Assembly: GCA_963768425.1 (NCBI GenBank)
Contig: CAVYHV010000014.1
Location: 160,001 to 224,000, forward strand
Length of the DNA: 64,000 bases
Direction of reading: 5' to 3'
DNA from: Candidatus Bathyarchaeota archaeon
GTDB lineage: Archaea; Thermoproteota; Bathyarchaeia; Bathyarchaeales; Bathycorpusculaceae
In this document: positions 1 through 64,000 of the stretch, piece after piece
How positions within the stretch are numbered: the stretch's first letter is position 1
Layout of the letters: each line of letters starts with the position of its first letter
Made by a program: the position numbers and the translations under genes
The notes under the pieces: model-generated
The model's input: the letters and a program-made list of their open reading frames with translations, nothing else
What the model was told of the DNA's origin: nothing
Databases searched by the model: none

Positions 1-2607
1 GCTTGATGAGTTAGTGATTAGTTTCAGAAGATTCTCTGGGACGGTTGTTGCCCAGTTGAGTTTGCGGATTTCTGCTGTTAGCTCTAGAGCTTTTTCGGCG
101 CCTTGAAAGTCTGTTTTGGATTTGTTGTAGAAGTGGCCAAGCAAGGTTCGCACTGTTTCCGTTGACTCCTCAATCTGCGCCTGCAACTTCTTGACTTTAC
201 GGGCGTCAATAAGATCGGTCAGGATGGTTTTGGTAACCTTTCCGTCGTTGGTTACCCTTGCAATCTGTTTTTGGTCGTTGCGGTAACTCGAGTTAAACAG
301 TTTAAAAGAGCTCTGGCTGTACGAACTGTACCTTGCAATTAACCCGTCTAAATCAAGCTGGTATAACCCGCTTGTGTATGTTTCGTCCAAGCGTCTTTGC
401 ATAAAATCGTGGTCTTGATAGAGCCGTTTAGCCTTAGCCACGATATCACCGACTTGCTCGAAGTATTTGTTATCAAACCACTGCGGCTCAGGCTTATCCT
501 CAGAGAAACACAGCAAAGCCATTCGCGACAATTCTTTGACCTGAGTGAGGGTTAACCCGTCGCTGTCCAACCCCAATATTGGAGCAAGAGCGTGGGAAGT
601 TTCACGCCATTTTCTCGCCGCGAACTCCGTGCTCCTGATGAAAGCTAAGAACTTTTCGCGTTGTGGCAGAAATTCGCTGTCTTCTAGCTCGACCCCAGGA
701 AGTATCCTGCTTAGGGCTTCAAGCTGTTTTTTGAATTCATCTGACTCGTTAAGAACCAAATCGAACAATGATGGGTGGTAGCGTTCCATGAGTTTGGCAC
801 GGGTTTCCCTAATCCAGATGCTGATTTCCCAGTAGTTTTTGGCTTCAACACGAAGTTTTTCGGTGTTTGTGTTTGTTAGCCAATAGGGTTCGGGTTTGGG
901 GCTTTCAGTCAGGAAACTGCTTACTTCTAACAGCCATTTGACGCCAGCAAAGGTTTCGGGTGGAAAAACACCCAGCTTCGATGAAAAATTTTCAGTTTCA
1001 GCTTGCAGGTCCATTAGGCTCTTGTTGATGCCATCAAGCGACGTCAGTACTTCAGAGCGAAGCTCAAGGTTGTAGGCTTCAGCACGGTAATCTACCCATG
1101 GAAAGTCGGGTTCTTCTATCACTTGCCAGACCTTGCTCAGTTGTGAAACGAGCGCTTCCAACTCATGCATCTTCTGAGGAGTGAGCGTTGCCAATTCGGT
1201 TAAGCCGACGGCCACGAAGGGAACTCGTTCAAGGCTGGATATTAAACTCAAAACTTCATATGCGCTCCTCTGAAAGAATGGCCGTTTCTCATGTAACGAA
1301 GCAACGTAACCGTTCAATGCTTCTCTGTACTCTGTCATTTTTTCAAACTCGTGTGCGGATGGCAACTTGCGGGGAACAAGGTTTTCGTCAAGACTTCGTT
1401 TGAGTTCAGCGACAACTTGCTGTTTATTGGCTTTGCTGCTGTGAAGTTCAAGACAGAAATGAGCCAGGCCGACTTCACTAAGGCGTTTGTAAACAACTTC
1501 GAGCGCTGCCATTTTGTCGCTGACGAAGAGTACTGATTTTCCATTGGCGATGCATTCTGCGATTATGTTCGCGATGGTTTGGCTTTTTCCTGTTCCCGGT
1601 GGACCCTTCATGACAAAGCTTTGTCCACGTAAGGCGTATTCAATGGATACGCGTTGGCTGCTGTCGGCGTCAAGAACTTGGTAGGTTTTGTCCGGCGGCT
1701 CGATTTTGTCAACGTCCTTCTCTTCAGGTAACCCGTCCAAAATGAGGTTGTCTTCTTTGATGCCTGCGATAGCACGAATTATTGGGTGTTGCGTGACCAG
1801 CGAAGAGTTTGCCTCCAAATCTTTGTAAATGACTAGTTTTTGAAATGAGAAAAGCCCTAAGTCAACCGATGGTTCTACCGTCCAGCCCAATTCCGCGACA
1901 ACCAAATTAACCTTGTCAAAGTAGCCTTGCAAAGTCAGGTTTTCCCAGTCTTCAGGCAACGGCGGCAAATCGATTTTGTAATCGTTTTTCAGTTTAACTT
2001 GCAGCGCGGGGTTTAAAACCTCTTCTTCCTCAACAGGCGGCAACCCGATACTGTAAGGTTGACGTATTGTGTCCCGTGTTAGCTCAAGAGGCACAAGAAT
2101 AAGGGGTGACTGGACTGGTTCTTTTGTCTCTAAATCAACCCAGTTAAGAGTGCCAAAAGCCACATGTAATATGCGTACTCCTCGTTCTCGGTAATCCAGA
2201 AGGGAGCGCCACTGCAGGGCTTTGAGGTTTCTTTCAAGTTCCAGTCGGGTCATTTCGCCAAGGACTAACTGGTTTGCCTTGGGATGCTGCAGCTCCTTTG
2301 GCAAATCTGCAGGTTCTTTCATGAATGCTTTGGGGTTGCCTTTCGCAGTTTTGGCTTTACCCTTCCCCCTTGAGGGTTCCTGAGCTTCCATCTTTTGGTT
2401 CTCCTCTGGAGGCATCCAGAACTCCAACCGTTTCTTCTTCAAGACCAATGAGCCAAAAATTGCTTGCATATCGGGTTGTGAGATTGATAGGCTTCCTCGT
2501 TTATTTTTGTGGAAGTATAGGAGGTTGTTTCTTCTTGACAAGTCGATTAATCTTGATTTCCAGTCTTCCACTCTTTTCATAGGCTGGGAAGTAACTGTTT
2601 GAGTCAT
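1..2607 (-). CDS. DUF4011-containing superfamily 1 (Upf1/Dna2-like) helicase, runs off the window edge
   Basis: Not in ORF track. Manual translation gives N-terminal WKSRLIDLSRRNNLL (DUF4011-like) and, in the same frame, DADSSQ...VMKGPPGTGKSQTIANII (Walker A, ~1560-1680) followed by SVLFVSDKMAALEVV. Confidence 0.88.
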   Translation of the reverse strand, partial: MTQTVTSQPMKRVEDWKSRLIDLSRRNNLLYFHKNKRGSLSISQPDMQAIFGSLVLKKKRLEFWMPPEENQKMEAQEPSRGKGKAKTAKGNPKAFMKEPADLPKELQHPKANQLVLGEMTRLELERNLKALQWRSLLDYRERGVRILHVAFGTLNWVDLETKEPVQSPLILVPLELTRDTIRQPYSIGLPPVEEEEVLNPALQVKLKNDYKIDLPPLPEDWENLTLQGYFDKVNLVVAELGWTVEPSVDLGLFSFQKLVIYKDLEANSSLVTQHPIIRAIAGIKEDNLILDGLPEEKDVDKIEPPDKTYQVLDADSSQRVSIEYALRGQSFVMKGPPGTGKSQTIANIIAECIANGKSVLFVSDKMAALEVVYKRLSEVGLAHFCLELHSSKANKQQVVAELKRSLDENLVPRKLPSAHEFEKMTEYREALNGYVASLHEKRPFFQRSAYEVLSLISSLERVPFVAVGLTELATLTPQKMHELEALVSQLSKVWQVIEEPDFPWVDYRAEAYNLELRSEVLTSLDGINKSLMDLQAETENFSSKLGVFPPETFAGVKWLLEVSSFLTESPKPEPYWLTNTNTEKLRVEAKNYWEISIWIRETRAKLMERYHPSLFDLVLNESDEFKKQLEALSRILPGVELEDSEFLPQREKFLAFIRSTEFAARKWRETSHALAPILGLDSDGLTLTQVKELSRMALLCFSEDKPEPQWFDNKYFEQVGDIVAKAKRLYQDHDFMQRRLDETYTSGLYQLDLDGLIARYSSYSQSSFKLFNSSYRNDQKQIARVTNDGKVTKTILTDLIDARKVKKLQAQIEESTETVRTLLGHFYNKSKTDFQGAEKALELTAEIRKLNWATTVPENLLKLITNSSS

Positions 2608-2719
2608 AACTACGTCCACACCCTCGGGTTGCATTATGATGCGGATGCTTCTTTAATATTTGCGGTATCTCCATACGGGCTCAGACAATCAATTACTTAA
2701 CTTTCAGGCGCTAAAAGAG

Positions 2720-3379
2720 TCACTTGGTTCTTGTAGCATGTTGAATTGCATCAAAAACCACTCGCCTCACGTTTTCAAGCCCAACATTCCGTGTTTCGAG
2801 AATCGCCAGCCCCAAACCCGACTTTTCAAGCTCAGCACGGCATTCCTCTGCGTTGCCGAGGGTATCCAAAAGCACTATGCCTTTGATTCCACTAAACATT
2901 GCAGCAAACGCCGCCTCATCAACCCCTTCCTCAAGCATCTTTTGTTTCATATGCTTGAAAAACTCAATCATCCCAGGACCCATAAACATTAAGTTATGGT
3001 CGGGGTCAGCCTCAAAAAATGCTCCGCCTCCGCCAAGCTGGCAATCGATACAGTTTGCCGCATTAACCTTGGTAATCCCATATTCGTCTATCAGCTTTTT
3101 CATTTCACCGTTTTGTCCAAGGCAAAGGTCACCATAAACCAAGACGACTTTGCCGCAATAACGTTTTAGGGATGCCTCCAAGACTTTGCAGAGGTTTGTC
3201 TCCAAGGTCTCATAGTCAACATGGAAGTATTTGCTGACGAAAACCAGCTCGGCATCCAATCGCCCGTCTTTGACCAAGCGCTGCAGCTCGTCTTTTAGAA
3301 CACTACAGGAAACCAGACAAACCTTGCCATTCCCGCTCGTAATCACGCATCTCCACGTAAACATGGATTTGACGCCCAA
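2720..3379 (-). CDS. DUF1638 domain-containing protein
   Basis: SCSVLKDE, YFHVD, LVYGDLC and NAANCIDCQLGG motifs resemble DUF1638. Confidence 0.7.
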   Translation of the reverse strand: MGVKSMFTWRCVITSGNGKVCLVSCSVLKDELQRLVKDGRLDAELVFVSKYFHVDYETLETNLCKVLEASLKRYCGKVVLVYGDLCLGQNGEMKKLIDEYGITKVNAANCIDCQLGGGGAFFEADPDHNLMFMGPGMIEFFKHMKQKMLEEGVDEAAFAAMFSGIKGIVLLDTLGNAEECRAELEKSGLGLAILETRNVGLENVRRVVFDAIQHATRTK

Positions 3380-3623
3380 AAAAGGTTTTCTAAAACCCCT
3401 TCAGAGCAAAAGGCAACGTGGAAACAGCAAAAACCATATTTCGCCAGACATGGGGAAATCAGGTAAGCTCATCTTGAGCCCTAAGCCATAAGAACAACCC
3501 AAATTGGTCTTTCCAAGAAATGGACCGACCAATAGTTTTTTGCCTCATTCTTACAAACAAAACCATAACATGAATTGATGGAAAATTAGGAACAGCTAAG
3601 AAAAAAAATAATTAAAAGCGAGT

Positions 3624-4490
3624 TTATGCGGCTTTTGGCTTGGCTTTGTCGACTGCTCCGCTTAGGCTGGTCATTTCTGAGTTTGCTTTGCGTATTAGTT
3701 CTGCGATTGTGTCTTTGGTGGGTATTGCTGCAGAGATGGATAATGCGATCGCTTTCTGGTGGGCTTGCTGCAATAATGGTTTAATTGTGTCTTTGGTCGC
3801 GTAGCTGATTTCTAATGCGAGGGCGAAAGCTTCTTGATTGCTTTGCTCAACACTTCTCCTTGTCGCGTCTACGTCGACTTTGAGTTGGTCGCCCACGATA
3901 ACTAATCCGTTGTCGAATACTGCACGCATTGAAATGCCTAATTCAACAGCTTTGATGTTTAATTTAGAGAGGACACCTGCAAGTTGCTCGCCGATTGCTT
4001 CACCTTTGCGGGCAACCAACGTATCTTTGCTTACCCAGACGCTGCCTGATTCGATGCGTGTTGGCAAGCCTACTAGGTTAAGTTGACTGATGATGGGTCC
4101 TGGAGGCTGACCTGTATTGCCTGCGGGAACAATGACATCCATGGCGGCTGTGTCGCCTGCCTTCGCGGTTGTTTTAACTTTGCCCCGTTCTAAAAGTAAT
4201 GCGAGTTTGAAGGGGTTTAGGCTTGTGAACAGGTAAACGTTTGATCCATCCAAGAATTGCTCAAGCTTCTTTAGGTCTTCCTGCTTCATTTCTTCGATGG
4301 CAAGTCTCACGAGCGTATTCTTTAAAACTCGAAGGTAAACTTTGCCTTGCATGGTTTTCTTTAACTCTTGAAGCTGTGAAGCACGAACCTTCTTCAGACT
4401 AGCAATGCCGATGGACTTGTACTCTTTAAGTATGTCCTTTATCGCGTCTACTTCGCTTGACTTTTCCTCTAACACTTGTTGGGACGGCAT
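3624..4490 (-). CDS. rpl10: 50S ribosomal protein uL10 (P0)
   Basis: VLKNTLV, FTSLNPFKL, AGNTGQPPGP motifs; follows rpl1; no acidic C-terminal tail. Confidence 0.96.
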   Translation of the reverse strand: MPSQQVLEEKSSEVDAIKDILKEYKSIGIASLKKVRASQLQELKKTMQGKVYLRVLKNTLVRLAIEEMKQEDLKKLEQFLDGSNVYLFTSLNPFKLALLLERGKVKTTAKAGDTAAMDVIVPAGNTGQPPGPIISQLNLVGLPTRIESGSVWVSKDTLVARKGEAIGEQLAGVLSKLNIKAVELGISMRAVFDNGLVIVGDQLKVDVDATRRSVEQSNQEAFALALEISYATKDTIKPLLQQAHQKAIALSISAAIPTKDTIAELIRKANSEMTSLSGAVDKAKPKAA

Positions 4491-4505
4491 AATTTCTCAA
4501 ACTCA

Positions 4506-5156
4506 TTAAGGTTTAATTTTAACTGGCTCACCCATGGACGTCTTGATGAAAGCGAACTTTACGTTTTTCAGACCACGTTTAAGTTTTCCATCTAAAACAC
4601 GAAGAACAGTCATGGTGTTCTCGACAAGGTCTTCATCCTTCATCTGCTGGGAGCCAACTGAAACTTGAATGGTTGGTTGGTTGCGCATTCTCACAACCAC
4701 CGTTTTACGATGCTTCTTGATTAAGGCTGCAATGTCAGCGTTAGGCGCTACGGGTATAGGCATTTTTCCTCTTGGACCCAAGACTGGACCCAGAATCCTA
4801 CCTACGAGAGGCATTAGAGGCGCTTCAGAAATGAAAACGTCATAGCCCTCAGCGAGCTTACGCAAATCCTTCTTTTTCCCATTTAACTGGTCTAAGTCGG
4901 CACGTTCAACAACGTAGTCCGCCTCAGCGTTCCTCGCTTTAAAGGCAAATTCACCAGAAGCAATAACACAGACCTTGTTAGGCTTGCCCGTTTCGTGTGG
5001 TAGCTCAACGATCTCTTGGATTTTGCCTTCAGGCGACTTCATGTCGATCTCTGTAATGTCCAGGATCAAATCTACTGTCTGATTGAACTTCTTGTCGCCA
5101 GACTTCGTCTTTGCCTGTTTAATTGCTTCAGATATTGTTTTGTTGTCTAGGGGCAT
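4506..5156 (-). CDS. rpl1: 50S ribosomal protein uL1
   Basis: KFNQTVDL, LGPVLGPRGKMP, KTSMG; start set at MPLDNK. Confidence 0.97.
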   Translation of the reverse strand: MPLDNKTISEAIKQAKTKSGDKKFNQTVDLILDITEIDMKSPEGKIQEIVELPHETGKPNKVCVIASGEFAFKARNAEADYVVERADLDQLNGKKKDLRKLAEGYDVFISEAPLMPLVGRILGPVLGPRGKMPIPVAPNADIAALIKKHRKTVVVRMRNQPTIQVSVGSQQMKDEDLVENTMTVLRVLDGKLKRGLKNVKFAFIKTSMGEPVKIKP

Positions 5157-5214
5157 TTTTAAGCCTCGTGCCAATGAGGGATTGGAAACCCATTATAAAA
5201 ATATTCGCTTATCA

Positions 5215-5703
5215 TTATTCGTTACCAAACAGTTGTTCATATTTTCCGTCGTCGATGTCTTTTTGGACTTCCCGCGGGTCTTTGCCTTCAACAGTGGCGC
5301 CTAGACTGATGCATGTGCCAAGCATTTCTTTTGTCGCCTTCTTTAGTGTAGGCGCTAAAAGTTCTGGACGCTTAATTTTGGCGATACGTACCATCTGCTC
5401 CATAGATAAATCGCCTATTTTAACGGTGTTAGGTGTCCCTGAGCCCTTCTCCACTTTTAACTCAGCAACAATAAGAGCCGAAGCAGTGGGAGTGCCTACG
5501 GTAACTTCAAAGGTTTTGTCCTCAGTGTCAACGGTGATTTTCACTGGAACCTTCATTCCAGCATAGTCTTTAGTAAGCTCGTTAATTTTGTTGACGATAG
5601 CCATGATGTTAACGCCTAACGGTCCGAGAGCTGGACCCAGAGGTGGACCTGCATTGGCTTGTCCGCCGTTTACAAGTAATTCAACAGATTTTTTTTCGCT
5701 CAT
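5215..5703 (-). CDS. rpl11: 50S ribosomal protein uL11
   Basis: GGQANAGPPLGPALGPLG signature. Confidence 0.98.
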   Translation of the reverse strand: MSEKKSVELLVNGGQANAGPPLGPALGPLGVNIMAIVNKINELTKDYAGMKVPVKITVDTEDKTFEVTVGTPTASALIVAELKVEKGSGTPNTVKIGDLSMEQMVRIAKIKRPELLAPTLKKATKEMLGTCISLGATVEGKDPREVQKDIDDGKYEQLFGNE

Positions 5704-5722
5704 ACTTTTTCACCAGTTTACT

Positions 5723-6193
5723 TTATCTTGCTTTTTCCACCAGTTTTACATAATCTGAGTGTACCGTAATAGGCAAAGTAAATGTCGCCTCAAGCAGTTC
5801 GAGGGTAACTTCGCCTTTTGACTTGTCAAGCCTTGTGATTTTAGCCCGCATACCCTTGAATGGACCACCTGTAATTTCAACAACGTCATCTTCGTTGAGG
5901 TCCTCCATGACAGGTTTGCGAACAATGTACCGTTCAATTTCAGCGAAGCTGACAAGGCCAGGAATTCGGGAGCGCACATGCCTTAAACCTGATATGGCTT
6001 CTTCCACCAAATGCGGTCCATCGGCCTCGACAAACACGTATCCTTTCAACGTGTCTGGCACAAGAAGAGCTTTTATGGGAATGTGGTTCATCTCAACCTT
6101 AGAAGCGATTAACCGGGCTACGTTTCTTTCCTGCCCAGTGGTTGTTTTAACCACGAAAATTTTGGTCTGCATTTGCTCTTCTTTCTTTTCCAT
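5723..6193 (-). CDS. spt5: Transcription elongation factor Spt5/NusG
   Basis: KTTTGQERNVA, KGYVFVEA and KOW motif ITGGPFKG. Confidence 0.97.
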   Translation of the reverse strand: MEKKEEQMQTKIFVVKTTTGQERNVARLIASKVEMNHIPIKALLVPDTLKGYVFVEADGPHLVEEAISGLRHVRSRIPGLVSFAEIERYIVRKPVMEDLNEDDVVEITGGPFKGMRAKITRLDKSKGEVTLELLEATFTLPITVHSDYVKLVEKAR

Positions 6194-6206
6194 AATTTAA
6201 TCCTTC

Positions 6207-6398
6207 TTAAGTTGTAGTGCTTGACGCGCCTGTGGATCCTAGGGCCCATGAAAGAAGCTTTATAATGTAGCCGATCACGCCAACTATGCCTATGCCGAGA
6301 AGACTAATCTTTATCGAGAGCCACAGCTCTTCCCGTCCAGGCTTGCTAGCGAGCTTCAGGGTTCGTCCCGCTTGCATTAACCAAGATTTTATACCCAT
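6207..6398 (-). CDS. secE: Protein translocase subunit SecE/Sec61-gamma
   Basis: RTLKLASKPGREE plus one TM helix; directly upstream of spt5. Confidence 0.93.
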   Translation of the reverse strand: MGIKSWLMQAGRTLKLASKPGREELWLSIKISLLGIGIVGVIGYIIKLLSWALGSTGASSTTT

Positions 6399-6516
6399 AT
6401 CTATCGCACACTCAACATTTCATTATTCAATAATAAATGTTACTGTGACTTAAGCTTTAAAAACAAGTTCCTCAGGACCTTTAAAGTTTCCTAAAAGGGC
6501 CAGTTGCTGGTTTCAA

Positions 6517-7146
6517 ATGCCCCAAGTAAATATAATACGTTTGCAACAAGTCACTGTTAGGTGCGAATTTATGAATGCGGGTGCTGTGAAAGACAGTCTT
6601 TCGTTTGCTCATCGAAGATTATGCGAGTTAAAGACGCTTAATAACGGAGATTTGGCAGGCGCAAAACCAGAAGATAGGCAAATATTGATTGAAGAGTTTT
6701 TCTTTCACCTTGTCGGAGCGGTTGAGATTCTTGCCCAAATGATTAACAACCAGAGAACTCTTGGGTTAGATCCTGAAAGAGTTACTGTCAGAACAGTTTC
6801 CTGCAGATTAGCAGCTGCTGACCAAATAAAATCTTTGTTAAGTCAGTTGTATCCGACCACCAGATCTAGTGACCAACGTTGGCTGCCTCTTCCGCGTGAT
6901 CCTTATTCTGAAGATGGAAGTCATTTTAGAATTGTAGTTTATACATATTGGGTTAATCACTGCGGAGAGAATCCTCTCCACTTTCGTTCGGGAGCAGAAC
7001 CCAATGTTAGTTTGATCTTAGATCCAAGAAACCCCTCCGCTGGGAGCTCAAAGCTTGCGGCTATGGATGAGCTGCAAACGTTTTGGAATCTGGTAAACGA
7101 TAAATGTCGGCGAATCATAGGAATTTTGACTTCTGCGGCTTCATGA
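6517..7146 (+). CDS. Hypothetical protein, possibly HEPN (Cthe_2314-like) fold
   Basis: 209-aa ORF opposite to its conserved neighbours; helical EEFFFHLVGAVEILAQMIN segment; no intact RxxxxH. Confidence 0.45.
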   Translation: MPQVNIIRLQQVTVRCEFMNAGAVKDSLSFAHRRLCELKTLNNGDLAGAKPEDRQILIEEFFFHLVGAVEILAQMINNQRTLGLDPERVTVRTVSCRLAAADQIKSLLSQLYPTTRSSDQRWLPLPRDPYSEDGSHFRIVVYTYWVNHCGENPLHFRSGAEPNVSLILDPRNPSAGSSKLAAMDELQTFWNLVNDKCRRIIGILTSAAS

Positions 7147-7190
7147 ACACCCTTGGCGATTTCTGAATACATTCCTGAAAAGCACTTTTT

Positions 7191-8014
7191 TCAGACTTTC
7201 TTAAAAGGCAAGCCAACCTCTTGCAGGGCAGACAACAACTTGGGTTTGTCTTGACTTGTTATGCCTTTCCAGTCGAGAATCGCCAATGAAACCTTCTCCA
7301 AAGTCTTATGTACGCATTGCGAGATCATTTCGGAATCGACATTGGAAACGGCATATTTTGGAATGATATGCCCAAATGCAGCTTCGCCTGCCAAAGCTAC
7401 GCGAGAGAACTTTTGGTTGTAGTGAGGCCCCCTACCCCGAGAACTGCTGAATCAGAGGGCGAGGAGAAATTAGCTATTGCCGTCATAGCAGCGTCGCCAA
7501 CAACGCGTGCGGCGGTCAAATCGTTCCATTGAGGCTCCGAACTGCCCAACTCAACAAACATGACTGGTAAATTTAAGGTTGGACCGTGATGGGTGCCTTC
7601 GTATGAAACTTCGTAGTCTAAGTTAAGTTCCTGTTTTAAGCTGCAGAATGCTCTAAGCGCGGATTGCATAGCAGTAGCAGGCGCAATAGATAGAGTACGG
7701 GTTAAACCTCCAAGTTCGGCTTCACCGAAGTTTCCCGTTGTATGAACAGAAAGGGTGGGTTTGCCGCTTCGGCTACTGTGGCGCGAAATAAAGACAACTA
7801 GCTGAGCGTTTGGGAAATCGTCCCCGAGGCATTGAGATTTTACTGCTTCTTCTTTAAGCGTAAGGAAGCTGATCTGTTTTCCACCGATTTCAACCATGTA
7901 AATAGTCGTTTCCTGATACTTTTGAGATGTCATTTTGAATGGGTAATGTCGAAGGACGCTTTCGGCTATGTTTACCCCAGCAACGTCGCATTTTGAGTGA
8001 ACGAGTAGGATCAT
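7191..8014 (-). CDS. dtdA: D-aminoacyl-tRNA deacylase (archaeal DtdA), frameshift near 7400
   Basis: FISRHSS, LSVHTTGNF, YEGTHHGP, FVELGSSEPQW; C-terminus (GHIIPKY, LDWKG) in second frame. Confidence 0.93.
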
Positions 8015-8195
8015 ACGGGCACTTCCTCTATCTCTTAGTTTGTTCTTTCTAAAAAAGTTGTTAAACTCTGTAAGACAGGCACATATGCTGGTCAAACATG
8101 AAATAGTTTTTTGAAACGATTCAGCTTTTCGCCCAGCCAGATTCTGCATAAAGCTTATAATTAATAGATAGGTTCAGCGTACGGGGTAACAAAAA

Positions 8196-9107
8196 ATGCA
8201 TCTGATCAATTTCAAAGAGTTGTCAAAAAAAGGCCTTAACGCAATTATTGATTTGGGCATTGATACAAAGCACAACCCTAAAAAGTACCGTAAAGAGTTC
8301 GACGGCAAGTCTATCGCCTTGATTTTTCAGAAGACGTCTACTCGGACAAGAGTTTCCTTTGAAGTTGCCGCTACCCAGTTGGGCGGTCACGGATTGTTTA
8401 TTGACTGGCGAACCACAAACTTCACTTTAGCAGATATTGGTGACGAAATCCGTTACTTGTCGCGGAACGTTGATCTCATTATGGCTCGGCTGCTTTACCA
8501 TTCTGACCTGCTGAAGATGGCAACTGCTTCGCGCGTTCCAGTTATAAACGGCTGCGATGACAAATACCATCCGAGCGAGATTATTGGAGATTTAATCACG
8601 ATAAAAGAGAAGAAAGGTACGCTTAAAGGCGTCAAACTCGTCTACATCGGCGTGCACAACAATGTCTGTAACTCACTTATCGAAGGCTGCACTAAAACAG
8701 GAGTCAAACTGACGACGGTGACGCCGTTTTTCAACGAAGCCGCGCGAGACGAGAAGTTAATGGCGGAAGCGAAGAAGTCTGGTCTGTGGCAGTCGACCTT
8801 GGACGCTAAAGAGGCGGTTAAAGATGCGGATTTCGTTTACACTGACACCTGGATTGACATGGAGTTTTTCACTGACCCCAAGTTCGCCGCTGAAAAAGAG
8901 AAACGCATCAAACTTATGATGCCATACCAAATTAACGCTGAACTGCTCAAAGGCAGCAAAGCCAGCATCATGCACGACATGCCAATCCACCGCGGATACG
9001 AAATAAGCCCAGAAGCCATCGAAAACCCGAAGTCAGTGATTTTTGAACAATCAGAAAACCGCCTGTACTCAGCAAAAGCAATAATGCTCACATTAATGAC
9101 TGCTTGA
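8196..9107 (+). CDS. argF: Ornithine carbamoyltransferase family protein
   Basis: FQKTSTRTRVSFE, INGCDDKYHP, QSENR; variant DTWIDME and HDMP motifs. Confidence 0.85.
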   Translation: MHLINFKELSKKGLNAIIDLGIDTKHNPKKYRKEFDGKSIALIFQKTSTRTRVSFEVAATQLGGHGLFIDWRTTNFTLADIGDEIRYLSRNVDLIMARLLYHSDLLKMATASRVPVINGCDDKYHPSEIIGDLITIKEKKGTLKGVKLVYIGVHNNVCNSLIEGCTKTGVKLTTVTPFFNEAARDEKLMAEAKKSGLWQSTLDAKEAVKDADFVYTDTWIDMEFFTDPKFAAEKEKRIKLMMPYQINAELLKGSKASIMHDMPIHRGYEISPEAIENPKSVIFEQSENRLYSAKAIMLTLMTA

Positions 9108-9405
9108 TTTAATCGCACTTTCGCATATTCACAAATAGCTAGCTAAAACGACCATTCCACTCTTTAAAACTAATCTTTCAAACGAAAATTATCAGAATTA
9201 AAGTGTAAAAGAAAAAATGCACTTCTAATTCTTAACGAGGTTATGTCTCCAGCCCATTAGCAGTTTTTTCGGCAACTTGAAATGAGAAGTTCAACAACAA
9301 CATCAACAACAACAACCAAATTGTTGTTCTTCTCTGCTTCATATTTAAACCGCCGTAAGTTACAGATGGAAAGCAAAGTTAAAATGGCTCCAGATAACTA
9401 GGTTT

Positions 9406-9942
9406 TTGATGCTTCGCCTAGTATCTTTTCTAAGAGGGATCAATGTCGGCGGCCGTGTTGTTAAAAAAGAGAAGTTGAAAGAAGTCTTCGCCAGCTCAGG
9501 TTTTCAAAATGTTTCTACCTACAAGCAAAGTGGTAATGTGATCTTTGAAACCACATCGACAAACATGGAAGAAATCAAAAATGAAATTGAAGATGGGTTA
9601 ACCCGCGTGCTAAATTATAACGTTTCCGTTTTCATACGCACGCTTCCGCAACTTAAACAAATAGTTGATACGGAACCGTTCCAAAACCAGAGTAAAGAGG
9701 GGACAAGTTTTCTAGTGACTCTGCTTCCAAGTTCCTTTCCCAAATTCCCTTTGCAGTTGCCGTTAACAATCCCAAAGTCTACGGCGCTGATAATTTCGGC
9801 TGAGGGCATGGAAGTTTTCAGTGTTACTCATGGAGGCGGAGAAGGAGCGTTGCCTAACTCGTTTATTGAGTCAAAACTGAAGCTTAAAGCAACGACTCGT
9901 AACATGAACATTATTAAGGAAATCGTTGAAAAGTTCGGATAA
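9406..9942 (+). CDS. DUF1697 family protein
   Basis: FLRGINVGG, TYKQSGNVIF, ATTRNMN. Confidence 0.9.
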   Translation: MMLRLVSFLRGINVGGRVVKKEKLKEVFASSGFQNVSTYKQSGNVIFETTSTNMEEIKNEIEDGLTRVLNYNVSVFIRTLPQLKQIVDTEPFQNQSKEGTSFLVTLLPSSFPKFPLQLPLTIPKSTALIISAEGMEVFSVTHGGGEGALPNSFIESKLKLKATTRNMNIIKEIVEKFG

Positions 9943-9962
9943 AGCAAAAATCAAAGAAAGAT

Positions 9963-10394
9963 TCAAGGTTTTTTCCTAACGTAACCGCAAGAGTAGCATT
10001 TTGCGTCGTGAACACAAACAACGTCACCGCAGCTGGGGCATCGAAATCTCTCAGCCTGATCCTTCAAGAACTCGTCCATACCCTTAGATTTGAGGATCCT
10101 TAAGTTTTCAACCATACTCATGCCGTAGCGTTCTCTGTAGCGTTTATCAAGATGGCTTAGTTTTTCGCAAGGCATCGTTTCACATTCGCTGCAGTATTTG
10201 ACTTCGTGGTGGGTTAGTTTTTTGCAGTCTCTTTTTATGTAACAGTTTTTAGCTCTAGGCTGGCAGCCTGCACAATAAGAGATTTTGCCCCGTACTCTCG
10301 GTACGCCGTGCATATAGGCAATATATCCTCTGCATATGCCGCAGTTCATACCGCAGGGTGCTACAAGTTCGGGGCTAAACAGCTCTTTGCTCAT
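9963..10394 (-). CDS. DUF3795 cysteine-rich protein
   Basis: VAPCGMNCGIC, CAGC, YCSECETMPC, CPSCG. Confidence 0.88.
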   Translation of the reverse strand: MSKELFSPELVAPCGMNCGICRGYIAYMHGVPRVRGKISYCAGCQPRAKNCYIKRDCKKLTHHEVKYCSECETMPCEKLSHLDKRYRERYGMSMVENLRILKSKGMDEFLKDQAERFRCPSCGDVVCVHDAKCYSCGYVRKKP

Positions 10395-10544
10395 GGGGTA
10401 TTATTAGGTAGGTTTCGTAACTTAACATTTTTGTCGGTTCTCGAAATAGAGGCAAAGACGCGAGCTTGCTTGAGGGAAAATTCTCAATGAGCGTTGTAAA
10501 ATGCCGGATGATCACGACCAAGCCAAACTAATCAGGCAAAACCC

Positions 10545-10670
10545 TTATTTTACTATGTTGAATTTACGCTCACATTCATCGCACATATATTCTTCGTAAA
10601 TAAAAAATTTGGTTACAACCTGTCTTTGAGGTTTTGAAATCTCATCATGGCAATTGGGACAATGGGCCAG
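10545..10670 (-). CDS. 41-aa C4 zinc-ribbon microprotein (CTG start, possibly a miscalled ATG)
   Basis: Manual translation xAHCPNCHDEISKPQ...YMCDECERKFNIVK; GAGGT SD-like motif upstream. Confidence 0.55.
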   Translation of the reverse strand: MAHCPNCHDEISKPQRQVVTKFFIYEEYMCDECERKFNIVK

Positions 10671-10858
10671 TTCGGGTTACCTCTTATTTTCTTGTACGAT
10701 GCTAAAAGTATTTAAAATTTGTTGCAACTCAATCTGTAAAAATTTTAACGAACAAGAAGTCTAAACCCAAAAAGAATGGGCGTTTAGTTCTACTCACTAA
10801 CTATTAATTCTAACATTCCTCAACGTCTCGCTTCATTTTTGCATGATTATATGCTGAA

Positions 10859-11140
10859 TTGTGTACTAATGACAATTTGAACCATACTTATACCGGCGCC
10901 TTCTTTGCCAACGACAATCAGTTAGGCTTAACTTTAAGCGGCGATATACATAAGAATCCAAGTGGAAAATTATTGAAGAAAAAAGACAGTGTAGAAGTGA
11001 ATGAAGCAGAAACTTTTGAGTCATACAATGAGAAGTTGAGAAAGAAGTACGGTGACAACTGGCTAGGGAAAGGCAAGTGTACAGGACTGGAGTTTAAACG
11101 ATGGCTAGCTCTACGTGATAACAAAACAGAAATTCCATGA
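10859..11140 (+). CDS. Hypothetical protein (possibly a fragment)
   Basis: 93-aa ORF, no recognisable motif. Confidence 0.35.
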   Translation: MCTNDNLNHTYTGAFFANDNQLGLTLSGDIHKNPSGKLLKKKDSVEVNEAETFESYNEKLRKKYGDNWLGKGKCTGLEFKRWLALRDNKTEIP

Positions 11141-11402
11141 CGCAGGCGCCAAGAATCAGGTTAAGTGCATTCATTAACTATAATTATCAGGGCAATTCCT
11201 AACATAACACTTAATTGGGATAGGGAATTAGGAGATAATTGGGCTTTTGCGTCAGAGTCTTAAGGCAGGAGTCGAGTATTGAGGAAACATACTTCGAGGG
11301 TAATACGTTGGACCAAAACAAACGCAGCCTAGAATTAAGAGAAACCGTGAAGGTTTCGCGTCATTTCTTCCTACTGGCTGTTCTGGCTTATAGCCTCGAT
11401 CC

Positions 11403-12498
11403 TTAGTTGAACCAGTCTGGGCATGTGGATTTGAAATCGTTGAACCAGAAATTGGCAAGATCCAGAAGCCTTTTAGCTTCATCACGCGCTGCAGTGTATC
11501 CTTGCAGGTTTTCCCAAAGTTGCGCTATGATGCCCGGGTTGTCTTCGGCTATGAGTGTTGTTGCCGCTTTCTTACAAATCTCCGCCAGTATTTCTAACTC
11601 TTCAGCTCCAATGAAAGCCATCATCACCTCTAATGGAATCTCCGCAGCAGCATCTTTGATTTTATCCTTCAGATATTCCTTCAAGTATTCTTTCGGTAGT
11701 TTCAGCATAGCATTTGCTAACAGTTGTCGAGTATGTTCTTCCATCGCCCGTGCAAAGTCAGCCTGCTTACGTGCATCTTCATACCTCGCCTTCAAATTAA
11801 CGCATTCTTTGAAGTGCGTTTTTGCCTCTTCTTGCTTTTCCGTCTCTGGCGATCTTAGAAGTTGTGGAGTTGAAGCATCACCAAGAACGACAGCGTCAGT
11901 TGGCGCAGGGTACGATGTGGCTTGAATCGGAACTGCTCCGGCTCCAGCAGGGAGAACTGCTACTAGAACAGCGATGGCTCCTATGATTACAGAGAAAATG
12001 GTTAATGGTTGCGAAAAATCGAAAGTTGAGATAGATTCAGAACCGCCTCCGCCTCCTCCTCCACTGGTAGAAGTGCTTGATCCTGAGCTTGATCCACCAC
12101 CGATGACTACCGGTTGAGACACGGAGCCTGAAAAAGTTCCAGAGCCTGTTGGCATATGTGCTACTGGCGCATACTCACTTGCAGATTGGTAAGCGTGGTA
12201 GAAGTCATGCGTGAATGCACCGTTGAAACTGTAAGAATCTGATGCTCCATCGCCGTAGCCGATCGTAACGGGATCTACATTGTACAAGTCGACCCAAACT
12301 CTGAAATCTATAGTGGCGCCAACTGGAATTGATCCTCCAGCATATTCATACATGACTCCACCATAGGTGTAGCTTTCAACTGTGATTGATGGAAATCCGC
12401 TACTGTCTTGCTGTGCCCTTACAGGAACTGAGCTGAGAAGAAAAGGCCATTAGACCCGCAAATAAACCAATAGCAACAATTATTGAAACCCGACTCAT
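11403..12498 (-). CDS. Membrane protein with exported PKD-like domain, Gly/Ser linker, TM helix and helical C-terminus (probable 5' frameshift)
   Basis: YGDG...HAYQSASEY PKD-like pattern; GGGSSSGSSTSTSGGGGGGG linker; likely start at ~12498 in another frame. Confidence 0.6.
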
Positions 12499-12509
12499 TT
12501 TCCCCATAT

Positions 12510-13406
12510 TTATCTCATCCTCCCCTTTTTAGCAACTGACCAATTGCTCCTCATGCCCGATCCTGGAATTGACATCGTTCCGCGAACAGCTTTATCGAAA
12601 CTCGTTTGATTGATACCAAGAAACATGATGGATTGCAGAAATCCGCTAGGGTGAACATCTCCAATTGCATAAACAAGTTTGTTCAAACTGCCAGACTGGA
12701 TTAGGTTAGTGTGGTTGGAAGGCATTATGAACTGGGTTCCTCCAAAATCGATGATTTTAGACCGTAGGGGTTTGAACCTAGCAACTTCTGGGGAGACCTG
12801 AGGATTCATGTTTGGCACTCCGTTCATTTCCATCACCTTTTCTCTGGCAAGTATTCGGTTTGTGGAGCGCCTCAAGGATCGTGATACTCCGCTAAAGGCG
12901 ATGGCGAAGATGCTGAGCATCAATACGTAAATCGCAAATGTCGTGGGGTCTAGTGAGGTGCTCTTGGCTTCAAAAAGACCGACCATTACGGCTGATAAAC
13001 CTAAAATGCCACCGAATATTCGAGTGATCCCCGCAGGAGCGCTGTAGACTCTCTGAATCGCCTTTTTCTGGCTCAAGGTAATGTTGACTTCGTGTGGATT
13101 TCGCTCTGCCGAGGCGGGTGGCATATTGCCGAGGTTAAGAGGCTTGGAGGACTGAAAGGGTGGAGGCACTGGTTCAACAGTTGCCCCTTTGGTTGGAAGC
13201 TGGCGACCGCAATCGCCACAGAAACTGTAGCCCTCAGGTGCTTGTGCTCCGCAGAAAGGACAGAAACGTGATTTAGGAGAACTGTAAGCGGGTTGTGCAG
13301 GTTTTGTTTGTTGGGCGTTTTGAATCAAGGCTGTTCCGCAATCTGGGCAAAATTGAGGGTTTCCTTGAAGTTGTTTTCCGCATGCAAAACAAAAACCTTT
13401 AGGCAT
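12510..13406 (-). CDS. Double zinc-ribbon membrane protein
   Basis: CFACG..FCPDCG and FCPFCG..FCGDCG; two TM helices. Confidence 0.75.
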   Translation of the reverse strand: MPKGFCFACGKQLQGNPQFCPDCGTALIQNAQQTKPAQPAYSSPKSRFCPFCGAQAPEGYSFCGDCGRQLPTKGATVEPVPPPFQSSKPLNLGNMPPASAERNPHEVNITLSQKKAIQRVYSAPAGITRIFGGILGLSAVMVGLFEAKSTSLDPTTFAIYVLMLSIFAIAFSGVSRSLRRSTNRILAREKVMEMNGVPNMNPQVSPEVARFKPLRSKIIDFGGTQFIMPSNHTNLIQSGSLNKLVYAIGDVHPSGFLQSIMFLGINQTSFDKAVRGTMSIPGSGMRSNWSVAKKGRMR

Positions 13407-14090
13407 TGTTGTTCACCGTTCAGGTTATTTTGTTCGCGGGTTTTCTATTTACTACTTATGATTTAAGGCTCATGATTCTGAGTTTTGTTACACAATCAAT
13501 AAATGTTCATAATCTTAAAATCAAGTTTCACACGCACTATGTACTTATAAAGAGATTTCTTAATAAGTGATGTAAATGCCTGATAATTATATTTGAATCC
13601 CTCTCTCCTCCAACGACGACGATAACCTGGCCGCCTGAAACGAGCGTAACGTTTTTTCCCAGACTCATAACCTTACAGTTTAGCGCCAATGCCTCGTCCA
13701 AATGTGTGTGAGATTGAATTTTAATCCTCTCTCCACTACCTTCCTTCTTACATGCACGTAATAATGATGGGGAGAGAGAGACAGGGGGAGGGGGGCACGA
13801 GACACAAACGATCTTTTCCAGCAGTTTGCTTGCAGCAGGTGAAGTATAGCATGCTAAAAATATTCTAAAAAAGAGGACGCGTTAACTAAAAAAATTACTA
13901 ATGGTTTAAGTGAACATGCTTTCTCAGTCTGTTCTCCACTTCAAGCAGACGGAGCAAGCATATACTGTAGTAGGAAGAAAGTAAAGCCAATGGAAAAATT
14001 AATTCAAGACATAAGCAGGGAAACTAGGAATCGTCTAGAATTGCCTAGCCTATTCTATTGCGTCTGCATCTAAATCGGCAAAAGCCGCGT

Positions 14091-14718
14091 TTAGTACGCA
14101 TAAACTATGTTAACGCTTGCGGTTGCTGCATTCGATACTGTGTTACCAATGAAAATATTTACAGTCACTGGATCGTTTGGAGAACCAAGCACTGGGAAGC
14201 CCACATTATATCCATATCCATTCACCCCAAAAGTTACTGTCTGATTATAGTGGACAAAACTCTCATAAGTCCAGCTTGTCTTTGCGTACCAGTCAGCATT
14301 GTCACTGCCAGAAGTATATAACGTCAAAGAAATATAGCCAGAAAAGTTGATGTAATATGAATAGGAACTGCCGCTTGGATTGACATCTCCTTGAGAAACC
14401 AAATTTGTTGTGTTATCAAAATTTTCCAAGGTTGAAAGTTCAGTCTCAGCTTGCTGTAGTTGACTAACAACTGATGAACTACTCGCAGAGGAAAATAGAT
14501 TTTCGTCAGCTAAAAACTGACTTTTTAAGCCCTCAAATTCTTGGTTAGTATGCGAGTGGGCATCGACATATGCTGAGGTGGAAGACTTGAAGATTATTGT
14601 ATGAGGCATTTGAACTACTCCAATAAGCAACAGCTACTGTAAGGGCTATCAACAAAATTACGCATGATATTGCCAATACTATGGTGGTTGTATTGATTTT
14701 TTCAATAGTATTTTTCAT
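14091..14718 (-). CDS. Hypothetical exported protein (probable frameshift in N-terminal anchor)
   Basis: ORF 14091-14630 rich in S/T/N/Y; hydrophobic segment from an ATG at ~14718. Confidence 0.45.
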
Positions 14719-15244
14719 TCTTGATTACCGCTTGTCTATTTGACTTCTTTAATGATATAAATTCTTACTTCCATCATCTCTAATGCAAAAGACAGTCGTA
14801 TCAGCAGCTGTCTTATGGTTTGCAGCACTAGGCTGCTTCATAAGAGCCTAGGCGACGGATTGCACGAGCGGGGGAAGCGAAGCAAGCTAGGAAAAAGTTC
14901 AACTAAAGCCAGGCGGCATTAGCTGGCTTTTTCATTAGATAGCTAGCTCTGCTAGTGAGGATAAAGCATAGTTAGTCCCTGTAGAATAAAAAATAAACGA
15001 GAACGATCTTGTCAACCGAAATTCTCTGTTGTGTTCTTGATACATAACGATTTACGAAATATAGCTTATATTCCTTTTTCGGGGCTGTACTTGTAACCGT
15101 AATCGTGGAGAATCTGGATGAGAGACGAGGGTTCATCTGATGATCGTATGGACTCGGTGACCTTAATTATCATCTAGAAAGGAATTAAAAAAGTGGAATA
15201 GCGAAAAAAAGGAAACCAATTAGTAAGATTTCAAGGAGAGCCTG

Positions 15245-16473
15245 ATGAAAATGCAAATGGAATTGGAAAAAGCTGATGTTAAAAGTTTTTATGTGTACGC
15301 TAAGAAGTCCTGTCCTAGACGCAGTTTAGAGGCTACAGCTTTAGTCAAATATCTTGTCGCGAACGGTTTGCTGACCGCCAGTAAGCCTAAGGAAGCAGAT
15401 TTAATTTTCATATATACATGTGGAGGCTTCAGTAAAAATGAGGCTTCTTCTCTGTTCACTATCAAGAAAGCGGTGGACATGCATGGAAGTCAAGTCATTG
15501 TCACAGGGTGCCTACCAAAGATTATCCCGGACAAACTCAAAGTTTTTCCCAACATTACCATTATTTCCCCAGACGAAATGGCAAAACTCGATTCATTAAT
15601 AAACGCAAAAATTCCATACTCCACTTTCTCTGATTTCAACCGTTAGTGGTATACATGATCTTATATAATGATAAGAGATTAACTCGTCTTAAACAAAACA
15701 TTATAACAAACGGTAAACTAAAAACAGGTAGCACTTACGTCAAAAAAAATCTTTTGCACAAATCAAGTACAGTTTTTATGGACCAAAGCTTTTATAGACT
15801 TGAAATTGCAAAAGGCTGCCTTGGCAATTGTAGCTATTGTGCAATAAAGTTGGCGATGCCTAAATTCCACAGCTATCCACCAAGCGAAATTATCGAAAAT
15901 TTTAGAAATGGATTAAACGCCGGTTACAAGAATTTTGCACTTATAGCTGGAGACATTGGCTGCTATGGCGTTGACATTGATACCAATTTACCCAAGCTTT
16001 TAGAAGAATTGTTCAAAGTAAAAGGCGACTATAAAGTAGCATTGGTTGATTTTAATGTTCGCTGGCTTGCAAAAAATTATTTGGAATTCTTAGAAGTTCT
16101 AAAATCTAATTCGGAAAAGATACTCAAAGTTATCATGCCCATTCAATCAGGCAGTGACAAGATTTTGAAACTAATGAATCGTCACTATGAGATCGATAAT
16201 GTTAAACGATGCATTCTAGATCTGAAAAAAAATATCCCAGAAATATTTATCGAAACTCACATAATGGTTGGATTTCCGGGAGAAACTGAAGATGATTTTT
16301 CCAGGTCTATTCAACTAGTTAAGGAAATACAATTCAGCAGGGTCCACGTCTACACTTATGAAGAAAGACCGGGTACTTTGGCACTGAGCTTATCAGAAAA
16401 AGTTCCGAGAGAGCAAATTGACAGACGGGTAAAAATACTGCAAAGAGAAACTAAAACTCGAGATGGAAACTAA
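15245..16473 (+). CDS. MiaB/RimO-like radical SAM methylthiotransferase-family protein without TRAM domain (split near 15646)
   Basis: UPF0004 cysteines SCPRR, YTCGG, VTGCLP; GCLGNCSYC; IQSGSDKILKLMNRHY; MVGFPGETEDDF. Confidence 0.85.
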
Positions 16474-16744
16474 ATGCGACCCGCACGAGTAGCGCGTGTG
16501 TGTTTGAGTTGGGGATTAAAATTTTATTCAATCAAATGGCAAAAGCGCGCTAACTGTTAATTTACTTAAATTTCTTTAGCACTTAAACACATATACTTAT
16601 AAGTGTGTATGGACATAGTATGTTATGTGAATAAGTGAATCACAGCAAAAATGCAAAAAATAAACGCGAAATTTGGAAATTGGCGATTCACTTATTTTAA
16701 AAATGTAGTGACACGCAAATCTGCAATAAAAGCAAGTGAATAAA

Positions 16745-16888
16745 ATGGGCCGCATTAATGTTGACATTTCAGACGAACTCGAAAAACAACTAAGACTAAA
16801 AACAGTAGAAAGGTTCGGAGGCAAAAAAGGCGACTTATCCCGAGCTGTTCAAGAAGCAGTAAAAACATGGCTCGACAAAAAGCAATAA
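16745..16888 (+). CDS. 47-aa ribbon-helix-helix (CopG-like) protein
   Basis: Manual translation MGRINVDISDELEKQLRLKTVERFGGKKGDLSRAVQEAVKTWLDKKQ. Confidence 0.8.
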   Translation: MGRINVDISDELEKQLRLKTVERFGGKKGDLSRAVQEAVKTWLDKKQ

Positions 16889-16952
16889 AGAATGAAGTCG
16901 CCCCTCCTCAATTACGATAACTACATTGTAAGAATGCCTAACAAAAAGGCAC

Positions 16953-17019
16953 GGGGAAAGCCAGTTAGCCTCTAACACCTTCCGGAAGGTGTCATACGAG
17001 CAATCTAGCTGGAAACCCC
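16953..17019. repeat. Extended stem-loop with a perfect 18-bp palindrome core
   Basis: ACACCTTCCGGAAGGTGT (16975-16992) flanked by CCAGTTAG/CTAGCTGG and GGGG/CCCC. Confidence 0.75.
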
Positions 17020-17053
17020 TCCAGCATCACATTAAGTTACATTTATCTGGTTG

Positions 17054-17212
17054 ATGAAAATGGTTAATAAAAATTTGGAACTTGTGTTCATCGATAAGCA
17101 AGGAAAATGGTACCCGCTAGACGAAGTCAAACATGAAGATTTAGCGACTGGTCTAGAAAAAATTTCTAAAGAAGTCGCCAAACGACTGCAATTAGTAAAA
17201 GAACAAAGATAG
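17054..17212 (+). CDS. 52-aa hypothetical protein
   Basis: Manual translation MKMVNKNLELVFIDKQGKWYPLDEVKHEDLATGLEKISKEVAKRLQLVKEQR. Confidence 0.55.
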   Translation: MKMVNKNLELVFIDKQGKWYPLDEVKHEDLATGLEKISKEVAKRLQLVKEQR

Positions 17213-17326
17213 AAAAATTTCAGGTACTTGTTCACCAATTAACCAATAAAAGTAAATGGAAATCGGTTCAAAAATAACTCTGCCAACATTTCCCTAATCC
17301 TAATTTTCTAATAATAAAGAATCGAG

Positions 17327-17917
17327 GTGAAAAAAATGACTGAAGAACAAAAAAAGGCGCCGGTCAAGGCGATACCAAAATCTGAAACAACAGTAAAGCC
17401 CATAAAACATGTTCTCGCTAAACCTGTTCCTGCCAAAGTTCCTGCTAAGCGCATTCCTGCCAAACAAGTTCCCGCAGTACATGTCCTGACTACATTCGAC
17501 GATCTGATTGACAATTTTCGCAAAAACTTCATAGAAAGCATAGCTTTCCCATTTGATTGGATAAGTGTTGAACCTGTCGTTCCAGTTCGTGAAGCAACTG
17601 TAGATCTGGTCGATGAAGGAAACAAATTTGTGGTGCTCGCTGAGATGCCTGGCGTAACAAAAGACAATATTGACGTAGCATTGACGAAAGATGGCATAGA
17701 AATATCGGCTGAAACAGATGTTGAAACGAAAGATACGGAAAAGAACTTTGTAGTCAGAGAACGCGTTTACTCGCACATTTACAAACAACTAGCGTTCCCC
17801 GAAGAAGTAATCCCTGAGAAAGCTGAATCCACATTTAGGAACGGATTACTTGAAGTCTCCATCCCAAAAAAGACGATTGCACCCGCACCCAAAAAACACA
17901 AAGTAACAGTGAAATAG
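17327..17917 (+). CDS. Small heat shock protein Hsp20
   Basis: VLAEMPGVTKDNIDV, RERVYS, STFRNGLLEVSIPK; PAK-repeat N-terminus; GAGGTGA SD. Confidence 0.93.
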   Translation: MKKMTEEQKKAPVKAIPKSETTVKPIKHVLAKPVPAKVPAKRIPAKQVPAVHVLTTFDDLIDNFRKNFIESIAFPFDWISVEPVVPVREATVDLVDEGNKFVVLAEMPGVTKDNIDVALTKDGIEISAETDVETKDTEKNFVVRERVYSHIYKQLAFPEEVIPEKAESTFRNGLLEVSIPKKTIAPAPKKHKVTVK

Positions 17918-18072
17918 CCAATAACGTAGTAGCATTTTCATGCTCCTCACTATTTCCCGCAATATTTTTAAAAAACTCTCCTTATTCAAAGGTTTTTCTG
18001 TTTGAGAATTGGAAAGTGTCGAGTGGAGTTAACCTTTGAGAGAAATTCTTGGAGCGAACAGGGTATAAACGG

Positions 18073-18306
18073 TTATTGGTAGGTTTTATGCCTGTCCGTT
18101 GTCTCTTTGCTTATCTTGTTTTTTCCTAAACCGCCGTTGTGTGCGCTCAACACGAATTGAAGAGTGTTTTCTTTGAAAAATTCTCTAAATTGATTTCCAC
18201 ATTTAGTGCACTTGTACATCTTAACTCGGAATCGCCCAAAGTTCCATTCCTTTTCAGGGCCTTGCGTGTGCGCTGTACAATTAAGACATTTTGGCATAAA
18301 CGTCAA
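18073..18306 (-). CDS. Small C4 zinc-ribbon protein
   Basis: CLNC...YKCTKCG. Confidence 0.6.
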   Translation of the reverse strand: MTFMPKCLNCTAHTQGPEKEWNFGRFRVKMYKCTKCGNQFREFFKENTLQFVLSAHNGGLGKNKISKETTDRHKTYQ

Positions 18307-18429
18307 CCTATCAAGCTAAAGAGCAAAATGGCTATATATTACACGTTAAGGCGCTAGTGCCAAAGGCTCATTTGCTTTTCCAGCGCGAATAGTGAATCAA
18401 ACTTGAAGAGGTTGTAGCCAAAAGCCGTC

Positions 18430-18618
18430 TTATCCTCTGTTAGGCGCCATTTTGAATTGGCGCCTTTGTTTTTTTCCACGAGGGGTGCGTGACCCCTTTG
18501 GCAATTCATTTTGCTTCTCACTTACTTTTTTGTTCTTCTTACCGCTGTATCGTTTCACTTCTTTTTCGTGAGATGGTGGTTGCTTTATTTCTTTATCAAC
18601 ACTTTCTTTTTCACTCAT
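18430..18618 (-). CDS. Small basic hypothetical protein
   Basis: 62-aa K/R-rich ORF with AGGTGA SD, directly downstream of 18634-18945. Confidence 0.6.
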   Translation of the reverse strand: MSEKESVDKEIKQPPSHEKEVKRYSGKKNKKVSEKQNELPKGSRTPRGKKQRRQFKMAPNRG

Positions 18619-18633
18619 ATTCTTTCACCTAAA

Positions 18634-18945
18634 CTATTTGGGTTTTAATTCTCTATCTTCACTATAGTCTCTGTCTTCATGGACTTCCTCTTCAGCTTCA
18701 TCTTCGCTTTCTTCTTCAGCCTCTCTTGCTTCTTCTCCTTTCGCCATTGCTTCATCTTCTGATTCGCCTCTTGGTGGATAAGCCTTATCCAACCAAACTT
18801 CAAACTGCGTTTTGCTTTCAGAGCTGGAAAAAGCCCATTTACACAATTCACTGATAACCTTGCTAACATCAATTTCGTGGTCGTCAGCCAAACGATTCAA
18901 AAACTCTTCCCAATTCGAAGGTAAAGACACAGAAAAACTACCCAT
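18634..18945 (-). CDS. Hypothetical protein, RHH-like N-terminus and acidic tail
   Basis: SFSVSLPSNWEEFLNRLA...VSKVISEL followed by E-rich C-terminus. Confidence 0.6.
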   Translation of the reverse strand: MGSFSVSLPSNWEEFLNRLADDHEIDVSKVISELCKWAFSSSESKTQFEVWLDKAYPPRGESEDEAMAKGEEAREAEEESEDEAEEEVHEDRDYSEDRELKPK

Positions 18946-19115
18946 CTAAAAACAAACTCCACTATTTTGTTAGCACTAAGTTATATTTAAGCTTCAAATA
19001 TCGCTTTGGAATTATACTTAGCTGCCTAATCAGTCGATGCCCAAAGCCAAACCCGACATTAAGCGCGTGATGAGTTAAAGATAAAAGCGACAGATGTTTT
19101 GGAGTTACTATCGGG

Positions 19116-19388
19116 ATGAGTCAGTTGACAAACGTTCAAGCAAGTAAATGGGAACCAGACGCTAGAACAGAACCAGAGCCTAGAAGAGAACCGTTGCCTA
19201 GAACAGAACCAGAGCCCAGAACCGAAACCGCGCCCAGGACAGAAACAGCTCCGAGAACGGAACCAATGAACAATAAGATACAAACAATCAAGTGCCCATC
19301 TTGCGGTTATCTTTTAGTATATTCTAAAGGAACTGAGAAACAAAGCATCAGATGCACAAAATGCGGACACATCGTCCAAGTAGAGTAG
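19116..19388 (+). CDS. Repeat-containing zinc-finger protein
   Basis: About six PRTE-type hexapeptide repeats, then CPSCG...CTKCG. Confidence 0.65.
   Translation: MSQLTNVQASKWEPDARTEPEPRREPLPRTEPEPRTETAPRTETAPRTEPMNNKIQTIKCPSCGYLLVYSKGTEKQSIRCTKCGHIVQVE
19152..19265 (+). repeat. Degenerate 18-bp coding tandem repeat
   Basis: Units resembling cctagaacagaaccagag encode ARTEPE/PRREPL/PRTEPE/PRTETA/PRTETA/PRTEP. Confidence 0.8.
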
Positions 19389-19627
19389 GATCCATTCAGT
19401 TTTGAGTTTGGGCGCGGGTTTTTTCACGAAATCACCTATATGGGTTGCTTTCATAACACACGTTTTAATTGTAGCACAAAAAAGATGATTATTTTGGTTT
19501 TTCTGAACATGACTTTGCAGTAACGCCGCACAAACCAATGAATGCATCAAAGGCGCGCATTTGCAACAGATCAGGATTTTTCAACAATGACTTTAATCAT
19601 TTCTTCTGAAGCTGCAATACCGTTAAC

Positions 19628-20530
19628 TCATCGAATTCGTAGATCCTTTTTTCTTTCTATTAAGTCTGTAATTTCGTCAAATTCGCTAGTGTAGTCTTTG
19701 TGTTCTTTAACCAATCTTTTGAGTCTGTTTTGGTTAAAGTAGCCTTCATAAAATCCGAAGAACATGATCGCAAAGAACCCATACACAAGATAGTTGCCAA
19801 AAGCTGCAACGCCTTGCGAAACAACTAAGAGTAAAATTGGAAAAAGTACACCGAGAGAACCAATATAAGCCGACATTGATCAAATTAGAGCACCCATAAC
19901 ATCAATCTTGTTATCATTTATGCTCTTGGCGAGACCTGCTTTTCGTTCCCAAAGAGTTGATGTATCACTGAAGTCAACTGCACTAAACAGACTATCAAAA
20001 GCTCCAATCGAAATATTGTTTGTTCGACTTTTGAATGCGCTGTTCATTTTTAGATGATAGAACTCTCGATGCTCCTGATATTCACGCTTTATAATTGTAG
20101 CATCAATATACGGTGTCCTTCTAACCATGCGGAAAGCATACTTAACGTTTTCAACAAACTTTTTACCGACCAGTTCTTGTTCAGCTTTTCTTGCAGCACG
20201 TGCCTCATTAAGTATATCTTGTTTTTCTTCTTCCTTCAAAATTTGTTTTTCTTTAGTTGTCATAATTTTGTGCGAAAATCGATGATTGTTAGAACATTTG
20301 TAAATTATAGTAGAAACCGGAGGAGGTACATATAATTCTGCGACTTTTTCTGCGCAATATGGGCAAATATATCCAGAATCGTGCCAATCTGGGTCTTCAT
20401 CTATCTCCTTGTTATTATCTTTCTCCCACTGTTTTATCCAATGCCTTGTTTGTCCCCAGCCACCGCTCAAACTTGGATACAGAACTTTCGAATCTTTTAT
20501 CGCTTGCATGATATCTGCTTCTGTTCGCAC
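19628..20530 (-). CDS. Hypothetical AT-rich zinc-finger/membrane protein (split near 19878)
   Basis: CPYC...CSNNH in 19880-20530; TM helices in 19628-19876. Confidence 0.5.
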
Positions 20531-20719
20531 TTGATTTTTTTCAACTTTTCTATTGTGAGTTCTTCTGGTTTTTCTTCATTCTGTATTGTTTGTTTTCTCT
20601 TCTTTCGTCGCAGACTGTTTTGTTTTGCTCATTTTCTTTTCCTCTACATTTAAATAATATCGTTAAGGAATAGACTTTTTTCTTTTTGGTTATTTGAAAA
20701 AACTAAATTTCCTCTGATC

Positions 20720-20818
20720 TTAACTGCAGCTTGATTCCTCAACCAACAAATTAACACTACGAATTGAGTTCAACCACAAGTTATTCGGATTGCCTTTAAA
20801 ACTAAAAACTGTCCCCAT
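20720..20818 (-). CDS. Possible leaderless 32-aa peptide behind dyad copy 1
   Basis: MGTVFSFKGNPNNLWLNSIRSVNLLVEESSCS; ATG 22 nt from the motif/TATA. Confidence 0.3.
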   Translation of the reverse strand: MGTVFSFKGNPNNLWLNSIRSVNLLVEESSCS

Positions 20819-20839
20819 ACGATCTAATGTTTAAAAAAT

Positions 20840-20876
20840 CTATTTAAACGTCTGTGACTGTTAAGTACCATCCACA
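20840..20876 (-). promoter_or_regulatory. Dyad + TATA promoter element, copy 1
   Basis: TGTGGATGG TACTTA ACAGTCACA GA CGTTTAAATAG. Confidence 0.8.
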
Positions 20877-21047
20877 ATAAGGGTTAGCTCTTATTTTGTT
20901 TCTTTCTTTGCTACAATTTGTTTCTTATACGATTCGCGCAAACAAGAATAACAAGACATTAAGTCTGACCCTCCTTCACCTGAATTACCAAAAAATAGAT
21001 AATGAAAAAATTGAAGTAGGATCAAATTCATTTATAGGCATCGTATA

Positions 21048-21363
21048 TTACGTTTTCTTAATCATCACTGCAATAAGTCCAATTAGTCCTCCGAGAACAA
21101 CAAGCATTCCGCCAAGTCCACCGCCAATGATTCCAACGATTATGAGTACGATTGCCCAAACGATGATGTGTTACGCTTTTTGAGCCAATGATCGCGATGA
21201 TACCACAAATGATAGAAACAATTCCGAAGTAAGCGAAGCCAAACGATATAAATGATCCAAAGTAACTGAAATCATAACCAATGAGCGAAAGCAATCCGAA
21301 AATTACCAGCAGTATTCCGCCAATGAACGCTAAGTAGTAGGCTATTCGAGAAATTTCTGACAT
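21048..21363 (-). CDS. Small Gly-rich multi-TM membrane protein (frameshift near 21170)
   Basis: MSEISRIAYYLAFIGGILLVIFG...; continues WAIVLIIVGIIGGGLGG in another frame; GAGGTGA SD. Confidence 0.7.
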
Positions 21364-21590
21364 ATTCAAATTCACCTCCCTCAATCACTAAGTAAGGGCT
21401 TAAGATTCAGTTTAGGGCAGGCATATCCTGAATTTTAGACGCAAAGCACTTTTCACTTGCTTTGGCTTGAGACGAATTTTGCATAGTCTGACGCCTTATT
21501 GATCATTTTTCCGAAGGAGATATTTTAGGAGCAGAATCTGTGTTGCTTGCAGAATCTTTGTTTGTTGTTTGGTTAACGTTTTTTTTGGCG

Positions 21591-21749
21591 TTATATTCTT
21601 CGTCCTGAAACTAATCGGACAAGTATTATGAGGATGGCGATGACAAGAAGCAACCAAATGATGGCACCAAGATTGAAGAAGACAAAACCAAGAAGCCACA
21701 GAATGATAAGGATTGCAGCAACTACGAAAAGTAAATCAAGTAAGCCCAT
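21591..21749 (-). CDS. lmo0937/DUF5670-like small membrane protein (52 aa)
   Basis: Manual translation MGLLDLLFVVAAILIILWLLGFVFFNLGAIIWLLLVIAILIILVRLVSGRRI; GTGAGGT SD. Confidence 0.8.
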   Translation of the reverse strand: MGLLDLLFVVAAILIILWLLGFVFFNLGAIIWLLLVIAILIILVRLVSGRRI

Positions 21750-21786
21750 TTTTCAAAAACCTCACTTACAATTAACTCGGCAGAGC

Positions 21787-21823
21787 CTATTTTAAGATGT
21801 GTGACTGTGGATAACCAGCCACA
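21787..21823 (-). promoter_or_regulatory. Dyad + TATA promoter element, copy 2
   Basis: TGTGGCTGG TTATCC ACAGTCACA CA TCTTAAAATAG; 38 nt before ATG 21749. Confidence 0.88.
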
Positions 21824-22238
21824 GCTTTAGCGTGTTATTTACTCTTTTGGAATCACAAATGTGAGTTTTTGAATTGTTTCCGGGTTCAATTTATTTCAAA
21901 CGTCAAGATAGTATTTTGTTTGTTTAATTGGCTATAGTTAGATTTTTTGAGAATTTCTTTAATGAAAAGAGAGAAGCAAAAGTCACTATGAAAAACATTC
22001 AACAACTAAGACAATCAAACGCACGAGTTGTTAAATTTAAATATTAAAAAGGTATACCTGAAATTTAGTCATCCGACGAGAATGATTGAAGAATTTTAAG
22101 CTCAAATGAGTTGGACTTGAATTGCGAGAATGCGGTATTTGTAGTTAATTGATCTGCAATAATTGAAAACATGTTAAAAGTGGAGTTAATGCGCCGGCTA
22201 GGAACCGTGTCTGTAACTGACGAATTCTGAGGCTGATC

Positions 22239-22944
22239 TCATAAAGGATTGCGAGCTGATTCTAGGAAAATTCTTTTAAGAATGGTCGCGCCATCGCTTA
22301 CCTTCAATTTTTTCTCTCCAAGTCTCATTCTATACTTAATAGGTACTTCAACAATTCCAAAGCTTCTTCGTTCTACTTCACTATTTAGTTCCACTTCTAT
22401 ATCAAAACCTTTTGACTTTACATGCCAATCTCTTAGGATTTCAGCGCGAATTGCCCGCAGTCCTGTCAGCGGATCTTGCATGTTTACCCCATTGAGTAAG
22501 CTATGAGAGAAAGCTAAAAGCTTGTTTCCCAAATAGAACAAGTTACGCAATGCACTTCTCTTCGGCGTAGCCATTAAACCTGTTTCCGCAAACCATGCCG
22601 ACCTCTGGGTGGTTATCGAGAATCTGGATCATTTTAGGGATATACTCCGCAGGATAAGTGAAGTCCGCATCTGTAACAACAACATAGTCTACATCGGAAT
22701 CTATGTACCTCATAGCTTTCAAGATGGCGTCGCCTTTTCCTAAGCCATCCTGAAATAGAATGTGTGCACCCAAATCTTTGGCAATTTCAACTGTCCGATC
22801 ATTGCTGTGCCCATCAACCACTAAAATCTGGTTAGGATTAATGTTTTGCGAAATCTCCTTTAACGTAAGACCTATACCTTCCTCTTCATTCAACGCTGCA
22901 ATTACGACGTCAGCGGAACATCTACTATCAAACTCTTTACTCAA
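22239..22944 (-). CDS. GT2 glycosyltransferase, DPM1-like (frameshift near 22560)
   Basis: IAALNEEEGI, VVDGHSNDRT, GLGKGDA, TDADFTYP, QDPLTGLRA, GFDIEVE. Confidence 0.9.
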
Positions 22945-23121
22945 TTAGTTCTTCATCTTAAGCTATTTTTCAAGTTAACTGACATGTTTAACCAATTTTT
23001 CTTTTTCAAAAGTGGACTAAAATTACAAAAAAGAGAGTTCGAATGAATAAATTAAGTCTCAACGCTCATTTACCCTTCTTTATGGCTCGTGATTTGAGCT
23101 ACTTTATATATAGTCATTGGC

Positions 23122-23158
23122 AGAGTTAAACTCGTGTGACTGTGAGCTCACACCGACA
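23122..23158 (-). promoter_or_regulatory. Dyad + TATA promoter element, copy 3
   Basis: TGTCGGTGT GAGCTC ACAGTCACA CG AGTTTAACTCT; ~180 nt upstream of the GT2 start. Confidence 0.8.
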
Positions 23159-23242
23159 TTCTGACTTTTATGTTGAGCTAAATAGTCCAAGTGCTGTGAT
23201 GAAACTGAAACTCGAAACTAAAGAAGAAATGATTGCTTCAGA

Positions 23243-24030
23243 TTAGTCTTCAGCTTTTTTCCAGTCGGATTCAAAACCTGTTCTGAGTACGCCTATAAGG
23301 TTGCTGTTGTTTGTCCAAAGAGAAGGACTTTCGCCTAATCCCGTTTCTTTAGAGGTAGTAATCAATGCTTCTTTATCATCAGACATTATGAAGTGATTCA
23401 AAGGTTCACGATGAAACTTGACATGAACCGAAGTGCCATCGATAAGTTTTTTCACTTTTTCTTTGAGCAAAACGTCAGGGCTTTCTCCTTCAAAAATTAG
23501 TCAAATCTGAGCTGCCTTTCTTTATTGCTTGCTTACATTCATCTGAAAACTGAGACAAAATCGGTATAATTCTTGCCTTGTCTGCAATCAACGCGACTTC
23601 TTTTCTCGAGTTTCTAATCAGTTCTGAAGTCTTTGCTAAAATTGCTTTCTTTTCCGCTATCAGTATGTAGATGCTTTCTTCTCCAGGAACCGGCTGTTTC
23701 CAATCCTTAAGGGACAGCCTCTGGACACTACTCCTCATACCCGTCAACCGATCATCAGATTTGTCTTTTTTCTTCCGCCACCAGAAAGCTTAAGGCATCC
23801 GAAATAGGAGTAGCCCGGACCTCAGCTGGTTTACCCATTAATCTTTCAATCAGGCCCATTTTTTCAAGTGACGGCAAAATTCTATAGACGTCTTCTCTGC
23901 GCACTTTTGAAAACTTCGCTACTTGTCCTACCGTAGTTTTTTCCAGCTTAAGTATTGCTAAGTAAACCCTTGCCTGATTAAGACTCAAACCCAAACCAAG
24001 CAAAAGATCCGTGTTTTCATCGTTTGACAT
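23243..24030 (-). CDS. trmB: TrmB-family transcriptional regulator (two frameshifts)
   Basis: LGLSLNQARVYLAIL...SKVRREDVYRILPSLEKMGLIE wHTH; C-terminal FIMSDDKEALI...SLWTNN domain. Confidence 0.88.
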
Positions 24031-24044
24031 TCTCTATTCATGCA

Positions 24045-24069
24045 ATATAAAGATAGCTATCTAATATAT
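24045..24069. promoter_or_regulatory. Palindrome in the trmB upstream region
   Basis: Perfect AGATAGCTATCT (24051-24062) in AT-rich symmetric flanks, 21-32 nt upstream of the trmB ATG. Confidence 0.4.
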
Positions 24070-24552
24070 TTATTCAATTGGTATATCACTCTGCTTGATT
24101 AGGTAGATATCAGATCCAACTAGTCTCATACTAATAGTTTCTTTTTTAAATTTAGTATACTCTGGAAGTGTAGCCATCTTAACTCCCTTAATGATGATCT
24201 CCTTTCCTTCTTTGGTCTTCTTTACTTCTTTCTTAGATAGATCATAGCCATGTGTACGTGCAAATTCCTTTAAATATCGATCAAGTATTGGATAGACCTT
24301 TCTTACCAGTGCTTTCCTCTCTTTCAGATTTAGATTACTAAAGTTCTCTAATTGGAACACTTTCTCAAGGTTTAATCTATAGGCATTCCTTGACATCTTA
24401 CCTACTAGCTTTATAGCAGCAGCTAGATTAGAGTATTTAGGTTCTTTTCCTTTCCTTATAGTCTTTATTGATTCCACAGGTACGATATCAGCGAATAACT
24501 CTTCCTTAAGTTTACTTAGCTGTATCTTTATCTGTAGTGTTATCTGTAGCAT
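24070..24552 (-). CDS. AT-rich, Lys-rich hypothetical protein (foreign-looking)
   Basis: 160-aa ORF with visibly lower GC than neighbours. Confidence 0.5.
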   Translation of the reverse strand: MLQITLQIKIQLSKLKEELFADIVPVESIKTIRKGKEPKYSNLAAAIKLVGKMSRNAYRLNLEKVFQLENFSNLNLKERKALVRKVYPILDRYLKEFARTHGYDLSKKEVKKTKEGKEIIIKGVKMATLPEYTKFKKETISMRLVGSDIYLIKQSDIPIE

Positions 24553-25227
24553 TAATTAAAGAATCAGACTCTAGTCTTTTTTTCTTTTCTCTTCTTTATT
24601 TTTGACATTTCAAAGCCATAGGATACTATTCTCTATACTGTGGTACTTAAGCATATGGATATGGTCTACATTGCTTAGACAACAAATAGAGTATAGAAAA
24701 AGACTCAGGATATTTTACTAAACTGTCGGATCTGTTGTTAAACTACATATCGCGCGCAGCATGTCAGAGGAATTGATCCCTTTCTGCTTTGTTCGCGTGT
24801 CAATATTATGTTCGATGGGAGGAGCACTTTTTCCAGTTCTTTGAGACCTTTGAGTACTAAAACACCTCGGGGAGTAATCTCGTAGACAATTCTTCCTTCC
24901 TTTACAGACTCTCTCCAATTAAACCCTGTTTGAATAGAACCTCGACAAATTCACTGAATGTTTTGGAGTTGACGAACCTTTTGCATGCATTTATATCTAA
25001 AATTTTTAGCAATTTTCAGAAAATTGCAAGGCTATATCCGTTTTTCGAATATTTGATTTGTCTTGATTTTGAAGGTTTCTCTTGTTAAAGAAGGAGAAAA
25101 ATTTGCTTAGTAATCTGAAGGAGGTTCAACTAAAATCCGATGGAAAAATTTTGAGACGTGTGTTATAGCAATTTCAGAATTACTTAATCGATTGCTCTAT
25201 TCGATTTAAATAAAAGGGATATTCGGC

Positions 25228-25572
25228 TTACGAGAGTACGAAGCCGATGATTATGCCTATTACGAATCCAATGCTTAGTGGTAGTATGCCTATGATGAGT
25301 GCACCGTATTGATACACAATTGACCCGTATTGAGTTGCATAATTTTTCAACGAACTAAGACTTAAACCGAAAAAGCCGAAGTAGGCAACTACGAAGAGTA
25401 TAATTGCAGCTATAATGGCAATCTTTAGGAATAAATGGATTAGATACCCCACAATCAATCCGACGACAAATATTATTATCATTAAGACAATGGGTGGCAA
25501 ACCACCTATGCTTCCAGAAGTAATAAAATGAAATACTTGATCTATCGCGCCCAAAATCCACAACTCCATCAA
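25228..25572 (-). CDS. Small multi-TM membrane protein (probably leaderless)
   Basis: GLIVGYLIHLFLKIAIIAAIILFVVAYFG...LPLSIGFVIGIIIG, loosely FUN14-like; start 24-27 nt from motif copy 4. Confidence 0.7.
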   Translation of the reverse strand: MMELWILGAIDQVFHFITSGSIGGLPPIVLMIIIFVVGLIVGYLIHLFLKIAIIAAIILFVVAYFGFFGLSLSSLKNYATQYGSIVYQYGALIIGILPLSIGFVIGIIIGFVLS

Positions 25573-25595
25573 TTAAGTTAATAGAGTTTAAAATA

Positions 25596-25633
25596 GCTAT
25601 TAAACTTGTGTGAGCTGTAGCCCCACATCAACA
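25596..25633 (-). promoter_or_regulatory. Dyad + TATA promoter element, copy 4 (1-nt insertion)
   Basis: TGTTGATGT GGGGCT ACAGCTCACA CA AGTTTAATAGC. Confidence 0.72.
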
Positions 25634-25723
25634 AAGCGTTATGCTGCTTGAAAAGTCAAGGTATGATTCAGAGCCCAAAAACTGTGAGATTATTCTATAA
25701 GCAAAACCTGGTTGATGCTCAAA

Positions 25724-25760
25724 TGTTGCTGTGGCTTCACAGTCACACACACTTAATTCT
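25724..25760 (+). promoter_or_regulatory. Dyad + TATA promoter element, copy 5 (divergent from copy 4)
   Basis: TGTTGCTGT GGCTTC ACAGTCACA CA CACTTAATTCT; 35 nt before ATG 25795. Confidence 0.85.
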
Positions 25761-25794
25761 GCAATAAACGACCTTTAGATGGAAGGTGATAGGA

Positions 25795-25932
25795 ATGCCT
25801 GAAGAGAAGAAAAAAGTTGAAAATGCTGCTGAAAAAACTGGAGAAGCAGTCGGCAAAGGCATCAAGAAAGGTGCTAAAGCAGTCGAGGACTTCGGGAAAG
25901 GAATAAAGAAAGAACTCAAGAAAAAAGAATAA
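25795..25932 (+). CDS. 45-aa hydrophilic amphipathic (LEA/YtxH-like) protein
   Basis: Manual translation MPEEKKKVENAAEKTGEAVGKGIKKGAKAVEDFGKGIKKELKKKE; AGGTGAT SD. Confidence 0.8.
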   Translation: MPEEKKKVENAAEKTGEAVGKGIKKGAKAVEDFGKGIKKELKKKE

Positions 25933-26253
25933 AGACAAAATCTCCTGTGGAAAACCCGAAGAAGCGGCGAATCTTGTAGACTGGACGAGAAACTGGCGAA
26001 AACAATTCTGAGAATACAGTTTAGCGCATAACCTGTTCTTCAGAAAATATTTAGTAGCTGCCACTCGCAGTTTCCTGTTCTTCTTTTCTATACTAGCTCT
26101 TCTTCTTCCTTAAATCGTTTCGGTCGGGGGTCTATCTCTACAGTTTAGACTCAGGCAGCTCATTCTCGATCTCTTTTTTCCAATTCTTCAAGATTTTTGC
26201 AGCGAATGCATACGTAACGCTTCTGGTTTACTTGAGATACTGTTTACCTGACA

Positions 26254-26502
26254 TCAGAGCGTTTCTACTTCAACCTCTTTATCATTCAGCATTCTCATGA
26301 ATCGTCCTCCTTCGTGAACTATCTCTCCTACAATTGCCTTATTGGTCTCCAAGAATAAGTGCCATGCATTTATGCAGGTCTCTATTACCAAGTAAACTTT
26401 CTGATACGATTGAGAAATAACATGCAATCGTATTTCTGCTACTCGATTGTTCAACTCTTCCTGTTTCGTGAAATCCATGGATTTCCCTATAACCTCCGTC
26501 AT
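26254..26502 (-). CDS. Hypothetical protein or fragment
   Basis: 82-aa ORF only. Confidence 0.3.
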   Translation of the reverse strand: MTEVIGKSMDFTKQEELNNRVAEIRLHVISQSYQKVYLVIETCINAWHLFLETNKAIVGEIVHEGGRFMRMLNDKEVEVETL

Positions 26503-26972
26503 TTCAATCAGACTTTTTTTTTATAATTTGCCTGTCCCTATTTGAAATTCCGATTTTTGTACACCAAAGTAGTTGGTAACCTTCAAGGGAAAATTTGCTC
26601 AACAAACATCACCTATACAATACATGTAACTGGCAATTATTAATTAGCTTATTCTTTATTTTCGTTTCACTCTAAATAGTTGTAGTTGGTGCTTTAACCA
26701 CAAGATTACCTGATTTTCAGCTCGGTGTCGCTTTTTGTTGTTGGCAACAGCAGAATAAACATTGGACTGAGCAGAAGCCCTAACCGGAAACGAATAACCG
26801 TTTCGTTACAATTTATAGAAAACCATTGAGAATACCCTTCAGGGCTTGTAACTTCTTGAAAAAATCGCAAGTTTTTCTTCTGAATAAAAGCATAAGCATC
26901 AGAATCTCCAATAGTCCCCTGCTCGGCCGCAAAAAACAGAAAACAAAAAGCTGCTAAACTACAACAGTTTAA

Positions 26973-27790
26973 TTGAATGTCTGGGAGAAAGGCCACTTGG
27001 CGATTATTGCTGTTTCAGACTTGCACCTAGGATTCGATGCCTCTGACAAGGCTGCGTTTACCCGCTTCCTCGGAAACCTTCAATCCGACCCCAGCGTTAC
27101 AGACCTCGTCCTTCTCGGCGACATCGTGGACATGTGGAGACGAGATTCATCAGGCATTTTCCTCGAGAACCATGATGTTCTCGACCTTATCAACGAACTA
27201 CAAGAAGAAGATGCGCATATATTACGTTGCAGGAAACAATGATTTCCACGTCCGCAAGCTACAAGGCCTAGGATACCCAATCAACTTCATTAATGGACCT
27301 GAAGCTTCAGCAAGACGGCCTGAATCGCAGGTTTGTTCACGGCTGGGAGTTTGACGAGATGCAGAGGAAGCACTTCATGGAATCGCTGTGCCACTCAATG
27401 TCTGATCAGAAGGGCGAACGCGACACTAACATTTGGGCTGCTCTTGGCCGTTACGAAAATGACCTGTCTCGTTTTTTCTCCATGATTGATCGGGGAAGAA
27501 AACGCCAAATCGCTGAGATGTTCCGGCTAGGTCCAGAGCAGAGGCTCATAGAAAACCTGAAAGGTGTAGAAAGAAAGGCCCGTTCCACAGTTCAGCCCAG
27601 GGAAGTTCTTGTCTTCGGGCACACCCACAGACCCTTCGTGAACAAGGCCGAGAACCTCGCAAATACCGGCTCATGGGTTACAGACTGCGCCTATCCACAA
27701 TACATATGTGCGGATAGAAGGTGGCAAACCCAGGCTATTCGTGTTCAAAGGAGCCGAGATAACGGAAAGAGCCGACATCTAACTATCACT
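26973..27790 (+). CDS. Calcineurin-like metallophosphoesterase (frameshifted, end approximate)
   Basis: VSDLHLG, LLGDIVDMW, YVAGNND, FVHG, VFGHTHRP, ANTGSW spread over three frames. Confidence 0.88.
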
Positions 27791-27844
27791 TCCATTTTTC
27801 TGCGGCTAAGAGTATGCGCGCTGCCCTGTTCTGATATTATGTAT

Positions 27845-28235
27845 TGAAGTAGGCAGGTCTCTTCTATGATCTTGTTTAGGTTGTCTTCTCCAACTTTTCG
27901 GATGAACCTGCTAAGAACACTTCTTGTGTAGCCTTTCTCATCTTTCTTGATTAAACACAGTTTTCTAAGCCTTGGATCGGTGTCGAGTAGGCATGTCATT
28001 TCGCTTAGACTGCGAACACCCTTCATGCACATGACAATGAAGGTTCTGAAAAGTCCCAGGGGATTTCTGGAGGGACTGCCTGGCCCAGAAGAGTGAAAGC
28101 AATCTTTCAAAACGTTTTGTGCAAAAATTAGGTCGATATTTTCAAAGAGAATTTCAAGAATTTTATGTTCATCTTGTCCCGCCAGAATGCAGCGCCTAAG
28201 CTTGGACTCAAACTCGTAAAATACGATAGTCCAAT
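27845..28235 (-). mobile_element. Truncated transposase fragment (DUF772-type N-terminus, IS5/IS1182-like)
   Basis: GPGSPSRNPLGLFRTFIV...RSLSEMTCLLDTD...RSVLSRF; no DDE domain seen. Confidence 0.65.
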
Positions 28236-28269
28236 TACTCTTATTAATTTAAGGACAAGCCAGCGCGCT

Positions 28270-28306
28270 TGTAGTTGTAGTTCTACAGTCACAAACCGTT
28301 AAGTAG
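28270..28306 (+). promoter_or_regulatory. Dyad + TATA promoter element, copy 6
   Basis: TGTAGTTGT AGTTCT ACAGTCACA AA CCGTTAAGTAG; 46 nt before ATG 28352. Confidence 0.85.
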
Positions 28307-28351
28307 AATTGAAAAGACATTGGGTCAGTCATACGAGAGGTGATTGGATAA

Positions 28352-28471
28352 ATGAGGTTTTTGCATAATAACAAAGGTGGTTTAGGTAGTTGGCTCTGGT
28401 CCGCTATTGTAGTAGTAGTATTAATAATAGTTCTTATCGTTGTTTTGAGATTTCTTTTTCATTTGATATAA
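28352..28471 (+). CDS. 39-aa single-TM peptide
   Basis: Manual translation MRFLHNNKGGLGSWLWSAIVVVVLIIVLIVVLRFLFHLI; GAGGTGAT SD. Confidence 0.75.
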   Translation: MRFLHNNKGGLGSWLWSAIVVVVLIIVLIVVLRFLFHLI

Positions 28472-28789
28472 AGGGAAGCTAAGATAAAGATTACAACCTA
28501 ATCTTTAGCTTACCCTATCTGTTTGTTTTTTATGTTGTTGTGTCGTTTTGTGTGTGTGGATTAAATTTTAATCTTTCTCTCTCTGAAACTTACGAATTAC
28601 TAAACTTAACGACGACCTTACTCTCACTGTACTAACCCTTAAGCAAACCCACAACTACACGAAGCGACACCCAAAAGACGGAAAAGACAGTGAGACCTCC
28701 GCTTAGCAGTTGTGCAGTAGTTCTTCGATCTCTTGAAAAACTATTTCAACTGACTATCGGAAGCCTTGAACAGCTGGTTTTACGCTTTG

Positions 28790-28954
28790 TTAGAGTTTTC
28801 TTTTGGCTTTGCCTAAGTCTTCTTCGATTTTCCCTTTTACTTTCTCAGCTTCGCCCTTAATTATTTGACCTGTGTTGCCAGTAATTTTGGCCCCGCCTTC
28901 GCGGATTTTGCCTTGGTCCTTTTTGAGTTTACCTTTAACTTCTTCTTCGCTCAT
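28790..28954 (-). CDS. CsbD-like general stress protein (54 aa)
   Basis: Manual translation MSEEEVKGKLKKDQGKIREGGAKITGNTGQIIKGEAEKVKGKIEEDLGKAKRKL; GGTGA SD. Confidence 0.82.
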   Translation of the reverse strand: MSEEEVKGKLKKDQGKIREGGAKITGNTGQIIKGEAEKVKGKIEEDLGKAKRKL

Positions 28955-28987
28955 AAAATTTCACCAAAAGAATAGAGTCTCTGCGAT

Positions 28988-29024
28988 TTTATTAAGCGTA
29001 TGTGTATGGTGCTTAACACTCACA
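28988..29024 (-). promoter_or_regulatory. Dyad + TATA promoter element, copy 7 (degenerate right arm)
   Basis: TGTGAGTGT TAAGCA CCATACACA TA CGCTTAATAAA; 34 nt before the CsbD-like ATG. Confidence 0.68.
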
Positions 29025-29894
29025 ATGATGAACATAGCCTTCGCAATGTACGCTGATCAACGATTGCTTTTGGGCCTTCCAAAAACTTACATCATAGAAG
29101 GGAAGAAGCCTATTCACGATTAAGCTAATCATCAGAACATATAAACAATAAATAATTTCTGGGTTGACTTGTTCTTTGTCACAACCCGCGGAAGGCCTTT
29201 GCCCTTGCAGTGTACGCTGAGTTAACTACCATCACAATACAAGCGCGCCTATCAGCATAATAAGGCCTGCAGTTAAGGATGAACATAAAGTTAAAGTAAT
29301 AGCATAATAACAATCACCTAAGCTTTCATCAGCAAGATATGCAAATCATCTTATTATTCCGAGAAGTGTTCCGAGACCAAGATACATTATCATGTCCCAA
29401 TTTGTAAAATTGTAAGCACAGAAAGAAACGCCAAGTGCCATTGTGTTAGCGAATGTTATTAGTCTGCGCGCGTGCTCACAATAAATTAACGTTACATACA
29501 ATTACAGAAGTGCGTGCCGGCCTGTTGCAGAATTCCAAAGAAAGAGAGATTTTGATAAATTTAGGTTTATTCTTGATATTCATCTGGATTCTTTTGACAG
29601 GAAGATATTTGATATTCTCAAAGAGAAAGATCAGCTTCTCACCCTACCCGAGTTAGGAGAGGACTCAGAGTTTGCCTTTCAACTGTCATGATCCATCTGG
29701 AGTGGCTTGGTCTAACCATATCTACAGAATATTCTATGATTTGTTTCATAAGTATGAGCGCATTCTCAATTCGTCAGGGAGAAGTCTGCAGTTAAGATTT
29801 CGTTGAGTTGGCGATGCGATTTTGAACCGTTTCGGATAGCTTTTTCCTCAAGTTTTCATCGTCGTGGGTCCATACATTGATCTGGTCAATTCTC

Positions 29895-30569
29895 TTAAGC
29901 TAGTTCTTCATCACCAATAACGTTTATGAACCATCTTTGAAAGTCTTGACGCTGAAAATGAAACGTGACAGACTGAATGGGTACTATTTGGAGTTTTTCG
30001 GCGAACTCAATTGTGTTACTTGCAGTTATTCCAGTATTTTTTCCGAGCGCAATGTAAAATTGAAAGCTTTTTTCAAAGGGAACGGTGTTGATTAGGTTTA
30101 GCGGTAGGAATGGAGTATTCAACTTTTTCCCCAGCTCTATCGCCCATTCCTTCACTCTACCCATGTTCAGATCGTCCATGATGGTTCTATTTTGGCTAAT
30201 CATGCAGCCTCCAAAACCAGCAACGTCAATAAGCTTGAGAGACTTATTTTTAGCCAGTAATTTTTTTTGGTTGGCTTCAGTATTTAGCGCTTTCGCGTCT
30301 TCCTTATTCTCGCATAAGAAATAGAGCGCGACATTTTTGCCTTCAAAGTCCTTCTCCATAAAATCCACAGCTTCGTTGTAAACGCTGTTTCCAGCCCCAC
30401 CGCCAACAATAATGTTTTGGAATGATGCAATGTCCGCTGGACCCTTGCTAAGATCCGCGAGAGTTGCATCCATGTTGTAGGTTGTTTTGAGGGTGTCAGC
30501 TATGGTATGTGCTACTTGTTCATTTAATCCACTTATTGTCGAAAAAACTATTAGGGTTTTTCCCGTCAT
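29895..30569 (-). CDS. Flavodoxin-like domain fused to DUF5752-like domain (C-terminus probably continues past a frameshift)
   Basis: KTLIVFSTISGLNEQVA flavodoxin start; FQFY...SVTFHFQRQDFQRWFINVIGDEELA. Confidence 0.75.
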   Translation of the reverse strand: MTGKTLIVFSTISGLNEQVAHTIADTLKTTYNMDATLADLSKGPADIASFQNIIVGGGAGNSVYNEAVDFMEKDFEGKNVALYFLCENKEDAKALNTEANQKKLLAKNKSLKLIDVAGFGGCMISQNRTIMDDLNMGRVKEWAIELGKKLNTPFLPLNLINTVPFEKSFQFYIALGKNTGITASNTIEFAEKLQIVPIQSVTFHFQRQDFQRWFINVIGDEELA

Positions 30570-30609
30570 TGTTCTTCACTTTCCTTATATCACATTTAAC
30601 ACGCACGCT

Positions 30610-30646
30610 TAATTTTAAGATGTGTGACTGGGAATAAACAGCTACA
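30610..30646 (-). promoter_or_regulatory. Dyad + TATA promoter element, copy 8
   Basis: TGTAGCTGT TTATTC CCAGTCACA CA TCTTAAAATTA; 41 nt before ATG 30569. Confidence 0.88.
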
Positions 30647-30846
30647 CCTGCACTGGCGATTGCGTTAAGTAAGCTTTTTTTATGTTTAGCTTCTGCCCAT
30701 CTTGCGAGTAAGGTTATTGACACCTTCTTGTTTATCATACATGAGCTTCAAACTTTTGTCTTAAATAGCGAAATTAAGTGAATAAGCTAAAATATGCCAT
30801 TAAAATATGTTTGAATATTCTTGCACTATGACTATTTATTCAATTT

Positions 30847-31173
30847 TTAAGATTTCAATTGCTTTCTTATGATGATGAAAAGCGCCAAAAGGAGCAGTGC
30901 GCCAATGACGCCTGAGGTGATACCTGTGATGTACCAAGCTTCCCACGGAGGCATGAAAGTCATAAGGTACTTCAGTGACCCGATGAGGATAAATAGGGAA
31001 GCAGACCCTATGAATGAAATTACCAGGGAAACCAAGATGCTAATAATTACACTTGTTATGAGAATTTTTTTGAGGCGTTTCTTAAGTTCACCCTGTTGTT
31101 CATGTACATATTCTCTTATAACGGCTTTTATCTCATTGAAGAAAGACTCGATAATTTCCTTTATTGTGGGCAA
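30847..31173 (-). CDS. Holin-like/YqjE-like two-TM membrane protein
   Basis: Charged N-terminal helix, then two TMs with the ...MPPWEAWYITG pattern. Confidence 0.6.
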   Translation of the reverse strand: MPTIKEIIESFFNEIKAVIREYVHEQQGELKKRLKKILITSVIISILVSLVISFIGSASLFILIGSLKYLMTFMPPWEAWYITGITSGVIGALLLLALFIIIRKQLKS

Positions 31174-31231
31174 TTAATTCTTCCTTCTTCGTCCAAAGAG
31201 AGCAGATTGTCAGCCAATTCTATCAAAATCT

Positions 31232-31459
31232 TCATTGATTGTGGACGTTTATTGTTCCTTGTGGCTTTGCTGACTTGAATAAATAATATCCGTACAGGAA
31301 CAGGAAGAGTGCTATTACTAAACTGCCTAGTCCTAATGGGAGAACAAGGCTTGTTGCAATGAATTTAAAAACTCTTAAGAGTACTGCAAGTCCAAAAAAT
31401 ACTATCAGAACTGCTAATATACAGATTCCTACACCGCCAATCCAACTTCCAAATCCCAT
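31232..31459 (-). CDS. Small two-TM membrane protein
   Basis: 75-aa hydrophobic ORF with AGGTGG SD, behind the lmo0937-like paralog. Confidence 0.65.
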   Translation of the reverse strand: MGFGSWIGGVGICILAVLIVFFGLAVLLRVFKFIATSLVLPLGLGSLVIALFLFLYGYYLFKSAKPQGTINVHNQ

Positions 31460-31513
31460 ATTTTTCCACCTTTACCCCATTTATTTCTTCTCTTGATTGT
31501 CCAATGTTATTTT

Positions 31514-31666
31514 TTACGTCCTGAAAGCTAGTCGTGCAACTATTATGCTTATGGCTGTGACAGGCAGAACCCATATTATGGTGCCTAGGTTAAAAAAAAC
31601 AAAACCAAGGAGCCAAAAGTTAACAAGTATCCCAGCGACTAAGAAAAGTGAATTAAGTAATCCCAT
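31514..31666 (-). CDS. Second, diverged lmo0937-like paralog (50 aa)
   Basis: Manual translation MGLLNSLFLVAGILVNFWLLGFVFFNLGTIIWVLPVTAISIIVARLAFRT; aligns with 21591-21749. Confidence 0.7.
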   Translation of the reverse strand: MGLLNSLFLVAGILVNFWLLGFVFFNLGTIIWVLPVTAISIIVARLAFRT

Positions 31667-31700
31667 TCCAACGTCTCACTTACCATTAACTTGGTAGAGC

Positions 31701-31737
31701 CTATTTTAAGATGTGTGACTGTGAACAAACAGCTACA
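31701..31737 (-). promoter_or_regulatory. Dyad + TATA promoter element, copy 9
   Basis: TGTAGCTGT TTGTTC ACAGTCACA CA TCTTAAAATAG; 35 nt before ATG 31666. Confidence 0.88.
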
Positions 31738-31779
31738 GTTTCATCACTTTCTCTTTATACTAAGATTAATCTATTAGGC

Positions 31780-31905
31780 CTATCTTGACTTTTGTCTTTC
31801 AGCCCTATCAAGTTTCTTCTTCTTGCGGGCATCTTCTCGCTCTTTCTTTTTTCGAGGCTGAGGTTTTCCCCGATCTTGTTCGCCTGTTTCTCCTTTCTTA
31901 CTCAT
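31780..31905 (-). CDS. 41-aa highly basic protein
   Basis: Manual translation MSKKGETGEQDRGKPQPRKKKEREDARKKKKLDRAERQKSR; AGGAG SD. Confidence 0.6.
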   Translation of the reverse strand: MSKKGETGEQDRGKPQPRKKKEREDARKKKKLDRAERQKSR

Positions 31906-32062
31906 CTAACAATCTCCTTATGATGAAGAAACGGCTGTAAGCTTTGCAATCCCGTTTCTTTTCTTTTGTAATTTAAGTGAATACAGTTTTTTATGAGTTG
32001 TGGCGAAAAGAATCCCTAAGAGCCCAGAAAAACCAAAAAAGAACGTACAATACAAAAGAAAG

Positions 32063-33022
32063 CTAAGAATAAGTTCTTTGATCTGGCAACTCGAGATTTA
32101 GCTGCATTTTCAGCAGCTTGTATCTATTTCTAACGGTAACTTCGGTGACTCCAGCAGCCTCCGCAACCTCTTTTTGCGTTATCTTTTCATTATTTTGAAG
32201 ACAAGCTATGTAGAGTGCCGCTGCAGCCAGGCCCATGGGATCTTTGCCTGCCGAAAATCGTTTTCGTCTAGCATCTGCAAGTATTGTTATGGCAGCGCCC
32301 TGTGTTTTGCCTGAAATTCCGTTTTTCTCGGCAATTTTTGAGACGTATGTCAGTGGATCAGCAATTGGCATGTGAAAGTCGAGTTCTTGCAACAACAGTC
32401 TATAGCAGCGTGCGACATCTTTCTCATCAACAAGGCTTGCTTCAGCTATTTCGTGCAGGCTTCTGGATGCTCCGCTCTTACGGCAAGCTACATAAATTGA
32501 AGCCGCCATGATAGAGTTAATTGACCTCCCTCTCACTAGGCCTTTGTCTAGTGCTTTGCGGTAGATAATAGCCGATTTTTCTTTAGTCGATCGTGGAATG
32601 GAAACTTTACTTGATAAACGTTCCAGTTCAGACATTGCCTGTGCAAGGTTTCGATCGATAGATGAATGCACTCGGCTGCGTATTTGCCATTTCCTAAGAC
32701 GCCACATCTGCAATCTAGTGGAAAGAGGCAGTTTCCTTCCGAATGCATCTCTGTCAACTTGGCTGATCGCAGTGGATAATCCTTTATCATGAACTGAATA
32801 TGATGTTGGCATACCGACGCGGCTTCTTGACGCTTTTTCTTCTTGTGTAAAAGCGCGCCATTCGGGGCCTTTATCTAACATCTGATCGTACAAAACAAGA
32901 CCACAATCGCCACAAATGGTTTCGCCTGTGCCGCAGTCATGGATAAGATTATTGCTTGCGCATTCAGGACACTTATCAGCTAAGTGACTATGAACTTTTG
33001 GGACTTCTATAGTTACACTCAT
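32063..33022 (-). CDS. tfb: Transcription initiation factor TFB
   Basis: CPEC...CGDCG zinc ribbon, GPEWRAF, LVRGRS, GKDPMGLAAAALY, TQKEVAEAAGVTEVTVRNRY. Confidence 0.97.
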   Translation of the reverse strand: MSVTIEVPKVHSHLADKCPECASNNLIHDCGTGETICGDCGLVLYDQMLDKGPEWRAFTQEEKASRSRVGMPTSYSVHDKGLSTAISQVDRDAFGRKLPLSTRLQMWRLRKWQIRSRVHSSIDRNLAQAMSELERLSSKVSIPRSTKEKSAIIYRKALDKGLVRGRSINSIMAASIYVACRKSGASRSLHEIAEASLVDEKDVARCYRLLLQELDFHMPIADPLTYVSKIAEKNGISGKTQGAAITILADARRKRFSAGKDPMGLAAAALYIACLQNNEKITQKEVAEAAGVTEVTVRNRYKLLKMQLNLELPDQRTYS

Positions 33023-33390
33023 GATTTAATCCCTGTTTATTTGCCCAGAATCGTCACTGAATCACTTAATGCCCTTCAAAGCTTAGAAAAGTGATAATGC
33101 GATCCTCGCATTCTAACTACGTGTAGATACATCTATTATAAAGGACTTTGCTATCAAATAACAAGATTTGGCATGCCACTACTAGCATCCGGCCTACAGC
33201 GCGGCTGAGAAAACGAGACATGCTACTGAACTGTGTATTCTTTTGATTAGCTTGCGAAATTCAAAAAACATTGAAAAACCAACCGGACGTCTGCAGACAA
33301 AAAGCCGCTTTAGAGTATTTACCCGGTAGTTTTCTAACATAATTCTTAATTACTGCGTCTTCATTGGGTTTGGCTTGAGGAATTTAAAAA

Positions 33391-34458
33391 ATGGTTAAGA
33401 TGGATTTCGGTGGCGTCAAGGAAGATGTCATCACCCGTAAAGAGTTTACAGTGGCGCAAGCCCAAAAAATCCTTAAAGACGAAGTTGTCGTCTCACTTGG
33501 CTATGGCATTCAAGGTCAAGCCCAATCACTGAACATGAGAGACAATGGTGTAAAAGTAATAATTGGACAAGAAAAAGAAGGCGTATTCAAAAAAGAATGG
33601 GACAAGGCAATTGCAGACGGCTGGAAACCAGGCGAAAACCTCTTCCCTATGGAAGAAGCAGCCAAAAAAGGCACTATCAAAATGTACCTACTTACGGACT
33701 CAGCGCAAAAAGCAGTATGGCCAAAAATCAAAGCAACCCTCAAAAAGGGAGACGCGTTATACTTCAGCCACGGCTTTAGCATCGTCTACAAGGAACAAAC
33801 CGGCGTTATCCCGCCCAAAGACATAGACGTTATACTTGTTGCACCAAAAGGCTCAGGTACATCAGTGCGCAGAAACTTCGTCGACGGCAGCGGCATAAAC
33901 TGCAGCTTCGCTGTCCACCAAGACGCAACTGGCAAAGCGATGGATCGAGCCAAAGCAATGGGCATCGCCATCGGCGCAGGGTATCTGTTTCCAACCACAT
34001 TTGAAAAAGAAGTTTACAGCGACCTTACAGGCGAACGCGGCACACTAATGGGCGCACTCGCAGGAATACTCGAAGCACAGTATAATACCCTTCGTGCGCA
34101 TGGTCATAGCCCAAGTGAAGCATTTAACGAAAGCGTCGAAGAACTTACCCAGAGTCTTATCCGCTTAGTTGATGAGAACGGCATGGACTGGATGTACTGC
34201 AACTGCAGCGAAACCGCTCGCATCGGCGCCCTACGCTGGAGACCACGCTTCCGAGAAGCAACCCAACCGGTATTCGACTCACTTTACGAGCTTGTCGCTG
34301 CAGGTGAAGAAACACGCATCGTGCTGGAAAAGAGCAAGGCGCCAGACTACCGCCAAAAACTCGCCGATGAACTCAAGGAAATGGGCAACAGCGAAATGTG
34401 GCGCGCAGGCGCAACCGTCCGTTCGCTACGACCGAGAAAACAGAAGAAGCAAGAATAA
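33391..34458 (+). CDS. ilvC: Ketol-acid reductoisomerase
   Basis: GYGIQGQAQSLNMRD, FSHGF, VAPKGSG, SDLTGERGTLMG. Confidence 0.97.
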   Translation: MVKMDFGGVKEDVITRKEFTVAQAQKILKDEVVVSLGYGIQGQAQSLNMRDNGVKVIIGQEKEGVFKKEWDKAIADGWKPGENLFPMEEAAKKGTIKMYLLTDSAQKAVWPKIKATLKKGDALYFSHGFSIVYKEQTGVIPPKDIDVILVAPKGSGTSVRRNFVDGSGINCSFAVHQDATGKAMDRAKAMGIAIGAGYLFPTTFEKEVYSDLTGERGTLMGALAGILEAQYNTLRAHGHSPSEAFNESVEELTQSLIRLVDENGMDWMYCNCSETARIGALRWRPRFREATQPVFDSLYELVAAGEETRIVLEKSKAPDYRQKLADELKEMGNSEMWRAGATVRSLRPRKQKKQE

Positions 34459-34596
34459 GCTTCTCTCTATTTCTTTAATTTTCGTTTTGTAATTTTCGAT
34501 AAGTTTAGACTATAATATAGATTATAAAAAATATGAAAAAAAGATTCAGCCCTAAAATTTTAGAGCCAAAAACGCTCTATTATGTACTCTGTGGTT

Positions 34597-34725
34597 TTAG
34601 AGCCATGATTTAGAAAGGATTTTTTTGCAGGTGCTGCAAATTGTGTAAATCTCTTGCTCGTTTTTTATGAGCAGTTCGGTCTCTGCCGTGGATTTGCAAT
34701 TTGGGCAAACGTCATTATGTAACAT
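34597..34725 (-). CDS. 42-aa C4 zinc-ribbon microprotein
   Basis: Manual translation MLHNDVCPNCKSTAETELLIKNEQEIYTICSTCKKILSKSWL; GGAG SD. Confidence 0.6.
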   Translation of the reverse strand: MLHNDVCPNCKSTAETELLIKNEQEIYTICSTCKKILSKSWL

Positions 34726-34981
34726 ATATTCATCTCCGATTTACTTTAGGCAGGTGTGACATGAACCAAAAATTTGAGTTTCAGCGTGGCTTATTGCGTT
34801 AACAGTAAGGACACAAAACCAGTTTTTGGGTATCTTGTTTACGCTGTCGATTATCAGATAAGTCGCTTGGCTAAAATATATCTATTTCCCAACAGTTTTC
34901 CATGCTTTTTCAAAAGAAGAACGTAAAATCAAGTGGCTGTATTTTCAAAATCTTCTTATCGTTTCACTTTTTTTGGATGAA

Positions 34982-35563
34982 CTAATTTTTTATACCTGAA
35001 GACAACGCTTCCTAAACAACCGGGCAAAAATGATTTCAATTACTGGCGAACAATGGGTATGAGTTACAGAAAAGAAGATTCGGTTATCGTAAAGAAAAAT
35101 GTCGTTAAAATGAGAGTTTATAATAACACAGACCAATGTACGCAAGCGCGGTGGTTGATCAGGAGACCGAAACAGGACACGCTGAATGGAATTACTGCAT
35201 AAAAAAAACTTCTATGTATTTAACATCATCGAAGGAAAAGGAACTTGGTTTATCAAAGTCAAACCATATGATGTTCAAGCAGGAAATCGCTTTGGTCTAT
35301 TCCCCCAATTCCAGATTTTACGTAGCAAACGGAATCTAAAGTATTCAAGTATGCATAACTTCGCCCGCTTGAGGAACCAGACCATGAGTCATCACATCGT
35401 AATCGTAGCTCTTCGGTACAGACAAGAAAAAGACACAACCAACCCAAACGTTAAAACAGAACTCAAGAATCAAGCTTGCGTTTCTTTTCTTTCATTTGCT
35501 TAGGAAGCTAATTTTTTTATACCTGAAGACAACGGTTCCTAAAACACCACGGGACACAGTCTT
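34982..35563 (+). repeat. Imperfect ~43-56 bp direct repeat (34982-35024 and 35508-35563) containing a TATA-like TTTTTATA
   Basis: ctaatttttt(t)atacctgaagacaacg(c/g)ttcctaaa...cggg occurs twice. Confidence 0.75.
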
Positions 35564-36905
35564 GGATTACCTCACAGTCGCAGCAGTAGCCGTCTTCGCA
35601 GCCACGCTTTTCCTAATGATTAAGCGTCCCTTAGGTTTGCGGCTGGGCTACGCGGCTGGAGTCGGCGCCATTGCCTCGCTGATTTTGGGCACGGTTAGTT
35701 TGGGTCAGGCTGCACAGTCCTTCCTCAACATTTGGGATGCGGCGCTGGCGTTCCTCGGCATAGTGGCTTTGTCGGTGACGTTAGATGCGATGGGTTTCTT
35801 TAGGTGGGCTGCCCTGCGGGTGGTAAAGATGACTGGCGGCAGTGGTCTTCGACTTTTCATTTATATTTCCCTTCTCACAGCGGCAGTAAGCATTCTTTTT
35901 GCGAATGACAGCGCAGTTTTGATTTTGACCCCGATCGTTTTGGAAGTTGTAACTTGCCTTGGCATCGATACGAAAGGCAAGCTCGCGTACCTTTTCACCG
36001 CGGGTTTAATGGCGGATACTGCCGCTATGCCTCTTATCACAAGCAACCCAATCAACATTTTGAGCGCTGACTTTTTCAAGTACAGCTTCGTCGACCACTT
36101 AATCTTCATGGGACCTGTAGCTGCCGCGACAATTCTTATCAGTTTACTCCTGTTTTACTTGTTTTTCCGAAAACAGATTCCGAAAGCTTATGACATGTTA
36201 GCTGCTGACACATTAGCCAATGGAAAACCAGTCATTTCAACTCGTCTTTTGAGGATAAGTTTGGTGACGCTGGTTGCAATCGACGTCGGCTACGTGTTGA
36301 CCTCTTTGAATCGGTTCCCAGTTTCAATAGTCATTTGCGGCGGAGCGGCTTTTCTAATCGGGTTTACTGGTTTACGTTGAAGTGGAAGGGTTCGGTGAAC
36401 GGCGAGAAGAAAGGGCTCATGGGGTTGGCAAGGGACATCAACTGGGACATCGTGCTATTCATGTTCAGCATTTTTCTAGTAGTGCAAGGGTCTGGAAACT
36501 GCCGGGATCACAAATCTGCTCGCCTCGGCACTCGTCGCAACAAGCAAGTTGCCCTCCGCGCTGGGAATCTTTGGTCCAAGTATGGTTGTAACCATTGGAG
36601 CCAGCTTCATGAACAATTGGCCCATGACAATCCTCGGGATGCTGAGCATCCAGCACATTGGAGCAACGGGATCCGCTCTGACAGGCTTGATTTTTAGCAA
36701 TATTATCGGAAACAACTTGGGACCCCACTTCTTCCCTCTCGGATCGTTGGCGATAGTGATTTGGCTGGAAACGATGAAGCGGAAAGGCGTCACCATTAGC
36801 CTCAAAGAATACCTCAAAGTGGGCGCCATATTATCGATCGCGCAGGTCGCAGTTGCCTCAGCGGTTCTATGGGCTGAATTAAGCTTGGGATTCCATTTCC
36901 TGTAG
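35496..36905 (+). CDS. ArsB/NhaD-family ion transporter (frameshifted; true start likely downstream of 35496)
   Basis: LFANDSAVLILTP, DTAAMPLITSNPINI, MNNWPMT, GNNLGPHFFPLGSLA. Confidence 0.85.
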
Positions 36906-36937
36906 TTTGAGATAGAAATAGCACGACTAAGAGGCAT

Positions 36938-37961
36938 TTAGCTTGCTGATTATTTCTCGATAAGCCTTTAGCGCTTCTTCTTCGTTGGACACATTTTTTA
37001 TGAGCATGCGTCCGCCGTTAAACAGGCTGACTTCGTACTCTTTGTAGTCAAACATGAGGGCTAAACGGGACTTCAAACTAACCTTAAATTGCTTGTTGAC
37101 GGCTGGGTAAACCTCTTCAAGGTTGAGCTACAGTGGTTTTTCAGGGTTGATGTTCGCGGTGTTTCTTCCGCAAAGCCAAACAAGCCGTTCGCCGCCAGCA
37201 ACCGTAGACAAGTCGCCATGGCAAACTGGACAGCGAGTGCTTTTTGAAATCTCGATCGAGATAAAATCCATGTCGCTAAAATCACAGACCAAAAGTTTAC
37301 CCTTCAAGCTTGAACCAATTCCAGCCAACAATTTGATGGTTTCCATGGCTTGCAGGGCGCCGATTGTTCCCGGCGTTGCTCCGATAACTCCACGGGTAGC
37401 GCACGTAAGCAAGTCGTTGTCGGAGAGGTTCGGCATTAAACACTCCAAGCAACCCGTTTCAGGAGGCGCAAAAACTGAAAGATTTCCCTCAATCCCGATT
37501 GCTGCGCCAAAAACATACGGAATCTTTAGTTTTACACATGCGCGGTTAACCAGGTAGCGGGTCACCATGTTATCTAAGCCGTCAACCACGCAATCTACGC
37601 CCCGCAAAAGCCGTTCCACGTTGCTTGCGTTTACGTTTTCAGTGAAAGCTTCAGCCTTGATGAGGGGGTTGATTTCCTGGAGGCGTTTCGCAGCGATTTC
37701 GGCCTTCGGGTAATGCAGGTCAGCCGGTGTGTATAGGATTTGGCGGTGAAGATTCTGCATTTCAATCGTGTCTTGGTCGATTAAACGGATGTAGCCGACT
37801 CCAGCCAACGCAAGATACAGTGAGGAAACTGTGCCTAACCCGCCTACGCCGACCACTGCAACCTTTGATTTGCAAAGGCGCTGCTGCCCTTTTTCGCCCA
37901 GTTCTTTCATAGTGACTTGACGACTGTAGAATTCTGTAGCGAAGGCTTCTTTGTCTGCCAT
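36938..37961 (-). CDS. moeB: MoeB/ThiF family adenylyltransferase (frameshift near 37130)
   Basis: YSRQ, GVGGLG, NLHRQIL, CLECL, CATRGV, CPVC, WLCGRN. Confidence 0.88.
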
Positions 37962-38393
37962 ATTATTGACTGTTCCCAGATTGAATTTTGTTTCTGGTGG
38001 TATATTTGCCTTTAATCAGCAAAGCCCAGTAAACTACTTTTCAATTGTCGTATTTGAATGTGACTCGCTGTTAGTTGGGTTGCGCCGGAAATTGAGTGCG
38101 AAAACGGGTGTTATTTGGAAAAAAGTTTAAGTGGAAAGTTGTCATAAAAAAATATTGTTACTATTAACAGTAGTAGCTAACGAGACAAGAGAAAAGAGCA
38201 AAAAAAACCAACCAAACACAAATCACAGTCACCCGCAAAGCCGCCGCCAGCAAAAAGCCATACCCAATCCCCAACTCAACTCTTTTCTCCTTTCAAGAGT
38301 TGAAACTCCTTGCCCAATGGGAGTTCCACTCTGGCGGCGGCAGCATTAACAGTGGAAAGGAACTCTTTAGCAAAGAGATGAAGTTTTGGCGGA

Positions 38394-40083
38394 TTACGCG
38401 TATTTGCCTTTTTGCAGAAACTGCTTTTCGTAAATTTCCTTGACCCTGATTGATGGTGTCGGCTTCTTGCGGCGTTTTGTCGTCTCGGATTCGGCTTATG
38501 CGGGCGAAGCGCAGTGCCATTTGGCTTCTGTATTTGGGCTGAATTGGACTTCGTTGTAAGCCACTTCGACGACGATTTTCGGAATAACGATTACCCGATG
38601 ACCCTCCTCGGCGATTACAGACTCTTTTAGTTGCCGCGTCATCTCGATTATTTCAGCGTCTGTTAAACCCTTGAAAGTTTTCCCCAACTTCCAAGAACCC
38701 GCCGGTCTCTGGGTCTCTTGCCGCAAGGTAGTAGTCAGAAAGCCAGCCTTTCCTTCGCCCGTAGCCGTATTCGGCTGCTGTTATCACGAGGTCTAAAGGT
38801 TCAAGCACGGTTTTGATTTTCAGCCACTTTTTTCCACGGCTTCCCGGTGTGTAGGGACTGTCAAGCTTCTTCGCCATCAAACCCTCATGACCTGCTGCTA
38901 TGGCTTCTTTAAGGAAACCCTCGGCTTCCCCAGCTTTTTCAGTGACGATTTGCTTGCTTAACGGGATTTGACCTGTGTTTTCTGCGAGGATTTGCCTGCG
39001 CGCCGTGTAGGGTAACGCGATCAGGCTGGAGCCGTTCAAGTAGAGTATGTCGAAGAGGTAGAGGGTTAAAGGAATTTTCTTTGCCATGTCCGGATACGTC
39101 GCGGACTCGTTTGAAGCGACGCATCAAATGTTGAAAAGCAATAGGGTAGCCAGCGCTGTTGAGCGCGACAACTTCGCCTTCAACTATGGCTGATTGCGCC
39201 TTAATGTTAAGATTCACAGTTTCAACGATTTCTGGAAGGCTTTCCGTAACGTTGGTTAATCTTCGACTGAAAATTTTAACCCTGCCGTTTTGCTTGTGAA
39301 TTTGAACCCTTGCCCCGTCATACTTGTATTCAAAAGCCGTTTTGCAACCCTGCGTATCCAACGCTTCTTTCACGGTTTCGGCGGTTTGGGCAAGCATAAG
39401 TTTAACAGGTCTGAAAACATTGAAGGCTGCTTTTTCTAAACCCTCGACTCCTTGGCTTTTCAGGGTCGCAGCTACTTCGCCTATGTCGCCTAAAACCATG
39501 CTTGCACGTTGCACACGCGCTACGGAACCTGGAAGGCTTTTGCAACGGCTTGCTCCATTAAGCCCTCTTGAAGCCCTGTGCGCATCTCGCCTGTGAAAAT
39601 TTTGACCAGGTACTTGACTTCAACCGGAGTAGCTTGGCTAAGCAAAGCGGTGATTAGGTGTTCTTTTCGGTTTCTTGCGCCTGTCCCGGAGGTTTGAGCG
39701 ATTGCTTCCAGTGCCCGCTTAACTTCGGCTATGGTCAGCGAGGTTTCGGTTAGCTGGGTTTGCTTTTTGGTTTTTGTTTTTTCGAGAACAGTTTTTGTTG
39801 CTGAGCCTATGTCGCCTGTGCTTGCCATCGCTTGGCGAAAAAGGTTCCAGTCGAATTCACTGACGCATTCGAGAACTCGAGTCAGAGTTGACCAGTTGAC
39901 GTCAAGCGTTTTTTGGCTGTATTTGGGGAAAGCTCTTCCAACCATCATGTTCGTGGCGGGTTCAATCTCTTCCTCGTCAAGCGTTCGTAGGAAGTTTGCG
40001 GTTAAATCTATGATTTCAAGCCGTTTTCTTGTGGCTTCAACTTTTTCAAGCAGTTCGGACAGGGATTTGAAAGATGCAGGCAT
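38394..40083 (-). CDS. lig: ATP-dependent DNA ligase (several frameshifts)
   Basis: EYKYDGARVQIHK, EGLMAKK, WLKIK, MALRFARI. Confidence 0.95.
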
Positions 40084-40236
40084 AACTTGAACCTAAAATG
40101 CTGTATCAAAAGGAGTCTTTTCGCTGCTTATTTAATTGTTCATTAGGTCCATTGAGAGCGACCCCTAGTTTGACGAAGTCTGCTTCTTTTCGATAAACCA
40201 CAAAACTAATAACAGAACACTGATGCCTACAGCTGA

Positions 40237-40839
40237 ATGGGAAAAGCAACGAAAACCGCGCGTTTAAGAGAAAAAACGCTTGCTGAAATAAAACATTCTA
40301 AGCAAACAACATTTGACAACTTGCCCACCATAAAAGAGAACCCAGCCAAACACCAAAACAATAAGCACATAATAATTTCAGAGATTGACAATGAAACCAA
40401 AGAAGATGATTTGGACCTTAAAGTTGCTTTTCGATTGGTTCCCTCTAGAGCATCCTTTTCAAAAGTGTTTGTGGAGCTGTTTTTTGATGGGCAAAAACTG
40501 CATTGCTGCCCTGTTCGTATCCCGCAGGGTGCGCTTTCAGCGGATGAGCTTGAATGGTCCGCGGCTTTAGACATGAGGGGGATAGATGCCGGGCAGCATA
40601 TCATTCGGGCTGAAATGTTTGAGCTTTGGGATTCTGAAGAAAAACTCACCCTCGTCTCCAAAGAAGTAACCATAAATTACGTTCCCGTCCGCAAACAAGA
40701 TAGATACATAAAAATTCCAATCGTGAAAAAACTTGCAGGTGAAGACTTAAAAGTTGTTTCGGAGCCTACAAGAGACGTTTACCGGGAAATTGAAAAAGAA
40801 CAAAAAGAAGAATTATTGAACAAACGAGACGAATGGTAA
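40237..40839 (+). CDS. Hypothetical protein
   Basis: 200-aa ORF ending KRDEW. Confidence 0.6.
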   Translation: MGKATKTARLREKTLAEIKHSKQTTFDNLPTIKENPAKHQNNKHIIISEIDNETKEDDLDLKVAFRLVPSRASFSKVFVELFFDGQKLHCCPVRIPQGALSADELEWSAALDMRGIDAGQHIIRAEMFELWDSEEKLTLVSKEVTINYVPVRKQDRYIKIPIVKKLAGEDLKVVSEPTRDVYREIEKEQKEELLNKRDEW

Positions 40840-40870
40840 ATGTGTTTCAAAGACCTGACCAATTTGCGGC

Positions 40871-41173
40871 ATGGCAAAATATAATATCTTCTTCGTTCGA
40901 AAGGTGTTAGTTCTCGAGGAGAGAGGAAAGATTAAGCCGCTGAACCAAGTAACCAAAGATCGCTTAGTTGTCATCGGATTGCTAGCTTTGGAAGTGGGAT
41001 TTGTTTATAATGTGGTGATTAATTTTTACCATTACTTAGTTAAAGGAATGCTCTACAATTTGGTGCTTGGAGTTCTCGCGACTCTCGGAACCGTAGTTTT
41101 ATTTGTGTACTTAATCGTAATTTTGGTAAGCTATCTGGATAAAAGAAAAGTCTTAAAAAGCTTTCAAAAATAA
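40871..41173 (+). CDS. Hypothetical two-TM protein
   Basis: Two hydrophobic segments. Confidence 0.5.
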   Translation: MAKYNIFFVRKVLVLEERGKIKPLNQVTKDRLVVIGLLALEVGFVYNVVINFYHYLVKGMLYNLVLGVLATLGTVVLFVYLIVILVSYLDKRKVLKSFQK

Positions 41174-41217
41174 AACCAAAAAAAGAAAAAATGCTTTGGG
41201 GGGGTGGCTATGTGCTA

Positions 41218-41619
41218 TTAGGAGAATATGGAGAAGGATGATTCGCCTTCGGGCTCTTTTTGTTTGTCGTTGAATTCCTTGATTCTTTTGTTAAGCTCTT
41301 CCACTTCTTTGGTGTTGCCTAAAGCTTTTTGGCTGTCCCGTGCTTGTTCAAGCGCGCTGACTCCGTATCGGTCAAATCCCTTGCCGAAAGCTACATCCGC
41401 AGATTTCATGAAGAGCTCCGCAGCTTTCTGATAATCTTTTAGTTGGAAGCTACATTCACCAGCTTTATAGTTCATTTCGGCTGAGCCAAAGTAGTTTTGT
41501 CCTTTGTAGTACAGGTCCGCCACTTTCATGAAAAGGTCGCGGGCTTCGGCGTAGTTGCCGTTTTCCATCAACGCGTTTGCGTCTTTGTGAAGTTTAATTG
41601 GATCGTCTCTTACGCTCAT
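41218..41619 (-). CDS. TPR/alpha-SNAP-like helical repeat protein
   Basis: YAEARDLFMKVADLY, YKAGEC, YQKAAELFMKSAD. Confidence 0.75.
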   Translation of the reverse strand: MSVRDDPIKLHKDANALMENGNYAEARDLFMKVADLYYKGQNYFGSAEMNYKAGECSFQLKDYQKAAELFMKSADVAFGKGFDRYGVSALEQARDSQKALGNTKEVEELNKRIKEFNDKQKEPEGESSFSIFS

Positions 41620-41873
41620 GACTTATCACAGGCAATATTCTACGGGAACTTCCATTTAGATTTTCCTCCTTGGGCATGACTGCTCATAAAAAGCAAACGA
41701 AAAATTTTAGGCGGCAACACCCTAATTGAACGCTGTTCATAAAATACGAGATCCTCTCTTTAAAATACGCTTTTCATTTTAGGGACAAGCCAGTATAAAT
41801 TGATCGAAAATTTCAATCACAAAAATGCACCACTCAGAGAAACGGTTTTTATCCTTCCTCAGGCATTAGAAGC

Positions 41874-42695
41874 ATGGAAACTAATTGTGCGGGTGACATA
41901 ATGCATTCTCTCAAAATTGTTGTTGCGACTTTTTTGATATTAACGATTCTTTTTGGGGTTGGAACCAGTTTTGCGCTCACTTACGGGCCCACTAATGGTT
42001 ATGTACAATACAATATTACTGCAAGCGGCAAAGCTGACTATTTCCAGTCTGTTAGCGGCATCATAAACGAGTCTGTTCAACCAACTGGTCAAGCGGGATT
42101 TGTAAACCTTATACTAGACTTATCTTCGACGAAAGCAAATTTTACTTACTCCAAAGATGTTAACGCTACTTCTCTGCTAGAAATCTTCCCATACGTCCCT
42201 GCAATAACAAACCAGTCATTATCTTATCAAACTCAAGGAATCTCCATCAGCGCAAACCTAATTAACGCAGGCCAGACGACAGTCAGCTTTAACGGCACAA
42301 CTTACCAAGCAACCAAATATTTAATCTCCTTCTCTGCGGCAAACTCCTCCAATGCCTTGTCGTTTTCGGGAAATGGCAGTATAATCAGTTTGCCATCGGG
42401 TTTAATTGACACAGTTCAACTCTCGCTGAACCAAACTGCTTCAATCAATGCGACCCTTTTATCAACAAATCTTTCACTCAACGCGCCATCAGGCAACATC
42501 AACCCTGTAGGAGCCTCAGTGCTCGGCTTAGCCTTAGCAGCGGCAGTTGCAATTGCAGCCCCAACAATATACACAAGAGAGAAGAAGAAAAAATACGAAG
42601 AGCAACCTCAGGAAGATGAAAATAACACTAGCCAAGAAAGCGATGTAAAACAAGAGAACGAGGACGAGAACAAGCCTTCTTACTGGGTTGACTAA
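41874..42695 (+). CDS. Exported, C-terminally anchored probable glycoprotein next to ABC transporter
   Basis: Signal peptide, many N-x-S/T sequons, TM, acidic tail. Confidence 0.7.
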   Translation: METNCAGDIMHSLKIVVATFLILTILFGVGTSFALTYGPTNGYVQYNITASGKADYFQSVSGIINESVQPTGQAGFVNLILDLSSTKANFTYSKDVNATSLLEIFPYVPAITNQSLSYQTQGISISANLINAGQTTVSFNGTTYQATKYLISFSAANSSNALSFSGNGSIISLPSGLIDTVQLSLNQTASINATLLSTNLSLNAPSGNINPVGASVLGLALAAAVAIAAPTIYTREKKKKYEEQPQEDENNTSQESDVKQENEDENKPSYWVD

Positions 42696-42745
42696 CATTG
42701 AGTAATGCAAAAATCGGTTGCTTAGCAGCAAACATAAAAGCTTAG

Positions 42746-43738
42746 GTGGAAGCTGTCACGGCTAATTCTTCGGCGGTAATTGAGCTCAATAAAGCGGTGA
42801 AAGATTATGGCAGCAACAGGCGGATTGGCCCGGCAAATCTCACGATCAGCAAAGGGGAAATTGTGGGGTTTCTGGGTCCCAACGGATCGGGTAAAACAAC
42901 TTGCATCAGGTTAATCTTAGGTTTAATCAGGCCGACCTCAGGCACAGTGAAAGTCAACGGATTTGACCCAATCACCAATCACGTTGAAGCATTAAGACAT
43001 GTAGCGTATTCTCCTGAGTTGCCTAACATACAGACTTTTCTAAGCCCAAGAGAACTTCTTAATCTAATTTCCCATGAACTCTATTTCCCCGATAATGCCA
43101 ACAGAAGCAGCGAGATAGACCAAGTGATTGAACTGGTCGGTTTACATGACTACGCCGACACGAAGGTAGGAAAACTTAGCAAAGGGATGATTCAAAGACT
43201 AAGCGTTGCCCAAGCGTTGGTTGGGTCGCCAGAAACTTTAATTCTGGATGAACCGATGATCGGTCTAGATCCTGCTGGAGTTGTTCATTTTAGAGATGTT
43301 TTCAGGGACTTCGCCGCCCATGGGAAAGGAACAGTCTTTATGTCCTCTCATATTATGAGCGAAGTGGAATCGCTTTGTACCTCAGTAGCGATGATCCACC
43401 ATGGAAAAATACTGTTCAAAGGGTCAGTAGATGAAGTAGTGGGAAAAGTGTTAGATTACTCTCTCGTTGAGCTGGAAACTAGCCCTTTAACGCCTGAAAC
43501 GATCCAACAGTTAAAAGAGATTTCTGGAATAACCCAAATTAACGTGGCAGAAAGCGGAAAAGGGGATGCGGTCGCTATCGAAATTACAGTGTGTGAACGT
43601 GACCATGACATTAGACCAGAAATCGCTGATATCGTAGTCAAGTCAGGCGCCAAACTCTACACTATCAAGCATGGTGAGAACATGCTGGAAAAGGCTTACA
43701 TTGAAGCGCTTAAAGAGACAAAAGGTGGCAAACCTTGA
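42746..43738 (+). CDS. ABC-2 type transporter ATP-binding protein
   Basis: GPNGSGKTT, LSKGM, ILDEP, SSH. Confidence 0.95.
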   Translation: MEAVTANSSAVIELNKAVKDYGSNRRIGPANLTISKGEIVGFLGPNGSGKTTCIRLILGLIRPTSGTVKVNGFDPITNHVEALRHVAYSPELPNIQTFLSPRELLNLISHELYFPDNANRSSEIDQVIELVGLHDYADTKVGKLSKGMIQRLSVAQALVGSPETLILDEPMIGLDPAGVVHFRDVFRDFAAHGKGTVFMSSHIMSEVESLCTSVAMIHHGKILFKGSVDEVVGKVLDYSLVELETSPLTPETIQQLKEISGITQINVAESGKGDAVAIEITVCERDHDIRPEIADIVVKSGAKLYTIKHGENMLEKAYIEALKETKGGKP

Positions 43739-44583
43739 AACGCGCTGAAGTCATTTACACTTTTGCTCGGTACGAAATCAAGCGTGCCATCGCACGAAAA
43801 AAAGTTTTGGCTCTAGTCGCTTTCACGATACTTTTGAGTGTACTACCATATTATGCGTTGTCACAAGCAGGAACTACCCTGATTCCCTCAAACGTCTACC
43901 CATATCTTTGGGTTTTTGCAATACTATTGGTTGGCCCTCTTTTCTTAAACTTCACAGCAATCCTGATAGCTGCAGGGTCAATGTCAGAAGAATACGAGCA
44001 AGGCACTGCCGAACTTCTTTTATCAAAGCCAGTAAGACGAAGCGACTACATCGCGGGTAAATTCTTCGGGGGGTATGTTCTGTTTCTTTTTATTCTTACT
44101 TTAACCCTTGTCCTATCCATTTCATCAGCATTCACTTTTTTTGGCGTCCAAGACAACCTTTACCTAATTCCTGGATTATTCATAGCTCAAGCTTTTAGTT
44201 CACTGTTATTCTTTTCTTTAGCGTTCATGCTTGGAGAACTAATCAGGCGCTCTTCTCTTGCTTACATTTTCTCGTCAGCGGTTTTCTTTTCAAGTTACAT
44301 CATAAGCATTTTTTTGAGTGCAATCTTTAGGGCTACGGGCAAAGTGGTCTACAAGACTGTTCAGATGTATCTTCCAACTTCGGCAGCAAGTTCGCTTCCT
44401 ATTCAATATGCTTTACCGAGGCTTCCGCCGACTGTATCAACAGCCCTTACTTTTATCAGCACTTCAACTCTCCGGCCCACAATTAGCTTCTCAATTGAAC
44501 TCCTGCTAGTCTACATAATTGTAGCAGTAACAATTGCCGCAGCCTACTTTTTGCATGCCGACATTTCAAGAAAACTAAGTTAA
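43735..44583 (+). CDS. ABC-2 type transporter permease
   Basis: EEYEQGTAELLLSKPVRRSDYIAGKF; about six TMs. Confidence 0.92.
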   Translation: MKRAEVIYTFARYEIKRAIARKKVLALVAFTILLSVLPYYALSQAGTTLIPSNVYPYLWVFAILLVGPLFLNFTAILIAAGSMSEEYEQGTAELLLSKPVRRSDYIAGKFFGGYVLFLFILTLTLVLSISSAFTFFGVQDNLYLIPGLFIAQAFSSLLFFSLAFMLGELIRRSSLAYIFSSAVFFSSYIISIFLSAIFRATGKVVYKTVQMYLPTSAASSLPIQYALPRLPPTVSTALTFISTSTLRPTISFSIELLLVYIIVAVTIAAAYFLHADISRKLS

Positions 44584-44702
44584 TCATGCTTGGACGGGCG
44601 CATTATTGTACGTTAACAGTAGCAGGCTAGATTTCCCATGTGTTACTTTTGACTCTTACCTGATGGTATAACATAAAAGCGTGTTTAGGCAACATACCCA
44701 AG

Positions 44703-46100
44703 ATGACCTTAACTCTAAAATGCATTCACTGCTCCAGTGAATTTCAAGTTTATCCTTTGAGAAGTAACTGTGAAAAATGCGGAGGTACATTGGAATTTGC
44801 AGCAGAATTACCTGAAGCAAGGAACCTTCGGTTTTCTGGGCAACCTGGATTCTGGCGATACAGACAGGTGCTTCCACCTGTTAAGCATGAAGTAAGCTTA
44901 GGAGAGGGTGGGACTCCCCTGCATAAGGCTGAGAGACTGGCTAAAACAGTCGGGTTAAAAGAACTCTATTTAAAAGATGAAACACGTAATCCCACCAACA
45001 GTTATAGGGATCGGGCTGCCGCTTTCATGACGTCAAATGCGATTGACCAGGGCTTTGAGACACTTGTATGTGCCAGTAACGGGAATATGGGAGCTTCTTT
45101 AGCCGCTTACACTGCAAAAGCAAACTTGATCTGCCACGTGTTGGTCCCAAAAATCGTCGATGTAGGCAAGTTGGCGCAGATGATTGCTTACGACGCCGTC
45201 ATTGAGGAGTCAGGTAACATTGTAGATGATTCCATTCGCAAAGCCGCTGATCTAGCCAAGGAAACTGGTTGGTACCAAGCCACCGCCGAACTTAACCCGT
45301 TAGTTGTTGAAGCCCAAAAAACCATTTCATACGAAATAAACGAGCAGTCCGCGACTCCAAATTGGGTGATTGTGCCAATGGGAAGCGGCGGAACAATCTA
45401 TTCGCTTTGGAAAGGCTTCAAAGAACTCAAAGAGTTAGGGCTCGCTGACTCTCTGCCTCGAATGGTCGGGGTTCAGACGGAAGGCTGCGCTCCAATAGTC
45501 AATCAACTGAAAGATAACGCGCCATCGAAATCCTTCAGCCCTTCAACCCGTGCATTAGCTATTCTCGTAGGTGAACCGTTGCAAAGCGACTTAGCTGTGA
45601 AAGCAATTCACGAGTCAAACGGGTTGGCTTTAACTGTTTCAGACAGCGAAATTTTGGCTTCCGAGCTATTGGTAGCAAAGCTGGAAGGGGTCTTCGCTGA
45701 GCCAGCAAGTTCAGCCACCGTGGCAGCGCTGCAGAAACTGAAAGAAAAACAGATTTCAACACACGACAGCGTTGTTTGCCTCATCACTGGGAGCGGCTTA
45801 AAATCGACGGATGTTTTGCAGGCTCTGAACAAAAAGCAAAAAACAGCTGGTTTGGGGCTGGCGGTTAGTACTAAGCAGAAGATTCTCAAGATTCTCAGTG
45901 AAAAGGATTCATATGGTTATGATTTGTGGAAGCAGCTGGGGCAGATCATGACACGCGCAGCCGTGTATCAGCACCTTAATGAGTTGGCTGATAGGGGGTT
46001 GATAGTGAGCTATGAGCAAGATGGGAAGAGATTTTTCCGCATTGCTGAGCGAGGTAGGAAGGTTTTGGCTGCGTTTGATGAGATTCAGTTGCTTATGTGA
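44703..46100 (+). CDS. Threonine synthase-like fold-type II PLP domain (catalytic Lys to Arg) fused to C-terminal PadR-like wHTH
   Basis: SLGEGGTPL, NPTNSYRDR, ASNGNMGAS, PMGSGG, AEPASS, ITGSGLK; C-terminus SYGYDLWKQL..RAAVYQHLNELADRGLI..ERGRKVL. Confidence 0.88.
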   Translation: MTLTLKCIHCSSEFQVYPLRSNCEKCGGTLEFAAELPEARNLRFSGQPGFWRYRQVLPPVKHEVSLGEGGTPLHKAERLAKTVGLKELYLKDETRNPTNSYRDRAAAFMTSNAIDQGFETLVCASNGNMGASLAAYTAKANLICHVLVPKIVDVGKLAQMIAYDAVIEESGNIVDDSIRKAADLAKETGWYQATAELNPLVVEAQKTISYEINEQSATPNWVIVPMGSGGTIYSLWKGFKELKELGLADSLPRMVGVQTEGCAPIVNQLKDNAPSKSFSPSTRALAILVGEPLQSDLAVKAIHESNGLALTVSDSEILASELLVAKLEGVFAEPASSATVAALQKLKEKQISTHDSVVCLITGSGLKSTDVLQALNKKQKTAGLGLAVSTKQKILKILSEKDSYGYDLWKQLGQIMTRAAVYQHLNELADRGLIVSYEQDGKRFFRIAERGRKVLAAFDEIQLLM

Positions 46101-46726
46101 GTTTTGGGAAAATACTTATTAGGCATGATAGCTGCAACTATAATATAGTTACAACTATACTAAAGGCGACAAACATGGGATTCCGAACTGAACAAGGAAG
46201 AATAACACTCACAGTTGCACAGGCGGGAATCATGGCGGCGTTGGTCGCAGTCGCAACATTTGCAGTGCAGGTTCCGATCCCAGCCACCAAAGGGTACCTA
46301 AACTTCGGCGACATCATGATCTTCGCCAGCGCCCTAATTTTCGGTCCAATTGTCGGCGGTTTCGCAGGCGGCGTTGGATCAGCATTATCTGACGTAGCAG
46401 GCGGGTATGCCTCAACGTATGCCCCATTCACGCTTATTATAAAGGGTGCAGAAGGAATAATTGCAGGATTAATAGCTAAAAGGGGAAGCAAGAAAAGAAA
46501 CGTTTTGGCGGTCGCTGTTGCAGGGGTAGAAATGGTGTCAGGATACTTCTTGGCGGAGTTCTTCGGCCTTTCGTTAGGTTGGGCAGCAGCGACTGAGGTT
46601 CCGTTCAACATCTTGCAGATAGCTGCAGGGGGTGCTATAGGCATCCCAATATCCATAGTTATTCTGAAAAGACTCCCTGAAACTTGGATAAGACAAAGCC
46701 AGACAAGAGAGGTTGGGACAGCTTAA
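46097..46726 (+). CDS. ECF transporter S component, HmpT/PdxU2-like (likely start 46175)
   Basis: IPATKGYLNFGDIMIF...GGVGSALSDVAGGY..YAPFTLIIKGAEG. Confidence 0.85.
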   Translation: MSFGKILIRHDSCNYNIVTTILKATNMGFRTEQGRITLTVAQAGIMAALVAVATFAVQVPIPATKGYLNFGDIMIFASALIFGPIVGGFAGGVGSALSDVAGGYASTYAPFTLIIKGAEGIIAGLIAKRGSKKRNVLAVAVAGVEMVSGYFLAEFFGLSLGWAAATEVPFNILQIAAGGAIGIPISIVILKRLPETWIRQSQTREVGTA

Positions 46727-46752
46727 AAGCTAGATTTCACAGAGAATAAGCT

Positions 46753-47761
46753 ATGAAGCTGCCGCCTGGAAAAATTCCTATTGAAATCCTGAAAGAAACA
46801 GTTTTCAAGAACTTGGGCGCACAACGAGGCGAAGTCGTTTTGGGTCCCGCTGCAGGATTAGACGGCGCAGTTTTGGATGTTGGAAACAAGAACGCCATAG
46901 TCTCGATGGATCCGATAACGGGTGCAGTTGAGCGTATAGGTTGGGAGGCAGTTAACGTTAACGCCAACGACGTCGCAACTTTCGGAGTTGAACCCTCCTT
47001 TCTGTTTTCTTGCCTGCTTTTGCCAGAGAACGCTCAAAGCGAAATCGTACAAACCCATAGCTACCCAAATGAACGCTGCCGCAAAAGAGCTTAACATCGC
47101 AATCGTCGGCGGGCACTGCGAGTCAACACCAGGGTTGTCAAACCCGATCGTAGTGGGCTGCATCATGGGATTAACTGAAAAAGGCAAATACGTCACCGCT
47201 GCAGGCGCAAAGACCGGCGACAAACTGATTTTGACAAAGAGCGCTGGCATTGAAGGCACAGCCATCTTAGCCTCTGATAGGGAAAAGCAGCTGAAAAAAG
47301 TCTTCAACCTCGCGTTCCTTGACAGCGCCAAAAATTTTTACAGCCAAATCAGCGTGGTAAAAGACGCCTTGACTGCTTACAGGTCAGGGGGAGTCCACGC
47401 GATGCACGACCCAACCGAAGGAGGAATCCTAAACGGGATCCACGAGTTGGCGGATGCGGCAGGATTGGGCGTGAGGGTTTTTGAAGAGAAAATTGCTGTT
47501 GAGCCTGAAACCGCTAAAATCTGCCGTTTCTACGAAATTGACCCGCTACAGCTTATCAGTTCAGGCGCATTGCTCATTGCAGCTGAGCCGGAAGCAGCAC
47601 CTAAAATAATTGAAAGCCTCAGCGAGGAACGAATCTACGCCGACGTCATAGGAGAATTTAACCCGAACCCGAACAACCGCATACTAATGCATAAGGACAA
47701 TTCGGCGGAGATGCTGCCCCGACCCGTCTCAGACCACCTGTGGGTCGCACTTTCTCACTGA
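46753..47761 (+). CDS. AIR synthase-related (PurM/HypE/ThiL fold) protein (frameshift near 47050)
   Basis: MKLPPGKIP, DPITG, NANDVA, VGGHCE, AMHDPTEGG, LISSGALL. Confidence 0.88.
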
Positions 47762-47775
47762 CACAATTTGAAATG

Positions 47776-48642
47776 TCAGGATTCAATCTTTGTTTTTAAT
47801 GGTTTTTCTTCCGAAAAAGGAGCCATCTTTCCGGAGTTAGGTTGGAAGACTACAGTGAGGCCAATTGTGCTTTGATAGATTTTGGGTTTCGGTTTTGAGT
47901 TATTTCTAAACCAGTTCAGGGGAACTTGGAAGATCCAGTTGAGCAGAAAGGCTGGGTAGAAGAGCATGTATCCGTACAGGTGCGAGTAGACTAAGCCGCA
48001 TTTGAATTCGACTATGGCTTGTGAGAACCCAGTTTTCACATTCCAGCTGGTCGGCGGCTTGTAGTGGAGGCAGTAGGCTTCAGATGCGACACAAACTTTG
48101 TATCCTTGATCTTTGATGTGCCTGATGACATGAGCGTCTTCGTAGGTATGCAGGTGCTCAGGGATCTTTATGCCCGCCACTGCCTTGGTTAGAATTAGTG
48201 TGTCATGGGTTCCACCACGCAACTTGAAGCATTCCCGGGCAAGTATGCCCTGCAAAAGAAGAACCCGTTTGTCTGTTACGTTTGGGATAACGTCGACGTT
48301 TAAACCCCAAACCGCTGCAACCCCATTTTTCAAATCTGTTTGCGCTTTTTTATACCAGTCCTTGCAAAGGACGACGTCGCTGTCGACAAACAAAAACCGT
48401 TCCGTGGTAACGTGCCGTATGCCTTCGGTTCGCGCTTTAGCCCTTGAACCGTCAACTTGAAAAAGTGCAACGTTTCCGTGCGCCTTGTTGAAGCCGTCGA
48501 GAATTTTCAGGGTTCCGTCTGTTGAGAAGCCGTCAATTACAATTAGATTTTTGACGGGCACGTTTTTATAAATTGACGTTAAACAATTGCTGAGTTTGTG
48601 CGCACTGTTCTTAGTCAGCAATACAACGTCAACTTGATCCAT
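47776..48642 (-). CDS. GT2 glycosyltransferase
   Basis: VIDGFSTDGT, FVDSDV, YEDA; paralog of the adjacent gene. Confidence 0.9.
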   Translation of the reverse strand: MDQVDVVLLTKNSAHKLSNCLTSIYKNVPVKNLIVIDGFSTDGTLKILDGFNKAHGNVALFQVDGSRAKARTEGIRHVTTERFLFVDSDVVLCKDWYKKAQTDLKNGVAAVWGLNVDVIPNVTDKRVLLLQGILARECFKLRGGTHDTLILTKAVAGIKIPEHLHTYEDAHVIRHIKDQGYKVCVASEAYCLHYKPPTSWNVKTGFSQAIVEFKCGLVYSHLYGYMLFYPAFLLNWIFQVPLNWFRNNSKPKPKIYQSTIGLTVVFQPNSGKMAPFSEEKPLKTKIES

Positions 48643-48703
48643 CGATGTGCCTCAACGTTTGGTTTGTATGCATTAACGCTTGTAGCGCTTAAAAAGATAA
48701 AGT

Positions 48704-49495
48704 TTAACGCTTCCCCTCTCGCCTAGCAACCTCATAAAGCGCGTAGCCTGAGTAAAACGCGTAGGCAGCTAGCAACCTGCCAATCAACCATACATCCCCA
48801 AGCGTAAGAGCCTCAGCAAACAAACCTATGCTTCCTCTAAGTGTCCAAACGTTCGGCGGACGGTAATGAACGCAGAATGGGATGTAGCATGGAATTACGC
48901 GGTAGCCTTTTTGTTCAATCCAATCTTTTATGTATGCGTCTTCATAAACATGGAGTTTTTTTGGAATTTGGATATCTTTAACGAGTTCTGTTTTAATGAG
49001 GGTGTCGTGGGTTCCGCCGCGGACCTCAAAAATTTTCCGTGTAATCCGCAAAAAAAACGCCATAGTCACTGGGCTTTCAACGGTTGACCAAATCTCTGTT
49101 CCCCAAACCGCACCAACATCCTCCTTGATGTACTGTTGGGCTTTTTTGTACCAATCATTACAGAGGATGACATCACTGTCCACAAACAGAAACCATTCTG
49201 TGTTTACGTCAGCTATGCCTTTTTGGCGTGCAGTGGCACGGTTGCCTTTGTCCATTATGATTTTTACGTTGTGGTATTTTTCGTCAAACCAATTAAGAAC
49301 ATCCAAGGTTTTGTCCGTTGAGTATCCGTCGACTGCTATGAGTCGGGCAACTGGCACGTTGTTATACACGGATTCTAGGCATTCTTTGAGTTTTCTGTCG
49401 CTGTTCTTAGTCAACAGCACAACGTCAACCGAGTCCACGCAACCATCTCCTTTCTTGACCGCTAAGTTAACGGTCAACTCATAGAGGCTATGCAA
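48704..49495 (-). CDS. GT2 glycosyltransferase (tandem paralog)
   Basis: AVDGYSTDKT, FVDSDV, RGGTHDTLI, YEDA. Confidence 0.9.
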   Translation of the reverse strand: MHSLYELTVNLAVKKGDGCVDSVDVVLLTKNSDRKLKECLESVYNNVPVARLIAVDGYSTDKTLDVLNWFDEKYHNVKIIMDKGNRATARQKGIADVNTEWFLFVDSDVILCNDWYKKAQQYIKEDVGAVWGTEIWSTVESPVTMAFFLRITRKIFEVRGGTHDTLIKTELVKDIQIPKKLHVYEDAYIKDWIEQKGYRVIPCYIPFCVHYRPPNVWTLRGSIGLFAEALTLGDVWLIGRLLAAYAFYSGYALYEVARREGKR

Positions 49496-49687
49496 AACAA
49501 CTTAAAAAACAACTTGCTTGACAAAACAATAAGGGTTGAATGTTTGCGCAAAAAATAGCCAGAAAACTTCGCATTTAACGCACAAGTTAGCGCTATACAA
49601 CCGATTCTGGGCTGTACAATCCGTTTATATTTTCGCATGAACTACAGGAAAATGAGTTCAGAGTCTTTTGTGTCTGAGGCGGGTTGA

Positions 49688-50461
49688 TTGATGATTGTTG
49701 GAGCCGTCGTTCTTGCAGCGGGCAAATCTGAAAGGATGGGTCAAAACAAGCTTCTTTTAAGTTTGAACGGGAGAACACTAATTGATAACATTTTGGATGC
49801 GCTGGAGGAGACGGGCATCGATGAGCAGGTGGTTGTTTTGGGGTATAAACCCGCAGAGCTTTTAGAAGCTCTTGGACCGAGAATTGAGAAAGTCAAAGTA
49901 GCCATAAACAGGGGTTTCGAGCTCGGGATGACTTCCTCATTCCAAGTGGGCCTGCAACTTATGAGGCACGTGGATGCGGCGTTTCTAGTTCTTGGCGACG
50001 AACCCATTTTTGACCCGAAAATTCTGCGCTCATTGATTGAGCTAATGGAACAAATGAGAGGCAAAGCGCTGATTGCGACTCCGATTTATAACGGGAAGAA
50101 GGGGCATCCGCTCCTTTTTCATAGCCAACTCTTCGCGGAAATATTAGATTTGAAGAGTTCCCAAACCATCCGTGATGTTGTTCATAGCCACGCCGACAAA
50201 GTGGTCAAAATTGATGCACCACAGTGGACAACCATGGATATTGATACGCCTGAAGACTACGACCGTGTCTGCAACCTCATAAAACCGGCCAAAATCCCTG
50301 AAGTGTGTTTTTGTTGGCTAAGCTTGCCTTTGCCGTTTGAACTGGATGATTTGTGCCAATATGCTTACTCCGATTTCTTCGGGCGTTTCTGCGCCTATTT
50401 CCAGACCAGCAGGAGTATGCAGCATTTTCAGCTGTGTATCGGTGAAGCCTGCAGCCTTTAG
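49688..50461 (+). CDS. mocA: Molybdenum cofactor cytidylyltransferase-like NTP transferase (true end probably ~50300)
   Basis: LAAGKSERMGQNKLLL, LGDEP, GHPLLF, DIDTPEDY. Confidence 0.85.
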   Translation: MMIVGAVVLAAGKSERMGQNKLLLSLNGRTLIDNILDALEETGIDEQVVVLGYKPAELLEALGPRIEKVKVAINRGFELGMTSSFQVGLQLMRHVDAAFLVLGDEPIFDPKILRSLIELMEQMRGKALIATPIYNGKKGHPLLFHSQLFAEILDLKSSQTIRDVVHSHADKVVKIDAPQWTTMDIDTPEDYDRVCNLIKPAKIPEVCFCWLSLPLPFELDDLCQYAYSDFFGRFCAYFQTSRSMQHFQLCIGEACSL

Positions 50462-51127
50462 TCTCTGGGTTATTATTTCGGCTTTTTTGGAGCTGCCGAG
50501 TAACCCAATGTATTCAGGTTTCTTTTCAAGCAGTTTCTTGACTGCTGTATAGTCATGTTCAGGTTCCCCGTGGGCTACAACTGCAAAGTCACTTGACCCC
50601 AAGTCGAAACCATCCAAAACTTGAGCGTATTCACCGGCAATCACCTGTTCCGCCATCGGGAAAGCCCCTTTGCTGACCAATCTGCGTTCATCATCAACAA
50701 TAACTATTTTGAACCCTGCAAGGCTAGCTAACTTAGCCAGTGGCAAAGCCACATGACCTGCTCCAACAATTATCAAGCGCGGAGAAGGTTCCATAACGTC
50801 AGCAAGCAAGCTCAATTCGCCGCCACAAATCATTCCTGTGCCAACGGCGCCATCCTTGGGTTCTTTCGACAGATTAAAAGTAACCCTCTCGGATTTACCC
50901 TCTTTTAACGCTTTGAGGCACTCGTCAACCAAGGAACGCTCAAGGTTTCCACCGCCGATGGTTCCGAAAGTTTTCCCGTTTTCCATCACAATCATCTTTG
51001 CACCTACATCCCGAGGTCCATGTCCCTTCTTCTCCACAACCGTGCAGAAAACAAGCCTTTTCCTGCTTTCAAGAAGACACACCGCTTCATTCAAAAGCTC
51101 AAGGTCAGAAGGCATAAAAACCAACAC
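50318..51127 (-). CDS. xdhC: XdhC/CoxI family Moco-insertion chaperone
   Basis: GTIGGGNLE, GMICGG, GAGHVA, YIGLLGS, GAETPEEIGVSILAQI. Confidence 0.93.
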   Translation of the reverse strand: MLVFMPSDLELLNEAVCLLESRKRLVFCTVVEKKGHGPRDVGAKMIVMENGKTFGTIGGGNLERSLVDECLKALKEGKSERVTFNLSKEPKDGAVGTGMICGGELSLLADVMEPSPRLIIVGAGHVALPLAKLASLAGFKIVIVDDERRLVSKGAFPMAEQVIAGEYAQVLDGFDLGSSDFAVVAHGEPEHDYTAVKKLLEKKPEYIGLLGSSKKAEIITQRLKAAGFTDTQLKMLHTPAGLEIGAETPEEIGVSILAQIIQFKRQRQA

Positions 51128-51176
51128 TAGAACAATTCGCAGCTACCGATTTTAGGTTACCGCTGGGTATCTACGG

Positions 51177-53195
51177 TTAGATTAGTTCTTCAGGTTTTAC
51201 TGGTGTGTGCCTTATGTGTTTCCCAGACATTTTTTCGATGGCTCTTACCAAAGCCACCGGAACACCTATTGTTGGTGCTTCACCTAGCCCTTTTGCGTGA
51301 TGGGGCATCCAAGATGGATTCTCAACTATCTGGATGGTGAATTTAGGCATGTTTTCAGCCGTTGGTAAACCTGCTTCGAAGAGGTTTTTAGTGAGCAAGT
51401 TGCCTTCAGAGTCATATGCAACTTCCTCGTAGAGAACTTGACCTATTCCCTGTATGGTTCCGCCGATGATTTGGCTTTCAACCATCTTCGGGTTAAGTGA
51501 CCTGCCAACATCGTAGCATGCAGCGCATTCTTTCACTTTGACCATGCCGAACTTGTCGATGCTTGCGGTTGCGAGTTCAGCGCCGAAAGAGTTCAATTGA
51601 GGCTTGCTTGGCCGCTCAAAGATTTCGGAGGAATATTGGCCTGAAAGCAAGTTGTCTAATGAGTATTTTCCGTTCTTAGCCTCAACTTGTGCCTTTAGTT
51701 TTCGCGCTGCTGCAACGACTGCGGCTCCGCCTACAATGGCGCTTCGGCTTCCCCACGTCCCAACGCCGCCGTGGAGCTTGTCAGTGTCTCCGCTGTTTAG
51801 TGTCACAAGTTCTTCGGGAATATCGAGCTCCTCTTTAAGCAATTTTTTCACAAAAATGTAATGTTCTTGACCATGCTGGTTACCGCCCAACCAAACGTAC
51901 ACCTTGCCTGCATTGACTATTATACGTGCAGACTCCCCCGCTGAAATGAAGCCTGGAACCAAAACGAAGAAGCCAAGCCCAGCTTTTTCGCTTTTTGATT
52001 TTTCCCGATATTCTAAGTCAGAAACGGCTTTTGTGAAGAAGGGTCGGGAAGCATCGATTTCGATGCCTAACGGCGACTTGAAGTTCTCTGTTGTTGTATT
52101 TAGGAGTCTGACTTCGTCGGCTTCTAGGTGCAATTCGTCTGCGAGCAGGTCCATCATTCGCTCCATAAAGAATGCTGCTTCTGGTCTGCCTGCGCCACGG
52201 TAGGGTCCCTGCGGGGGTTTGTTGGTCATCACTGCCTTCGCTAGGATACGAGCATTTTCGATCCCGTAAGGACCTGTAAGCTGCATTGAAATAAAGTAGG
52301 GTGCTCTTGACCCTGCAGTGCCGCCGTATGCGCCTGCGTCAACAGTTACTTCTCCTCTGAGCGCAGCCACTTTGCCTTTTCTGTCTGCAAACAGCTTTAT
52401 TTTGCCACGGACGCCCCTGCCAGGCTGCATCGCAGCTAGTTCATCGCTTCTAGAGGCGACCCATTTTATCGGTCTTTTGTACTTCATAGCAGCGTAACTC
52501 GCGACGATGTATTCTGGGTAGATGGCGCTTTTTGAACCGAAGGCTCCGCCGGTGTCGGCTTGGATGACATGCACCTGATTTTTGTCGAGACCTAGGGATG
52601 CACTTATTCCTTCTTGCATGCTGTTGACAGATTGCGTTGAAATGTAGATGGTTAATTTTGACCCGTTGAAAGCCGAAATTAAACCGTGGGGTTCAAGTGG
52701 GTTGTTGGCGATTCGCGCGTTATTGAACTCGTCTTCGAGAACGATTGGAGAGTTGGGGTCTTCAAAATCGTTGCCCAGCGATGTTTGGCTGATAACGTTC
52801 GATTGGGTTCCAGGATGCATGGCACTGGCTTTGAGGGCTTCATCAATGTTCAATATTGGCTTAAGTTTTTCGTACTCAACTTCCACTTCAGAGAGTTTAT
52901 CTTCGGCTTCGTAACGGTCTGCTGCAAAAACGGCTGCGACAGGTTGACCCACATAATACACTTTATCCTGAGCAAGGGGTGGATGAAGCAAAACGGGATT
53001 CATGTTTCCTCCGCTTCCTTCCCCAGCGCCGCTTACAGTGGCTTTCAACTCACTACCGTTTAAGCCACCTTTTACGGAGATGATTCGTGCGTGGGCGTGT
53101 GGGCTTCTGGCGACCATCATGTAAAGCATGTTTGGCAGTTTAATGTCGTCAACATACTTTCCCGCTCCTTTAACTAAGAGGCTAGATTCGCTCAT
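51177..53195 (-). CDS. Xanthine oxidase-family molybdopterin large subunit (CoxL form II/CutA-like)
   Basis: GGAFGSK, PYRGAGRPEA, GTWGSRS, AKGLGE. Confidence 0.92.
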   Translation of the reverse strand: MSESSLLVKGAGKYVDDIKLPNMLYMMVARSPHAHARIISVKGGLNGSELKATVSGAGEGSGGNMNPVLLHPPLAQDKVYYVGQPVAAVFAADRYEAEDKLSEVEVEYEKLKPILNIDEALKASAMHPGTQSNVISQTSLGNDFEDPNSPIVLEDEFNNARIANNPLEPHGLISAFNGSKLTIYISTQSVNSMQEGISASLGLDKNQVHVIQADTGGAFGSKSAIYPEYIVASYAAMKYKRPIKWVASRSDELAAMQPGRGVRGKIKLFADRKGKVAALRGEVTVDAGAYGGTAGSRAPYFISMQLTGPYGIENARILAKAVMTNKPPQGPYRGAGRPEAAFFMERMMDLLADELHLEADEVRLLNTTTENFKSPLGIEIDASRPFFTKAVSDLEYREKSKSEKAGLGFFVLVPGFISAGESARIIVNAGKVYVWLGGNQHGQEHYIFVKKLLKEELDIPEELVTLNSGDTDKLHGGVGTWGSRSAIVGGAAVVAAARKLKAQVEAKNGKYSLDNLLSGQYSSEIFERPSKPQLNSFGAELATASIDKFGMVKVKECAACYDVGRSLNPKMVESQIIGGTIQGIGQVLYEEVAYDSEGNLLTKNLFEAGLPTAENMPKFTIQIVENPSWMPHHAKGLGEAPTIGVPVALVRAIEKMSGKHIRHTPVKPEELI

Positions 53196-53683
53196 AGTTT
53201 GTTAGCCTCCTGCTTCTTCATTATTTTTTGGGCATACTTTACTGATTCAACAATTCCGTGGTAACCCGTGCACCTGCAAATGTTGCCGTGAAGCATGCGC
53301 TTTATTTCTTCGTCGCCCAGCTCTTTGTTTTGGCTCAGCATCCAACAGCTGGTCATAATCATGCCAGGTGTCGAGAAGCCGCATTGAAGCCCCTGTTTTT
53401 CGATAAAAGCTTGCTGTATCGGATGCAGTTGATCTTTGCCGGCTAAACCTTCGATGGTTAATATTTCTTTACCGTCCGCTTGAACGCCTAGAACGGTGCA
53501 AGATTTGACTGCTTTTCCGTCCATCAGGACGGTGCATGCACCGCAGTTCGTTGTGTCGCAGCCGTGATGCGTCCCAGTGAGTCCAAGGTCATCTCTAAGC
53601 ACGCTTACTAGGAGTCGCCTGGGTTCAAGTTCAAGCTCAACAGTTTTTCCATTTACCTTAAAACGCGTCTTAACTCTTTTCAT
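53192..53683 (-). CDS. [2Fe-2S] small subunit (CoxS-like)
   Basis: GCDTTNCGACTV, QCGFSTPG, GNICRCTGY. Confidence 0.94.
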   Translation of the reverse strand: MKRVKTRFKVNGKTVELELEPRRLLVSVLRDDLGLTGTHHGCDTTNCGACTVLMDGKAVKSCTVLGVQADGKEILTIEGLAGKDQLHPIQQAFIEKQGLQCGFSTPGMIMTSCWMLSQNKELGDEEIKRMLHGNICRCTGYHGIVESVKYAQKIMKKQEANKL

Positions 53684-54569
53684 AATTACCCATCGCCGCT
53701 CTTTTATATGCACATTCCAAAGTGTCTTTCACAAGTATTCCCAAAATTTTCCTTCGATACTCTGCCGAAGCATAAAGGTCGCTTGGAGGCTCGGAAACCT
53801 CAATAGCCAGTTTTGAAACGCCAGCTAAAGCGTCTTTTTTAAGCCTTTTCCCAATAAGCGCTTCCTCGGCTTTTAGGGGTCTAAGCGGCCTTGGACCCAC
53901 CCCAGTGAGCGCCAGCCTACACACAGAAACCGTGTTGTCGTCCTCAAGTGAAAGATTGGCGGCCACCCCAGCTATCGTAAAGCCTCCTGAACCTTTCTTG
54001 ACCTTGCAATAAGCGTTTCCGCATCGGCTCTCTTGAAAAGGAATTTGGGTTTCCGTGAGAATCTCGTTGGGTCTAACTGTGGTCTTGAAGGGGCCAACGT
54101 AGAGGTCTTCAACGTTAATTTTTCTTTCGCCTGCCAGTGAGCACAGAACGACGGAAGCATTTAATGCAATCATCGGTGCAGGCAAATCGTTCACTGGATC
54201 GCCGTGGCAAAGGTTGCCGCCAACCGTTCCAAGATTTCTCACCAGCGGATCAGCAATTTCCGACGACGCATCATGCAGTATGGGCAGTGAAGTAGAAATC
54301 TCCAAATCATTTTCCAAACTACCGACGGTTGTCAACGCGCCGATTTTGTACATTTGGTTTTCTTTTCGAATGTAATCGAGGTCTTTGATTCTGGTTATGT
54401 CTACGACGCTGCTGAGCGAAGAGATCAAAGGAGAGATGCGTGTTTTCAGGGCTGGTATGAGGCTTTGCCCTCCAGCAAGCACTTTCACGTTTGAATTGGC
54501 GTCTTGAAGGAACACTAAAGCTCCGCTGAGGTTTTTGGGGACAAAATAGTCAAAAGATCGAGGAAACAT
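53670..54569 (-). CDS. FAD-binding medium subunit (CoxM-like)
   Basis: LAGGQSLIP, VRNLGTVGGNL, ASAEYRR. Confidence 0.94.
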   Translation of the reverse strand: MFPRSFDYFVPKNLSGALVFLQDANSNVKVLAGGQSLIPALKTRISPLISSLSSVVDITRIKDLDYIRKENQMYKIGALTTVGSLENDLEISTSLPILHDASSEIADPLVRNLGTVGGNLCHGDPVNDLPAPMIALNASVVLCSLAGERKINVEDLYVGPFKTTVRPNEILTETQIPFQESRCGNAYCKVKKGSGGFTIAGVAANLSLEDDNTVSVCRLALTGVGPRPLRPLKAEEALIGKRLKKDALAGVSKLAIEVSEPPSDLYASAEYRRKILGILVKDTLECAYKRAAMGNYEKS

Positions 54570-54955
54570 AATAATAGCATCCACTCGCAAAAGAAGGTTC
54601 AACGGTTTGCAGGATATAAACAATTGTTGGCACACAATTGATTCAATCTGAACCTAAAGAACGTCTAAAGAACCACAAATTTCGATGGCTTCGCAAGTCC
54701 AGGAAGAAAATGAAAAGAAAAACTTGATTTTTGCGACGAAACTTTTGAGCAGCACAACCCTTTGATGGGCAGCCACTGAGTTATCGTTGTTTCGGCGTAA
54801 AGATGTATTGAAAGTCAGGGTTAGCTTGACCGTACTTTTGTTGAATCGCCCTGTTTATTCTTAGCCAATCATCATATATCAAAGGCCAAATGTCGCTTGC
54901 TGCAACTCTCTTAGACGCATACTCTGTGATTGGTCCAGTCCTCTTGATCAGACGC

Positions 54956-57842
54956 TTATGCCAATCTACCTCGATCAGTCCAGCCCGACGCAGATACTGA
55001 AGATTCTGATAAACGCGATCTGGGTCTGCTGGAATAGTTTAAGCCTCTTAAGTCTTCAACAATAGAATCCAACGAAATCTCATTTTCTGGCCGCAGACAA
55101 ACCACTGCAGCTATATCCATAGTCAGCCGAGTGTTAGCGCTTAAGTAGAGAGTTTTCCGTTTCGGAACCAAAACCTGCTCAATCCTGTATGCGTGCCTCT
55201 TGTAAAACATGCGTTTTCGCGAACTCGGCTAAGAAAAGATAGGCAACTACCATTAGAAGCAAGCGACGTAGAAGAGGAGTGGCGGAGGCATGAAAATGGA
55301 AAACCTGTCCTAAGCGAGTGTATAGGGTATGATAAAGGCTGCGGCAACTACTGAAAGGCTGCTAAGCGTCAAGATATTTACCAGGTTTGCTTTTCCAAAA
55401 TGGCGACTGACGGGTTCTAATTACAAACACAACTAAGGTTTGAGTGCAAAGCGATTCAATAAACCAAGCAGTTTGAAATTGCGATTGTGAGAAGACGTTG
55501 CTAACGACACAGGCTAAGCATAGCGATGGAAAATCAAGATCATGGTGAAGAATGTGGTGTAATCGAAAATTGAGCTAATCGGACCTTCGACAGCCATGAA
55601 GTTTCGTGATGAAAGAAATGTCCCATCTTTTTGGCCGCTCAATGTATTCTTCGTCTACGTTGTCGGTGGCTATTGTGGTTTGGGACAGTGTGTACAGAAG
55701 ATTGTTTAGCAGTATCTGGATGGATAGCATAGGCAAAGAGTTGGCGCAGTAAAAATAAGGCACGCTCCCGCCACACTGAACATGTTGCCGAAGTTTGAGC
55801 TGATGCCCATCATCACGTACTTCATGGTGTTGCCGAAGGTTTTTCTTCCCTCAATTACACCTTGAGCCAGCACTGTCAAGTCATTTTCAAGAAGAATAAT
55901 ATCAGCTGCCTCTTTTGCAACGTCCACGGCATTGTTAACTGAAACGCCAACATCAGAAGTTTTAAGGGAAGGAGCATCGTTAATGCCGTCGCCCATGAAG
56001 CCAACAACATGCCCGTTGCTTTTTAGCAAATTGATTATTCGGTCTTTCTGCACGGGAGTAACTCGGGCAAACACGTTAGCTTCTTCCACAACCCGAGCCA
56101 ACGCGTCATCATGCATCTGGACGATTTCGCTGCCAAGAACAACCCCTTTAATTTCAAAGCCAAGTTGCTCGCAAACTTTTCTGGTAACCAGCTCGTTGTC
56201 GCCTGTCAACGATTTTTAGTTCTATTCCTTCTTTTGCCAAGAAGCTGAGATTGATTCTTTAGCCGTTTGCTTTGGGCGGATCCAAGAAAGCGACGAAGCC
56301 AAGAAAAACCATGTCAGCTTTCGTCATTAACTGAATAGGTGGTTTTTTCTTCTTTGAGTTTTTTATAGGCGACGCCCAAGACCCTTAAGCCCTCAGAGCT
56401 TAAGTCAAAGTATTTTTGCTCAATTTTCTTCCGTAAGTTCTTCGCCAATGTCCTGGATGACTCCGTCTATTTCGCAGTAAGCTGAAACCTTCAAAACCTC
56501 TTCAGGAGCGCCCTTTAGCAATCAAAACCCTTTCCCGTTGCTGCTCAACAACAACCGAGACTCGTCTTCTAACAAAATCAAATGGAACTTCATCGATTTT
56601 TTGGAAACCCGCAATGTCTGATTTCTTTATGTACAAGTATGGCATCGTCAAGTGGGCTTTTGAGTCCAGTTTGGTAGTAGCTGTTCAGATACGAATACAG
56701 GAGAACTTTGTCGTCATCTTTGCCTTCAGAATCAACATGCATCACTAAGCGATATGCTGTTTTCCGTCAAGGTTCCAGTCTTGTCCGTGCATAAAACGTT
56801 CATGCTGCCGAAGTTCTCGATGGAAGGCAGATGTTTGACGACGACGCCTTTCTTGGACATGTTAACGGCGCCCTTCGAAAGGTTCATCGTGATAATCATG
56901 GGCAAAAGCTCAGGCGTCAACCCCACAGCCAAAGCAGCCGCAAAAAGCAGGGAATCAATCAAGCTGCGATGAAAAAGGCAAGCACAATGAAAACGAAAAT
57001 AATCAAGCACAAACGTGACTTGCATGATAAGGTAACTGAATCCTTTGACGCCTCTTTCAAATTCGGTTTCAGGCGGCTTGGCAACAAGCCTCTTGGCGAT
57101 TTTTCCGTATTCCGTGGAGCCGCCTGTTTTCGCAACAACAGCCGTCGAACTGCCGCTTACAACGGAAGTGCCCATGAACAGGTAATTGTCCCATTCTGTA
57201 ATGGAACCAGACGATAAGATTGACGGACTGCAAGTTGTTAGCGGTTTTTTCAACGGGAAACGATTCGCCAGTCAAAGCGCTTTGGTTGATGAAGAGATCT
57301 TTGGCGGTGATTATTCTTGCGTCGGCAGGAGCGATGTCGCCAGCTGAAAGGTAAATTATGTCGCCGGGAACAATTTGGGAAAGCTTAATCTCTTTCTTGA
57401 CGTTATCACGCACAACAGTGGCGGTTGTGCTGACTTTTTCTTTGAGAAGTTCAGCGGCGTTTTCAGCTTTGGATTCCTGATAATGGTCAATGCTGACGCT
57501 GATCATTACAATGACAAATATTATGGTGAAGTCAGGAATGTCGCCAGTGGCGCCGGCGAAGGCGGCAGCAGCCAAAAGTATCAGAATCAAGAGGGCTTTT
57601 AAAATGCAGAAGAAAACTGACTATGCCTGAACGCTTCATTTTTCGCGCTAATTCGTTAGTGCCGTAAATTGTTGATTCTTCGTTCTGCTTCTTCAGAGCT
57701 AAGACCCTGCGGCGAAGTCCCAAGCCTGCGACAACAATTCGTTCGCGGGCAGAGTCAAAACTTCTTCTGTGGTGACGGGAGGCTGCGCTAACGGAACATT
57801 CTCTTTAATCGTGAATATTTCTGGGTTGCTTTGCGCAGCCAT
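54956..57842 (-). CDS. mgtA: Mg2+-translocating P-type ATPase (many frameshifts; end approximate)
   Basis: LTGESFPVEK, GLTPELLPMI, CTDKTGTLT, MGDGINDAPSL, SSNFGNMFS, PKRWDI. Confidence 0.88.
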
Positions 57843-58100
57843 CTGCCAAGTTCTCCCCGCCAAAGTTCACTCCAACCAAGAGTGAAAAGATTCTAGCATA
57901 CAACCAGACACATCATTTATAAAAACCCTCTCAAAAACAAACGAGAAACAAGCATGAAGAAAGAAAGTTGCCTGACTTCTCTTAAAGAAGCGATCACGCC
58001 AGTGTTTTAAAAAAACAGCTGAAAAACAACCAGAAAACGGCGCTAAAGCAAGGTTTCTTCCAAACAAAAAAGGTAGGTTCAGAAATTGGACAGTTGATAA

Positions 58101-59204
58101 TTGTTTTTATACCCTAATTTTATTACACTAAACAACCAATTTGCAGCCAGTGATAAAAGTTTGACCCCAGACCTCAAAAAAGCAGCGTCAGTTGCAACGC
58201 GATCCCTTGCCCCAGGAAAACCCCACCATGCCCAGTGGCTTGTGACAAGAAAATGCAACTACCGCTGTGCAGGTTGCAACGTCTGGAAAGAACAGGACGA
58301 AAGAGAGCTGCCAGCTAAAGACATAATAAAAGGGTTAGGCATCCTGAAAAAACTTGGAATCGCCGAGCTCGTTATTTCTGGCGGGGACCCGCTTCTGAGG
58401 GATGACATTGGCGAAATAATTGATTACGCCACAAATTGCTTCATAACAACTGTTTACGATAATGGAAGCATGGCTGCAAAAAAAATCGATCTGCTCAATA
58501 AAGTGGATTTCGTCGCTATTTCAATCGACAGCTTAGACGAAGCAAAAAACGACTCCATCAAAACGGTTCCAGGAGCGTGGAAAACTGCGATGGAAACGGT
58601 CGAAAAACTTCACAGCGAAGGAGTCAACGTGAGCGTGACGCCTACTATCTCGCAGAAAAACCTCGATGAAATAATCGACCTGACTGAATATTTCACGAAG
58701 AAAAAAATCCCCGTATGGTACTCACTCTACTCATTTGACTGCTCCGCCGCCGAAAACCAGCTGTTCAAAATAGGTAAAGAAAACGACGAATTCATAATCA
58801 CTGACAAACAGGCCATGGTTAACCTCTGGAATTCTTTACTTGCAATGAAAAAGAAAAACAGCAAAATTCTGATGACGAAGAAACTGCTGAAAACGTTAAT
58901 AGAATTTTATGCGACAGATGAAAGACCATGGAAATGTGAAGCGCTTAAGAACTTCTTTGTTATTGACCCGGTGGGTAGAGTCGCTGGATGCCACAGCCAT
59001 GATTTCGCAGGTTCAGTGTTTGATTTGCCTAAGCTGTGGAAAAGCCAAGAATTCAAAAACCTACGCCGAAACTATCATGATTGTTCACAATGCAATTACT
59101 TATGTTATATTTTTTATTCGATGCAGGGGGGCCCATGGGGGAGTGTTTCGGTTGCTTTTGATCAGTGGAGAAACGCCGGGTTAGTTTTCAAGAAAACAAA
59201 CTAA
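58101..59204 (+). CDS. Radical SAM protein with SPASM/twitch-like C-terminus
   Basis: CNYRCAGC, SGGDPL, ISIDS, C-terminal CSQCNYLC. Confidence 0.88.
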   Translation: MFLYPNFITLNNQFAASDKSLTPDLKKAASVATRSLAPGKPHHAQWLVTRKCNYRCAGCNVWKEQDERELPAKDIIKGLGILKKLGIAELVISGGDPLLRDDIGEIIDYATNCFITTVYDNGSMAAKKIDLLNKVDFVAISIDSLDEAKNDSIKTVPGAWKTAMETVEKLHSEGVNVSVTPTISQKNLDEIIDLTEYFTKKKIPVWYSLYSFDCSAAENQLFKIGKENDEFIITDKQAMVNLWNSLLAMKKKNSKILMTKKLLKTLIEFYATDERPWKCEALKNFFVIDPVGRVAGCHSHDFAGSVFDLPKLWKSQEFKNLRRNYHDCSQCNYLCYIFYSMQGGPWGSVSVAFDQWRNAGLVFKKTN

Positions 59205-59297
59205 GAACTCCATGTTTGGAACATATCATAAACTAGCCGAATTACATCATTGCAGAAGGTTGATTCGTTTTAAATGTGTAAGAGAAGCCAGTTTCGT

Positions 59298-59924
59298 TTA
59301 ATTAGAACCCAAATTGGGGATAACAACGTTGCCGATTACTCTGCACAGAACCTCAAAAACTTCGTCAGCATTCAATTTGTCAGTGTCCAAAATCAGATCG
59401 AAAGGCGCAAAGTCTTCGCCTAAAACAAAACCGTAAAGCTCTTTGTAAATCGCTTTCGTTCTAGCTTCCTTTTCTTCCAAAATCTTGATTGCTTGTTCAG
59501 GGGTCATTCCGTCGCGTTCAGCAACTCTGGCGGCTCTCTTCTCGAGTGAAGCCATCAACCAAATCTTAAAACCACCTTTCAGCAGCCAAGGCATAGTCCA
59601 ACTGTCCAATAGAACGTTTCCTTTTGCAGCGTACTCTAGCAGTTTTCCATCTACCGCCTTATCGAATTTAGGGTCACTTGCCCGCGTCTTAAGAAAATTT
59701 AAGCCATCAGGGGTTTCCCACCAACCCTCACGAGACGCATCATAGCCTTCAGCTTTCGCGAGCTCCTTTAGCGCATCGCCACCTGAATAACATTTAAGAT
59801 TATATTTTTTCGCAAGTTTCTTTGACAGCGTGCTTTTTCCGGTTCCAGCCATTCCAGAAATGCAGATTACCATCTTTTTGTCAGGAAAACAGGGGTTGGA
59901 TGTTTTGGACATCGTCGTCACCAT
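59298..59924 (-). CDS. cmk: Cytidylate kinase (archaeal type)
   Basis: ISGMAGTGKST, KRAARVAERD, FDLILDT; downstream of DUF106. Confidence 0.9.
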   Translation of the reverse strand: MVTTMSKTSNPCFPDKKMVICISGMAGTGKSTLSKKLAKKYNLKCYSGGDALKELAKAEGYDASREGWWETPDGLNFLKTRASDPKFDKAVDGKLLEYAAKGNVLLDSWTMPWLLKGGFKIWLMASLEKRAARVAERDGMTPEQAIKILEEKEARTKAIYKELYGFVLGEDFAPFDLILDTDKLNADEVFEVLCRVIGNVVIPNLGSN

Positions 59925-59935
59925 TTTTTGCTGGA

Positions 59936-60883
59936 TTAGGGTTCAATAGGCATTATTCCGAGTATGCGTGATCCCAACAGGCCGAGGAAGAATGAGCAGA
60001 TTGGATACCAATAGACTACTGAGAGGCTTCCGAGGCCAGGAAGGTAAACCATGGAAGTTACGCCGTAGGTGGGTGTTAAGACGAAAATCCATATGAATAT
60101 GTAGAGGAATGATATTCCAAGCTGAACCATCTGGGGCTTTAGCATTTTTGCCTGCATGCTGTTGATTTGGGATTGTCTTTTCTTGAGCTTTTCCACCTGT
60201 TTCTTGTCGTTGGCTCTTGCGGCCGCCATGGTTTCTTTTCTATACTCGTTCATCTCCTTCTGCATTACCCGGTACTGTTCCCAACCGACAAAGTAATTGA
60301 TTAAAACTCTGTTTAACGCGGTGTTTAAGAAAGCGATTCCTAAAGCGATTATGAGAATCAAGATTGCAGACGTTATGGAGCTTATCACAATTGGAGAATT
60401 TTCGGTCACCTTAACTGATTGCGGCACGTTGACTGTTGTTGTGGTCGTGTTTTCGCTGACGCCGACAGTCCACTTGTATGTCCCAGATGGCAAGGGATTT
60501 CTTGCATCAAACGTGAAAGTGAGACTTTGAGTCGGGGTTAATCCTTGCGTGGACCCGAAGATAATAATGAAGTAATTACTTTTCCCAGTTTGTAAATATG
60601 CAGTCCAATTCTGCGAAGACGCCTGTTGTGTAATGGTAAAATGGCCTAGTTCACTGTAGCCTGTTGGAACCGTTATGTTTGCGCTTCCAATGGTTTCAGT
60701 GCCCGAGTTTGTTATTGTGATTGTGTATAAGGTATTTTGCCTTACGGTGGAAGATTGAGCGGAAATAGAAGCTTGAACACTAAGGCCGCCTGTAGCGGAT
60801 ACTGAACCGGTTATCAGACTGACTGCTGACAATGCAACCATTGCAAGTATCAGGGCAATAACCAATTTCTTCAATACTTTCAT
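59936..60883 (-). CDS. DUF106/EMC3-TMCO1 (Oxa1 superfamily) insertase with N-terminal exported domain
   Basis: C-terminal TM-coiled coil (QKEMNEYRKE...KKRQSQI)-KPQ-TM-WYPICS pattern; N-terminal signal peptide and ~130-aa S/T-rich beta domain; adjacent to cmk. Confidence 0.85.
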   Translation of the reverse strand: MKVLKKLVIALILAMVALSAVSLITGSVSATGGLSVQASISAQSSTVRQNTLYTITITNSGTETIGSANITVPTGYSELGHFTITQQASSQNWTAYLQTGKSNYFIIIFGSTQGLTPTQSLTFTFDARNPLPSGTYKWTVGVSENTTTTTVNVPQSVKVTENSPIVISSITSAILILIIALGIAFLNTALNRVLINYFVGWEQYRVMQKEMNEYRKETMAAARANDKKQVEKLKKRQSQINSMQAKMLKPQMVQLGISFLYIFIWIFVLTPTYGVTSMVYLPGLGSLSVVYWYPICSFFLGLLGSRILGIMPIEP

Positions 60884-61052
60884 GCATCAATCATCCTATT
60901 TTACGGGCATCCGCGGTTACGTGTCTGCGTAATGCGTAACTTGTTTCCTTGTTAATAACCGTTTTTGCTTCTGAACACTGCAAGTTCCCAATCAAACCGC
61001 TTTGCCAACAAAACAGTCTTGTTGCTAACCTGATCAAATTGTAATTTGGCGT

Positions 61053-61868
61053 CTAATGATTGAAAGGGTAAACTTCGTTCCTTTCCAAATATGTCAATGA
61101 GTTTGCGGTTTTCTTTATTGTTTCGGTTTCGAGGGCAACCTCTGGGGCAATTTTGTTTTTCTCAAGGGCAACGGTTAGAGCGTGCCAGTTGATGTTTCCG
61201 CAGCCTATCTCAAGGTGCTGGTCTGATTTGCCCATGTTATCGCTGAAATGCATGTAAGGAACATGGCTGCGCAGTTGTGCAACCCAATCTTCAACTGTGA
61301 CATTAGAGAAAGCATTTACGTGCCCAGTATCAAGGCAGACTTTGAGTCGCGACATGTTCACTTCTTTGAGCAACGCATTCAAAATTTCAGGTGAAGGCTC
61401 CCAAAAATTCTCCAAAAGCACAGTGGCTTCATATTTGTCGAGAATTTCTTTCCAAAAACTTGCGTTTCTCGCGATCCAGTTGCTCCTGTAAAGGTCCCCG
61501 TAAACGAAGGGGTTGAAGTTGGCGTGGAAAACTACATATTTTGCGTTAAGTGATTGTGCGATATCCATGTTTCGGAGGATTCGCTGTTTTGAGACTTTTG
61601 CTATTTTAGGGTCGCTGCTGTGTATGCAAATATCCTGAAAGACGCCGTGAACAGCCACTTTGCCTTCGAATGTTGATAGCGCACGTTGATGCCCCCTTAC
61701 AAGGCTGCGCCAGTTACTGTCAAGAGCGTCCGCGTACGCGAAAGTTCCAAGCTCAATGTTGCAGCCGTGCGTTTCCGCGAATTTCAGAAAGTCGCAAAAA
61801 CAGTATTCCTCGTGCTCCGGTATTCCGTGGCTCTTCCAAATTCTAGGTTGCACATATATCATTGACAT
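61053..61868 (-). CDS. Sugar phosphate isomerase/epimerase (AP endonuclease 2 TIM barrel)
   Basis: VVFH, LLEN, CLDTGH, MHFSDN..DQHL, ALE. Confidence 0.88.
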   Translation of the reverse strand: MSMIYVQPRIWKSHGIPEHEEYCFCDFLKFAETHGCNIELGTFAYADALDSNWRSLVRGHQRALSTFEGKVAVHGVFQDICIHSSDPKIAKVSKQRILRNMDIAQSLNAKYVVFHANFNPFVYGDLYRSNWIARNASFWKEILDKYEATVLLENFWEPSPEILNALLKEVNMSRLKVCLDTGHVNAFSNVTVEDWVAQLRSHVPYMHFSDNMGKSDQHLEIGCGNINWHALTVALEKNKIAPEVALETETIKKTANSLTYLERNEVYPFNH

Positions 61869-62174
61869 TAGGATTTCTCATGTCTGAATCTACAGAATCC
61901 CTTATCTGCTTATCGCACGCAAACACGCACATGAATTCCGAAACTTTTGGAAACGCTTCCAAAAACAAGCTGAACAAACATTACACTATTAGAATTGATG
62001 ATTGTACCAAAAAATGATCATAAACTACGTACATAGTCTTTGCTTCTTTCGCCTGCACTACTTTTCGAAACTTGTTAAACGAAGAGAAAAGCGACAAGAT
62101 GATATCTAGTGACAATGTTGTTTTTGTTTAAAATTAAAAAAAATAAAAAAGGGAAATGTTTTTGTTTTTTTAGC

Positions 62175-64000
62175 TTATGGATGTTTTCTTGTGACGAGGA
62201 GCGCTAGTACTGCGATTCCTACGATTATGACGATGATGATTGCGATGCCGATGTATTCAAGTGTGGATTGTGTAGCGATGCCGCTGAGTGGTGTGGATGT
62301 GGGTGCTGTTGTCGGAGCTGGGGAGCCTGCGTGGAAGAATGTTGATGCAGATGATGGGTAGTAACCGTTTGTGCCTGGGAATGTGGCGTAGACTGTGTAA
62401 TTGCCTGTTATGTCGGGTGTCCAGGTTAAGCCGTAGTCGCCAAGAGCGTTTGTTGTTGTCATCCCTATGGTTCTATAGTTGCCGTTACTGTCGAAGACTG
62501 ATAATGTCACTGGGACTCCTGTTGCATTGTGTGGCATTGGTTGTTGCATATAGGCTGCTTCCATGAACTGCGTCATGCTTGCGTCGGATACGCATGGTAG
62601 GCCGTTGGGGAAGTTTAATGCTACTGCAGCTTGGGATGCGCCTGCTGAGATGTCAGTGACTGAACCAGTTATGGTTATGGGTGTAGATGTTGTTACTCCA
62701 ATTTGTGGTGCTGAAATTGTGGTTTTGCTTGGTCCTTGGCCATAGGCATATATCTGGTTATCATATGCATTGAGGGTTGTCATGATGCCGTATGCTAATT
62801 CTGGGTTAGCATCAACGTCGAAGGCACTTATCTGCCATATAACCTTTCCAGTGGTAGTGTTCAAAGCCAGTTGCTGTGCTCCAAGGAACAGGGGCGGTGC
62901 ATATTCATGTCCTTCGCAGAGGAATTCTACTCCGCCGCCACCTCCGATGCCAGTTTGTACCCATATAGGCCAAACGCCATATGGAGTATTAGTTCCAGCA
63001 TCGCCGGTGATTTGGGTTGTGTTGGTGTACCAGTTGAGAGCGCCAGTTAATGCGTTTAGGGACCAGATGTCTCCACCGAAACCAAAGAGAAGGAAGTTAT
63101 CGCCGTAAAGGTTTCCTTTAATTCCGCCGACGGTATCGTAAGGATTGATAGGTGCGCCATTAAGGCCTTTAAGTGTTGTAGTCCATACTTGCTTGCCTGT
63201 GGTAACACTGAAAGCTGAAACTTGACCCGTCTCTTTGACAACAGCGTAGATAGATTCCGTCGCCGACGTTGCCATAGTTGTCTAAGTCGACTGCTGCGTA
63301 AGGTGTGAAGGTTTGGTTTGCTACGAATAGTTGCTGTCCCGTAGTTGTGCTGTAGCCTGTATACATTACGAATCCTGTCTGGAAGTAGTTTGTGAGTCCC
63401 AAGTTAGCTTCTGCATAAAGTATTACTACGCCGCTGTCGACGCCCTTGATCGTCCAAACGTTTGGCAACGTTGCAATGTTTGCATAAGACCCAACTGGAA
63501 CGGTGCCAGGTAATTGCCATGCGGATTGTATTCCGTCTGAAAATGGAATTAGAGTGCCTTGTGGGGGTCTCCATTGCCAACCTGAAGCCGCAGCGACTGC
63601 CCAACCAGAGCCTACCATAATGGCTTGTGTTGAGTTCCAACATTCGAGTAGTGAGTTGCCTGCAGTATTAGTGACTTTTGTCGGTGCTGGTCCAGTAACC
63701 GGTAGAATACCGCTGTAGATTGTTTGTGTGCCAACAGTGGTGTTAGTGTAGTAAGATACTATATCTCCGGTTGCGTCTACACTGTTTCCATAACTGAAGC
63801 CTGTGCCGTTTACTACGCTGAGGATATATTTACCGGTCATGGCGTCAAACAAGTTCAGCGTTGTTGTTAATGGTTGGATAGACGTTGGAGGGATCCAAGC
63901 CGGGGTTCCGGATGTCCATAGATATGCAAGTCCGCCGTATTGGTTAGGTGATACGTAATCGAGTACTTGACCGCATGCCAGAGGCGTAACTACACCAGTA
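62175..64000 (-). CDS. Large PQQ-like beta-propeller cell-surface protein with C-terminal anchor (partial, frameshift near 63260)
   Basis: Repeated xxATTGKxxW blades, NAYDNQIYAYGQGPSKTT, WTPDITGNYTVYATFPGT, C-terminal TM. Confidence 0.85.

What the first reader, a model, noticed from the sequence alone, without database searches (positions are those of the whole stretch)
20840..31737. Nine-copy 24-bp dyad fixed against the TATA box: candidate undescribed archaeal general-stress regulon
Seen: consensus TGTNGNTGT-N6-ACAGTCACA, an imperfect inverted repeat of TGTGACTGT, at 20840, 21787, 23122, 25596, 28988, 30610 and 31701 (minus strand) and 25724 and 28270 (plus strand). Every copy is intergenic and lies 4-5 bp upstream of a TTAA TATA-like core; eight point at a start codon 22-46 nt away. 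I found no full copy elsewhere in the window by eye. Known: archaeal activators (Ptr2/Lrp, TrmB-family Tgr/TrmBL1, TFB-RF1) bind just upstream of BRE/TATA, and this motif differs from the Thermococcales TGM (TATCAC-N5-GTGATA). Inference: a dimeric factor covering the BRE position co-activates a physically clustered set of stress microproteins, a functional analogue of the SigB regulon. Copies 2 and 9 derive from one duplication, so about eight are independent.
Basis: partly seen in the sequence, partly recalled or inferred. Interest (0 to 1): 0.92.

Follow-up and report, generated by a model that had tools for sequence, protein, structure and literature searches.

The report
Stress regulon operator beside TATA boxes
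A 24-base palindromic DNA signal sits at a fixed distance in front of the TATA box of about thirty stress-protection genes in an uncultured peat archaeon (Bathyarchaeia) and many of its relatives, marking a conserved and so far undescribed gene-control circuit of a familiar type.

Summary
The dyad TGTNNNTG(T)-N6-ACAGTCACA lies at nine intergenic places in window 20853-31737: seven strong copies and two degenerate ones. Each stands 4-5 nt upstream of a TTAA/TTTAA box.

It is not confined to the window. The genome, a Bathyarchaeia MAG, holds 29 loci at one mismatch or fewer, 28 of them intergenic, against 1 hit for a reversed control. The strict pattern occurs in 41 of 151 genomes of the family, with 0 control hits. 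It is also patchily present in other Bathyarchaeia families.

In 92 unique sites from 12 genomes, TTAA sits at +6 to +9 in about 87%.

Target genes are stress genes: SOD, MsrA, ferritin, multicopper oxidase, CsbD, DUF5670, KGG, a DEAD helicase, and an unknown 90-aa family, "U90", which is the most constant target.

I read the dyad as the site of a dimeric winged-helix regulator acting on TBP/TFB, probably as an activator.

- **Best candidate:** a TrmB-like subfamily. One copy lies in the window at 23243-24030 and carries two frameshifts. The TrmB+MEDS forms carry the dyad 2-50 nt upstream of their own start in 7 of 7 cases.
- **Rival:** an HTH_45 protein, 11 of 11 orthologues preceded by the dyad.

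Neither candidate covers all motif-bearing genomes. This is a new variant of a known kind.

The parts
20853..20876 (-). Dyad copy 1 (TGTGGATGGTACTTAACAGTCACA). The TATA-like TTTAAATA lies at 20841-20848. Only a doubtful 32-aa ORF (20720-20818) follows.
   Evidence: 1 mismatch.
21800..21823 (-). Dyad copy 2, with TTAAAATA at 21788-21795. It fronts a DUF5670 gene (21591-21749) and a 108-aa membrane ORF (21058-21384).
   Evidence: Pfam DUF5670 at 32 bits against a cut-off of 23.5. The 76-nt promoter is duplicated at 31666-31741.
23135..23158 (-). Dyad copy 3, with TTTAACTC at 23123-23130. It fronts a split family-2 glycosyltransferase (22543-22944 and 22239-22574), 190 nt away. It lies about 85 nt downstream of the stop of the TrmB-like gene.
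   Evidence: The same layout, TrmB-like gene then a dyad roughly 80-110 nt past its stop, occurs at 9 loci in 7 other genomes.
23243..24030 (-). TrmB-like regulator gene, short form: the candidate binder. It reads in three frames because of two 1-nt insertions near 23765 (in an A-run) and 23513.
   Evidence: Pfam TrmB HTH at 59 bits. It is 78-92% identical, segment by segment, to intact 261-aa orthologues. The insertions appear against 3 orthologues. The recognition-helix stretch KVRREDVYRILP is shared with the TrmB+MEDS forms.
25609..25633 (-). Dyad copy 9, degenerate with a one-base insertion in the proximal half. TTTAATAG lies at 25597-25604. It fronts a 114-aa membrane ORF (25228-25572).
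   Evidence: The gapless search did not find it.
25724..25747 (+). Dyad copy 4, with TTAATTCT at 25753-25760. It fronts a 45-48-aa Lys/Glu-rich ORF (25786-25932).
   Evidence: 0 mismatches. The same promoter and ORF are conserved in G013.
28270..28293 (+). Dyad copy 5, with TTAAGTAG at 28299-28306. It fronts a 39-aa membrane ORF (28352-28471) preceded by GAGGTGAT.
   Evidence: 0 mismatches. It is conserved in G013.
29001..29024 (-). Dyad copy 6, weak. TTAATAAA lies at 28988-28995. It fronts a CsbD-like gene (28790-28954).
   Evidence: 3 mismatches on the + reading. Pfam CsbD scores 32.2 bits, below the cut-off of 40.
30623..30646 (-). Dyad copy 7, with TTAAAATT at 30611-30618. It fronts a 224-aa flavodoxin-like gene (29895-30569).
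   Evidence: 1 mismatch. Pfam Flavodoxin_5 scores 23.2 bits, below the cut-off of 27. Paralogues behind dyads occur in G013. Metatranscriptome contigs cover the gene.
31714..31737 (-). Dyad copy 8, with TTAAAATA at 31702-31709. It fronts a second DUF5670-like gene (31514-31666), a 75-aa membrane ORF (31232-31459) and a Holin-X-like 108-aa ORF (30847-31173).
   Evidence: 0 mismatches.

Best explanation
The 24-bp dyad is the operator of a dimeric winged-helix transcription factor. Its general form is TGT-N3-TGT-N6-ACA-N3-ACA and its best-conserved core is GACTGT-N6-ACAGTC. The factor controls a conserved stress-protection regulon in part of the Bathyarchaeia.

The TATA-proximal half ends 5 nt before a TTAA/TTTAA TATA box. 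The factor therefore sits where the BRE begins, centred about 47 nt upstream of the expected start site. From there it most likely helps TBP/TFB onto promoters that lack the usual A-rich BRE, that is, it activates. Where a TATA box stands on both sides, one dyad serves two divergent genes.

The most likely binder is a TrmB-like subfamily with the recognition helix KVRREDVYRILP. It comes in two forms: a 261-aa short form, encoded inside the window island at 23243-24030 but frameshifted in this assembly, and a roughly 476-aa TrmB+MEDS form in other genera. The long form's own start codon lies 2-50 nt behind a dyad whose TATA side faces away. That is the position of a repressor site, so it would repress its own gene while switching on the divergent one.

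**Shown**
- The motif, its phasing, its restriction to intergenic DNA, its conservation, its gene set, and its linkage to the TF genes.

**Inferred**
- Binding itself.
- The sign of regulation.
- The signal. The gene set suggests oxidative or general stress.
- Which protein binds.
For: **The motif is real**
- Window: 11 matches against 0.42 expected.
- Genome: 29 loci at one mismatch or fewer, 28 of them intergenic, in a genome that is at least 74% coding by a crude ORF mask. The reversed pattern gives 1 hit.

**Conservation**
- The strict pattern with TTAA occurs in 19 of 24 other genomes of the genus and 0 of 16 genomes from other families of the order. Control hits are 0.
- The strict pattern occurs in 41 of 151 genomes of the family and 24 of 70 genera. 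Control hits are 0.
- At class level it occurs in 24 of 301 genomes, with 2 control hits.

**Phasing**
- Among 92 unique sites from 12 genomes, TT stands at +6/+7 in 82 and 80, and A at +8 in 80.
- The offset to TT[TA]A is 4-5 nt in 71.
- A mirrored box stands 5 nt to the left in 15.
- The box matches the genome's general TATA-like words: TAAATA, TTAAAT and TTTATA are 5.8-6.6-fold enriched upstream of long ORFs.
- General promoters are A-rich at -6 to -3 before the box. The dyad promoters have ACA-YA-NN there.

**Gene set**
-. It includes SOD, PMSR, ferritin, Cu-oxidase, Pyr_redox_2, CMD, glyoxalase, FMN_red, nitroreductase, KGG, CsbD-like, DUF5670, DUF1508, a DEAD helicase and fasciclin.
- U90: all 19 loci scoring 65 bits or more have a dyad at 2 mismatches or fewer within 400 nt upstream, and 16 of 19 have it at 61-91 nt.

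**TrmB link**
- The long form has a dyad 2-50 nt upstream of its start in G060, G080, G063, G058, G098 and G042, and 23 nt upstream in G364, which belongs to another family. The eighth long form, in G119, is cut by a contig end.
- The short form has a dyad roughly 80-110 nt past its stop at 9 loci in 7 genomes, and in the window.
- Control: paralogous TrmB genes have no proper dyad nearby, in 0 of 14 and 0 of 15 loci.
- Domains were confirmed.

**Precedent (passages read)**
- TrmBL1 activates when its site lies upstream of BRE/TATA and represses when downstream. At one promoter region it may do both (PMC4706686).
- OxsR is a TrmB-family activator of an oxidative-stress set, acting through a motif upstream of BRE/TATA (PMC9426492).

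**Spacing**
- The core half-sites are 12 bp apart centre to centre. The TGM half-sites are 11 bp apart, from the consensus.
Against: - No binding, start-site or expression-change data exist. The RNA runs were contigs and cannot show starts.
- The TrmB subfamily was not found in several motif-rich genomes: G017, G061, G087, G123, G134, G178 and G270, which has 14 sites. These include genomes 93-97% complete.
- The window's own copy has two frameshifts. It may be a pseudogene, although many genes in this assembly look frameshifted.
- The short form has a dyad upstream in the same orientation at only 3 of 11 loci, so its self-regulation is not supported. Its link to the motif is by neighbourhood.
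- A site touching the BRE could equally block TFB, that is, repress.
- Gene calls here are crude ORF calls. Some small targets may not be genes.
Confidence: 0.55

Rival explanations
1. Same operator, opposite sign. The factor is a repressor whose proximal half-site covers the start of the BRE and keeps TFB off. Stress releases it and the whole set is de-repressed, including its own divergent gene.
For: The dyad ends 5 nt before the TATA box and so overlaps the BRE zone. Pyrococcus TrmB represses by covering BRE/TATA, as stated in the background of PMC4706686. A divergent regulator and target sharing one operator is a common repressor layout, and U90 and TrmB+MEDS are arranged that way in G060 and G098.
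Against: Steric repressors tolerate many positions. In TrmBL1, 20 of 27 site-bearing units have the site downstream of the promoter. Here 71 of 92 sites sit at one offset upstream of the box and only 1 lies closer than 4 nt. These promoters lack the A-rich BRE of the genome's general promoters, which fits a need for help.
Confidence: 0.25
2. The binder is the small HTH_45 winged-helix protein, not the TrmB-like protein. It regulates itself from a dyad promoter. The TrmB-like genes are only members or neighbours of the regulon.
For: An orthologue group scoring above 100 bits occurs in 11 of 151 family genomes. All 11 are motif-positive, and all 11 have a dyad 150-200 nt upstream of the matched domain. 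G317 and G000 C1:47077-47238 show the same. It is the only motif-linked TF found in G017, G061, G087, G123, G134 and G178. Pfam HTH_45 scores 70-77 bits.
Against: The orthologue was not found in G013, G058, G119, G169 and G186. The 30 paralogue loci examined there, of 37 matches, had no dyad. It was not found in G364, G389 or G270 either. Its dyad lies in the ordinary target position, upstream of a TATA box, as for any regulon member. The G000 copy is frameshifted.
Confidence: 0.22
3. A third factor, not yet identified, binds the dyad, possibly the unknown U90 protein itself. Both winged-helix genes would then be mere targets.
For: Neither TF covers all 17 genomes with 5 or more strict sites. 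TrmB covers 11, HTH_45 covers 10 counting the frameshifted G000 copy, and their union covers 17. U90 covers 14 of 17 and is present in distant G270, which lacks both TFs at my thresholds. U90 always carries the dyad.
Against: U90 has no recognisable DNA-binding fold. The AF2 model has pLDDT 72.5, and neither Foldseek nor a profile search of the PDB found a meaningful match. Its conserved core is strongly acidic. U90 is missing from motif-rich G017, G116 and G172.
Confidence: 0.12
4. The proximal half is an extended BRE read by a specialised TFB paralogue. G000 has five TFB-like loci, one of them next to the island.
For: G000 has 5 TFB-like loci. Two lie within about 1.3 kb of a dyad: window 32063-33022 and C6:148573-149502.
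Against: TFB-like matches number about 2 per genome whether or not the motif is present. For example, G060, G061, G087, G116 and G186 have 2 each. The distal half-site is conserved where no TATA box stands on that side, which a TFB contact would not explain. The stress island is not kept next to TFB in relatives: the closest TFB loci, L013-L017, have no dyad within 10 kb.
Confidence: 0.03
5. The copies are remnants of a repeated or mobile promoter cassette, not independent regulatory sites.
For: Copies 2 and 8 lie in a duplicated 76-nt segment that is 84% identical, and copy 7 resembles it at 64%. The island has low G+C (0.36-0.39 against 0.44) and a transposase fragment.
Against: Outside the dyad and the TATA box, the spacers and flanks differ. 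No other direct-repeat family was found in 20000-32500. The dyad is kept in front of orthologues across genera while the flanks diverge.
Confidence: 0.02

Closest known systems
TrmBL1/Tgr and the Thermococcales glycolytic motif (TGM, TATCAC-N5-GTGATA)
   Same: A TrmB-family dimer binds a palindrome with half-sites about 11-12 bp apart. A site upstream of BRE/TATA activates and a site downstream represses, and one site can repress one direction while enhancing the other (PMC4706686, passages read). In T. kodakarensis the regulator gene's own promoter carries the motif, according to the same paper's discussion.
   Different: The sequence differs (GACTGT-N6-ACAGTC with outer TGT/ACA). The regulon holds stress-protection genes, not sugar metabolism. 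Almost all sites sit at one fixed offset from the TATA box, rather than mostly downstream. The lineage is Bathyarchaeia. A MEDS domain is fused in the long form.
OxsR of Haloferax volcanii (TrmB-family thiol-based oxidative-stress regulator)
   Same: It has a TrmB-type winged helix. A semi-palindromic motif placed 5' of BRE/TATA activates an oxidative-stress set, and a 3' placement represses (PMC9426492, abstract and passages read).
   Different: OxsR is a single-domain protein that needs Cys24 and uses a CG-rich motif, CGGnCGnGCG. The short form here has an extra C-terminal domain and no conserved cysteine in 6 aligned orthologues. The motif is unrelated.
Ptr2 and TFB-RF1 (archaeal activators that recruit TBP or TFB)
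   Same: The site lies directly upstream of a promoter with weak core elements. I know them from recall and from one sentence in the discussion of PMC4706686.
   Different: They belong to different protein families (Lrp-type and others). No genome-wide, strictly phased regulon is reported for them as far as I recall. I did not read the primary papers.
Bacterial SigB general-stress regulon
   Same: The content overlaps: CsbD-like, KGG (YciG/GsiB-type repeat), DUF5670 (lmo0937-type) and DUF1508 small proteins, together with oxidative-stress enzymes. That these belong to SigB regulons is recalled, not tested here.
   Different: The mechanism differs entirely. Archaea have no sigma factor, and here a transcription-factor operator stands next to a TATA box.

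Membership tests
TrmB family of archaeal regulators (window gene 23243-24030) | N-terminal TrmB winged-helix domain (PF01978) | tested here: met
   59.2 bits against a cut-off of 25.6 for window 23755-24030. The intact orthologue scores 51.8 bits.
TrmB family of archaeal regulators (window gene 23243-24030) | C-terminal effector domain (PF11495, Regulator_TrmB) | tested here: inconclusive
   The short-form orthologue scores 18.1 bits, below the cut-off of 22.2. The long forms score 23.2 and 34.3 bits, above it.
TrmB family of archaeal regulators (window gene 23243-24030) | Intact reading frame | tested here: not met
   There are two 1-nt insertions relative to 3 orthologues, at about 23765 and 23513, and the gene reads in three frames. 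I could not tell whether these are assembly errors or real.
TrmB family of archaeal regulators (window gene 23243-24030) | Dimer binding to a palindromic operator | not testable with these tools
   Inferred only from gene-to-site linkage.
TGM regulon (Tgr/TrmBL1) | Motif TATCAC-N5-GTGATA | tested here: not met
   The consensus here is TGTNNCTGT-N6-ACAGTCACA. The TGM consensus was read in PMC4706686.
OxsR-type thiol switch | Single-domain TrmB protein with a conserved N-terminal cysteine | tested here: not met
   The proteins have 261 or about 476 aa and further domains. No cysteine is conserved across the 6 short forms aligned.
MEDS-domain sensors (long form in other genera) | PF14417 MEDS domain | tested here: met
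   114 and 107.6 bits against a cut-off of 29.8 in the G063 and G058 proteins. It is absent from the window's short form.
HTH_45 winged-helix proteins (rival regulator) | PF14947 domain | tested here: met
   70.1 and 77.1 bits against a cut-off of 25.5.
Archaeal activator sites of the Ptr2 / TFB-RF1 / TrmBL1 type | Site directly upstream of BRE/TATA | tested here: met
   The offset to TT[TA]A is 4-5 nt in 71 of 92 sites. The box matches the genome's TATA-like words.
Archaeal activator sites of the Ptr2 / TFB-RF1 / TrmBL1 type | Stimulation of transcription by the bound factor | not testable with these tools
   No expression or in vitro data exist. The RNA runs were contigs only.
CsbD family (window 28790-28954) | PF05532 at or above the gathering score | tested here: not met
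   32.2 bits against a cut-off of 40, E 1e-7, over 47 of 53 profile positions. It is CsbD-like, not a certified member.

The most novel reading that the evidence does not exclude
The dyad plus TATA box forms a separate promoter class. A dedicated dimeric factor takes over the job of the BRE-TFB contact and sets the direction of transcription from a near-symmetric TATA box. It would be an archaeal counterpart of an alternative sigma factor for stress genes. The specificity factor, or an obligatory partner of it, would be the unknown, Bathyarchaeia-only U90 protein. U90 tracks the motif better than either winged-helix candidate and always carries the dyad itself.
Probability: 0.1. Interest if true: 0.85.

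Novelty: new variant of a known kind. Interest (0 to 1): 0.55.

Why it matters
Bathyarchaeia are among the most abundant uncultured archaea in sediments and peat, and nothing experimental is known about how they regulate genes. This finding gives four things:

- a precise, conserved cis-element;
- a defined regulon of about 20-30 promoters per genome;
- two concrete candidate regulators, cheap to test by EMSA or DAP-seq with synthetic genes;
- two protein families of unknown function, U90 and U100, now tied to a stress response.

The gene set (SOD, MsrA, ferritin, multicopper oxidase, flavodoxin-like and nitroreductase proteins) suggests how these anaerobes cope with oxygen pulses in peat. The regulon's patchy distribution would then mark which lineages have that ability.

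The strict phasing with the TATA box, and the use of one dyad for two directions, make it a clean model for how archaeal activators talk to TBP/TFB.

Tried and rejected
- I did not open any supplementary files of papers. The supplements of PMC4706686 and PMC9426492 (site lists) might refine the comparison of site positions.

**U90 and U100 structure and similarity**
- AF2 models have pLDDT 72.5 each.
- Foldseek against the PDB gave no match at E <= 0.001.
- A U90 profile against PDB sequences hit only designed TIM barrels over 18 residues.
- The ESM Atlas gave no usable hit.
- Their functions stay unknown.

**Complex prediction**
- I sent the MEDS domain of TrmB+MEDS with U90. The result was no verdict (score 0.02, below the mark). 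This is no evidence either way.

**TFB-paralogue idea**
- Rejected on copy numbers and on lack of synteny.

**Rfam**
- No family in window 19000-33500.

**Sequencing runs**
- Peat-labelled DNA runs hold 0.26-0.37 of the sampled words, and three metatranscriptome runs hold 0.05-0.09.
- Laid as contigs, they cover parts of the island, including the flavodoxin-like gene, the CsbD-like gene and the TrmB-like gene. Most pieces are 90-95% alike, so they come from relatives.
- Contigs give no starts, strand or ranking. I draw no conclusion from uncovered parts.
- No indel inside 23243-24030 appeared among the indels shown, but 60 rows were not shown. The frameshift question stays open.

**Short-form TrmB self-regulation**
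- A dyad stands upstream in only 3 of 11 loci, so I do not claim it.
- The 160-aa ORF upstream of the window's TrmB-like gene is conserved at only 3 of 15 loci searched.

**Literature**
- Searches found no paper describing this motif or a Bathyarchaeia regulon.
- One search listed a Methanolobus start-site paper. I did not read it, because the organism turned out not to be a methanogen.

**Rows dropped or limits of counts**
-, 45 took at most the two longest ORFs of 45 aa or more (28 aa or more) starting within 330 nt of each strict site, so spurious ORFs are included.
- Searches list only part of their matches. I counted from the per-genome rows.
- The genome search scored only 10 of up to 38 first-look candidates per genome.

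Full report
**1. What is in the window**

None of the 100 shuffles exceeded 3. All matches lie between 20853 and 31737.

Reading each copy on its own strand shows the same layout every time: TGTNNNTG(T), six variable bases, ACAGTCACA, four or five bases, then TTAA or TTTAA.

A ninth copy at 25609-25633(-) has one extra base in the proximal half (ACAGcTCACA) and was missed by the gapless search. The CsbD copy (29001-29024) is also weak, with 3-4 mismatches. So there are seven strong and two degenerate copies.

Downstream ORFs:
- two DUF5670 microproteins
- a CsbD-like protein, below Pfam's cut-off
- a 224-aa flavodoxin-like protein, below the cut-off
- a Holin-X-like membrane protein
- several small membrane or Lys/Glu-rich ORFs
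- a split family-2 glycosyltransferase

No Rfam family lies in the island.

**2. The organism and the genome-wide picture**

The window is part of a 2.96-Mb, 33-contig genome with 44% G+C. Relatives of the neighbouring TFB gene are all titled Bathyarchaeia/Bathyarchaeota MAGs.

In the whole genome, the dyad at one mismatch or fewer (14 specified positions) occurs at 29 loci. Of these, 28 are intergenic, although at least 74% of the genome lies in long ORFs. The same pattern read backwards occurs once.

The window therefore holds the densest island, 9 loci in 11 kb, of a dispersed set.

Elsewhere in the genome the dyad precedes the following genes, all checked by Pfam:

| Target | Site quality | Place |
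|---|---|---|
| DEAD-box helicase | perfect | C14:358353 |
| Peptide methionine sulfoxide reductase | 2 mismatches | not noted |
| KGG-repeat protein | 2 mismatches | not noted |
| Thermosome subunit | 2 mismatches | not noted |
| Nitroreductase | on the far side of an ACAATCACA-type site | not noted |

It also precedes stand-alone Lrp/AsnC ligand-domain proteins, a second DUF5670/CsbD pair arranged divergently, and single-copy genes of two families without any Pfam match. I call these families U90 and U100.

**3. Conservation**

- The strict pattern followed by N5-TTAA is found in 19 of 24 other genomes of the genus and in 0 of 16 genomes of other families of the order. The reversed control gives 0 hits in all 41.
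- The strict dyad alone is found in 41 of 151 genomes of the family (24 of 70 genera), up to 19 per genome, again with 0 control hits.
- In a draw of 301 genomes of the class it is found in 24, with 2 control hits:

| Family | Genomes with the dyad | Note |
|---|---|---|
| f1 | 16 of 48 | the window's own family |
| f7 | 4 of 12 | |
| f11 | 1 of 16 | |
| f26 | 1 of 15 | |
| f31 | 1 of 10 | that genome has 14 sites |

The element is thus old or mobile within Bathyarchaeia, and patchy. Even within one genus, some nearly complete genomes have none (G120, G188, G050).

**4. Geometry**

I fetched about 1.2 kb around 83 strict sites of 11 other genomes and pooled them with the 12 strict sites of this genome. 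That gave 92 unique sites.

- Consensus: TGTtgcTGT-N6-ACAGTCACA-tA-NN-tTTAAaa.
- T stands at +6 in 82 and at +7 in 80 of 92. A stands at +8 in 80 and at +9 in 69.
- The first TT[TA]A starts 4 or 5 nt after the dyad in 71 of 92, closer than 4 nt in only 1, and is absent within 22 nt in 12.
- In 15 of 92 a mirrored box stands 5 nt to the left, so one dyad serves divergent promoters.
- Where there is no box on the left, the distal half-site is still conserved. This argues for a dimer rather than an extended core-promoter element.

The box itself fits the genome's ordinary TATA-like words. TAAATA, TTAAAT, TTTATA and CTTAAA are 3.8-6.6-fold enriched at -70 to -15 of 1444 long ORFs with free upstream regions.

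Ordinary promoters (184 with such a box) are A-rich at -6 to -3 before it, with A at 0.37-0.57, as expected of a BRE. The dyad promoters have ...CACA-YA-NN there. The factor would therefore sit on the upstream edge of the BRE.

**5. The regulon**

I took the two longest ORFs starting within 330 nt of each foreign strict site, 104 ORFs in all, some surely spurious, and tallied their Pfam families:

| Pfam family | ORFs |
|---|---|
| Fasciclin | 4 |
| DUF1508 | 3 |
| Fe/Mn superoxide dismutase | 3 |
| HTH_45 | 3 |
| Multicopper oxidase | 3 |
| Lrp/AsnC ligand domain | 2 |

One ORF each matched Pyr_redox_2, ferritin/rubrerythrin, carboxymuconolactone decarboxylase (AhpD-like), glyoxalase, FMN reductase, flavodoxin and others.

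The most constant target is U90. It is a roughly 88-aa protein with an acidic beta-beta-alpha-beta core and a basic tail.
- It is present in 27 of 151 family genomes.
- All 19 loci scoring 65 bits or more have a dyad at 2 mismatches or fewer within 400 nt upstream. In 16 of 19 the dyad lies 61-91 nt before the match.

Taken together, the set looks like protection against oxidative and general stress. That reading rests on the annotated families, not on expression data.

Contigs of three metatranscriptome runs cover parts of the island, among them the flavodoxin-like, CsbD-like and TrmB-like genes. Most pieces are 90-95% identical, so they come from relatives. Contigs show neither starts nor levels.

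**6. Who binds: candidate A, a TrmB-like subfamily**

Inside the island, window 23243-24030(-) encodes a TrmB winged helix (59 bits). Read across three frames, it is 78-92% identical to intact 261-aa proteins of eight other genomes. Two single-base insertions, near 23765 in an A-run and near 23513, break it.

Other genera carry a longer relative of about 476 aa made of TrmB HTH + Regulator_TrmB + MEDS. Its recognition-helix stretch (KVRREDVYRILP) is the same as in the short form.

In every long-form gene whose 5' end is on the contig, a dyad lies just before the start codon, with its TATA side facing away:

| Genome | Distance from dyad to start codon |
|---|---|
| G058 | 2 nt |
| G063 | 11 nt |
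| G080 | 16 nt |
| G098 | 30 nt |
| G060 | 43 nt |
| G042 | 50 nt; the genome has no strict site, and the copy here keeps the core GACTGT-N6-ACAGTC |
| G364 (family f7) | 23 nt |

In G060 and G098 the gene on the TATA side is U90.

The short form has a dyad roughly 80-110 nt after its stop, the promoter of the next gene, at 9 loci in 7 genomes and in the window. A dyad stands upstream at only 3 of 11 loci.

As a control, TrmB paralogues have no proper dyad nearby: 0 of 14 loci scoring 100-140 bits to the long form, and 0 of 15 loci with 30-47% identity in the HTH.

**7. Who binds: candidate B, an HTH_45 protein**

A small winged-helix protein (PF14947, 70-77 bits) forms an orthologue group scoring above 100 bits in 11 of 151 family genomes. 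All 11 are motif-positive. All 11 have a dyad 150-200 nt before the matched domain, followed by TT-GTTTATGA. G317 shows the same. This genome's copy on contig C1 is frameshifted at an A-run.

**8. Neither candidate is sufficient**

Seventeen genomes have 5 or more strict sites.

| Factor | Genomes with it (of 17) |
|---|---|
| TrmB subfamily | 11 |
| HTH_45 orthologue (counting the frameshifted G000 copy) | 10 |
| Either one | 17 |
| U90 | 14 |

- In G013, G058, G119, G169 and G186, none of the 30 HTH_45 paralogue loci examined carries a dyad.
- In G017, G061, G087, G123 and G134, no motif-linked TrmB exists.
- Distant G270 (14 sites, 89% complete) has five U90-like genes but neither TF at my thresholds.

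I cannot explain this complementary pattern. The possibilities are that both proteins read the same dyad, that one is a target of the other, or that a third factor exists.

I prefer the TrmB-like protein for four reasons:
- its own gene sits in the classical self-repression position;
- this holds in a second family (f7) as well;
- the half-site spacing fits the family, 12 bp here against 11 bp in the TGM;
- there is direct precedent.

**9. Comparison with what is known**

I read passages of two papers.

TrmBL1 of Pyrococcus binds the palindromic TGM. It represses when the site is downstream of the promoter and activates when it is upstream of BRE/TATA. At one region it may block one direction while enhancing the other (PMC4706686).

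OxsR of Haloferax is a TrmB-family protein that activates an oxidative-stress set through a motif placed 5' of BRE/TATA (PMC9426492).

The present system works like these. It differs in the following ways:
- the sequence of the motif;
- the very strict phasing against the TATA box;
- the domain make-up, with a MEDS fusion;
- the lack of a conserved cysteine;
- the lineage;
- a gene set that includes unknown families.

Four literature searches found no description of this motif or of any Bathyarchaeia regulon.

**10. Rivals tested**

A specialised TFB reading an extended BRE is unlikely. The genome does have five TFB-like loci, but family genomes have about two whether or not they carry the motif. 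The island is also not kept beside TFB in relatives.

A mobile promoter cassette is unlikely, because only the dyad and the box are shared.

Repression instead of activation remains a live alternative, as does an unidentified binder.

**11. Verdict**

It is wrong in scope, because the regulon is genome-wide and family-wide rather than a local cluster, and it overstated the novelty.

This is a new variant of a known kind of archaeal regulation. It comes with concrete, cheap experiments and two orphan protein families attached.

Noticed in passing
window 32063-33022(-); G000 C6:148573-149502, C14:25017-25952, C18:25811-26485, C8:144047-144928: The genome has five TFB-like loci: four at 80-100% identity to each other and one at 46%. 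Most genomes of the family show two. I did not study the reason for the expansion.
   Followed up: partly
G000 C1:46577, C14:287922, C3:25611, C10:12491, C9:215607, C6:224080, C15:78367, C30:42722: A second flavour of the dyad exists: TGTTGCTGT-N6-ACAATCACA, followed by ATAGTATATTTA rather than N5-TTAA. Two copies front paralogous small Cys-rich proteins. It may be the same regulator with another spacing, or a related one.
   Followed up: no
window 20000-32000: The island has low G+C, 0.36-0.39 against 0.44 for the genome. It holds a DUF772 transposase fragment at 27745-28110. Several genes are read in pieces: the TrmB-like gene, the glycosyltransferase 22239-22944, and ORFs 26973-27847. The HTH_45 gene on C1 is also frameshifted. 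Either the assembly has indel errors or the island is decaying.
   Followed up: partly
L311:1477-1746 (G000 C10:48030-48299); alignment A1: U90 is a roughly 88-aa family found only in Bathyarchaeia-type metagenome proteins, with 208 relatives. It has no Pfam or PDB match. It has an acidic beta-beta-alpha-beta core, a basic tail and a conserved C-terminal VTAFYFDH. It always lies behind the dyad.
   Followed up: yes
G000 C6:150841-151143; alignment A2: U100 is a roughly 95-aa family with invariant FEPLAPTAI and RLGKFHY motifs. It has no Pfam match, and its generic alpha/beta model has no PDB match. It lies behind a dyad in 4 genomes and, in G000, 1.2 kb from a TFB paralogue.
   Followed up: partly
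window 20720-20852: Dyad copy 1 has a good TATA-like box, but only a doubtful 32-aa ORF follows. The next long ORF (19880-20530) starts 323 nt away. There may be an unannotated small protein or a non-coding RNA here. Rfam finds nothing.
   Followed up: no
L273 (G042:C36), about 50 nt upstream of its TrmB+MEDS gene: This genome has no strict dyad anywhere. Even so, it keeps a relaxed copy (TTTGACTGT-N6-ACAGTCACG) in front of its 44%-identical TrmB+MEDS gene. This suggests that the regulator and its own site outlast the regulon, or that the motif has drifted there.
   Followed up: no
G013 contigs C38, C58, C5, C31 (loci L264, L275, L281, L283): The short TrmB-like gene occurs twice in G013, and both copies are cut at contig ends. 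Repeated copies of this island seem to break short-read assemblies, so absences in fragmented MAGs should be read with care.
   Followed up: no
window 29792-30457: Contigs of three metatranscriptome runs pile up on the flavodoxin-like gene far more than on its neighbours. Contig depth cannot rank genes, so this is only a hint that the gene is well expressed in peat.
   Followed up: no

What the first reader, a model, noticed from the sequence alone, without database searches (positions are those of the whole stretch)
21591..31905. Cluster of unannotated microproteins resembling bacterial SigB/RpoS stress genes
Seen: genes under 60 aa missed by the ORF track, mostly with SD motifs: CsbD-like (28790-28954), two lmo0937-like (21591-21749, 31514-31666), a LEA/YtxH-like amphipathic peptide (25795-25932), a 39-aa TM peptide (28352-28471) and a basic 41-mer (31780-31905). 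A YqjE/holin-like gene (30847-31173) lies among them. Known: CsbD and lmo0937 are SigB-dependent in Firmicutes and yqjE is RpoS-linked in E. coli. Inference: the archaeon has assembled a similar effector set under its own cis-element, possibly for desiccation, osmotic stress or dormancy.
Basis: partly seen in the sequence, partly recalled or inferred. Interest (0 to 1): 0.78.

Follow-up and report, generated by a model that had tools for sequence, protein, structure and literature searches.

The report
Palindrome-controlled stress microprotein regulon in Bathyarchaeia
A soil and peat archaeon keeps a cluster of tiny genes like those of bacterial general stress responses, and most of them sit behind the same 26-base palindromic DNA switch next to the promoter, which marks about 58 promoters across its genome.

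Summary
The small ORFs are real. All six exist at the stated coordinates. They are conserved in 26-50 of 101 congeneric genomes and evolve under purifying selection, with pN/pS 0.17-0.48 against 0.73-3.96 in the other frames.

Family checks gave mixed results:
- lmo0937/DUF5670 and CsbD are confirmed.
- The YqjE/holin-X match is consistent but below threshold.
- The 'LEA-like' peptide, the 39-aa TM peptide and the basic 41-mer belong to no named family.

It is a 26-bp palindrome, TTGTnnyTGT-N6-ACArTCACAA, ending 3-5 nt before a TATA box.
- It occurs at 58 sites in the genome, 8 of them in this 10.9-kb cluster where 0.21 are expected.
- Elsewhere it precedes a KGG-repeat (GsiB/YciG-like) gene, a third lmo0937 copy, MsrA and many other small ORFs.
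- It is present in 95 of 101 genomes of the genus and nearly absent from the rest of the class.
- The basic 41-mer is not under it (0 of 30).

The binding factor is unidentified; two candidates were rejected. A stress role is inferred, not shown.

The parts
20852..20877 (-). Palindromic operator 1 plus TATA (TTTAAATA). It is followed by a 32-aa ORF with no SD (20720-20818), possibly leaderless; the target is uncertain.
   Evidence: PWM 23.8 bits; sequence read
21799..21824 (-). Palindromic operator 2 plus TATA (TTAAAATA), 49 nt before the lmoA ATG.
   Evidence: Orthologous promoters carry it in 30 of 30 unique lmo0937 orthologues.
21591..21749 (-). lmoA: 52-aa, two-TM lmo0937/DUF5670 family protein.
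   Evidence: NF033488 35.8 bits (cut-off 30) and PF18919 32 bits; pN/pS 0.29
21058..21384 (-). TM108: membrane protein downstream of lmoA. The C-terminus looks frameshifted in the window; orthologues are 108-113 aa. No family match.
   Evidence: a 1-nt difference at 21169 in DNA contigs (table 4)
23134..23159 (-). Palindromic operator 3 plus TATA-like TTTAAC, just downstream of the TrmB-like gene. No clear ORF follows, only a 5-codon ORF and then the GT2 gene at 22944. In G197 the equivalent site drives an lmo0937 gene.
23243..24030 (-). TrmB-family regulator gene. In the window it is split over three frames (two frameshifts); in congeners it is an intact 261 aa.
   Evidence: Orthologues in 40 of 101 genus genomes.
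25228..25569 (-). TM114: 113-aa membrane protein with no family match; the true start is the ATG at 25569. Its own operator (25606-25631) is degenerate here (5.2 bits, with an extra C in the right arm), but the 16 unique relatives' hits listed carry a palindrome of 9.8-25.5 bits, 11 of them at d=32-35.
25723..25748 (+). Palindromic operator 4 plus TATA (TTAATT), 46 nt before the LEA-like ATG.
   Evidence: 25.9 bits. Conserved at d=44-48 in 25 of 30 genus loci, and a site of >=15 bits lies within 130 nt upstream in 38 of 54 loci of the public collection.
25795..25932 (+). LEA-like 45-aa lysine-rich amphipathic helix peptide. It belongs to an unnamed family.
   Evidence: No Pfam or NCBIfam match. 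pN/pS 0.31. Helical moment 0.72, reached by 0 of 500 shuffles. AF2 gives a single helix 3-44, pLDDT 80. 66 representatives at E<=1e-3.
28269..28294 (+). Palindromic operator 5 plus TATA-like TTAAGT, 57 nt before the TM39 ATG.
   Evidence: 23.4 bits; present in 13 of 30 TM39 loci
28352..28471 (+). TM39: 39-aa single-TM peptide with a conserved GGLxGWLW...LRFLF motif.
   Evidence: 26 of 101 genomes; pN/pS 0.48
28790..28954 (-). CsbD-family 54-aa hydrophilic protein.
   Evidence: pN/pS 0.19
29000..29025 (-). Palindromic operator 6 (weaker in this genome) plus TATA (TTAATAAA), 45 nt before the CsbD ATG.
   Evidence: 15.4 bits on -, 17.7 on +; >=15 bits in 30 of 33 CsbD hits in the genus
29895..30569 (-). 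Flavodoxin-like plus DUF5752 protein. It is 224 aa here and 258-265 aa in congeners; the window copy ends early near 29897.
   Evidence: 1-nt difference at 29897 in all four runs
30622..30647 (-). Palindromic operator 7 plus TATA (TTAAAATT), 52 nt before the flavodoxin/DUF5752 ATG.
   Evidence: 20.0 bits; orthologues 15.6-20.6 bits at d=49-53
30847..31173 (-). YqjE/holin-X-like 108-aa protein: an N-terminal amphipathic segment plus two TM helices. It is the third gene after lmoB and TM75.
   Evidence: PF07332 is the best family in 7 of 7 sequences, E 5.7e-6 to 1e-3, all below the gathering score. It has its own palindrome in 5 of the 7 relatives' ORFs listed (L001, L096, L008, L284, L158; 15.9-22.8 bits; d=58-69 in four, 158 in L008).
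31232..31459 (-). TM75: 75-aa two-TM protein with no family match.
   Evidence: RNA-library contigs with 0-1 mismatches cover it in 3 runs (table 8).
31514..31666 (-). lmoB: diverged 50-aa lmo0937-like paralogue.
   Evidence: NF033488 20.9 bits, below cut-off
31713..31738 (-). Palindromic operator 8 plus TATA (TTAAAATA), 46 nt before the lmoB ATG.
   Evidence: 20.6 bits
31780..31905 (-). basic41: conserved 41-aa basic peptide next to the TFB gene. It is not part of the palindrome regulon.
   Evidence: 50 of 101 genomes; pN/pS 0.17; palindrome in 0 of 30

Best explanation
The cluster is the densest island of a genome-wide regulon in a Bathyarchaeia genus.

Each small gene or short operon has its own archaeal promoter. 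In that promoter a 26-bp palindrome, TTGTnnyTGT-N6-ACArTCACAA (invariant blocks TGT-n3-TG-n8-CA-n3-ACA), ends 3-5 nt upstream of the TATA box, in the place where a BRE would normally lie. A dimeric sequence-specific transcription factor, not yet identified, most likely binds there and switches about 50 promoters together.

The effectors fall into three groups:
- Small hydrophilic or disordered proteins: CsbD, a KGG-repeat protein and a lysine-rich amphipathic helix peptide.
- Small membrane proteins: lmo0937/DUF5670 in three copies, a 39-aa TM peptide, a YqjE/holin-X-like protein, and TM75 and TM114.
- Repair or redox enzymes: MsrA, a multicopper oxidase and a flavodoxin/DUF5752 protein.

These are the families that bacteria place under sigma-B or sigma-S, so the regulon most likely acts as a general stress or stasis response. 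In water-table-driven soils the relevant stresses would be desiccation, osmotic stress and oxidative stress.

What is shown: the element, its position, its genome-wide and cross-species conservation, and that the small ORFs are coding.

What is inferred: that a transcription factor binds it; activation rather than repression (I lean to activation, about 55:45, because the site lies upstream of the TATA and replaces a purine-rich BRE); and the stress signal.
For: The element is real:
- 20 seeds were chosen only by CAGTCACA + N4-6 + TTWA. They show an upstream half TGTnGnTG that was never imposed (0.7-1.5 bits per conserved column).
- PWM hits of 17 bits or more number 108 strand-hits in the real genome, against 6 and 6 in two Markov-1 shuffles, giving 58 unique sites.
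- The exact pattern TGTNNNTGNNNNNNNNCARYCACA gives 34 hits against 1 in a shuffle and 0 for the reversed control.

It is a promoter element:
- Only 6 of 58 site centres lie in ORFs of 150 aa or more, although such ORFs cover 68.5% of the genome (P=3e-20).
- A TATA-like box starts 3-5 nt after the 26-mer in 24 of 31 promoters that have an SD-preceded start codon (any of ATG/GTG/TTG), and the start codon follows at 40-95 nt.

It is a protein-binding site, not a hairpin:
- Arm positions that vary show no excess complementarity: 20 observed vs 21.0 expected, 21 vs 17.1, and 18 vs 23.1.
- Fold z-scores run from -2.7 to 0.
- There is no Rfam match.

It is clustered: 8 sites lie in 10,887 bp where 0.21 are expected (Poisson 9e-11).

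Regulon content: KGG PF10685 (1e-13), MsrA PMSR (3.7e-65), TatA, a multicopper oxidase and a third lmo0937 copy. 24 of the 31 first ORFs are 110 aa or shorter.

Conservation of the element in front of orthologues:
- lmo0937: 30 of 30
- CsbD: 30 of 33
- LEA-like: 25 of 30
- KGG: 30 of 30

Phyletic link:
- The pattern is present in 95 of 101 genus genomes, typically at about 10-55 strand-hits, with controls at 0-1.
- The six genomes with zero hits also lack the KGG gene. The three of them that were searched lack CsbD and lmo0937.
- Outside the genus only G197 (14 hits) and G203 (55 hits) are rich in the pattern. There, lmo0937 (G197; 1 of 4 copies in G203) and CsbD (1 of 2 in G203) again sit behind the palindrome.
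- CsbD occurs in only 4 of 121 genomes sampled from the class, and 3 of those 4 are palindrome-rich.

Transcription: contigs from three metatranscriptome libraries cover the LEA-like ORF, the TM39/CsbD interval, TM75 and the flavodoxin/DUF5752 gene.
Against: - No transcription factor was identified. The two candidates in or near the regulon have the wrong phyletic spread: the HTH_45 gene is in 31 of 101 genomes and the TrmB-like gene in 40 of 101, against 95 of 101 for the palindrome.
- No condition-dependent expression data exist. The RNA evidence is contigs only, may include relatives or carried-over DNA, and shows no transcription starts.
- The PWM was trained on this genome, so the site counts are partly circular. 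The exact-pattern counts are not.
- The genomes compared are kin, so the conservation counts are not independent events.
- Regulon members include genes with no obvious stress link: a nucleotidyl transferase, a histidine kinase, a response regulator and surface-repeat proteins.
- The site's right arm overlaps the BRE position, which in archaea can equally mean repression.
- Several downstream 'first ORFs' are heuristic calls made without a gene finder.
Confidence: 0.6

Rival explanations
1. The regulon and its transcription factor are real, but they answer one specific signal rather than acting as a general stress response. Candidate signals are oxygen or redox exposure, a metal, or energy or carbon starvation. 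On this view the resemblance to sigma-B/sigma-S sets reflects only that small hydrophilins and small membrane proteins are common accessory genes.
For: The regulon includes MsrA, a multicopper oxidase, an F420/NADP oxidoreductase-like gene, a flavodoxin-like gene and three Cys-rich small paralogues that sit behind the highest-scoring sites. That content would fit a redox or oxygen regulon.
Against: Four or five independent hallmark families of bacterial general stress regulons co-occur behind the element: CsbD, KGG, lmo0937, a YqjE-like protein and an LEA-like hydrophilin. None of them has a known redox chemistry.
Confidence: 0.25
2. No dedicated transcription factor is involved. The conserved sequence is an extended promoter module, namely a special BRE-like element read by one of the genome's five TFB paralogues. 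That would be an archaeal analogue of an alternative sigma factor promoter.
For: The promoter-proximal arm CAGTCACA occupies the BRE position at a fixed 3-5 nt from the TATA. G000 encodes five TFB paralogues, one directly beside this cluster and one about 1.2 kb from another site. The proximal and distal arms differ in their preferred bases, although the way sites were oriented biases this comparison.
Against: The distal arm, 16-25 bp upstream of the BRE position, is conserved as the inverted copy: TGT and TG are invariant in 55-56 of 58 sites. TFB is not known to contact that region, on my recall of TFB-BRE structures. Many sites are symmetric and serve divergent genes.
Confidence: 0.08
3. 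The small hydrophobic ORFs (lmo0937-like, TM39, TM75, holin-X-like) are toxin-like or lysis-type peptides of a decaying mobile island, not stress effectors.
For: The region has low GC, 0.36-0.39 against about 0.45 elsewhere. It holds a transposase remnant (DUF772) and several apparently frameshifted genes. The gene order of the island is reshuffled between species. The island's TrmB-like gene is 88% identical to its counterpart in another genus. The best family for one gene is a 'holin' family.
Against: The same operator controls hydrophilic proteins and housekeeping-type enzymes scattered over at least 14 contigs. The peptides are under purifying selection in dozens of species. No phage structural or lysis genes are nearby.
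Confidence: 0.04

Closest known systems
Sigma-B general stress regulon of Bacillus/Listeria (csbD, gsiB with KGG repeats, lmo0937)
   Same: The same effector families are co-regulated as many small, separately promoted genes: CsbD PF05532, KGG PF10685 and lmo0937 NF033488.
   Different: The control logic differs. Bacteria use an alternative sigma factor with -35/-10 promoters. Here a TATA-box promoter carries a 26-bp palindromic operator, and no sigma factors exist in archaea. That csbD and gsiB are sigma-B targets is recalled, not taken from a call. For lmo0937 I read passages of PMC3225968.
Sigma-S (RpoS) small-protein network of Salmonella/E. coli (yjbJ, yciG/ymdF, ytjA, yqjE)
   Same: Passages of PMC5437024 list sigma-S-dependent small ORFs: yjbJ (CsbD-like, pdb 1RYK), three KGG-repeat paralogues and a 53-aa two-TM protein. 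That mix of hydrophilins and tiny membrane proteins matches this regulon. The CsbD profile built here hits YjbJ 1RYK at 5e-9.
   Different: The regulator is of a different kind and the domain of life differs. The YqjE link rests on a PF07332 match below threshold, and yqjE's RpoS dependence is recalled; it is not in the passages I read.
Archaeal TF regulons with palindromic operators near BRE/TATA (TrmB/TrmBL1 TGM motif, Phr, SurR, Ptr2-type activators)
   Same: A dimer-type palindrome sits at a fixed distance from the TATA, and the regulon spans tens of promoters.
   Different: The sequence and geometry (TGT-n3-TG-n8-CA-n3-ACA, 26 bp) match none of the motifs I recall for these factors. That comparison is from recall and was not tested. 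The cluster's own TrmB-family gene does not track the element (40 of 101 genomes against 95 of 101).
CRP/FNR-type site TGTGA-N6-TCACA
   Same: The outer half-site words TGTGA and TCACA recur in many copies.
   Different: The spacing between TGTGA and TCACA is about 14 bp, not 6, and each arm has a second conserved TG/CA block. The resemblance is recalled and is only a lead. No CRP-family gene was looked for.

Membership tests
CsbD (PF05532) | Profile match at or above Pfam's gathering score (40 bits) | tested here: inconclusive
   The window copy scores 32.2 bits, E=1e-7, below the gathering score. All 27 of 27 aligned sequences (window copy plus 26 orthologues) match at E<=1e-3, best 8.6e-14. 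A congener copy reaches 39.6-40 bits.
CsbD (PF05532) | Homology to structurally solved CsbD-family members (YjbJ, PA4738), and a length of about 50-70 aa | tested here: met
   The profile of the 27-sequence alignment hits 1RYK YjbJ at 5.1e-9 and 1YWW at 3.5e-7 over residues 1-51. Length is 54 aa.
lmo0937 family / DUF5670 (NF033488, PF18919) | Profile match above the curated cut-off; about 45-55 aa with two TM helices | tested here: met
   lmoA scores 35.8 bits against a cut-off of 30, and 32 against 23.5. lmoB alone is below cut-off (20.9 and 19.4 bits), so it counts as a diverged paralogue.
Phage_holin_3_6 / YqjE-like (PF07332) | Profile match above the gathering score (28.4 bits) | tested here: not met
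   The window copy scores 23.4 bits. Six orthologues score 19.6-26.8 bits. PF07332 is the top family in 7 of 7 sequences but never reaches the cut-off. Treat the protein as YqjE-like in architecture only.
LEA / YtxH hydrophilins | Match to any LEA or YtxH profile | tested here: not met
   No Pfam or NCBIfam family at E<=1. The profile is unrelated to the CsbD profile (hhalign probability 0.2%). The Atlas gives only unnamed clusters. The amphipathic-helix character is met.
KGG-repeat stress proteins (PF10685; GsiB/YciG type), outside the window | KGG repeat profile above cut-off | tested here: met
   G000 C8 79288-79602(-): 51.6 bits against a cut-off of 20.4. Present in 91 of 101 genus genomes. 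Palindrome upstream in 30 of 30.
Bacterial-type general stress response (system) | One master regulator switching many unrelated protective genes | tested here: inconclusive
   One shared operator at 58 sites is shown. The regulator itself was not found.
Bacterial-type general stress response (system) | Induction by several unrelated stresses or by stasis | not testable with these tools
   Only assembled contigs of three metatranscriptomes were available.
Bacterial-type general stress response (system) | Alternative sigma factor as the regulator | tested here: not met
   The promoters are TATA-box type with an upstream palindrome. The genome encodes TFB paralogues. So the system is analogous to the bacterial one, not a member of it.

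The most novel reading that the evidence does not exclude
Soil and peat Bathyarchaeia run a true archaeal counterpart of the bacterial general stress response. A single master factor reads a 26-bp operator that replaces the BRE at about 50 promoters. It commands a set of mostly microprotein effectors (CsbD, KGG, lmo0937, a new amphipathic-helix hydrophilin and a new 39-aa TM peptide) that were largely captured from bacteria. The whole module (operator, factor and effectors) has moved between Bathyarchaeia families, which explains its patchy presence: it is in this genus, in G197 and in G203, and in almost none of the other genomes sampled from the class.
Probability: 0.35. Interest if true: 0.8.

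Novelty: new variant of a known kind. Interest (0 to 1): 0.64.

Why it matters
Bathyarchaeia are abundant and uncultured, and nothing is known about how they regulate genes. My searches found no paper joining Bathyarchaeia with CsbD, or with transcription factor, promoter and palindromic.

- A sharply defined operator with tens of sites per genome, conserved across about 95% of a large genus, gives a regulon that can be read directly from metagenomes.
- That regulon can be tracked in metatranscriptomes of drying, flooding or oxygen-exposed peat.
- It is also a case of convergence. The same small protective proteins that bacteria put under sigma-B or sigma-S are wired here to an archaeal TATA promoter through a palindrome.
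- It adds two conserved microprotein families with no name: a 45-aa amphipathic helix and a 39-aa TM peptide.

Tried and rejected
**1. HTH_45 wHTH gene as the factor (G000 C1 47080-47235).**
- For: it has the palindrome 64 nt upstream, and so does its orthologue in G197.
- Against: orthologues occur in only 31 of 101 genus genomes and none was found in G203. Only 2 of 16 HTH_45 paralogues in G000 have a site.
- Outcome: rejected as the universal binder and kept as a regulon member.

**2. TrmB-like gene of the cluster as the factor.**
- Orthologues occur in 40 of 101 genomes. G203 has none; its best match is 27% identical. The gene is frameshifted in this window.
- Outcome: rejected.

**3. RNA or DNA hairpin, or a known RNA family.**
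- No covariation between the arms, weak and inconsistent folds, and no Rfam match at E<=0.1.
- Outcome: rejected.

**4. LEA-like peptide as a distant CsbD relative.**
- hhalign probability 0.2%.
- Outcome: rejected.

**5. ESM Atlas searches.** The LEA-like peptide and basic41 hit only unnamed clusters, or scores of about 0.8. This led nowhere.

**6. Earlier findings of this scan.** Nothing on this genome or these words.

**7. RNA cover.**
- No RNA-library contig lay over lmoA (bin 21576-22019) or basic41 (bin 31788-32231). With contigs, that says nothing either way.
- Contig depths were not used to rank genes.

**8. KGG family in the five handle genomes.** No hit, including in G197 and G203. 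KGG membership of the regulon is therefore shown only within the genus.

**9. Refused script.** The coordinates were then obtained by tblastn from window references, without typing.

Full report
**Observation**

The window is G000:C14:160001-224000. Each ATG is preceded by an SD-like GGTG/GGAG/GTGA.

Profile searches confirm or qualify the family labels:
- 21591-21749(-) is an lmo0937/DUF5670 member above the curated cut-offs. 31514-31666(-) is a diverged paralogue below them.
- 28790-28954(-) matches CsbD at E=1e-7, below Pfam's gathering score. Even so, 27 of 27 aligned sequences (this copy plus 26 orthologues from congeners) hit CsbD. Their profile finds the solved CsbD-family proteins YjbJ (1RYK, 5e-9) and PA4738 (1YWW).
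- For the 108-aa gene 30847-31173(-), the holin-X/YqjE family PF07332 is the top hit in the window copy and in 6 of 6 orthologues. It never reaches the cut-off.
- The 45-aa 'LEA-like' peptide and the basic 41-mer match nothing at E<=1. The 39-aa TM peptide has only hits at E>=0.044, far below cut-off.

**Are they genes?**

Searches covered 100 congeneric species genomes plus G000. They find the LEA-like peptide in 42 of 101, TM39 in 26, CsbD in 49 and basic41 in 50, almost always as open frames.

Pooled Nei-Gojobori pN/pS in frame, against the two shifted frames of the same DNA:

| ORF | In frame | Shifted frames |
|---|---|---|
| LEA-like | 0.31 | 0.74, 1.11 |
| TM39 | 0.48 | 0.88, 1.49 |
| CsbD | 0.19 | 1.21, 1.22 |
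| basic41 | 0.17 | 1.92, 1.14 |
| lmo0937 | 0.29 | 0.73, 3.96 |

So all six are protein-coding and under purifying selection.

The LEA-like peptide has these properties:
- It is strongly amphipathic as a helix: moment 0.72 over 18 residues, reached by 0 of 500 shuffles.
- AlphaFold2 models it as one helix, residues 3-44, with mean pLDDT 80.
- It forms a small family of its own: 66 representatives at E<=1e-3 among 1.84 billion.
- Record titles of 54 loci from the public genome collection are mostly Candidatus Bathyarchaeia or Bathyarchaeota. A few distant copies lie in other archaeal MAGs.

**The cis-element**

Aligning the upstream regions showed a shared sequence. I took genome-wide seeds defined only by CAGTCACA followed 4-6 nt later by TTWA. 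These 20 seeds revealed an upstream half, TGTnGnTG, that had not been imposed. It is the inverted copy of the right arm.

The full element is a 26-bp palindrome, TTGTnnyTGT-N6-ACArTCACAA. Its nearly invariant blocks are TGT-n3-TG-n8-CA-n3-ACA.

Counts:
- A PWM gives 108 strand-hits of 17 bits or more, against 6 and 6 in two Markov-1 shuffles. That is 58 unique sites. The PWM was trained on this genome, so this count is partly circular.
- As an independent measure, the exact pattern TGTNNNTGNNNNNNNNCARYCACA gives 34 hits, against 1 in a shuffle and 0 for the reversed pattern.

Position:
- Only 6 of 58 sites lie inside ORFs of 150 aa or more, although such ORFs cover 68.5% of the genome.
- In 24 of 31 promoters with an SD-preceded start codon, a TATA-like box begins 3-5 nt after the 26-mer. 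The start codon follows at 40-95 nt.

Structure or protein site:
- Variable arm positions show no more complementarity than independent columns predict.
- Predicted hairpins are weak.
- Rfam finds nothing.
- So this is a sequence-specific protein-binding site, not a structure.

**The cluster**

Eight of the 58 sites lie between window 20852 and 31738, where 0.21 are expected (Poisson 9e-11). This is the densest group in the genome. The next densest has four sites, on contig 9 around a third lmo0937 copy.

The sites and their targets:
- lmoA, with TM108 downstream.
- The LEA-like peptide.
- TM39.
- CsbD.
- The flavodoxin/DUF5752 gene.
- lmoB, with TM75 and the YqjE-like gene following on the same strand.
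- A 32-aa ORF.
- A site with no clear target just after a TrmB-family gene.

TM114 has a degenerate copy here, whereas relatives carry clearer copies (9.8-25.5 bits, mostly at d=32-35). The basic 41-mer has no site here or in 30 of 30 orthologous loci.

**The regulon elsewhere**

First genes behind other sites:
- A KGG-repeat protein (PF10685, 1e-13; weak LEA_5 match).
- MsrA (3.7e-65).
- TatA.
- A 765-aa multicopper oxidase.
- An alpha/beta hydrolase.
- An F420/NADP-oxidoreductase-like protein.
- A histidine kinase and a receiver protein.
- An HTH_45 winged-helix gene.
- A weak C2H2 finger.
- Three Cys-rich small paralogues.
- Many unnamed small ORFs.

24 of the 31 SD-supported first ORFs are 110 aa or shorter. 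These ORF calls are heuristic.

**Conservation and phyletic pattern**

The palindrome, at 15 bits or more, stands at the same distance in front of orthologues in other species:

| Gene | Loci with palindrome |
|---|---|
| lmo0937 (first set) | 16 of 18 |
| lmo0937 (unique orthologues) | 30 of 30 |
| LEA-like (genus loci) | 25 of 30 |
| LEA-like (public collection) | 38 of 54 |
| CsbD | 30 of 33 |
| TM39 | 13 of 30 |
| KGG | 30 of 30 |

The other TM39 subgroup carries a different upstream repeat.

Across genomes:
- The exact pattern occurs in 95 of 101 genus genomes, typically at about 10-55 strand-hits, with controls at 0-1.
- The six genomes with no hit also lack the KGG gene, which is otherwise in 91 of 101.
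- The three of those six that I searched lack CsbD and lmo0937.
- In a sample of 120 other genomes of the class, only G197 (another genus of the family, 14 hits) and G203 (another family, 55 hits) are rich in the pattern. The rest have 0-2.
- In G197 an lmo0937 gene sits behind a palindrome. In G203, 1 of 2 CsbD genes and 1 of 4 lmo0937 genes do.
- CsbD is found in only 4 of 121 class genomes, and 3 of those 4 are palindrome-rich.

These genomes are kin, so the counts are not independent events.

**Expression**

The stretch is held, at 0.26-0.37 of sampled words, by runs labelled peat or wetland metagenome. Three metatranscriptome runs hold small shares.

After laying the runs, RNA-library contigs cover these stretches:
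- The LEA-like ORF: 25830-25935.
- 28377-28846: the TM39 ORF through to the 3' end of CsbD, with 1 mismatch.
- TM75: 31244-31503, in three runs, with 0-1 mismatches.
- The flavodoxin/DUF5752 gene.

These are assembled contigs. They show presence in RNA libraries only. They do not show starts, strand or level.

**Mechanism**

The site's geometry has four short blocks centred about 5.5, 10 and 5.5 bp apart. Together with its rigid spacing from the TATA, this points to a dimeric factor that touches the basal machinery.

The site lies upstream of the TATA and replaces a purine-rich BRE. For that reason I lean to activation by recruitment of TBP/TFB. Repression by occluding the BRE is nearly as likely.

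Two candidate factors were tested by phyletic spread and rejected:
- The HTH_45 gene behind a palindrome: 31 of 101 genomes.
- The cluster's TrmB-family gene: 40 of 101 genomes, absent from G203, and frameshifted here.

G000 has five TFB paralogues, one of them beside the cluster. A TFB-specific promoter class is a minor rival. The conserved distal arm argues against it.

**Comparison and novelty**

The effector families are those of bacterial general stress regulons. Passages of PMC5437024 list sigma-S-dependent small ORFs that include yjbJ (CsbD-like), three KGG paralogues and a 53-aa two-TM protein. Passages of PMC3225968 tie lmo0937 to sigma-B and PrfA control.

The control device here is different: a TATA promoter with a palindromic operator. 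The system therefore works like a general stress regulon without being a member of that kind.

Literature searches:
- Bathyarchaeia + CsbD gave no paper.
- Bathyarchaeia + transcription factor + promoter + palindromic gave no paper.
- For CsbD + archaeal I saw only the search listing; nothing in it was relevant.
- The single CsbD passage of PMC3554415 concerns a methanotroph.
- Supplements were not consulted.

**Caveats**

- Several genes in and outside the window differ from congeners by single-base frameshifts: the TrmB-like gene, GT2, a metallophosphoesterase, TM108, the DUF5752 C-terminus, and the HTH_45 gene on C1. These could be assembly indels or decay of an island. This does not affect the small ORFs.
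- The stress role, the direction of control and the regulator all remain inferences.

Noticed in passing
window 23243-24030; 22239-22944; 26973-27847; 21058-21384; 29895-29900; also G000 C1 47080-47240: Many genes are split or truncated by single-base frameshifts relative to intact congeneric orthologues: the TrmB-like gene (2 shifts), GT2, the metallophosphoesterase, TM108, the DUF5752 C-terminus and HTH_45. Contigs of other runs show 1-nt differences at 21169, 27292 and 29897. This suggests either homopolymer indel errors in the assembly or decay of the island.
   Followed up: partly
window 31780-31905 (-): basic41 (MSKKGETGEQDRGKPQPRKKK...) is a strongly conserved 41-43-aa basic peptide. 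It occurs in 50 of 101 genomes with pN/pS 0.17, has its own SD, and carries no palindrome. Here it lies just downstream of a TFB gene. Its function is unknown.
   Followed up: partly
window 32063-33022 (-); G000 C6 148573-149502, C14 25017-25952, C18 25811-26485, C8 144047-144928: G000 has five TFB paralogues. Three are 80-84% identical to the window copy, and two of those have an in-frame stop. One is 46% identical. A TFB family expanded in this way could mean promoter-class specialisation.
   Followed up: no
loci L108, L110, L114-L118, L121-L123, L126, L127 (upstream of TM39 subgroup 2); G000 C4 11419 and C28 45152: A second, different conserved upstream repeat (GTGCTATT..AATAGTATCACGC type) stands 39 nt before the TM39 paralogues that lack the main palindrome. 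Similar words occur at two G000 sites.
   Followed up: no
G000 C1 46645-46884, C14 287703-287876, C3 about 25650-25830: Three paralogous Cys-rich small proteins (about 57 aa, ...HLCKMVEDK...YICKGCMRTAAK...) sit behind the highest-scoring palindromes (27-29 bits). They have no Pfam family.
   Followed up: partly
G197 C54 2002-2784 vs L058 (G044): The island's TrmB-family protein is 88% identical between two genera. It is multi-copy in several congeners, and the gene order of the island is reshuffled between species. This suggests lateral movement of the island.
   Followed up: partly
window about 24050-24063: A perfect 12-bp palindrome, AGATAGCTATCT, lies about 20 nt upstream of the TrmB-like ATG. 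It may be that regulator's own operator and is unlike the regulon palindrome.
   Followed up: no
G000 (16 copies above cut-off), G203 (about 30), G197 (about 14), G097 (about 9), G006 (1), G052 (0): The HTH_45 (PF14947) winged-helix family is greatly expanded in the large-genome lineages. In each of G000, G197 and G203, at least one member sits directly behind a palindrome.
   Followed up: partly
window 27745-28110 (-); window about 14000-32000: There is a DUF772 transposase remnant whose DNA is multi-copy across the genus. The surrounding 18 kb has lower GC, 0.36-0.40 against about 0.45.
   Followed up: no
G000 C14 45046-46083 and C9 15932-16198: A histidine kinase and an 88-aa protein share an N-terminal Cys motif domain (C-x-C...L..P.L.AMN.AI..HV..HKR). 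Both lie behind palindromes.
   Followed up: no

What the first reader, a model, noticed from the sequence alone, without database searches (positions are those of the whole stretch)
44703..47761. Apparently dead threonine-synthase domain fused to a PadR-like wHTH, upstream of an ECF S-component and an AIR-synthase-fold gene
Seen: the PLP Schiff-base motif NPTGSFKDR reads NPTNSYRDR (AGG at 45006-45008), the phosphate loop GSGG is kept, and a ~75-aa wHTH is fused in frame at the C-terminus. Downstream on the same strand are an HmpT/PdxU2-like S component and a PurM/ThiL-fold protein. Known: archaea build vitamin regulators from enzyme-HTH fusions (ThiR, RbkR); PdxU2-type S components bind B6 vitamers; the PurM fold includes kinases (ThiL, SelD). 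Inference: a PLP-sensing pseudoenzyme transcription factor controlling a B6 (or HMP) uptake and phosphorylation salvage module.
Basis: partly seen in the sequence, partly recalled or inferred. Interest (0 to 1): 0.8.

Follow-up and report, generated by a model that had tools for sequence, protein, structure and literature searches.

The report
Vitamin B6 sensor from dead enzyme
An archaeal gene switch built from a threonine synthase that has lost its catalytic lysine seems to sense vitamin B6 and control the neighbouring B6 uptake genes (in close relatives, the B6 synthesis genes), a kind of control not yet described for archaea.

Summary
ORF 44703-46100 is a ThrC-fold domain plus a C-terminal PadR wHTH, and AGG at 45006-45008 replaces the Schiff-base Lys. 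The PurM-fold gene 46753-47761 is split here by one extra C at 47054-47056.

- **Arg is not a miscall.** It is present in 120 of 120 close homologs and 80 of 80 genome loci. A canonical Lys-bearing thrC lies on another contig.
- **Lys loss tracks the fusion.** Among 150 representatives, 70 of 72 wHTH-fused proteins with the site lack Lys. 71 of 76 unfused ones keep it. Almost every other conserved ThrC column is retained.
- **A candidate operator exists.** The palindrome TAGTATAG-N6-CTATACTA sits between regulator and target in 76 of 80 loci. In the window it is at 46141-46162, the only such site in the 2.96 Mb genome. It is missing in 7 of 8 relatives that lack the regulator.
- **The target points to B6.** It is a PdxU2/HmpT-like S component in 75 of 80 loci and pdxS-pdxT in 3 of 80. 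A sister clade also pairs with S components or pdxST.
- **HMP is less likely.** A second module, S component, PurM-like paralog and ThiE, lies elsewhere in this genome.

Best reading: a B6-responsive local repressor, an archaeal analogue of PdxR. The PurM-like protein as a B6 kinase is only inferred.

The parts
44665..44679 (+). TATA-like promoter block GGTATAACATAAAAG, 24-38 nt before the regulator's ATG
   Evidence: Conserved in the upstream regions of close orthologs. Its role as a promoter is inferred. No copy of the palindrome lies here.
44703..46100 (+). Regulator gene (465 aa): Zn ribbon, Lys-less ThrC-fold domain, linker and PadR-like wHTH
   Evidence: PF00291 248 bits and PF03551 37.9 bits. 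TIGR00260 207.8 bits. NF004170 409 bits, below its 421 cut-off. AF2 model with mean pLDDT 90.5.
44721..44780 (+). Four-Cys zinc ribbon (C7, C10, C23, C26)
   Evidence: These Cys columns are kept in 85-88% of wHTH-fused and 86-93% of canonical representatives.
44892..45791 (+). Fold-type II PLP-enzyme (ThrC-like) domain, residues 64-363
   Evidence: best solved relatives are threonine synthases 2D1F and 2ZSJ, E about 1e-61. The conserved ThrC columns are retained.
45006..45008 (+). AGG = Arg102 at the position of the Schiff-base Lys
   Evidence: Arg in 120 of 120 and 80 of 80 relatives. The column is 100% Lys in canonical representatives and 3% Lys in wHTH-fused ones.
45807..45863 (+). Flexible linker, residues 369-387
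   Evidence: pLDDT below 50 in the AF2 model.
45864..46097 (+). PadR-like winged helix-turn-helix, residues 388-465
   Evidence: PF03551. The model shows three helices, a beta hairpin and a C-terminal helix.
46114..46123 (+). TATA-like box ACTTATTAGG of the internal promoter for the S component operon
   Evidence: The same TTTATTAG or TTTAATAG-type box abuts the palindrome in relatives. Inferred.
46124..46145 (.). Degenerate first copy of the palindrome (CATGATAG-CTGCAA-CTATAATA)
   Evidence: It lies 17 nt upstream of the strong site. Relatives show the same two-site layout with a 17-nt offset. It scores below 12 bits with the matrix.
46141..46162 (.). Candidate operator TAATATAG-TTACAA-CTATACTA (8-N6-8 inverted repeat)
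   Evidence: It is the only matrix hit at 12 bits or more in the 2.96 Mb genome (32.9 bits). The same element scores 20 bits or more in 76 of 80 orthologous loci. It is absent in 7 of 8 loci that lack the regulator.
46175..46726 (+). ECF-type S component, PdxU2/HmpT-like (183 aa from ATG 46175; the open frame begins at GTG 46097)
   Evidence: PF07155 127 bits. Its only solved relative is 4HZU chain S, E 6e-16. The pocket positions are conserved.
46753..47761 (+). PurM-superfamily (AIR synthase family) gene of unassigned function, broken here by a +1 frameshift
   Evidence: AIRS and AIRS_C. The intact 335-aa ortholog P0319 falls below every NCBIfam cut-off. The genome has its own HypE, PurM and ThiL.
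47054..47056 (+). CCC run holding one extra C (relatives have CC)
   Evidence: Alignment with L003, L006 and L004. 'Left out 1' at 47054 in the contigs of 4 of 4 runs.

Best explanation
The gene 44703-46100 encodes a ligand-sensing transcription factor derived from threonine synthase. Its ThrC-fold domain keeps the cofactor pocket but cannot form the Schiff base, because Arg replaces Lys. It most likely binds PLP, or a close B6 vitamer phosphate, reversibly.

The C-terminal PadR-like wHTH, acting in a dimer, binds the 8-N6-8 palindrome at 46141-46162. This site lies between a TATA-like box and the start of the S component gene. When B6 is plentiful the protein probably blocks transcription of the downstream operon.

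That operon encodes a PdxU2/HmpT-like S component that imports a B6 vitamer. It also encodes a PurM-superfamily enzyme that acts on B6 with ATP, most simply as a vitamer kinase that traps or recycles it.

What is shown here:
- The domain architecture.
- The family-wide loss of Lys.
- The conserved palindrome, unique in the genome.
- The alternation of S component and pdxS-pdxT as the gene behind that palindrome.

What is inferred:
- The ligand.
- The sign of regulation.
- Dimer binding.
- The transporter's substrate.
- The PurM-like enzyme's reaction.
For: **Lys loss goes with the fusion.**
- Of 150 representatives at 50% identity, 74 carry the wHTH. Of those, 2 have Lys, 70 have another residue (R 14, L 18, I 15, V 6, T 5, M 4, F 3, others) and 2 are fragments.
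- 76 lack the wHTH. Of those, 71 have Lys, 4 have Arg (3 are fragments) and 1 has Val.
- The fused proteins form one bipartition of the tree, with support 0.849.

**The pocket is otherwise kept.** In columns at least 80% conserved in canonical ThrC, the fused group keeps similar frequencies. The Lys column alone falls from 100% to 3%.

**Operator.**
- TAGTATAG-N6-CTATACTA scores 20 bits or more within 200 nt after the regulator's stop in 76 of 80 loci.
- There is one hit in the whole own genome, in front of the S component.
- It is absent from 7 of 8 loci of relatives that lack the regulator, and 1 holds a decayed remnant.

**Targets.**
- An S component is within the next two ORFs in 75 of 80 loci.
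- In L004, L010 and L015 the same palindrome is followed by pdxS-pdxT and then the PurM-like gene.

**Sister clade (Lys replaced by L/I/V/M).**
- In a metagenome scan, 26 of 39 non-Lys ThrC genes have an S component within two ORFs and 1 has pdxS/pdxT. For Lys-bearing ThrC genes the figure is 0 of 38.
- In class genomes 3 are divergent from pdxS-pdxT and 5 are beside S components.
- Their shared dyad ATATAAG-N6-CCTATATA occurs without mismatch only at that locus in 4 of 5 genomes searched.

**S component.**
- Its only solved relative is HmpT/PdxU2. Pyridoxamine was identified as that protein's bound substrate by mass spectrometry (passages of PMC4860826).
- The pocket signature is conserved in 75 + 31 regulator-linked S components.

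**Need for B6.** The own genome (91% complete) shows no PdxS, PdxT or PdxJ, and no PF08543 kinase above the cut-off.

**HMP has its own module.** S2, a methyltransferase, the PurM-like paralog and ThiE lie at C14:103.5-106.5 kb.
Against: - No experiment exists. The ligand, the DNA binding and the sign of regulation are all inferred.
- Two Lys-bearing wHTH clusters (P0121 from a Bathyarchaeota record, P0125 from a Lokiarchaeota record) are nested in the Arg subclade. P0121 is the query's nearest representative. Lys loss is therefore not absolute, and Arg and Lys are one transition apart.
- The regulator is dispensable. Eight relatives, six of them in the same genus, keep the S component and PurM-like pair without it.
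- The PurM-like protein was found in 139 of 151 class genomes, including 17 of the 22 with PdxS. It also sits in operons with pdxST, where no salvage kinase is needed.
- From recall, no member of the PurM superfamily is known to phosphorylate an alcohol.
- In the sister clade, 12 of 39 metagenome loci and 7 of 14 of the first class loci fetched show no B6-related neighbour. The strict dyad pattern was seen in only 22 of 50 loci.
- The matrix and the patterns were built from the same loci in which they were counted. The positive counts are thus partly circular. The genome-wide uniqueness and the Lys-type controls are not.
- No ECF energising genes lie next to the S component. A CbiQ/EcfT-family gene exists elsewhere.
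- In this assembly the PurM-like gene is broken.
Confidence: 0.65

Rival explanations
1. The module serves thiamine-pyrimidine (HMP) salvage. The sensor binds HMP-P or HMP-PP, which resemble PLP. The S component imports HMP, and the PurM-like protein is an HMP or HMP-P kinase that replaces ThiD.
For: - HmpT/PdxU2 was first named for HMP (PMC4860826 passages).
- The own genome shows no ThiC and no PF08543 (ThiD) above the cut-off, yet it has ThiE and ThiL.
- ThiL, a kinase, is among the nearest curated families of the PurM-like protein (89.6 bits).
Against: - A separate operon (S2, methyltransferase, PurM-like paralog, ThiE) exists in this genome and in three others. Its S component has a different pocket.
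- The regulator's palindrome fronts pdxS-pdxT in three orthologous loci. pdxST is also the partner in four sister-clade loci.
- No thiamine gene was among the 25 most frequent families in 126 other neighbours.
Confidence: 0.08
2. The sensor holds PLP as a fixed cofactor and reports an amino acid or phospho-amino acid, such as O-phosphohomoserine or threonine, through an external aldimine. This is how GabR senses GABA. On this reading the regulon answers to amino-acid status rather than to B6 itself.
For: - Nearly all conserved ThrC active-site columns are kept, not only those expected to touch the cofactor.
- MocR-type regulators bind PLP and control GABA and taurine genes as well as PLP genes (abstract of PMC5320631 as listed).
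- Two nested members keep Lys.
Against: - The recurring targets are a B6-type S component and pdxS-pdxT. They are not amino-acid genes.
- Canonical thrC and homoserine dehydrogenase lie elsewhere, and no palindrome was found there.
- Without Lys there is no transimination route.
Confidence: 0.12
3. It is still a working threonine synthase, and the wHTH is a passenger or a moonlighting add-on, as the public annotations ('threonine synthase') imply.
For: - TIGR00260 scores above its cut-off (207.8 against 167.1).
- NF004170 'threonine synthase', a model that spans the wHTH, scores 409 bits.
- Public names are all 'threonine synthase'.
Against: - The Schiff-base Lys is absent in 80 of 80 orthologs, and it is replaced by L, I or V in the sister clade.
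- A canonical thrC is present.
- NF004170 is below its cut-off of 421.
- The neighbours are not threonine-pathway genes.
Confidence: 0.02

Closest known systems
MocR-subfamily regulators (PdxR, GabR) of Bacteria
   Same: Both join a PLP-enzyme-fold domain to a winged helix. Both act as sensors that control PLP synthesis genes (pdxST) and related genes. This rests on the abstract of PMC5320631 as shown in the listing, and on the mention of PdxR in passages of PMC9997740.
   Different: - The sensor here is fold type II (ThrC-like), not the aminotransferase fold.
- The wHTH is PadR-like and C-terminal, not GntR-like and N-terminal.
- The Schiff-base Lys is lost, whereas by recall MocR proteins keep theirs.
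- The family is archaeal.
- It is not a MocR member, only a functional analogue.
Archaeal enzyme-derived vitamin regulators (RbkR; ThiR by recall)
   Same: An enzyme-like ligand domain is fused to an HTH, and the protein controls biosynthesis and transport genes of the same vitamin in Archaea. For RbkR this rests on the abstract in the listing. For ThiR it is recalled, with no text seen.
   Different: - A different vitamin, a different enzyme fold and a different HTH family.
- RbkR remains an active kinase, whereas this protein has lost its catalytic residue.
- The RbkR paper holds no mention of pyridoxal, PLP or threonine synthase.
Threonine synthase (TIGR00260; solved structures 2D1F, 2ZSJ, 1UIM)
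   Same: The fold, the N-terminal zinc ribbon and almost all conserved columns are shared.
   Different: There is no Schiff-base Lys. There is an extra linker and wHTH. The gene context differs, and a separate canonical thrC exists in the genome.
PdxU2/HmpT S component of ECF transporters (PDB 4HZU chain S)
   Same: The Pfam family is the same (PF07155). It is the only solved relative (E 6e-16). Y120, N140 and Q143 of its pocket are identical.
   Different: Four pocket positions differ (E41 to D, W76 to Y, H84 to K, Q87 to E). No ECF A or T genes are adjacent. It is partnered with a PurM-like gene rather than with pdxK.
ThiL, HypE and SelD (PurM superfamily)
   Same: The AIRS and AIRS_C domains are shared, with an ATP-using fold.
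   Different: It scores below every curated cut-off (HypE 112 against 252, ThiL 90 against 184). The genome has its own HypE, ThiL and PurM. By recall, HypE ends in a conserved Cys, and that Cys is not seen in P0319.

Membership tests
Threonine synthase (fold-type II PLP enzyme) | Sequence membership: PALP domain and the TIGR00260 model above its cut-off | tested here: met
   PF00291 248 bits. TIGR00260 207.8 bits against a 167.1 cut-off.
Threonine synthase (fold-type II PLP enzyme) | Schiff-base lysine in the NPTGSFKDR motif | tested here: not met
   NPTNSYRDR in the window. Arg in 120 of 120 and 80 of 80 relatives.
Threonine synthase (fold-type II PLP enzyme) | Catalytic activity on O-phosphohomoserine | not testable with these tools
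   Needs an enzyme assay or complementation.
NF004170 / PRK05638 'threonine synthase' (a model that spans the C-terminal wHTH) | Score above the curated cut-off | tested here: not met
   409.4 bits against 421, with the match covering residues 5-458. None of 14 control genomes reaches the cut-off.
PadR-like wHTH | PF03551 above its cut-off and a winged-helix fold | tested here: met
   37.9 bits against 27. The AF2 model shows three helices, a beta hairpin and a C-terminal helix at 385-464.
PadR-like wHTH | Binds an inverted repeat near its target promoter | tested here: inconclusive
   A conserved 8-N6-8 palindrome co-occurs with the gene. Binding itself was not tested.
MocR/PdxR-type PLP-dependent regulators | N-terminal GntR-type wHTH plus a fold-type I aminotransferase-like domain | tested here: not met
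   The domains found are PALP (fold type II) and a C-terminal PadR.
MocR/PdxR-type PLP-dependent regulators | Genomic linkage to pdxS-pdxT | tested here: met
   Orthologs L004, L010 and L015. Sister-clade loci L101, L102, L212 and L189.
ECF S component, PdxU2/HmpT type | PF07155 membership and closest similarity to HmpT | tested here: met
   127.2 bits. 4HZU_S is the only solved hit, E 6e-16.
ECF S component, PdxU2/HmpT type | Conserved pocket residues of HmpT (E41, W76, H84, Q87, Y120, N140, Q143) | tested here: inconclusive
   Three are identical and four are replaced (D, Y, K, E). The replaced set is itself conserved in 106 regulator-linked S components.
ECF S component, PdxU2/HmpT type | Transport of a B6 vitamer | not testable with these tools
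   Needs uptake or binding assays.
PurM superfamily | AIRS N- and C-terminal domains | tested here: met
   PF00586 and PF02769 (precomputed for homologs).
ThiL / HypE / SelD / PurM equivalogs | Score above the curated cut-off of any of these models | tested here: not met
   The intact ortholog P0319 scores HypE 112.5 of 251.6, ThiL 89.6 of 184, SelD 67 of 125 and PurM 44 of 236.

The most novel reading that the evidence does not exclude
Two claims go together.

1. Archaea across several phyla, judged by record names (Bathyarchaeia, Asgard lineages, Aigarchaeota, Thermococcus), use a whole family of Lys-less ThrC-wHTH proteins as their vitamin B6 regulators.
2. The PurM-superfamily proteins paired with PF07155 S components are a new class of vitamin-precursor kinases. 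The window's type would act on B6 vitamers and so be the missing archaeal pyridoxal kinase. Its ThiE-linked paralog would act on HMP or HMP-P and so replace ThiD. This would mirror the PdxK/ThiD paralogy of the ribokinase family inside a different fold.
Probability: 0.3. Interest if true: 0.88.

Novelty: new variant of a known kind. Interest (0 to 1): 0.78.

Why it matters
A comparative survey of PLP metabolism states that B6 transporters are unidentified in most prokaryotes and that alternative B6 kinases remain to be found. It left regulators to an earlier study titled for Bacteria (passages of PMC9997740).

This locus offers three testable candidates at once:
- a B6-responsive transcription factor for Archaea;
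- an archaeal B6 transporter;
- an unassigned ATP-using enzyme tied to B6 genes.

It is also a clean natural example of a pseudoenzyme turned sensor, in which one catalytic residue is lost and the rest of the pocket is kept.

In the sample searched, only 22 of 151 Bathyarchaeia genomes show pdxS. B6 exchange may therefore shape the ecology of this abundant sediment and peat group. On the practical side, all public names seen for these proteins read 'threonine synthase', which would mislead metabolic reconstructions.

Tried and rejected
**Sequencing miscall of AAG as AGG.** Rejected. Arg is present in every ortholog.

**ThiL, HypE, SelD or PurM identity for the PurM-fold gene.** Rejected. All scores are below the cut-offs, and separate HypE, PurM and ThiL genes plus a SelD-like fragment exist in the genome.

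**The sister clade's dyad in the window.** Two matches at 2 mismatches, both elsewhere in the window (15775, 41139). The chance expectation was 1.12, so this is not meaningful.

**An operator upstream of the regulator itself.** Only TATA-like blocks were seen, and the matrix finds no second site in the genome.

**Anti-correlation of the module with pdxS.**
- Not clear. The regulator co-occurs with pdxS in some genomes (G135, G075, G053).
- Many genomes have neither.
- The PurM-like gene is missing from 5 of the 22 genomes with pdxS and from 7 of the 129 without. These genomes are related to one another, so no test was made.

**PF08543 as a PdxK marker.** The strong hits lie in open frames of mostly about 440-530 aa. 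By recall that looks like ThiD-ThiN fusions, so they say little about B6.

**Other recurrent neighbours of the sister clade.** None. The most frequent family matched 5 of 126 proteins.

**ESM Atlas look-up of the PurM-like protein.** It returned only 'AIR synthase family protein'.

**Reads.**
- Only contigs of related populations were laid, at about 96% identity. They cannot say whether the extra C is real in this organism.
- A second homopolymer frameshift in canonical thrC on C17 makes an assembly error likely.

**Not run.** Fold searches of the model and a complex prediction. They could not have decided the open questions.

**Literature.**
- Searches, with look-ups, found no description of ThrC-wHTH regulators or of these PurM-like proteins.
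- Subscription journals and supplements were not searched, and supplements were not asked for. Supplementary tables of PMC9997740 and PMC5320631 might bear on archaeal B6 genes.

Full report
**What is in the window.**
- The window is part of contig C14 of a Bathyarchaeia assembly (2.96 Mb, 33 contigs, 91% complete). The class is taken from the names on homologous records.
- ORF 44703-46100 (+, 465 aa) has a four-Cys zinc ribbon, a PALP domain (residues 64-363, 248 bits) and a PadR-type wHTH (394-456, 37.9 bits against a cut-off of 27).
- The Schiff-base motif reads NPTNSYRDR, with AGG at 45006-45008.
- An AF2 model built on 70 sequences is confident (mean pLDDT 90.5). It shows a ThrC-like body, a disordered linker (369-387) and a winged helix with a C-terminal helix (385-464).
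- Downstream on the same strand lie a PF07155 S component and a PurM-superfamily gene.

- The PurM-fold gene is split into two frames by one extra C in the run 47054-47056. Three relatives have CC there. The contigs of all four public runs laid on the stretch lack one base at 47054. 119 of the 120 best homologs are 335-350 aa and one is a 295-aa fragment.
- Those contigs come from populations about 96% identical to the window, so they do not settle whether the break is real here.
- The canonical thrC of the same assembly is also split at a G run. I therefore think an assembly error is the likelier explanation.
- The S component probably begins at ATG 46175, which leaves a 74-nt spacer after the regulator's stop.

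**The Arg is real and a true thrC exists.**
- All 120 best homologs (73-100% identity) have Arg at the Lys site, and all carry both Pfam domains.
- All 80 loci found in species-representative genomes (59-97% identity) have Arg and the wHTH.
- A second ThrC match in the genome, on C17, has NPTGSFKDR and is followed by a homoserine dehydrogenase-like gene.

**Loss of Lys is tied to the fusion.**
- I scored the protein against 1.84 billion representatives and examined the best 150.
- With a profile of the C-terminal domain and an alignment to the catalytic domain, 74 carry the wHTH. Of these, 2 have Lys, 70 have another residue (R 14, L 18, I 15, V 6, T 5, M 4, F 3, and single S, N, Y, A, H) and 2 are fragments without the site.
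- 76 lack the wHTH. Of these, 71 have Lys, 4 have Arg (three are fragments of 131-247 aa and one matched only residues 4-332) and 1 has Val.
- A FastTree of the catalytic domain (145 rows; five rows that were under 340 aa or lacked the Lys-site column were left out) puts all 73 fused tips, plus two rows without a detected wHTH, on one side of a bipartition (support 0.849).
- That side holds a subclade of 50 with hydrophobic or polar replacements (0.931) and a mostly-Arg subclade of 24 (0.98).
- Against a simple story, the two Lys-bearing fused clusters are nested inside the Arg subclade, and one is the query's nearest representative.
- Record names place the family in Bathyarchaeia, Lokiarchaeota, Thermococcus chitonophagus, Baldrarchaeia, Aigarchaeota and Njordarchaeales. 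Every name seen is 'threonine synthase' or 'pyridoxal-phosphate dependent enzyme'.

**The rest of the pocket is kept.**
- I took the alignment columns at least 80% conserved in 70 Lys-bearing unfused representatives and compared them with 72 fused ones.
- The fused group keeps them at similar frequencies. Examples are N128 at 90%, G227 at 94%, G229 at 100%, E211 at 100%, T362 at 99% and G365 at 100%.
- The Lys column falls from 100% to 3%. The next largest drops are S125 (97 to 46%, mostly to Thr), D314 (84 to 47%), A268 (84 to 49%), P252 (96 to 62%) and A113 (94 to 64%).
- Which of these residues touch PLP is recalled from ThrC structures and was not tested here.
- Selective loss of the one residue that makes the covalent bond fits a domain that still binds the cofactor, but reversibly.

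**A palindrome travels with the regulator.**
- In the spacer after the regulator's stop, nearly all orthologous loci carry TAGTATAG-N6-CTATACTA, often preceded by a TTTATTAG-type box. Many add a further right-arm copy 17 nt downstream.
- With a matrix built from 73 such sites, 76 of 80 loci score 20 bits or more within 200 nt after the stop. This count is partly circular, because the matrix came from these loci.
- Two controls are not circular.
  - Across the whole own genome at a threshold of 12 bits (maximum 38.3) there is a single site, seen on both strands. It is C14:206141-206162, which is window 46141-46162, 13 nt before the S component's ATG.
  - In eight relatives that lack the regulator but keep the same locus (TPR-like gene, S component, PurM-like gene, two GT2 genes), seven have no site at 8 bits or more. 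One has a decayed copy at 17.9 bits in front of its S component.
- The element is better conserved than the proteins around it and sits where an archaeal repressor would block initiation. The direction of control is an inference.

**What lies behind the palindrome.**
- In 75 of 80 loci an S component is within the next two ORFs on the same strand.
- The PurM-like gene is within the next three ORFs in 64 of 80, and somewhere in the locus in 70 of 80. Several loci end too early to tell.
- In L004, L010 and L015 the regulators are 81-88% identical to the window's and the palindrome is the same. There the next genes are pdxS (341 bits to PF01680) and pdxT (184 bits to PF01174), followed by the PurM-like gene. 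In L010 that gene starts 20 nt after pdxT.
- One regulator and one operator thus front either B6 uptake or B6 synthesis in closely related genomes. This is the main reason to prefer B6 over HMP.

**The sister clade agrees.**
- Fourteen loci of the L/I/V/M type in Bathyarchaeia genomes include two divergent from pdxS-pdxT and five beside PF07155 S components, one of which also has the PurM-like gene.
- A look at 19 further pdxS loci found one more divergent pair. It also found, in another genome, the order PurM-like, pdxS, pdxT on one strand.
- A metagenome scan with an alignment of this clade returned 80 loci with 78 ThrC-like ORFs.
  - 39 are non-Lys. Of these, 36 have the wHTH in the same ORF, 26 have an S component within two ORFs, 6 have the PurM-like gene and 1 has pdxS and pdxT.
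  - 1 lacks the site.
  - 38 have Lys. None of these has a wHTH, an S component or pdxS/pdxT nearby.
- Among 126 other neighbours no family recurs more than five times.
- The divergent spacers share a dyad of the same 8-N6-8 geometry, ATATAAG-N6-CCTATATA, whether the partner is an S component or pdxS.
- In five genomes this dyad matches without mismatch only at that locus in four, and not at all in one. At one mismatch the remaining hits elsewhere in those genomes (10) are somewhat more than the 7 given by the reversed-pattern control.
- A strict pattern finds it upstream of 22 of 50 such genes, 0 of 38 Lys-type genes and 0 of 4 Arg-type genes.

**The S component.**
- Its only match among solved chains at E up to 1 that is not noise is 4HZU chain S (E 6e-16).
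- 4HZU is the HmpT structure cited in PMC4860826, where pyridoxamine was extracted from the protein and identified by mass spectrometry (passages).
- PMC9997740 lists PdxU and PdxU2/HmpT under PF07155 (passage).
- Of the pocket residues named in that work, Y120, N140 and Q143 are identical. E41, W76, H84 and Q87 are D, Y, K and E here.
- The same signature holds in 75 S components linked to Arg-type regulators and in 31 linked to the sister clade.

**The PurM-like protein.**
- The intact ortholog P0319 is below every NCBIfam cut-off (HypE 112.5 of 251.6, ThiL 89.6 of 184). Its best solved relatives are HypE proteins.
- The genome has its own HypE (370 bits), PurM, PurL-sized protein, ThiL (246 bits) and a SelD fragment.
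- The family was found in 139 of 151 Bathyarchaeia genomes sampled.
- Its links to the regulator, the S component and pdxST place it in B6 metabolism. A vitamer kinase is the simplest guess.
- However, it also sits in pdxST operons, where a salvage kinase is not required. By recall, no alcohol kinase is known in this superfamily. I give the kinase idea about one chance in three.

**A parallel module for thiamine.**
- The genome shows no ThiC and no ThiD-type kinase above the cut-off, but it has ThiE.
- ThiE lies directly after a 32%-identical paralog of the PurM-like protein, in the tight row S component (PF07155, 35.5 bits), methyltransferase, paralog, ThiE.
- Three other genomes have the same four genes in that order. 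Four more have the S component and paralog pair.
- This second S component differs at the HmpT pocket positions, although the alignment of such distant sequences is less sure.
- 'S component plus PurM-like enzyme' thus appears twice: once tied to thiamine and once to B6.

**B6 supply.**
- The own genome gave no match for PdxS or PdxJ, and only sub-threshold matches for PdxT and PF08543. At 91% completeness this is not proof of absence.
- In 151 class genomes at least 80% complete, PdxS passes its cut-off in 22.
- The regulator's orthologs were seen in 52. That is my count of matches at E of 1e-129 or better.

**Verdict.**
- The best explanation is a B6-responsive, ThrC-derived local regulator that works like bacterial PdxR but is not a member of that family.
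- I found no description of it in eight full-text searches.

Noticed in passing
Outside the window: G000 contig C14:103568-106486 (locus L244 4569-7486): A tight operon of a second PF07155 S component, a methyltransferase, a 32%-identical paralog of the PurM-like protein, and ThiE. The genome shows no ThiC or ThiD. The paralog is a candidate replacement for the HMP(-P) kinase. The same gene order is seen in three other genomes.
   Followed up: partly
Outside the window: G000 contig C17, locus L001 about 1500-1535: The canonical thrC (NPTGSFKDR) has its zinc-ribbon part in another frame. The shift falls at a run of G. Together with the CCC run at 47054-47056, this suggests homopolymer indel errors in the assembly.
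   Followed up: partly
Loci L172 1751-3329, L178 3500-5079, L187 1011-2591 (metagenome contigs): Lys-bearing ThrC genes of about 385 aa with a separate, divergent small gene. That gene matches the profile of the fused wHTH at about 50 bits. This may be an unfused arrangement like the ancestor of the fusion.
   Followed up: no
Locus L217 5554-5575 (genome G111): A decayed copy of the palindrome (17.9 of 38.3 bits) lies in front of the S component in a genome where the regulator was not found. It looks like a relic left after loss of the regulator.
   Followed up: partly
Loci L196-L203 (pdxS loci of one Bathyarchaeia family): An ORF of about 94-112 aa sits directly upstream of pdxS-pdxT on the same strand in 8 of 8 of these loci. 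It was not identified.
   Followed up: no
Class-wide: Only 22 of 151 sampled Bathyarchaeia genomes (at least 80% complete) have PdxS above the cut-off. The group may be largely dependent on external vitamin B6 or on an unknown pathway.
   Followed up: partly
window 47776-49495 (-) and 41218-41619 (-): Two paralogous GT2 glycosyltransferase genes and a 133-aa gene flank the module in most relatives. In the window and in L004, an ABC-2 transporter pair and a 273-aa gene (41874-44583) are inserted between the 133-aa gene and the regulator.
   Followed up: no
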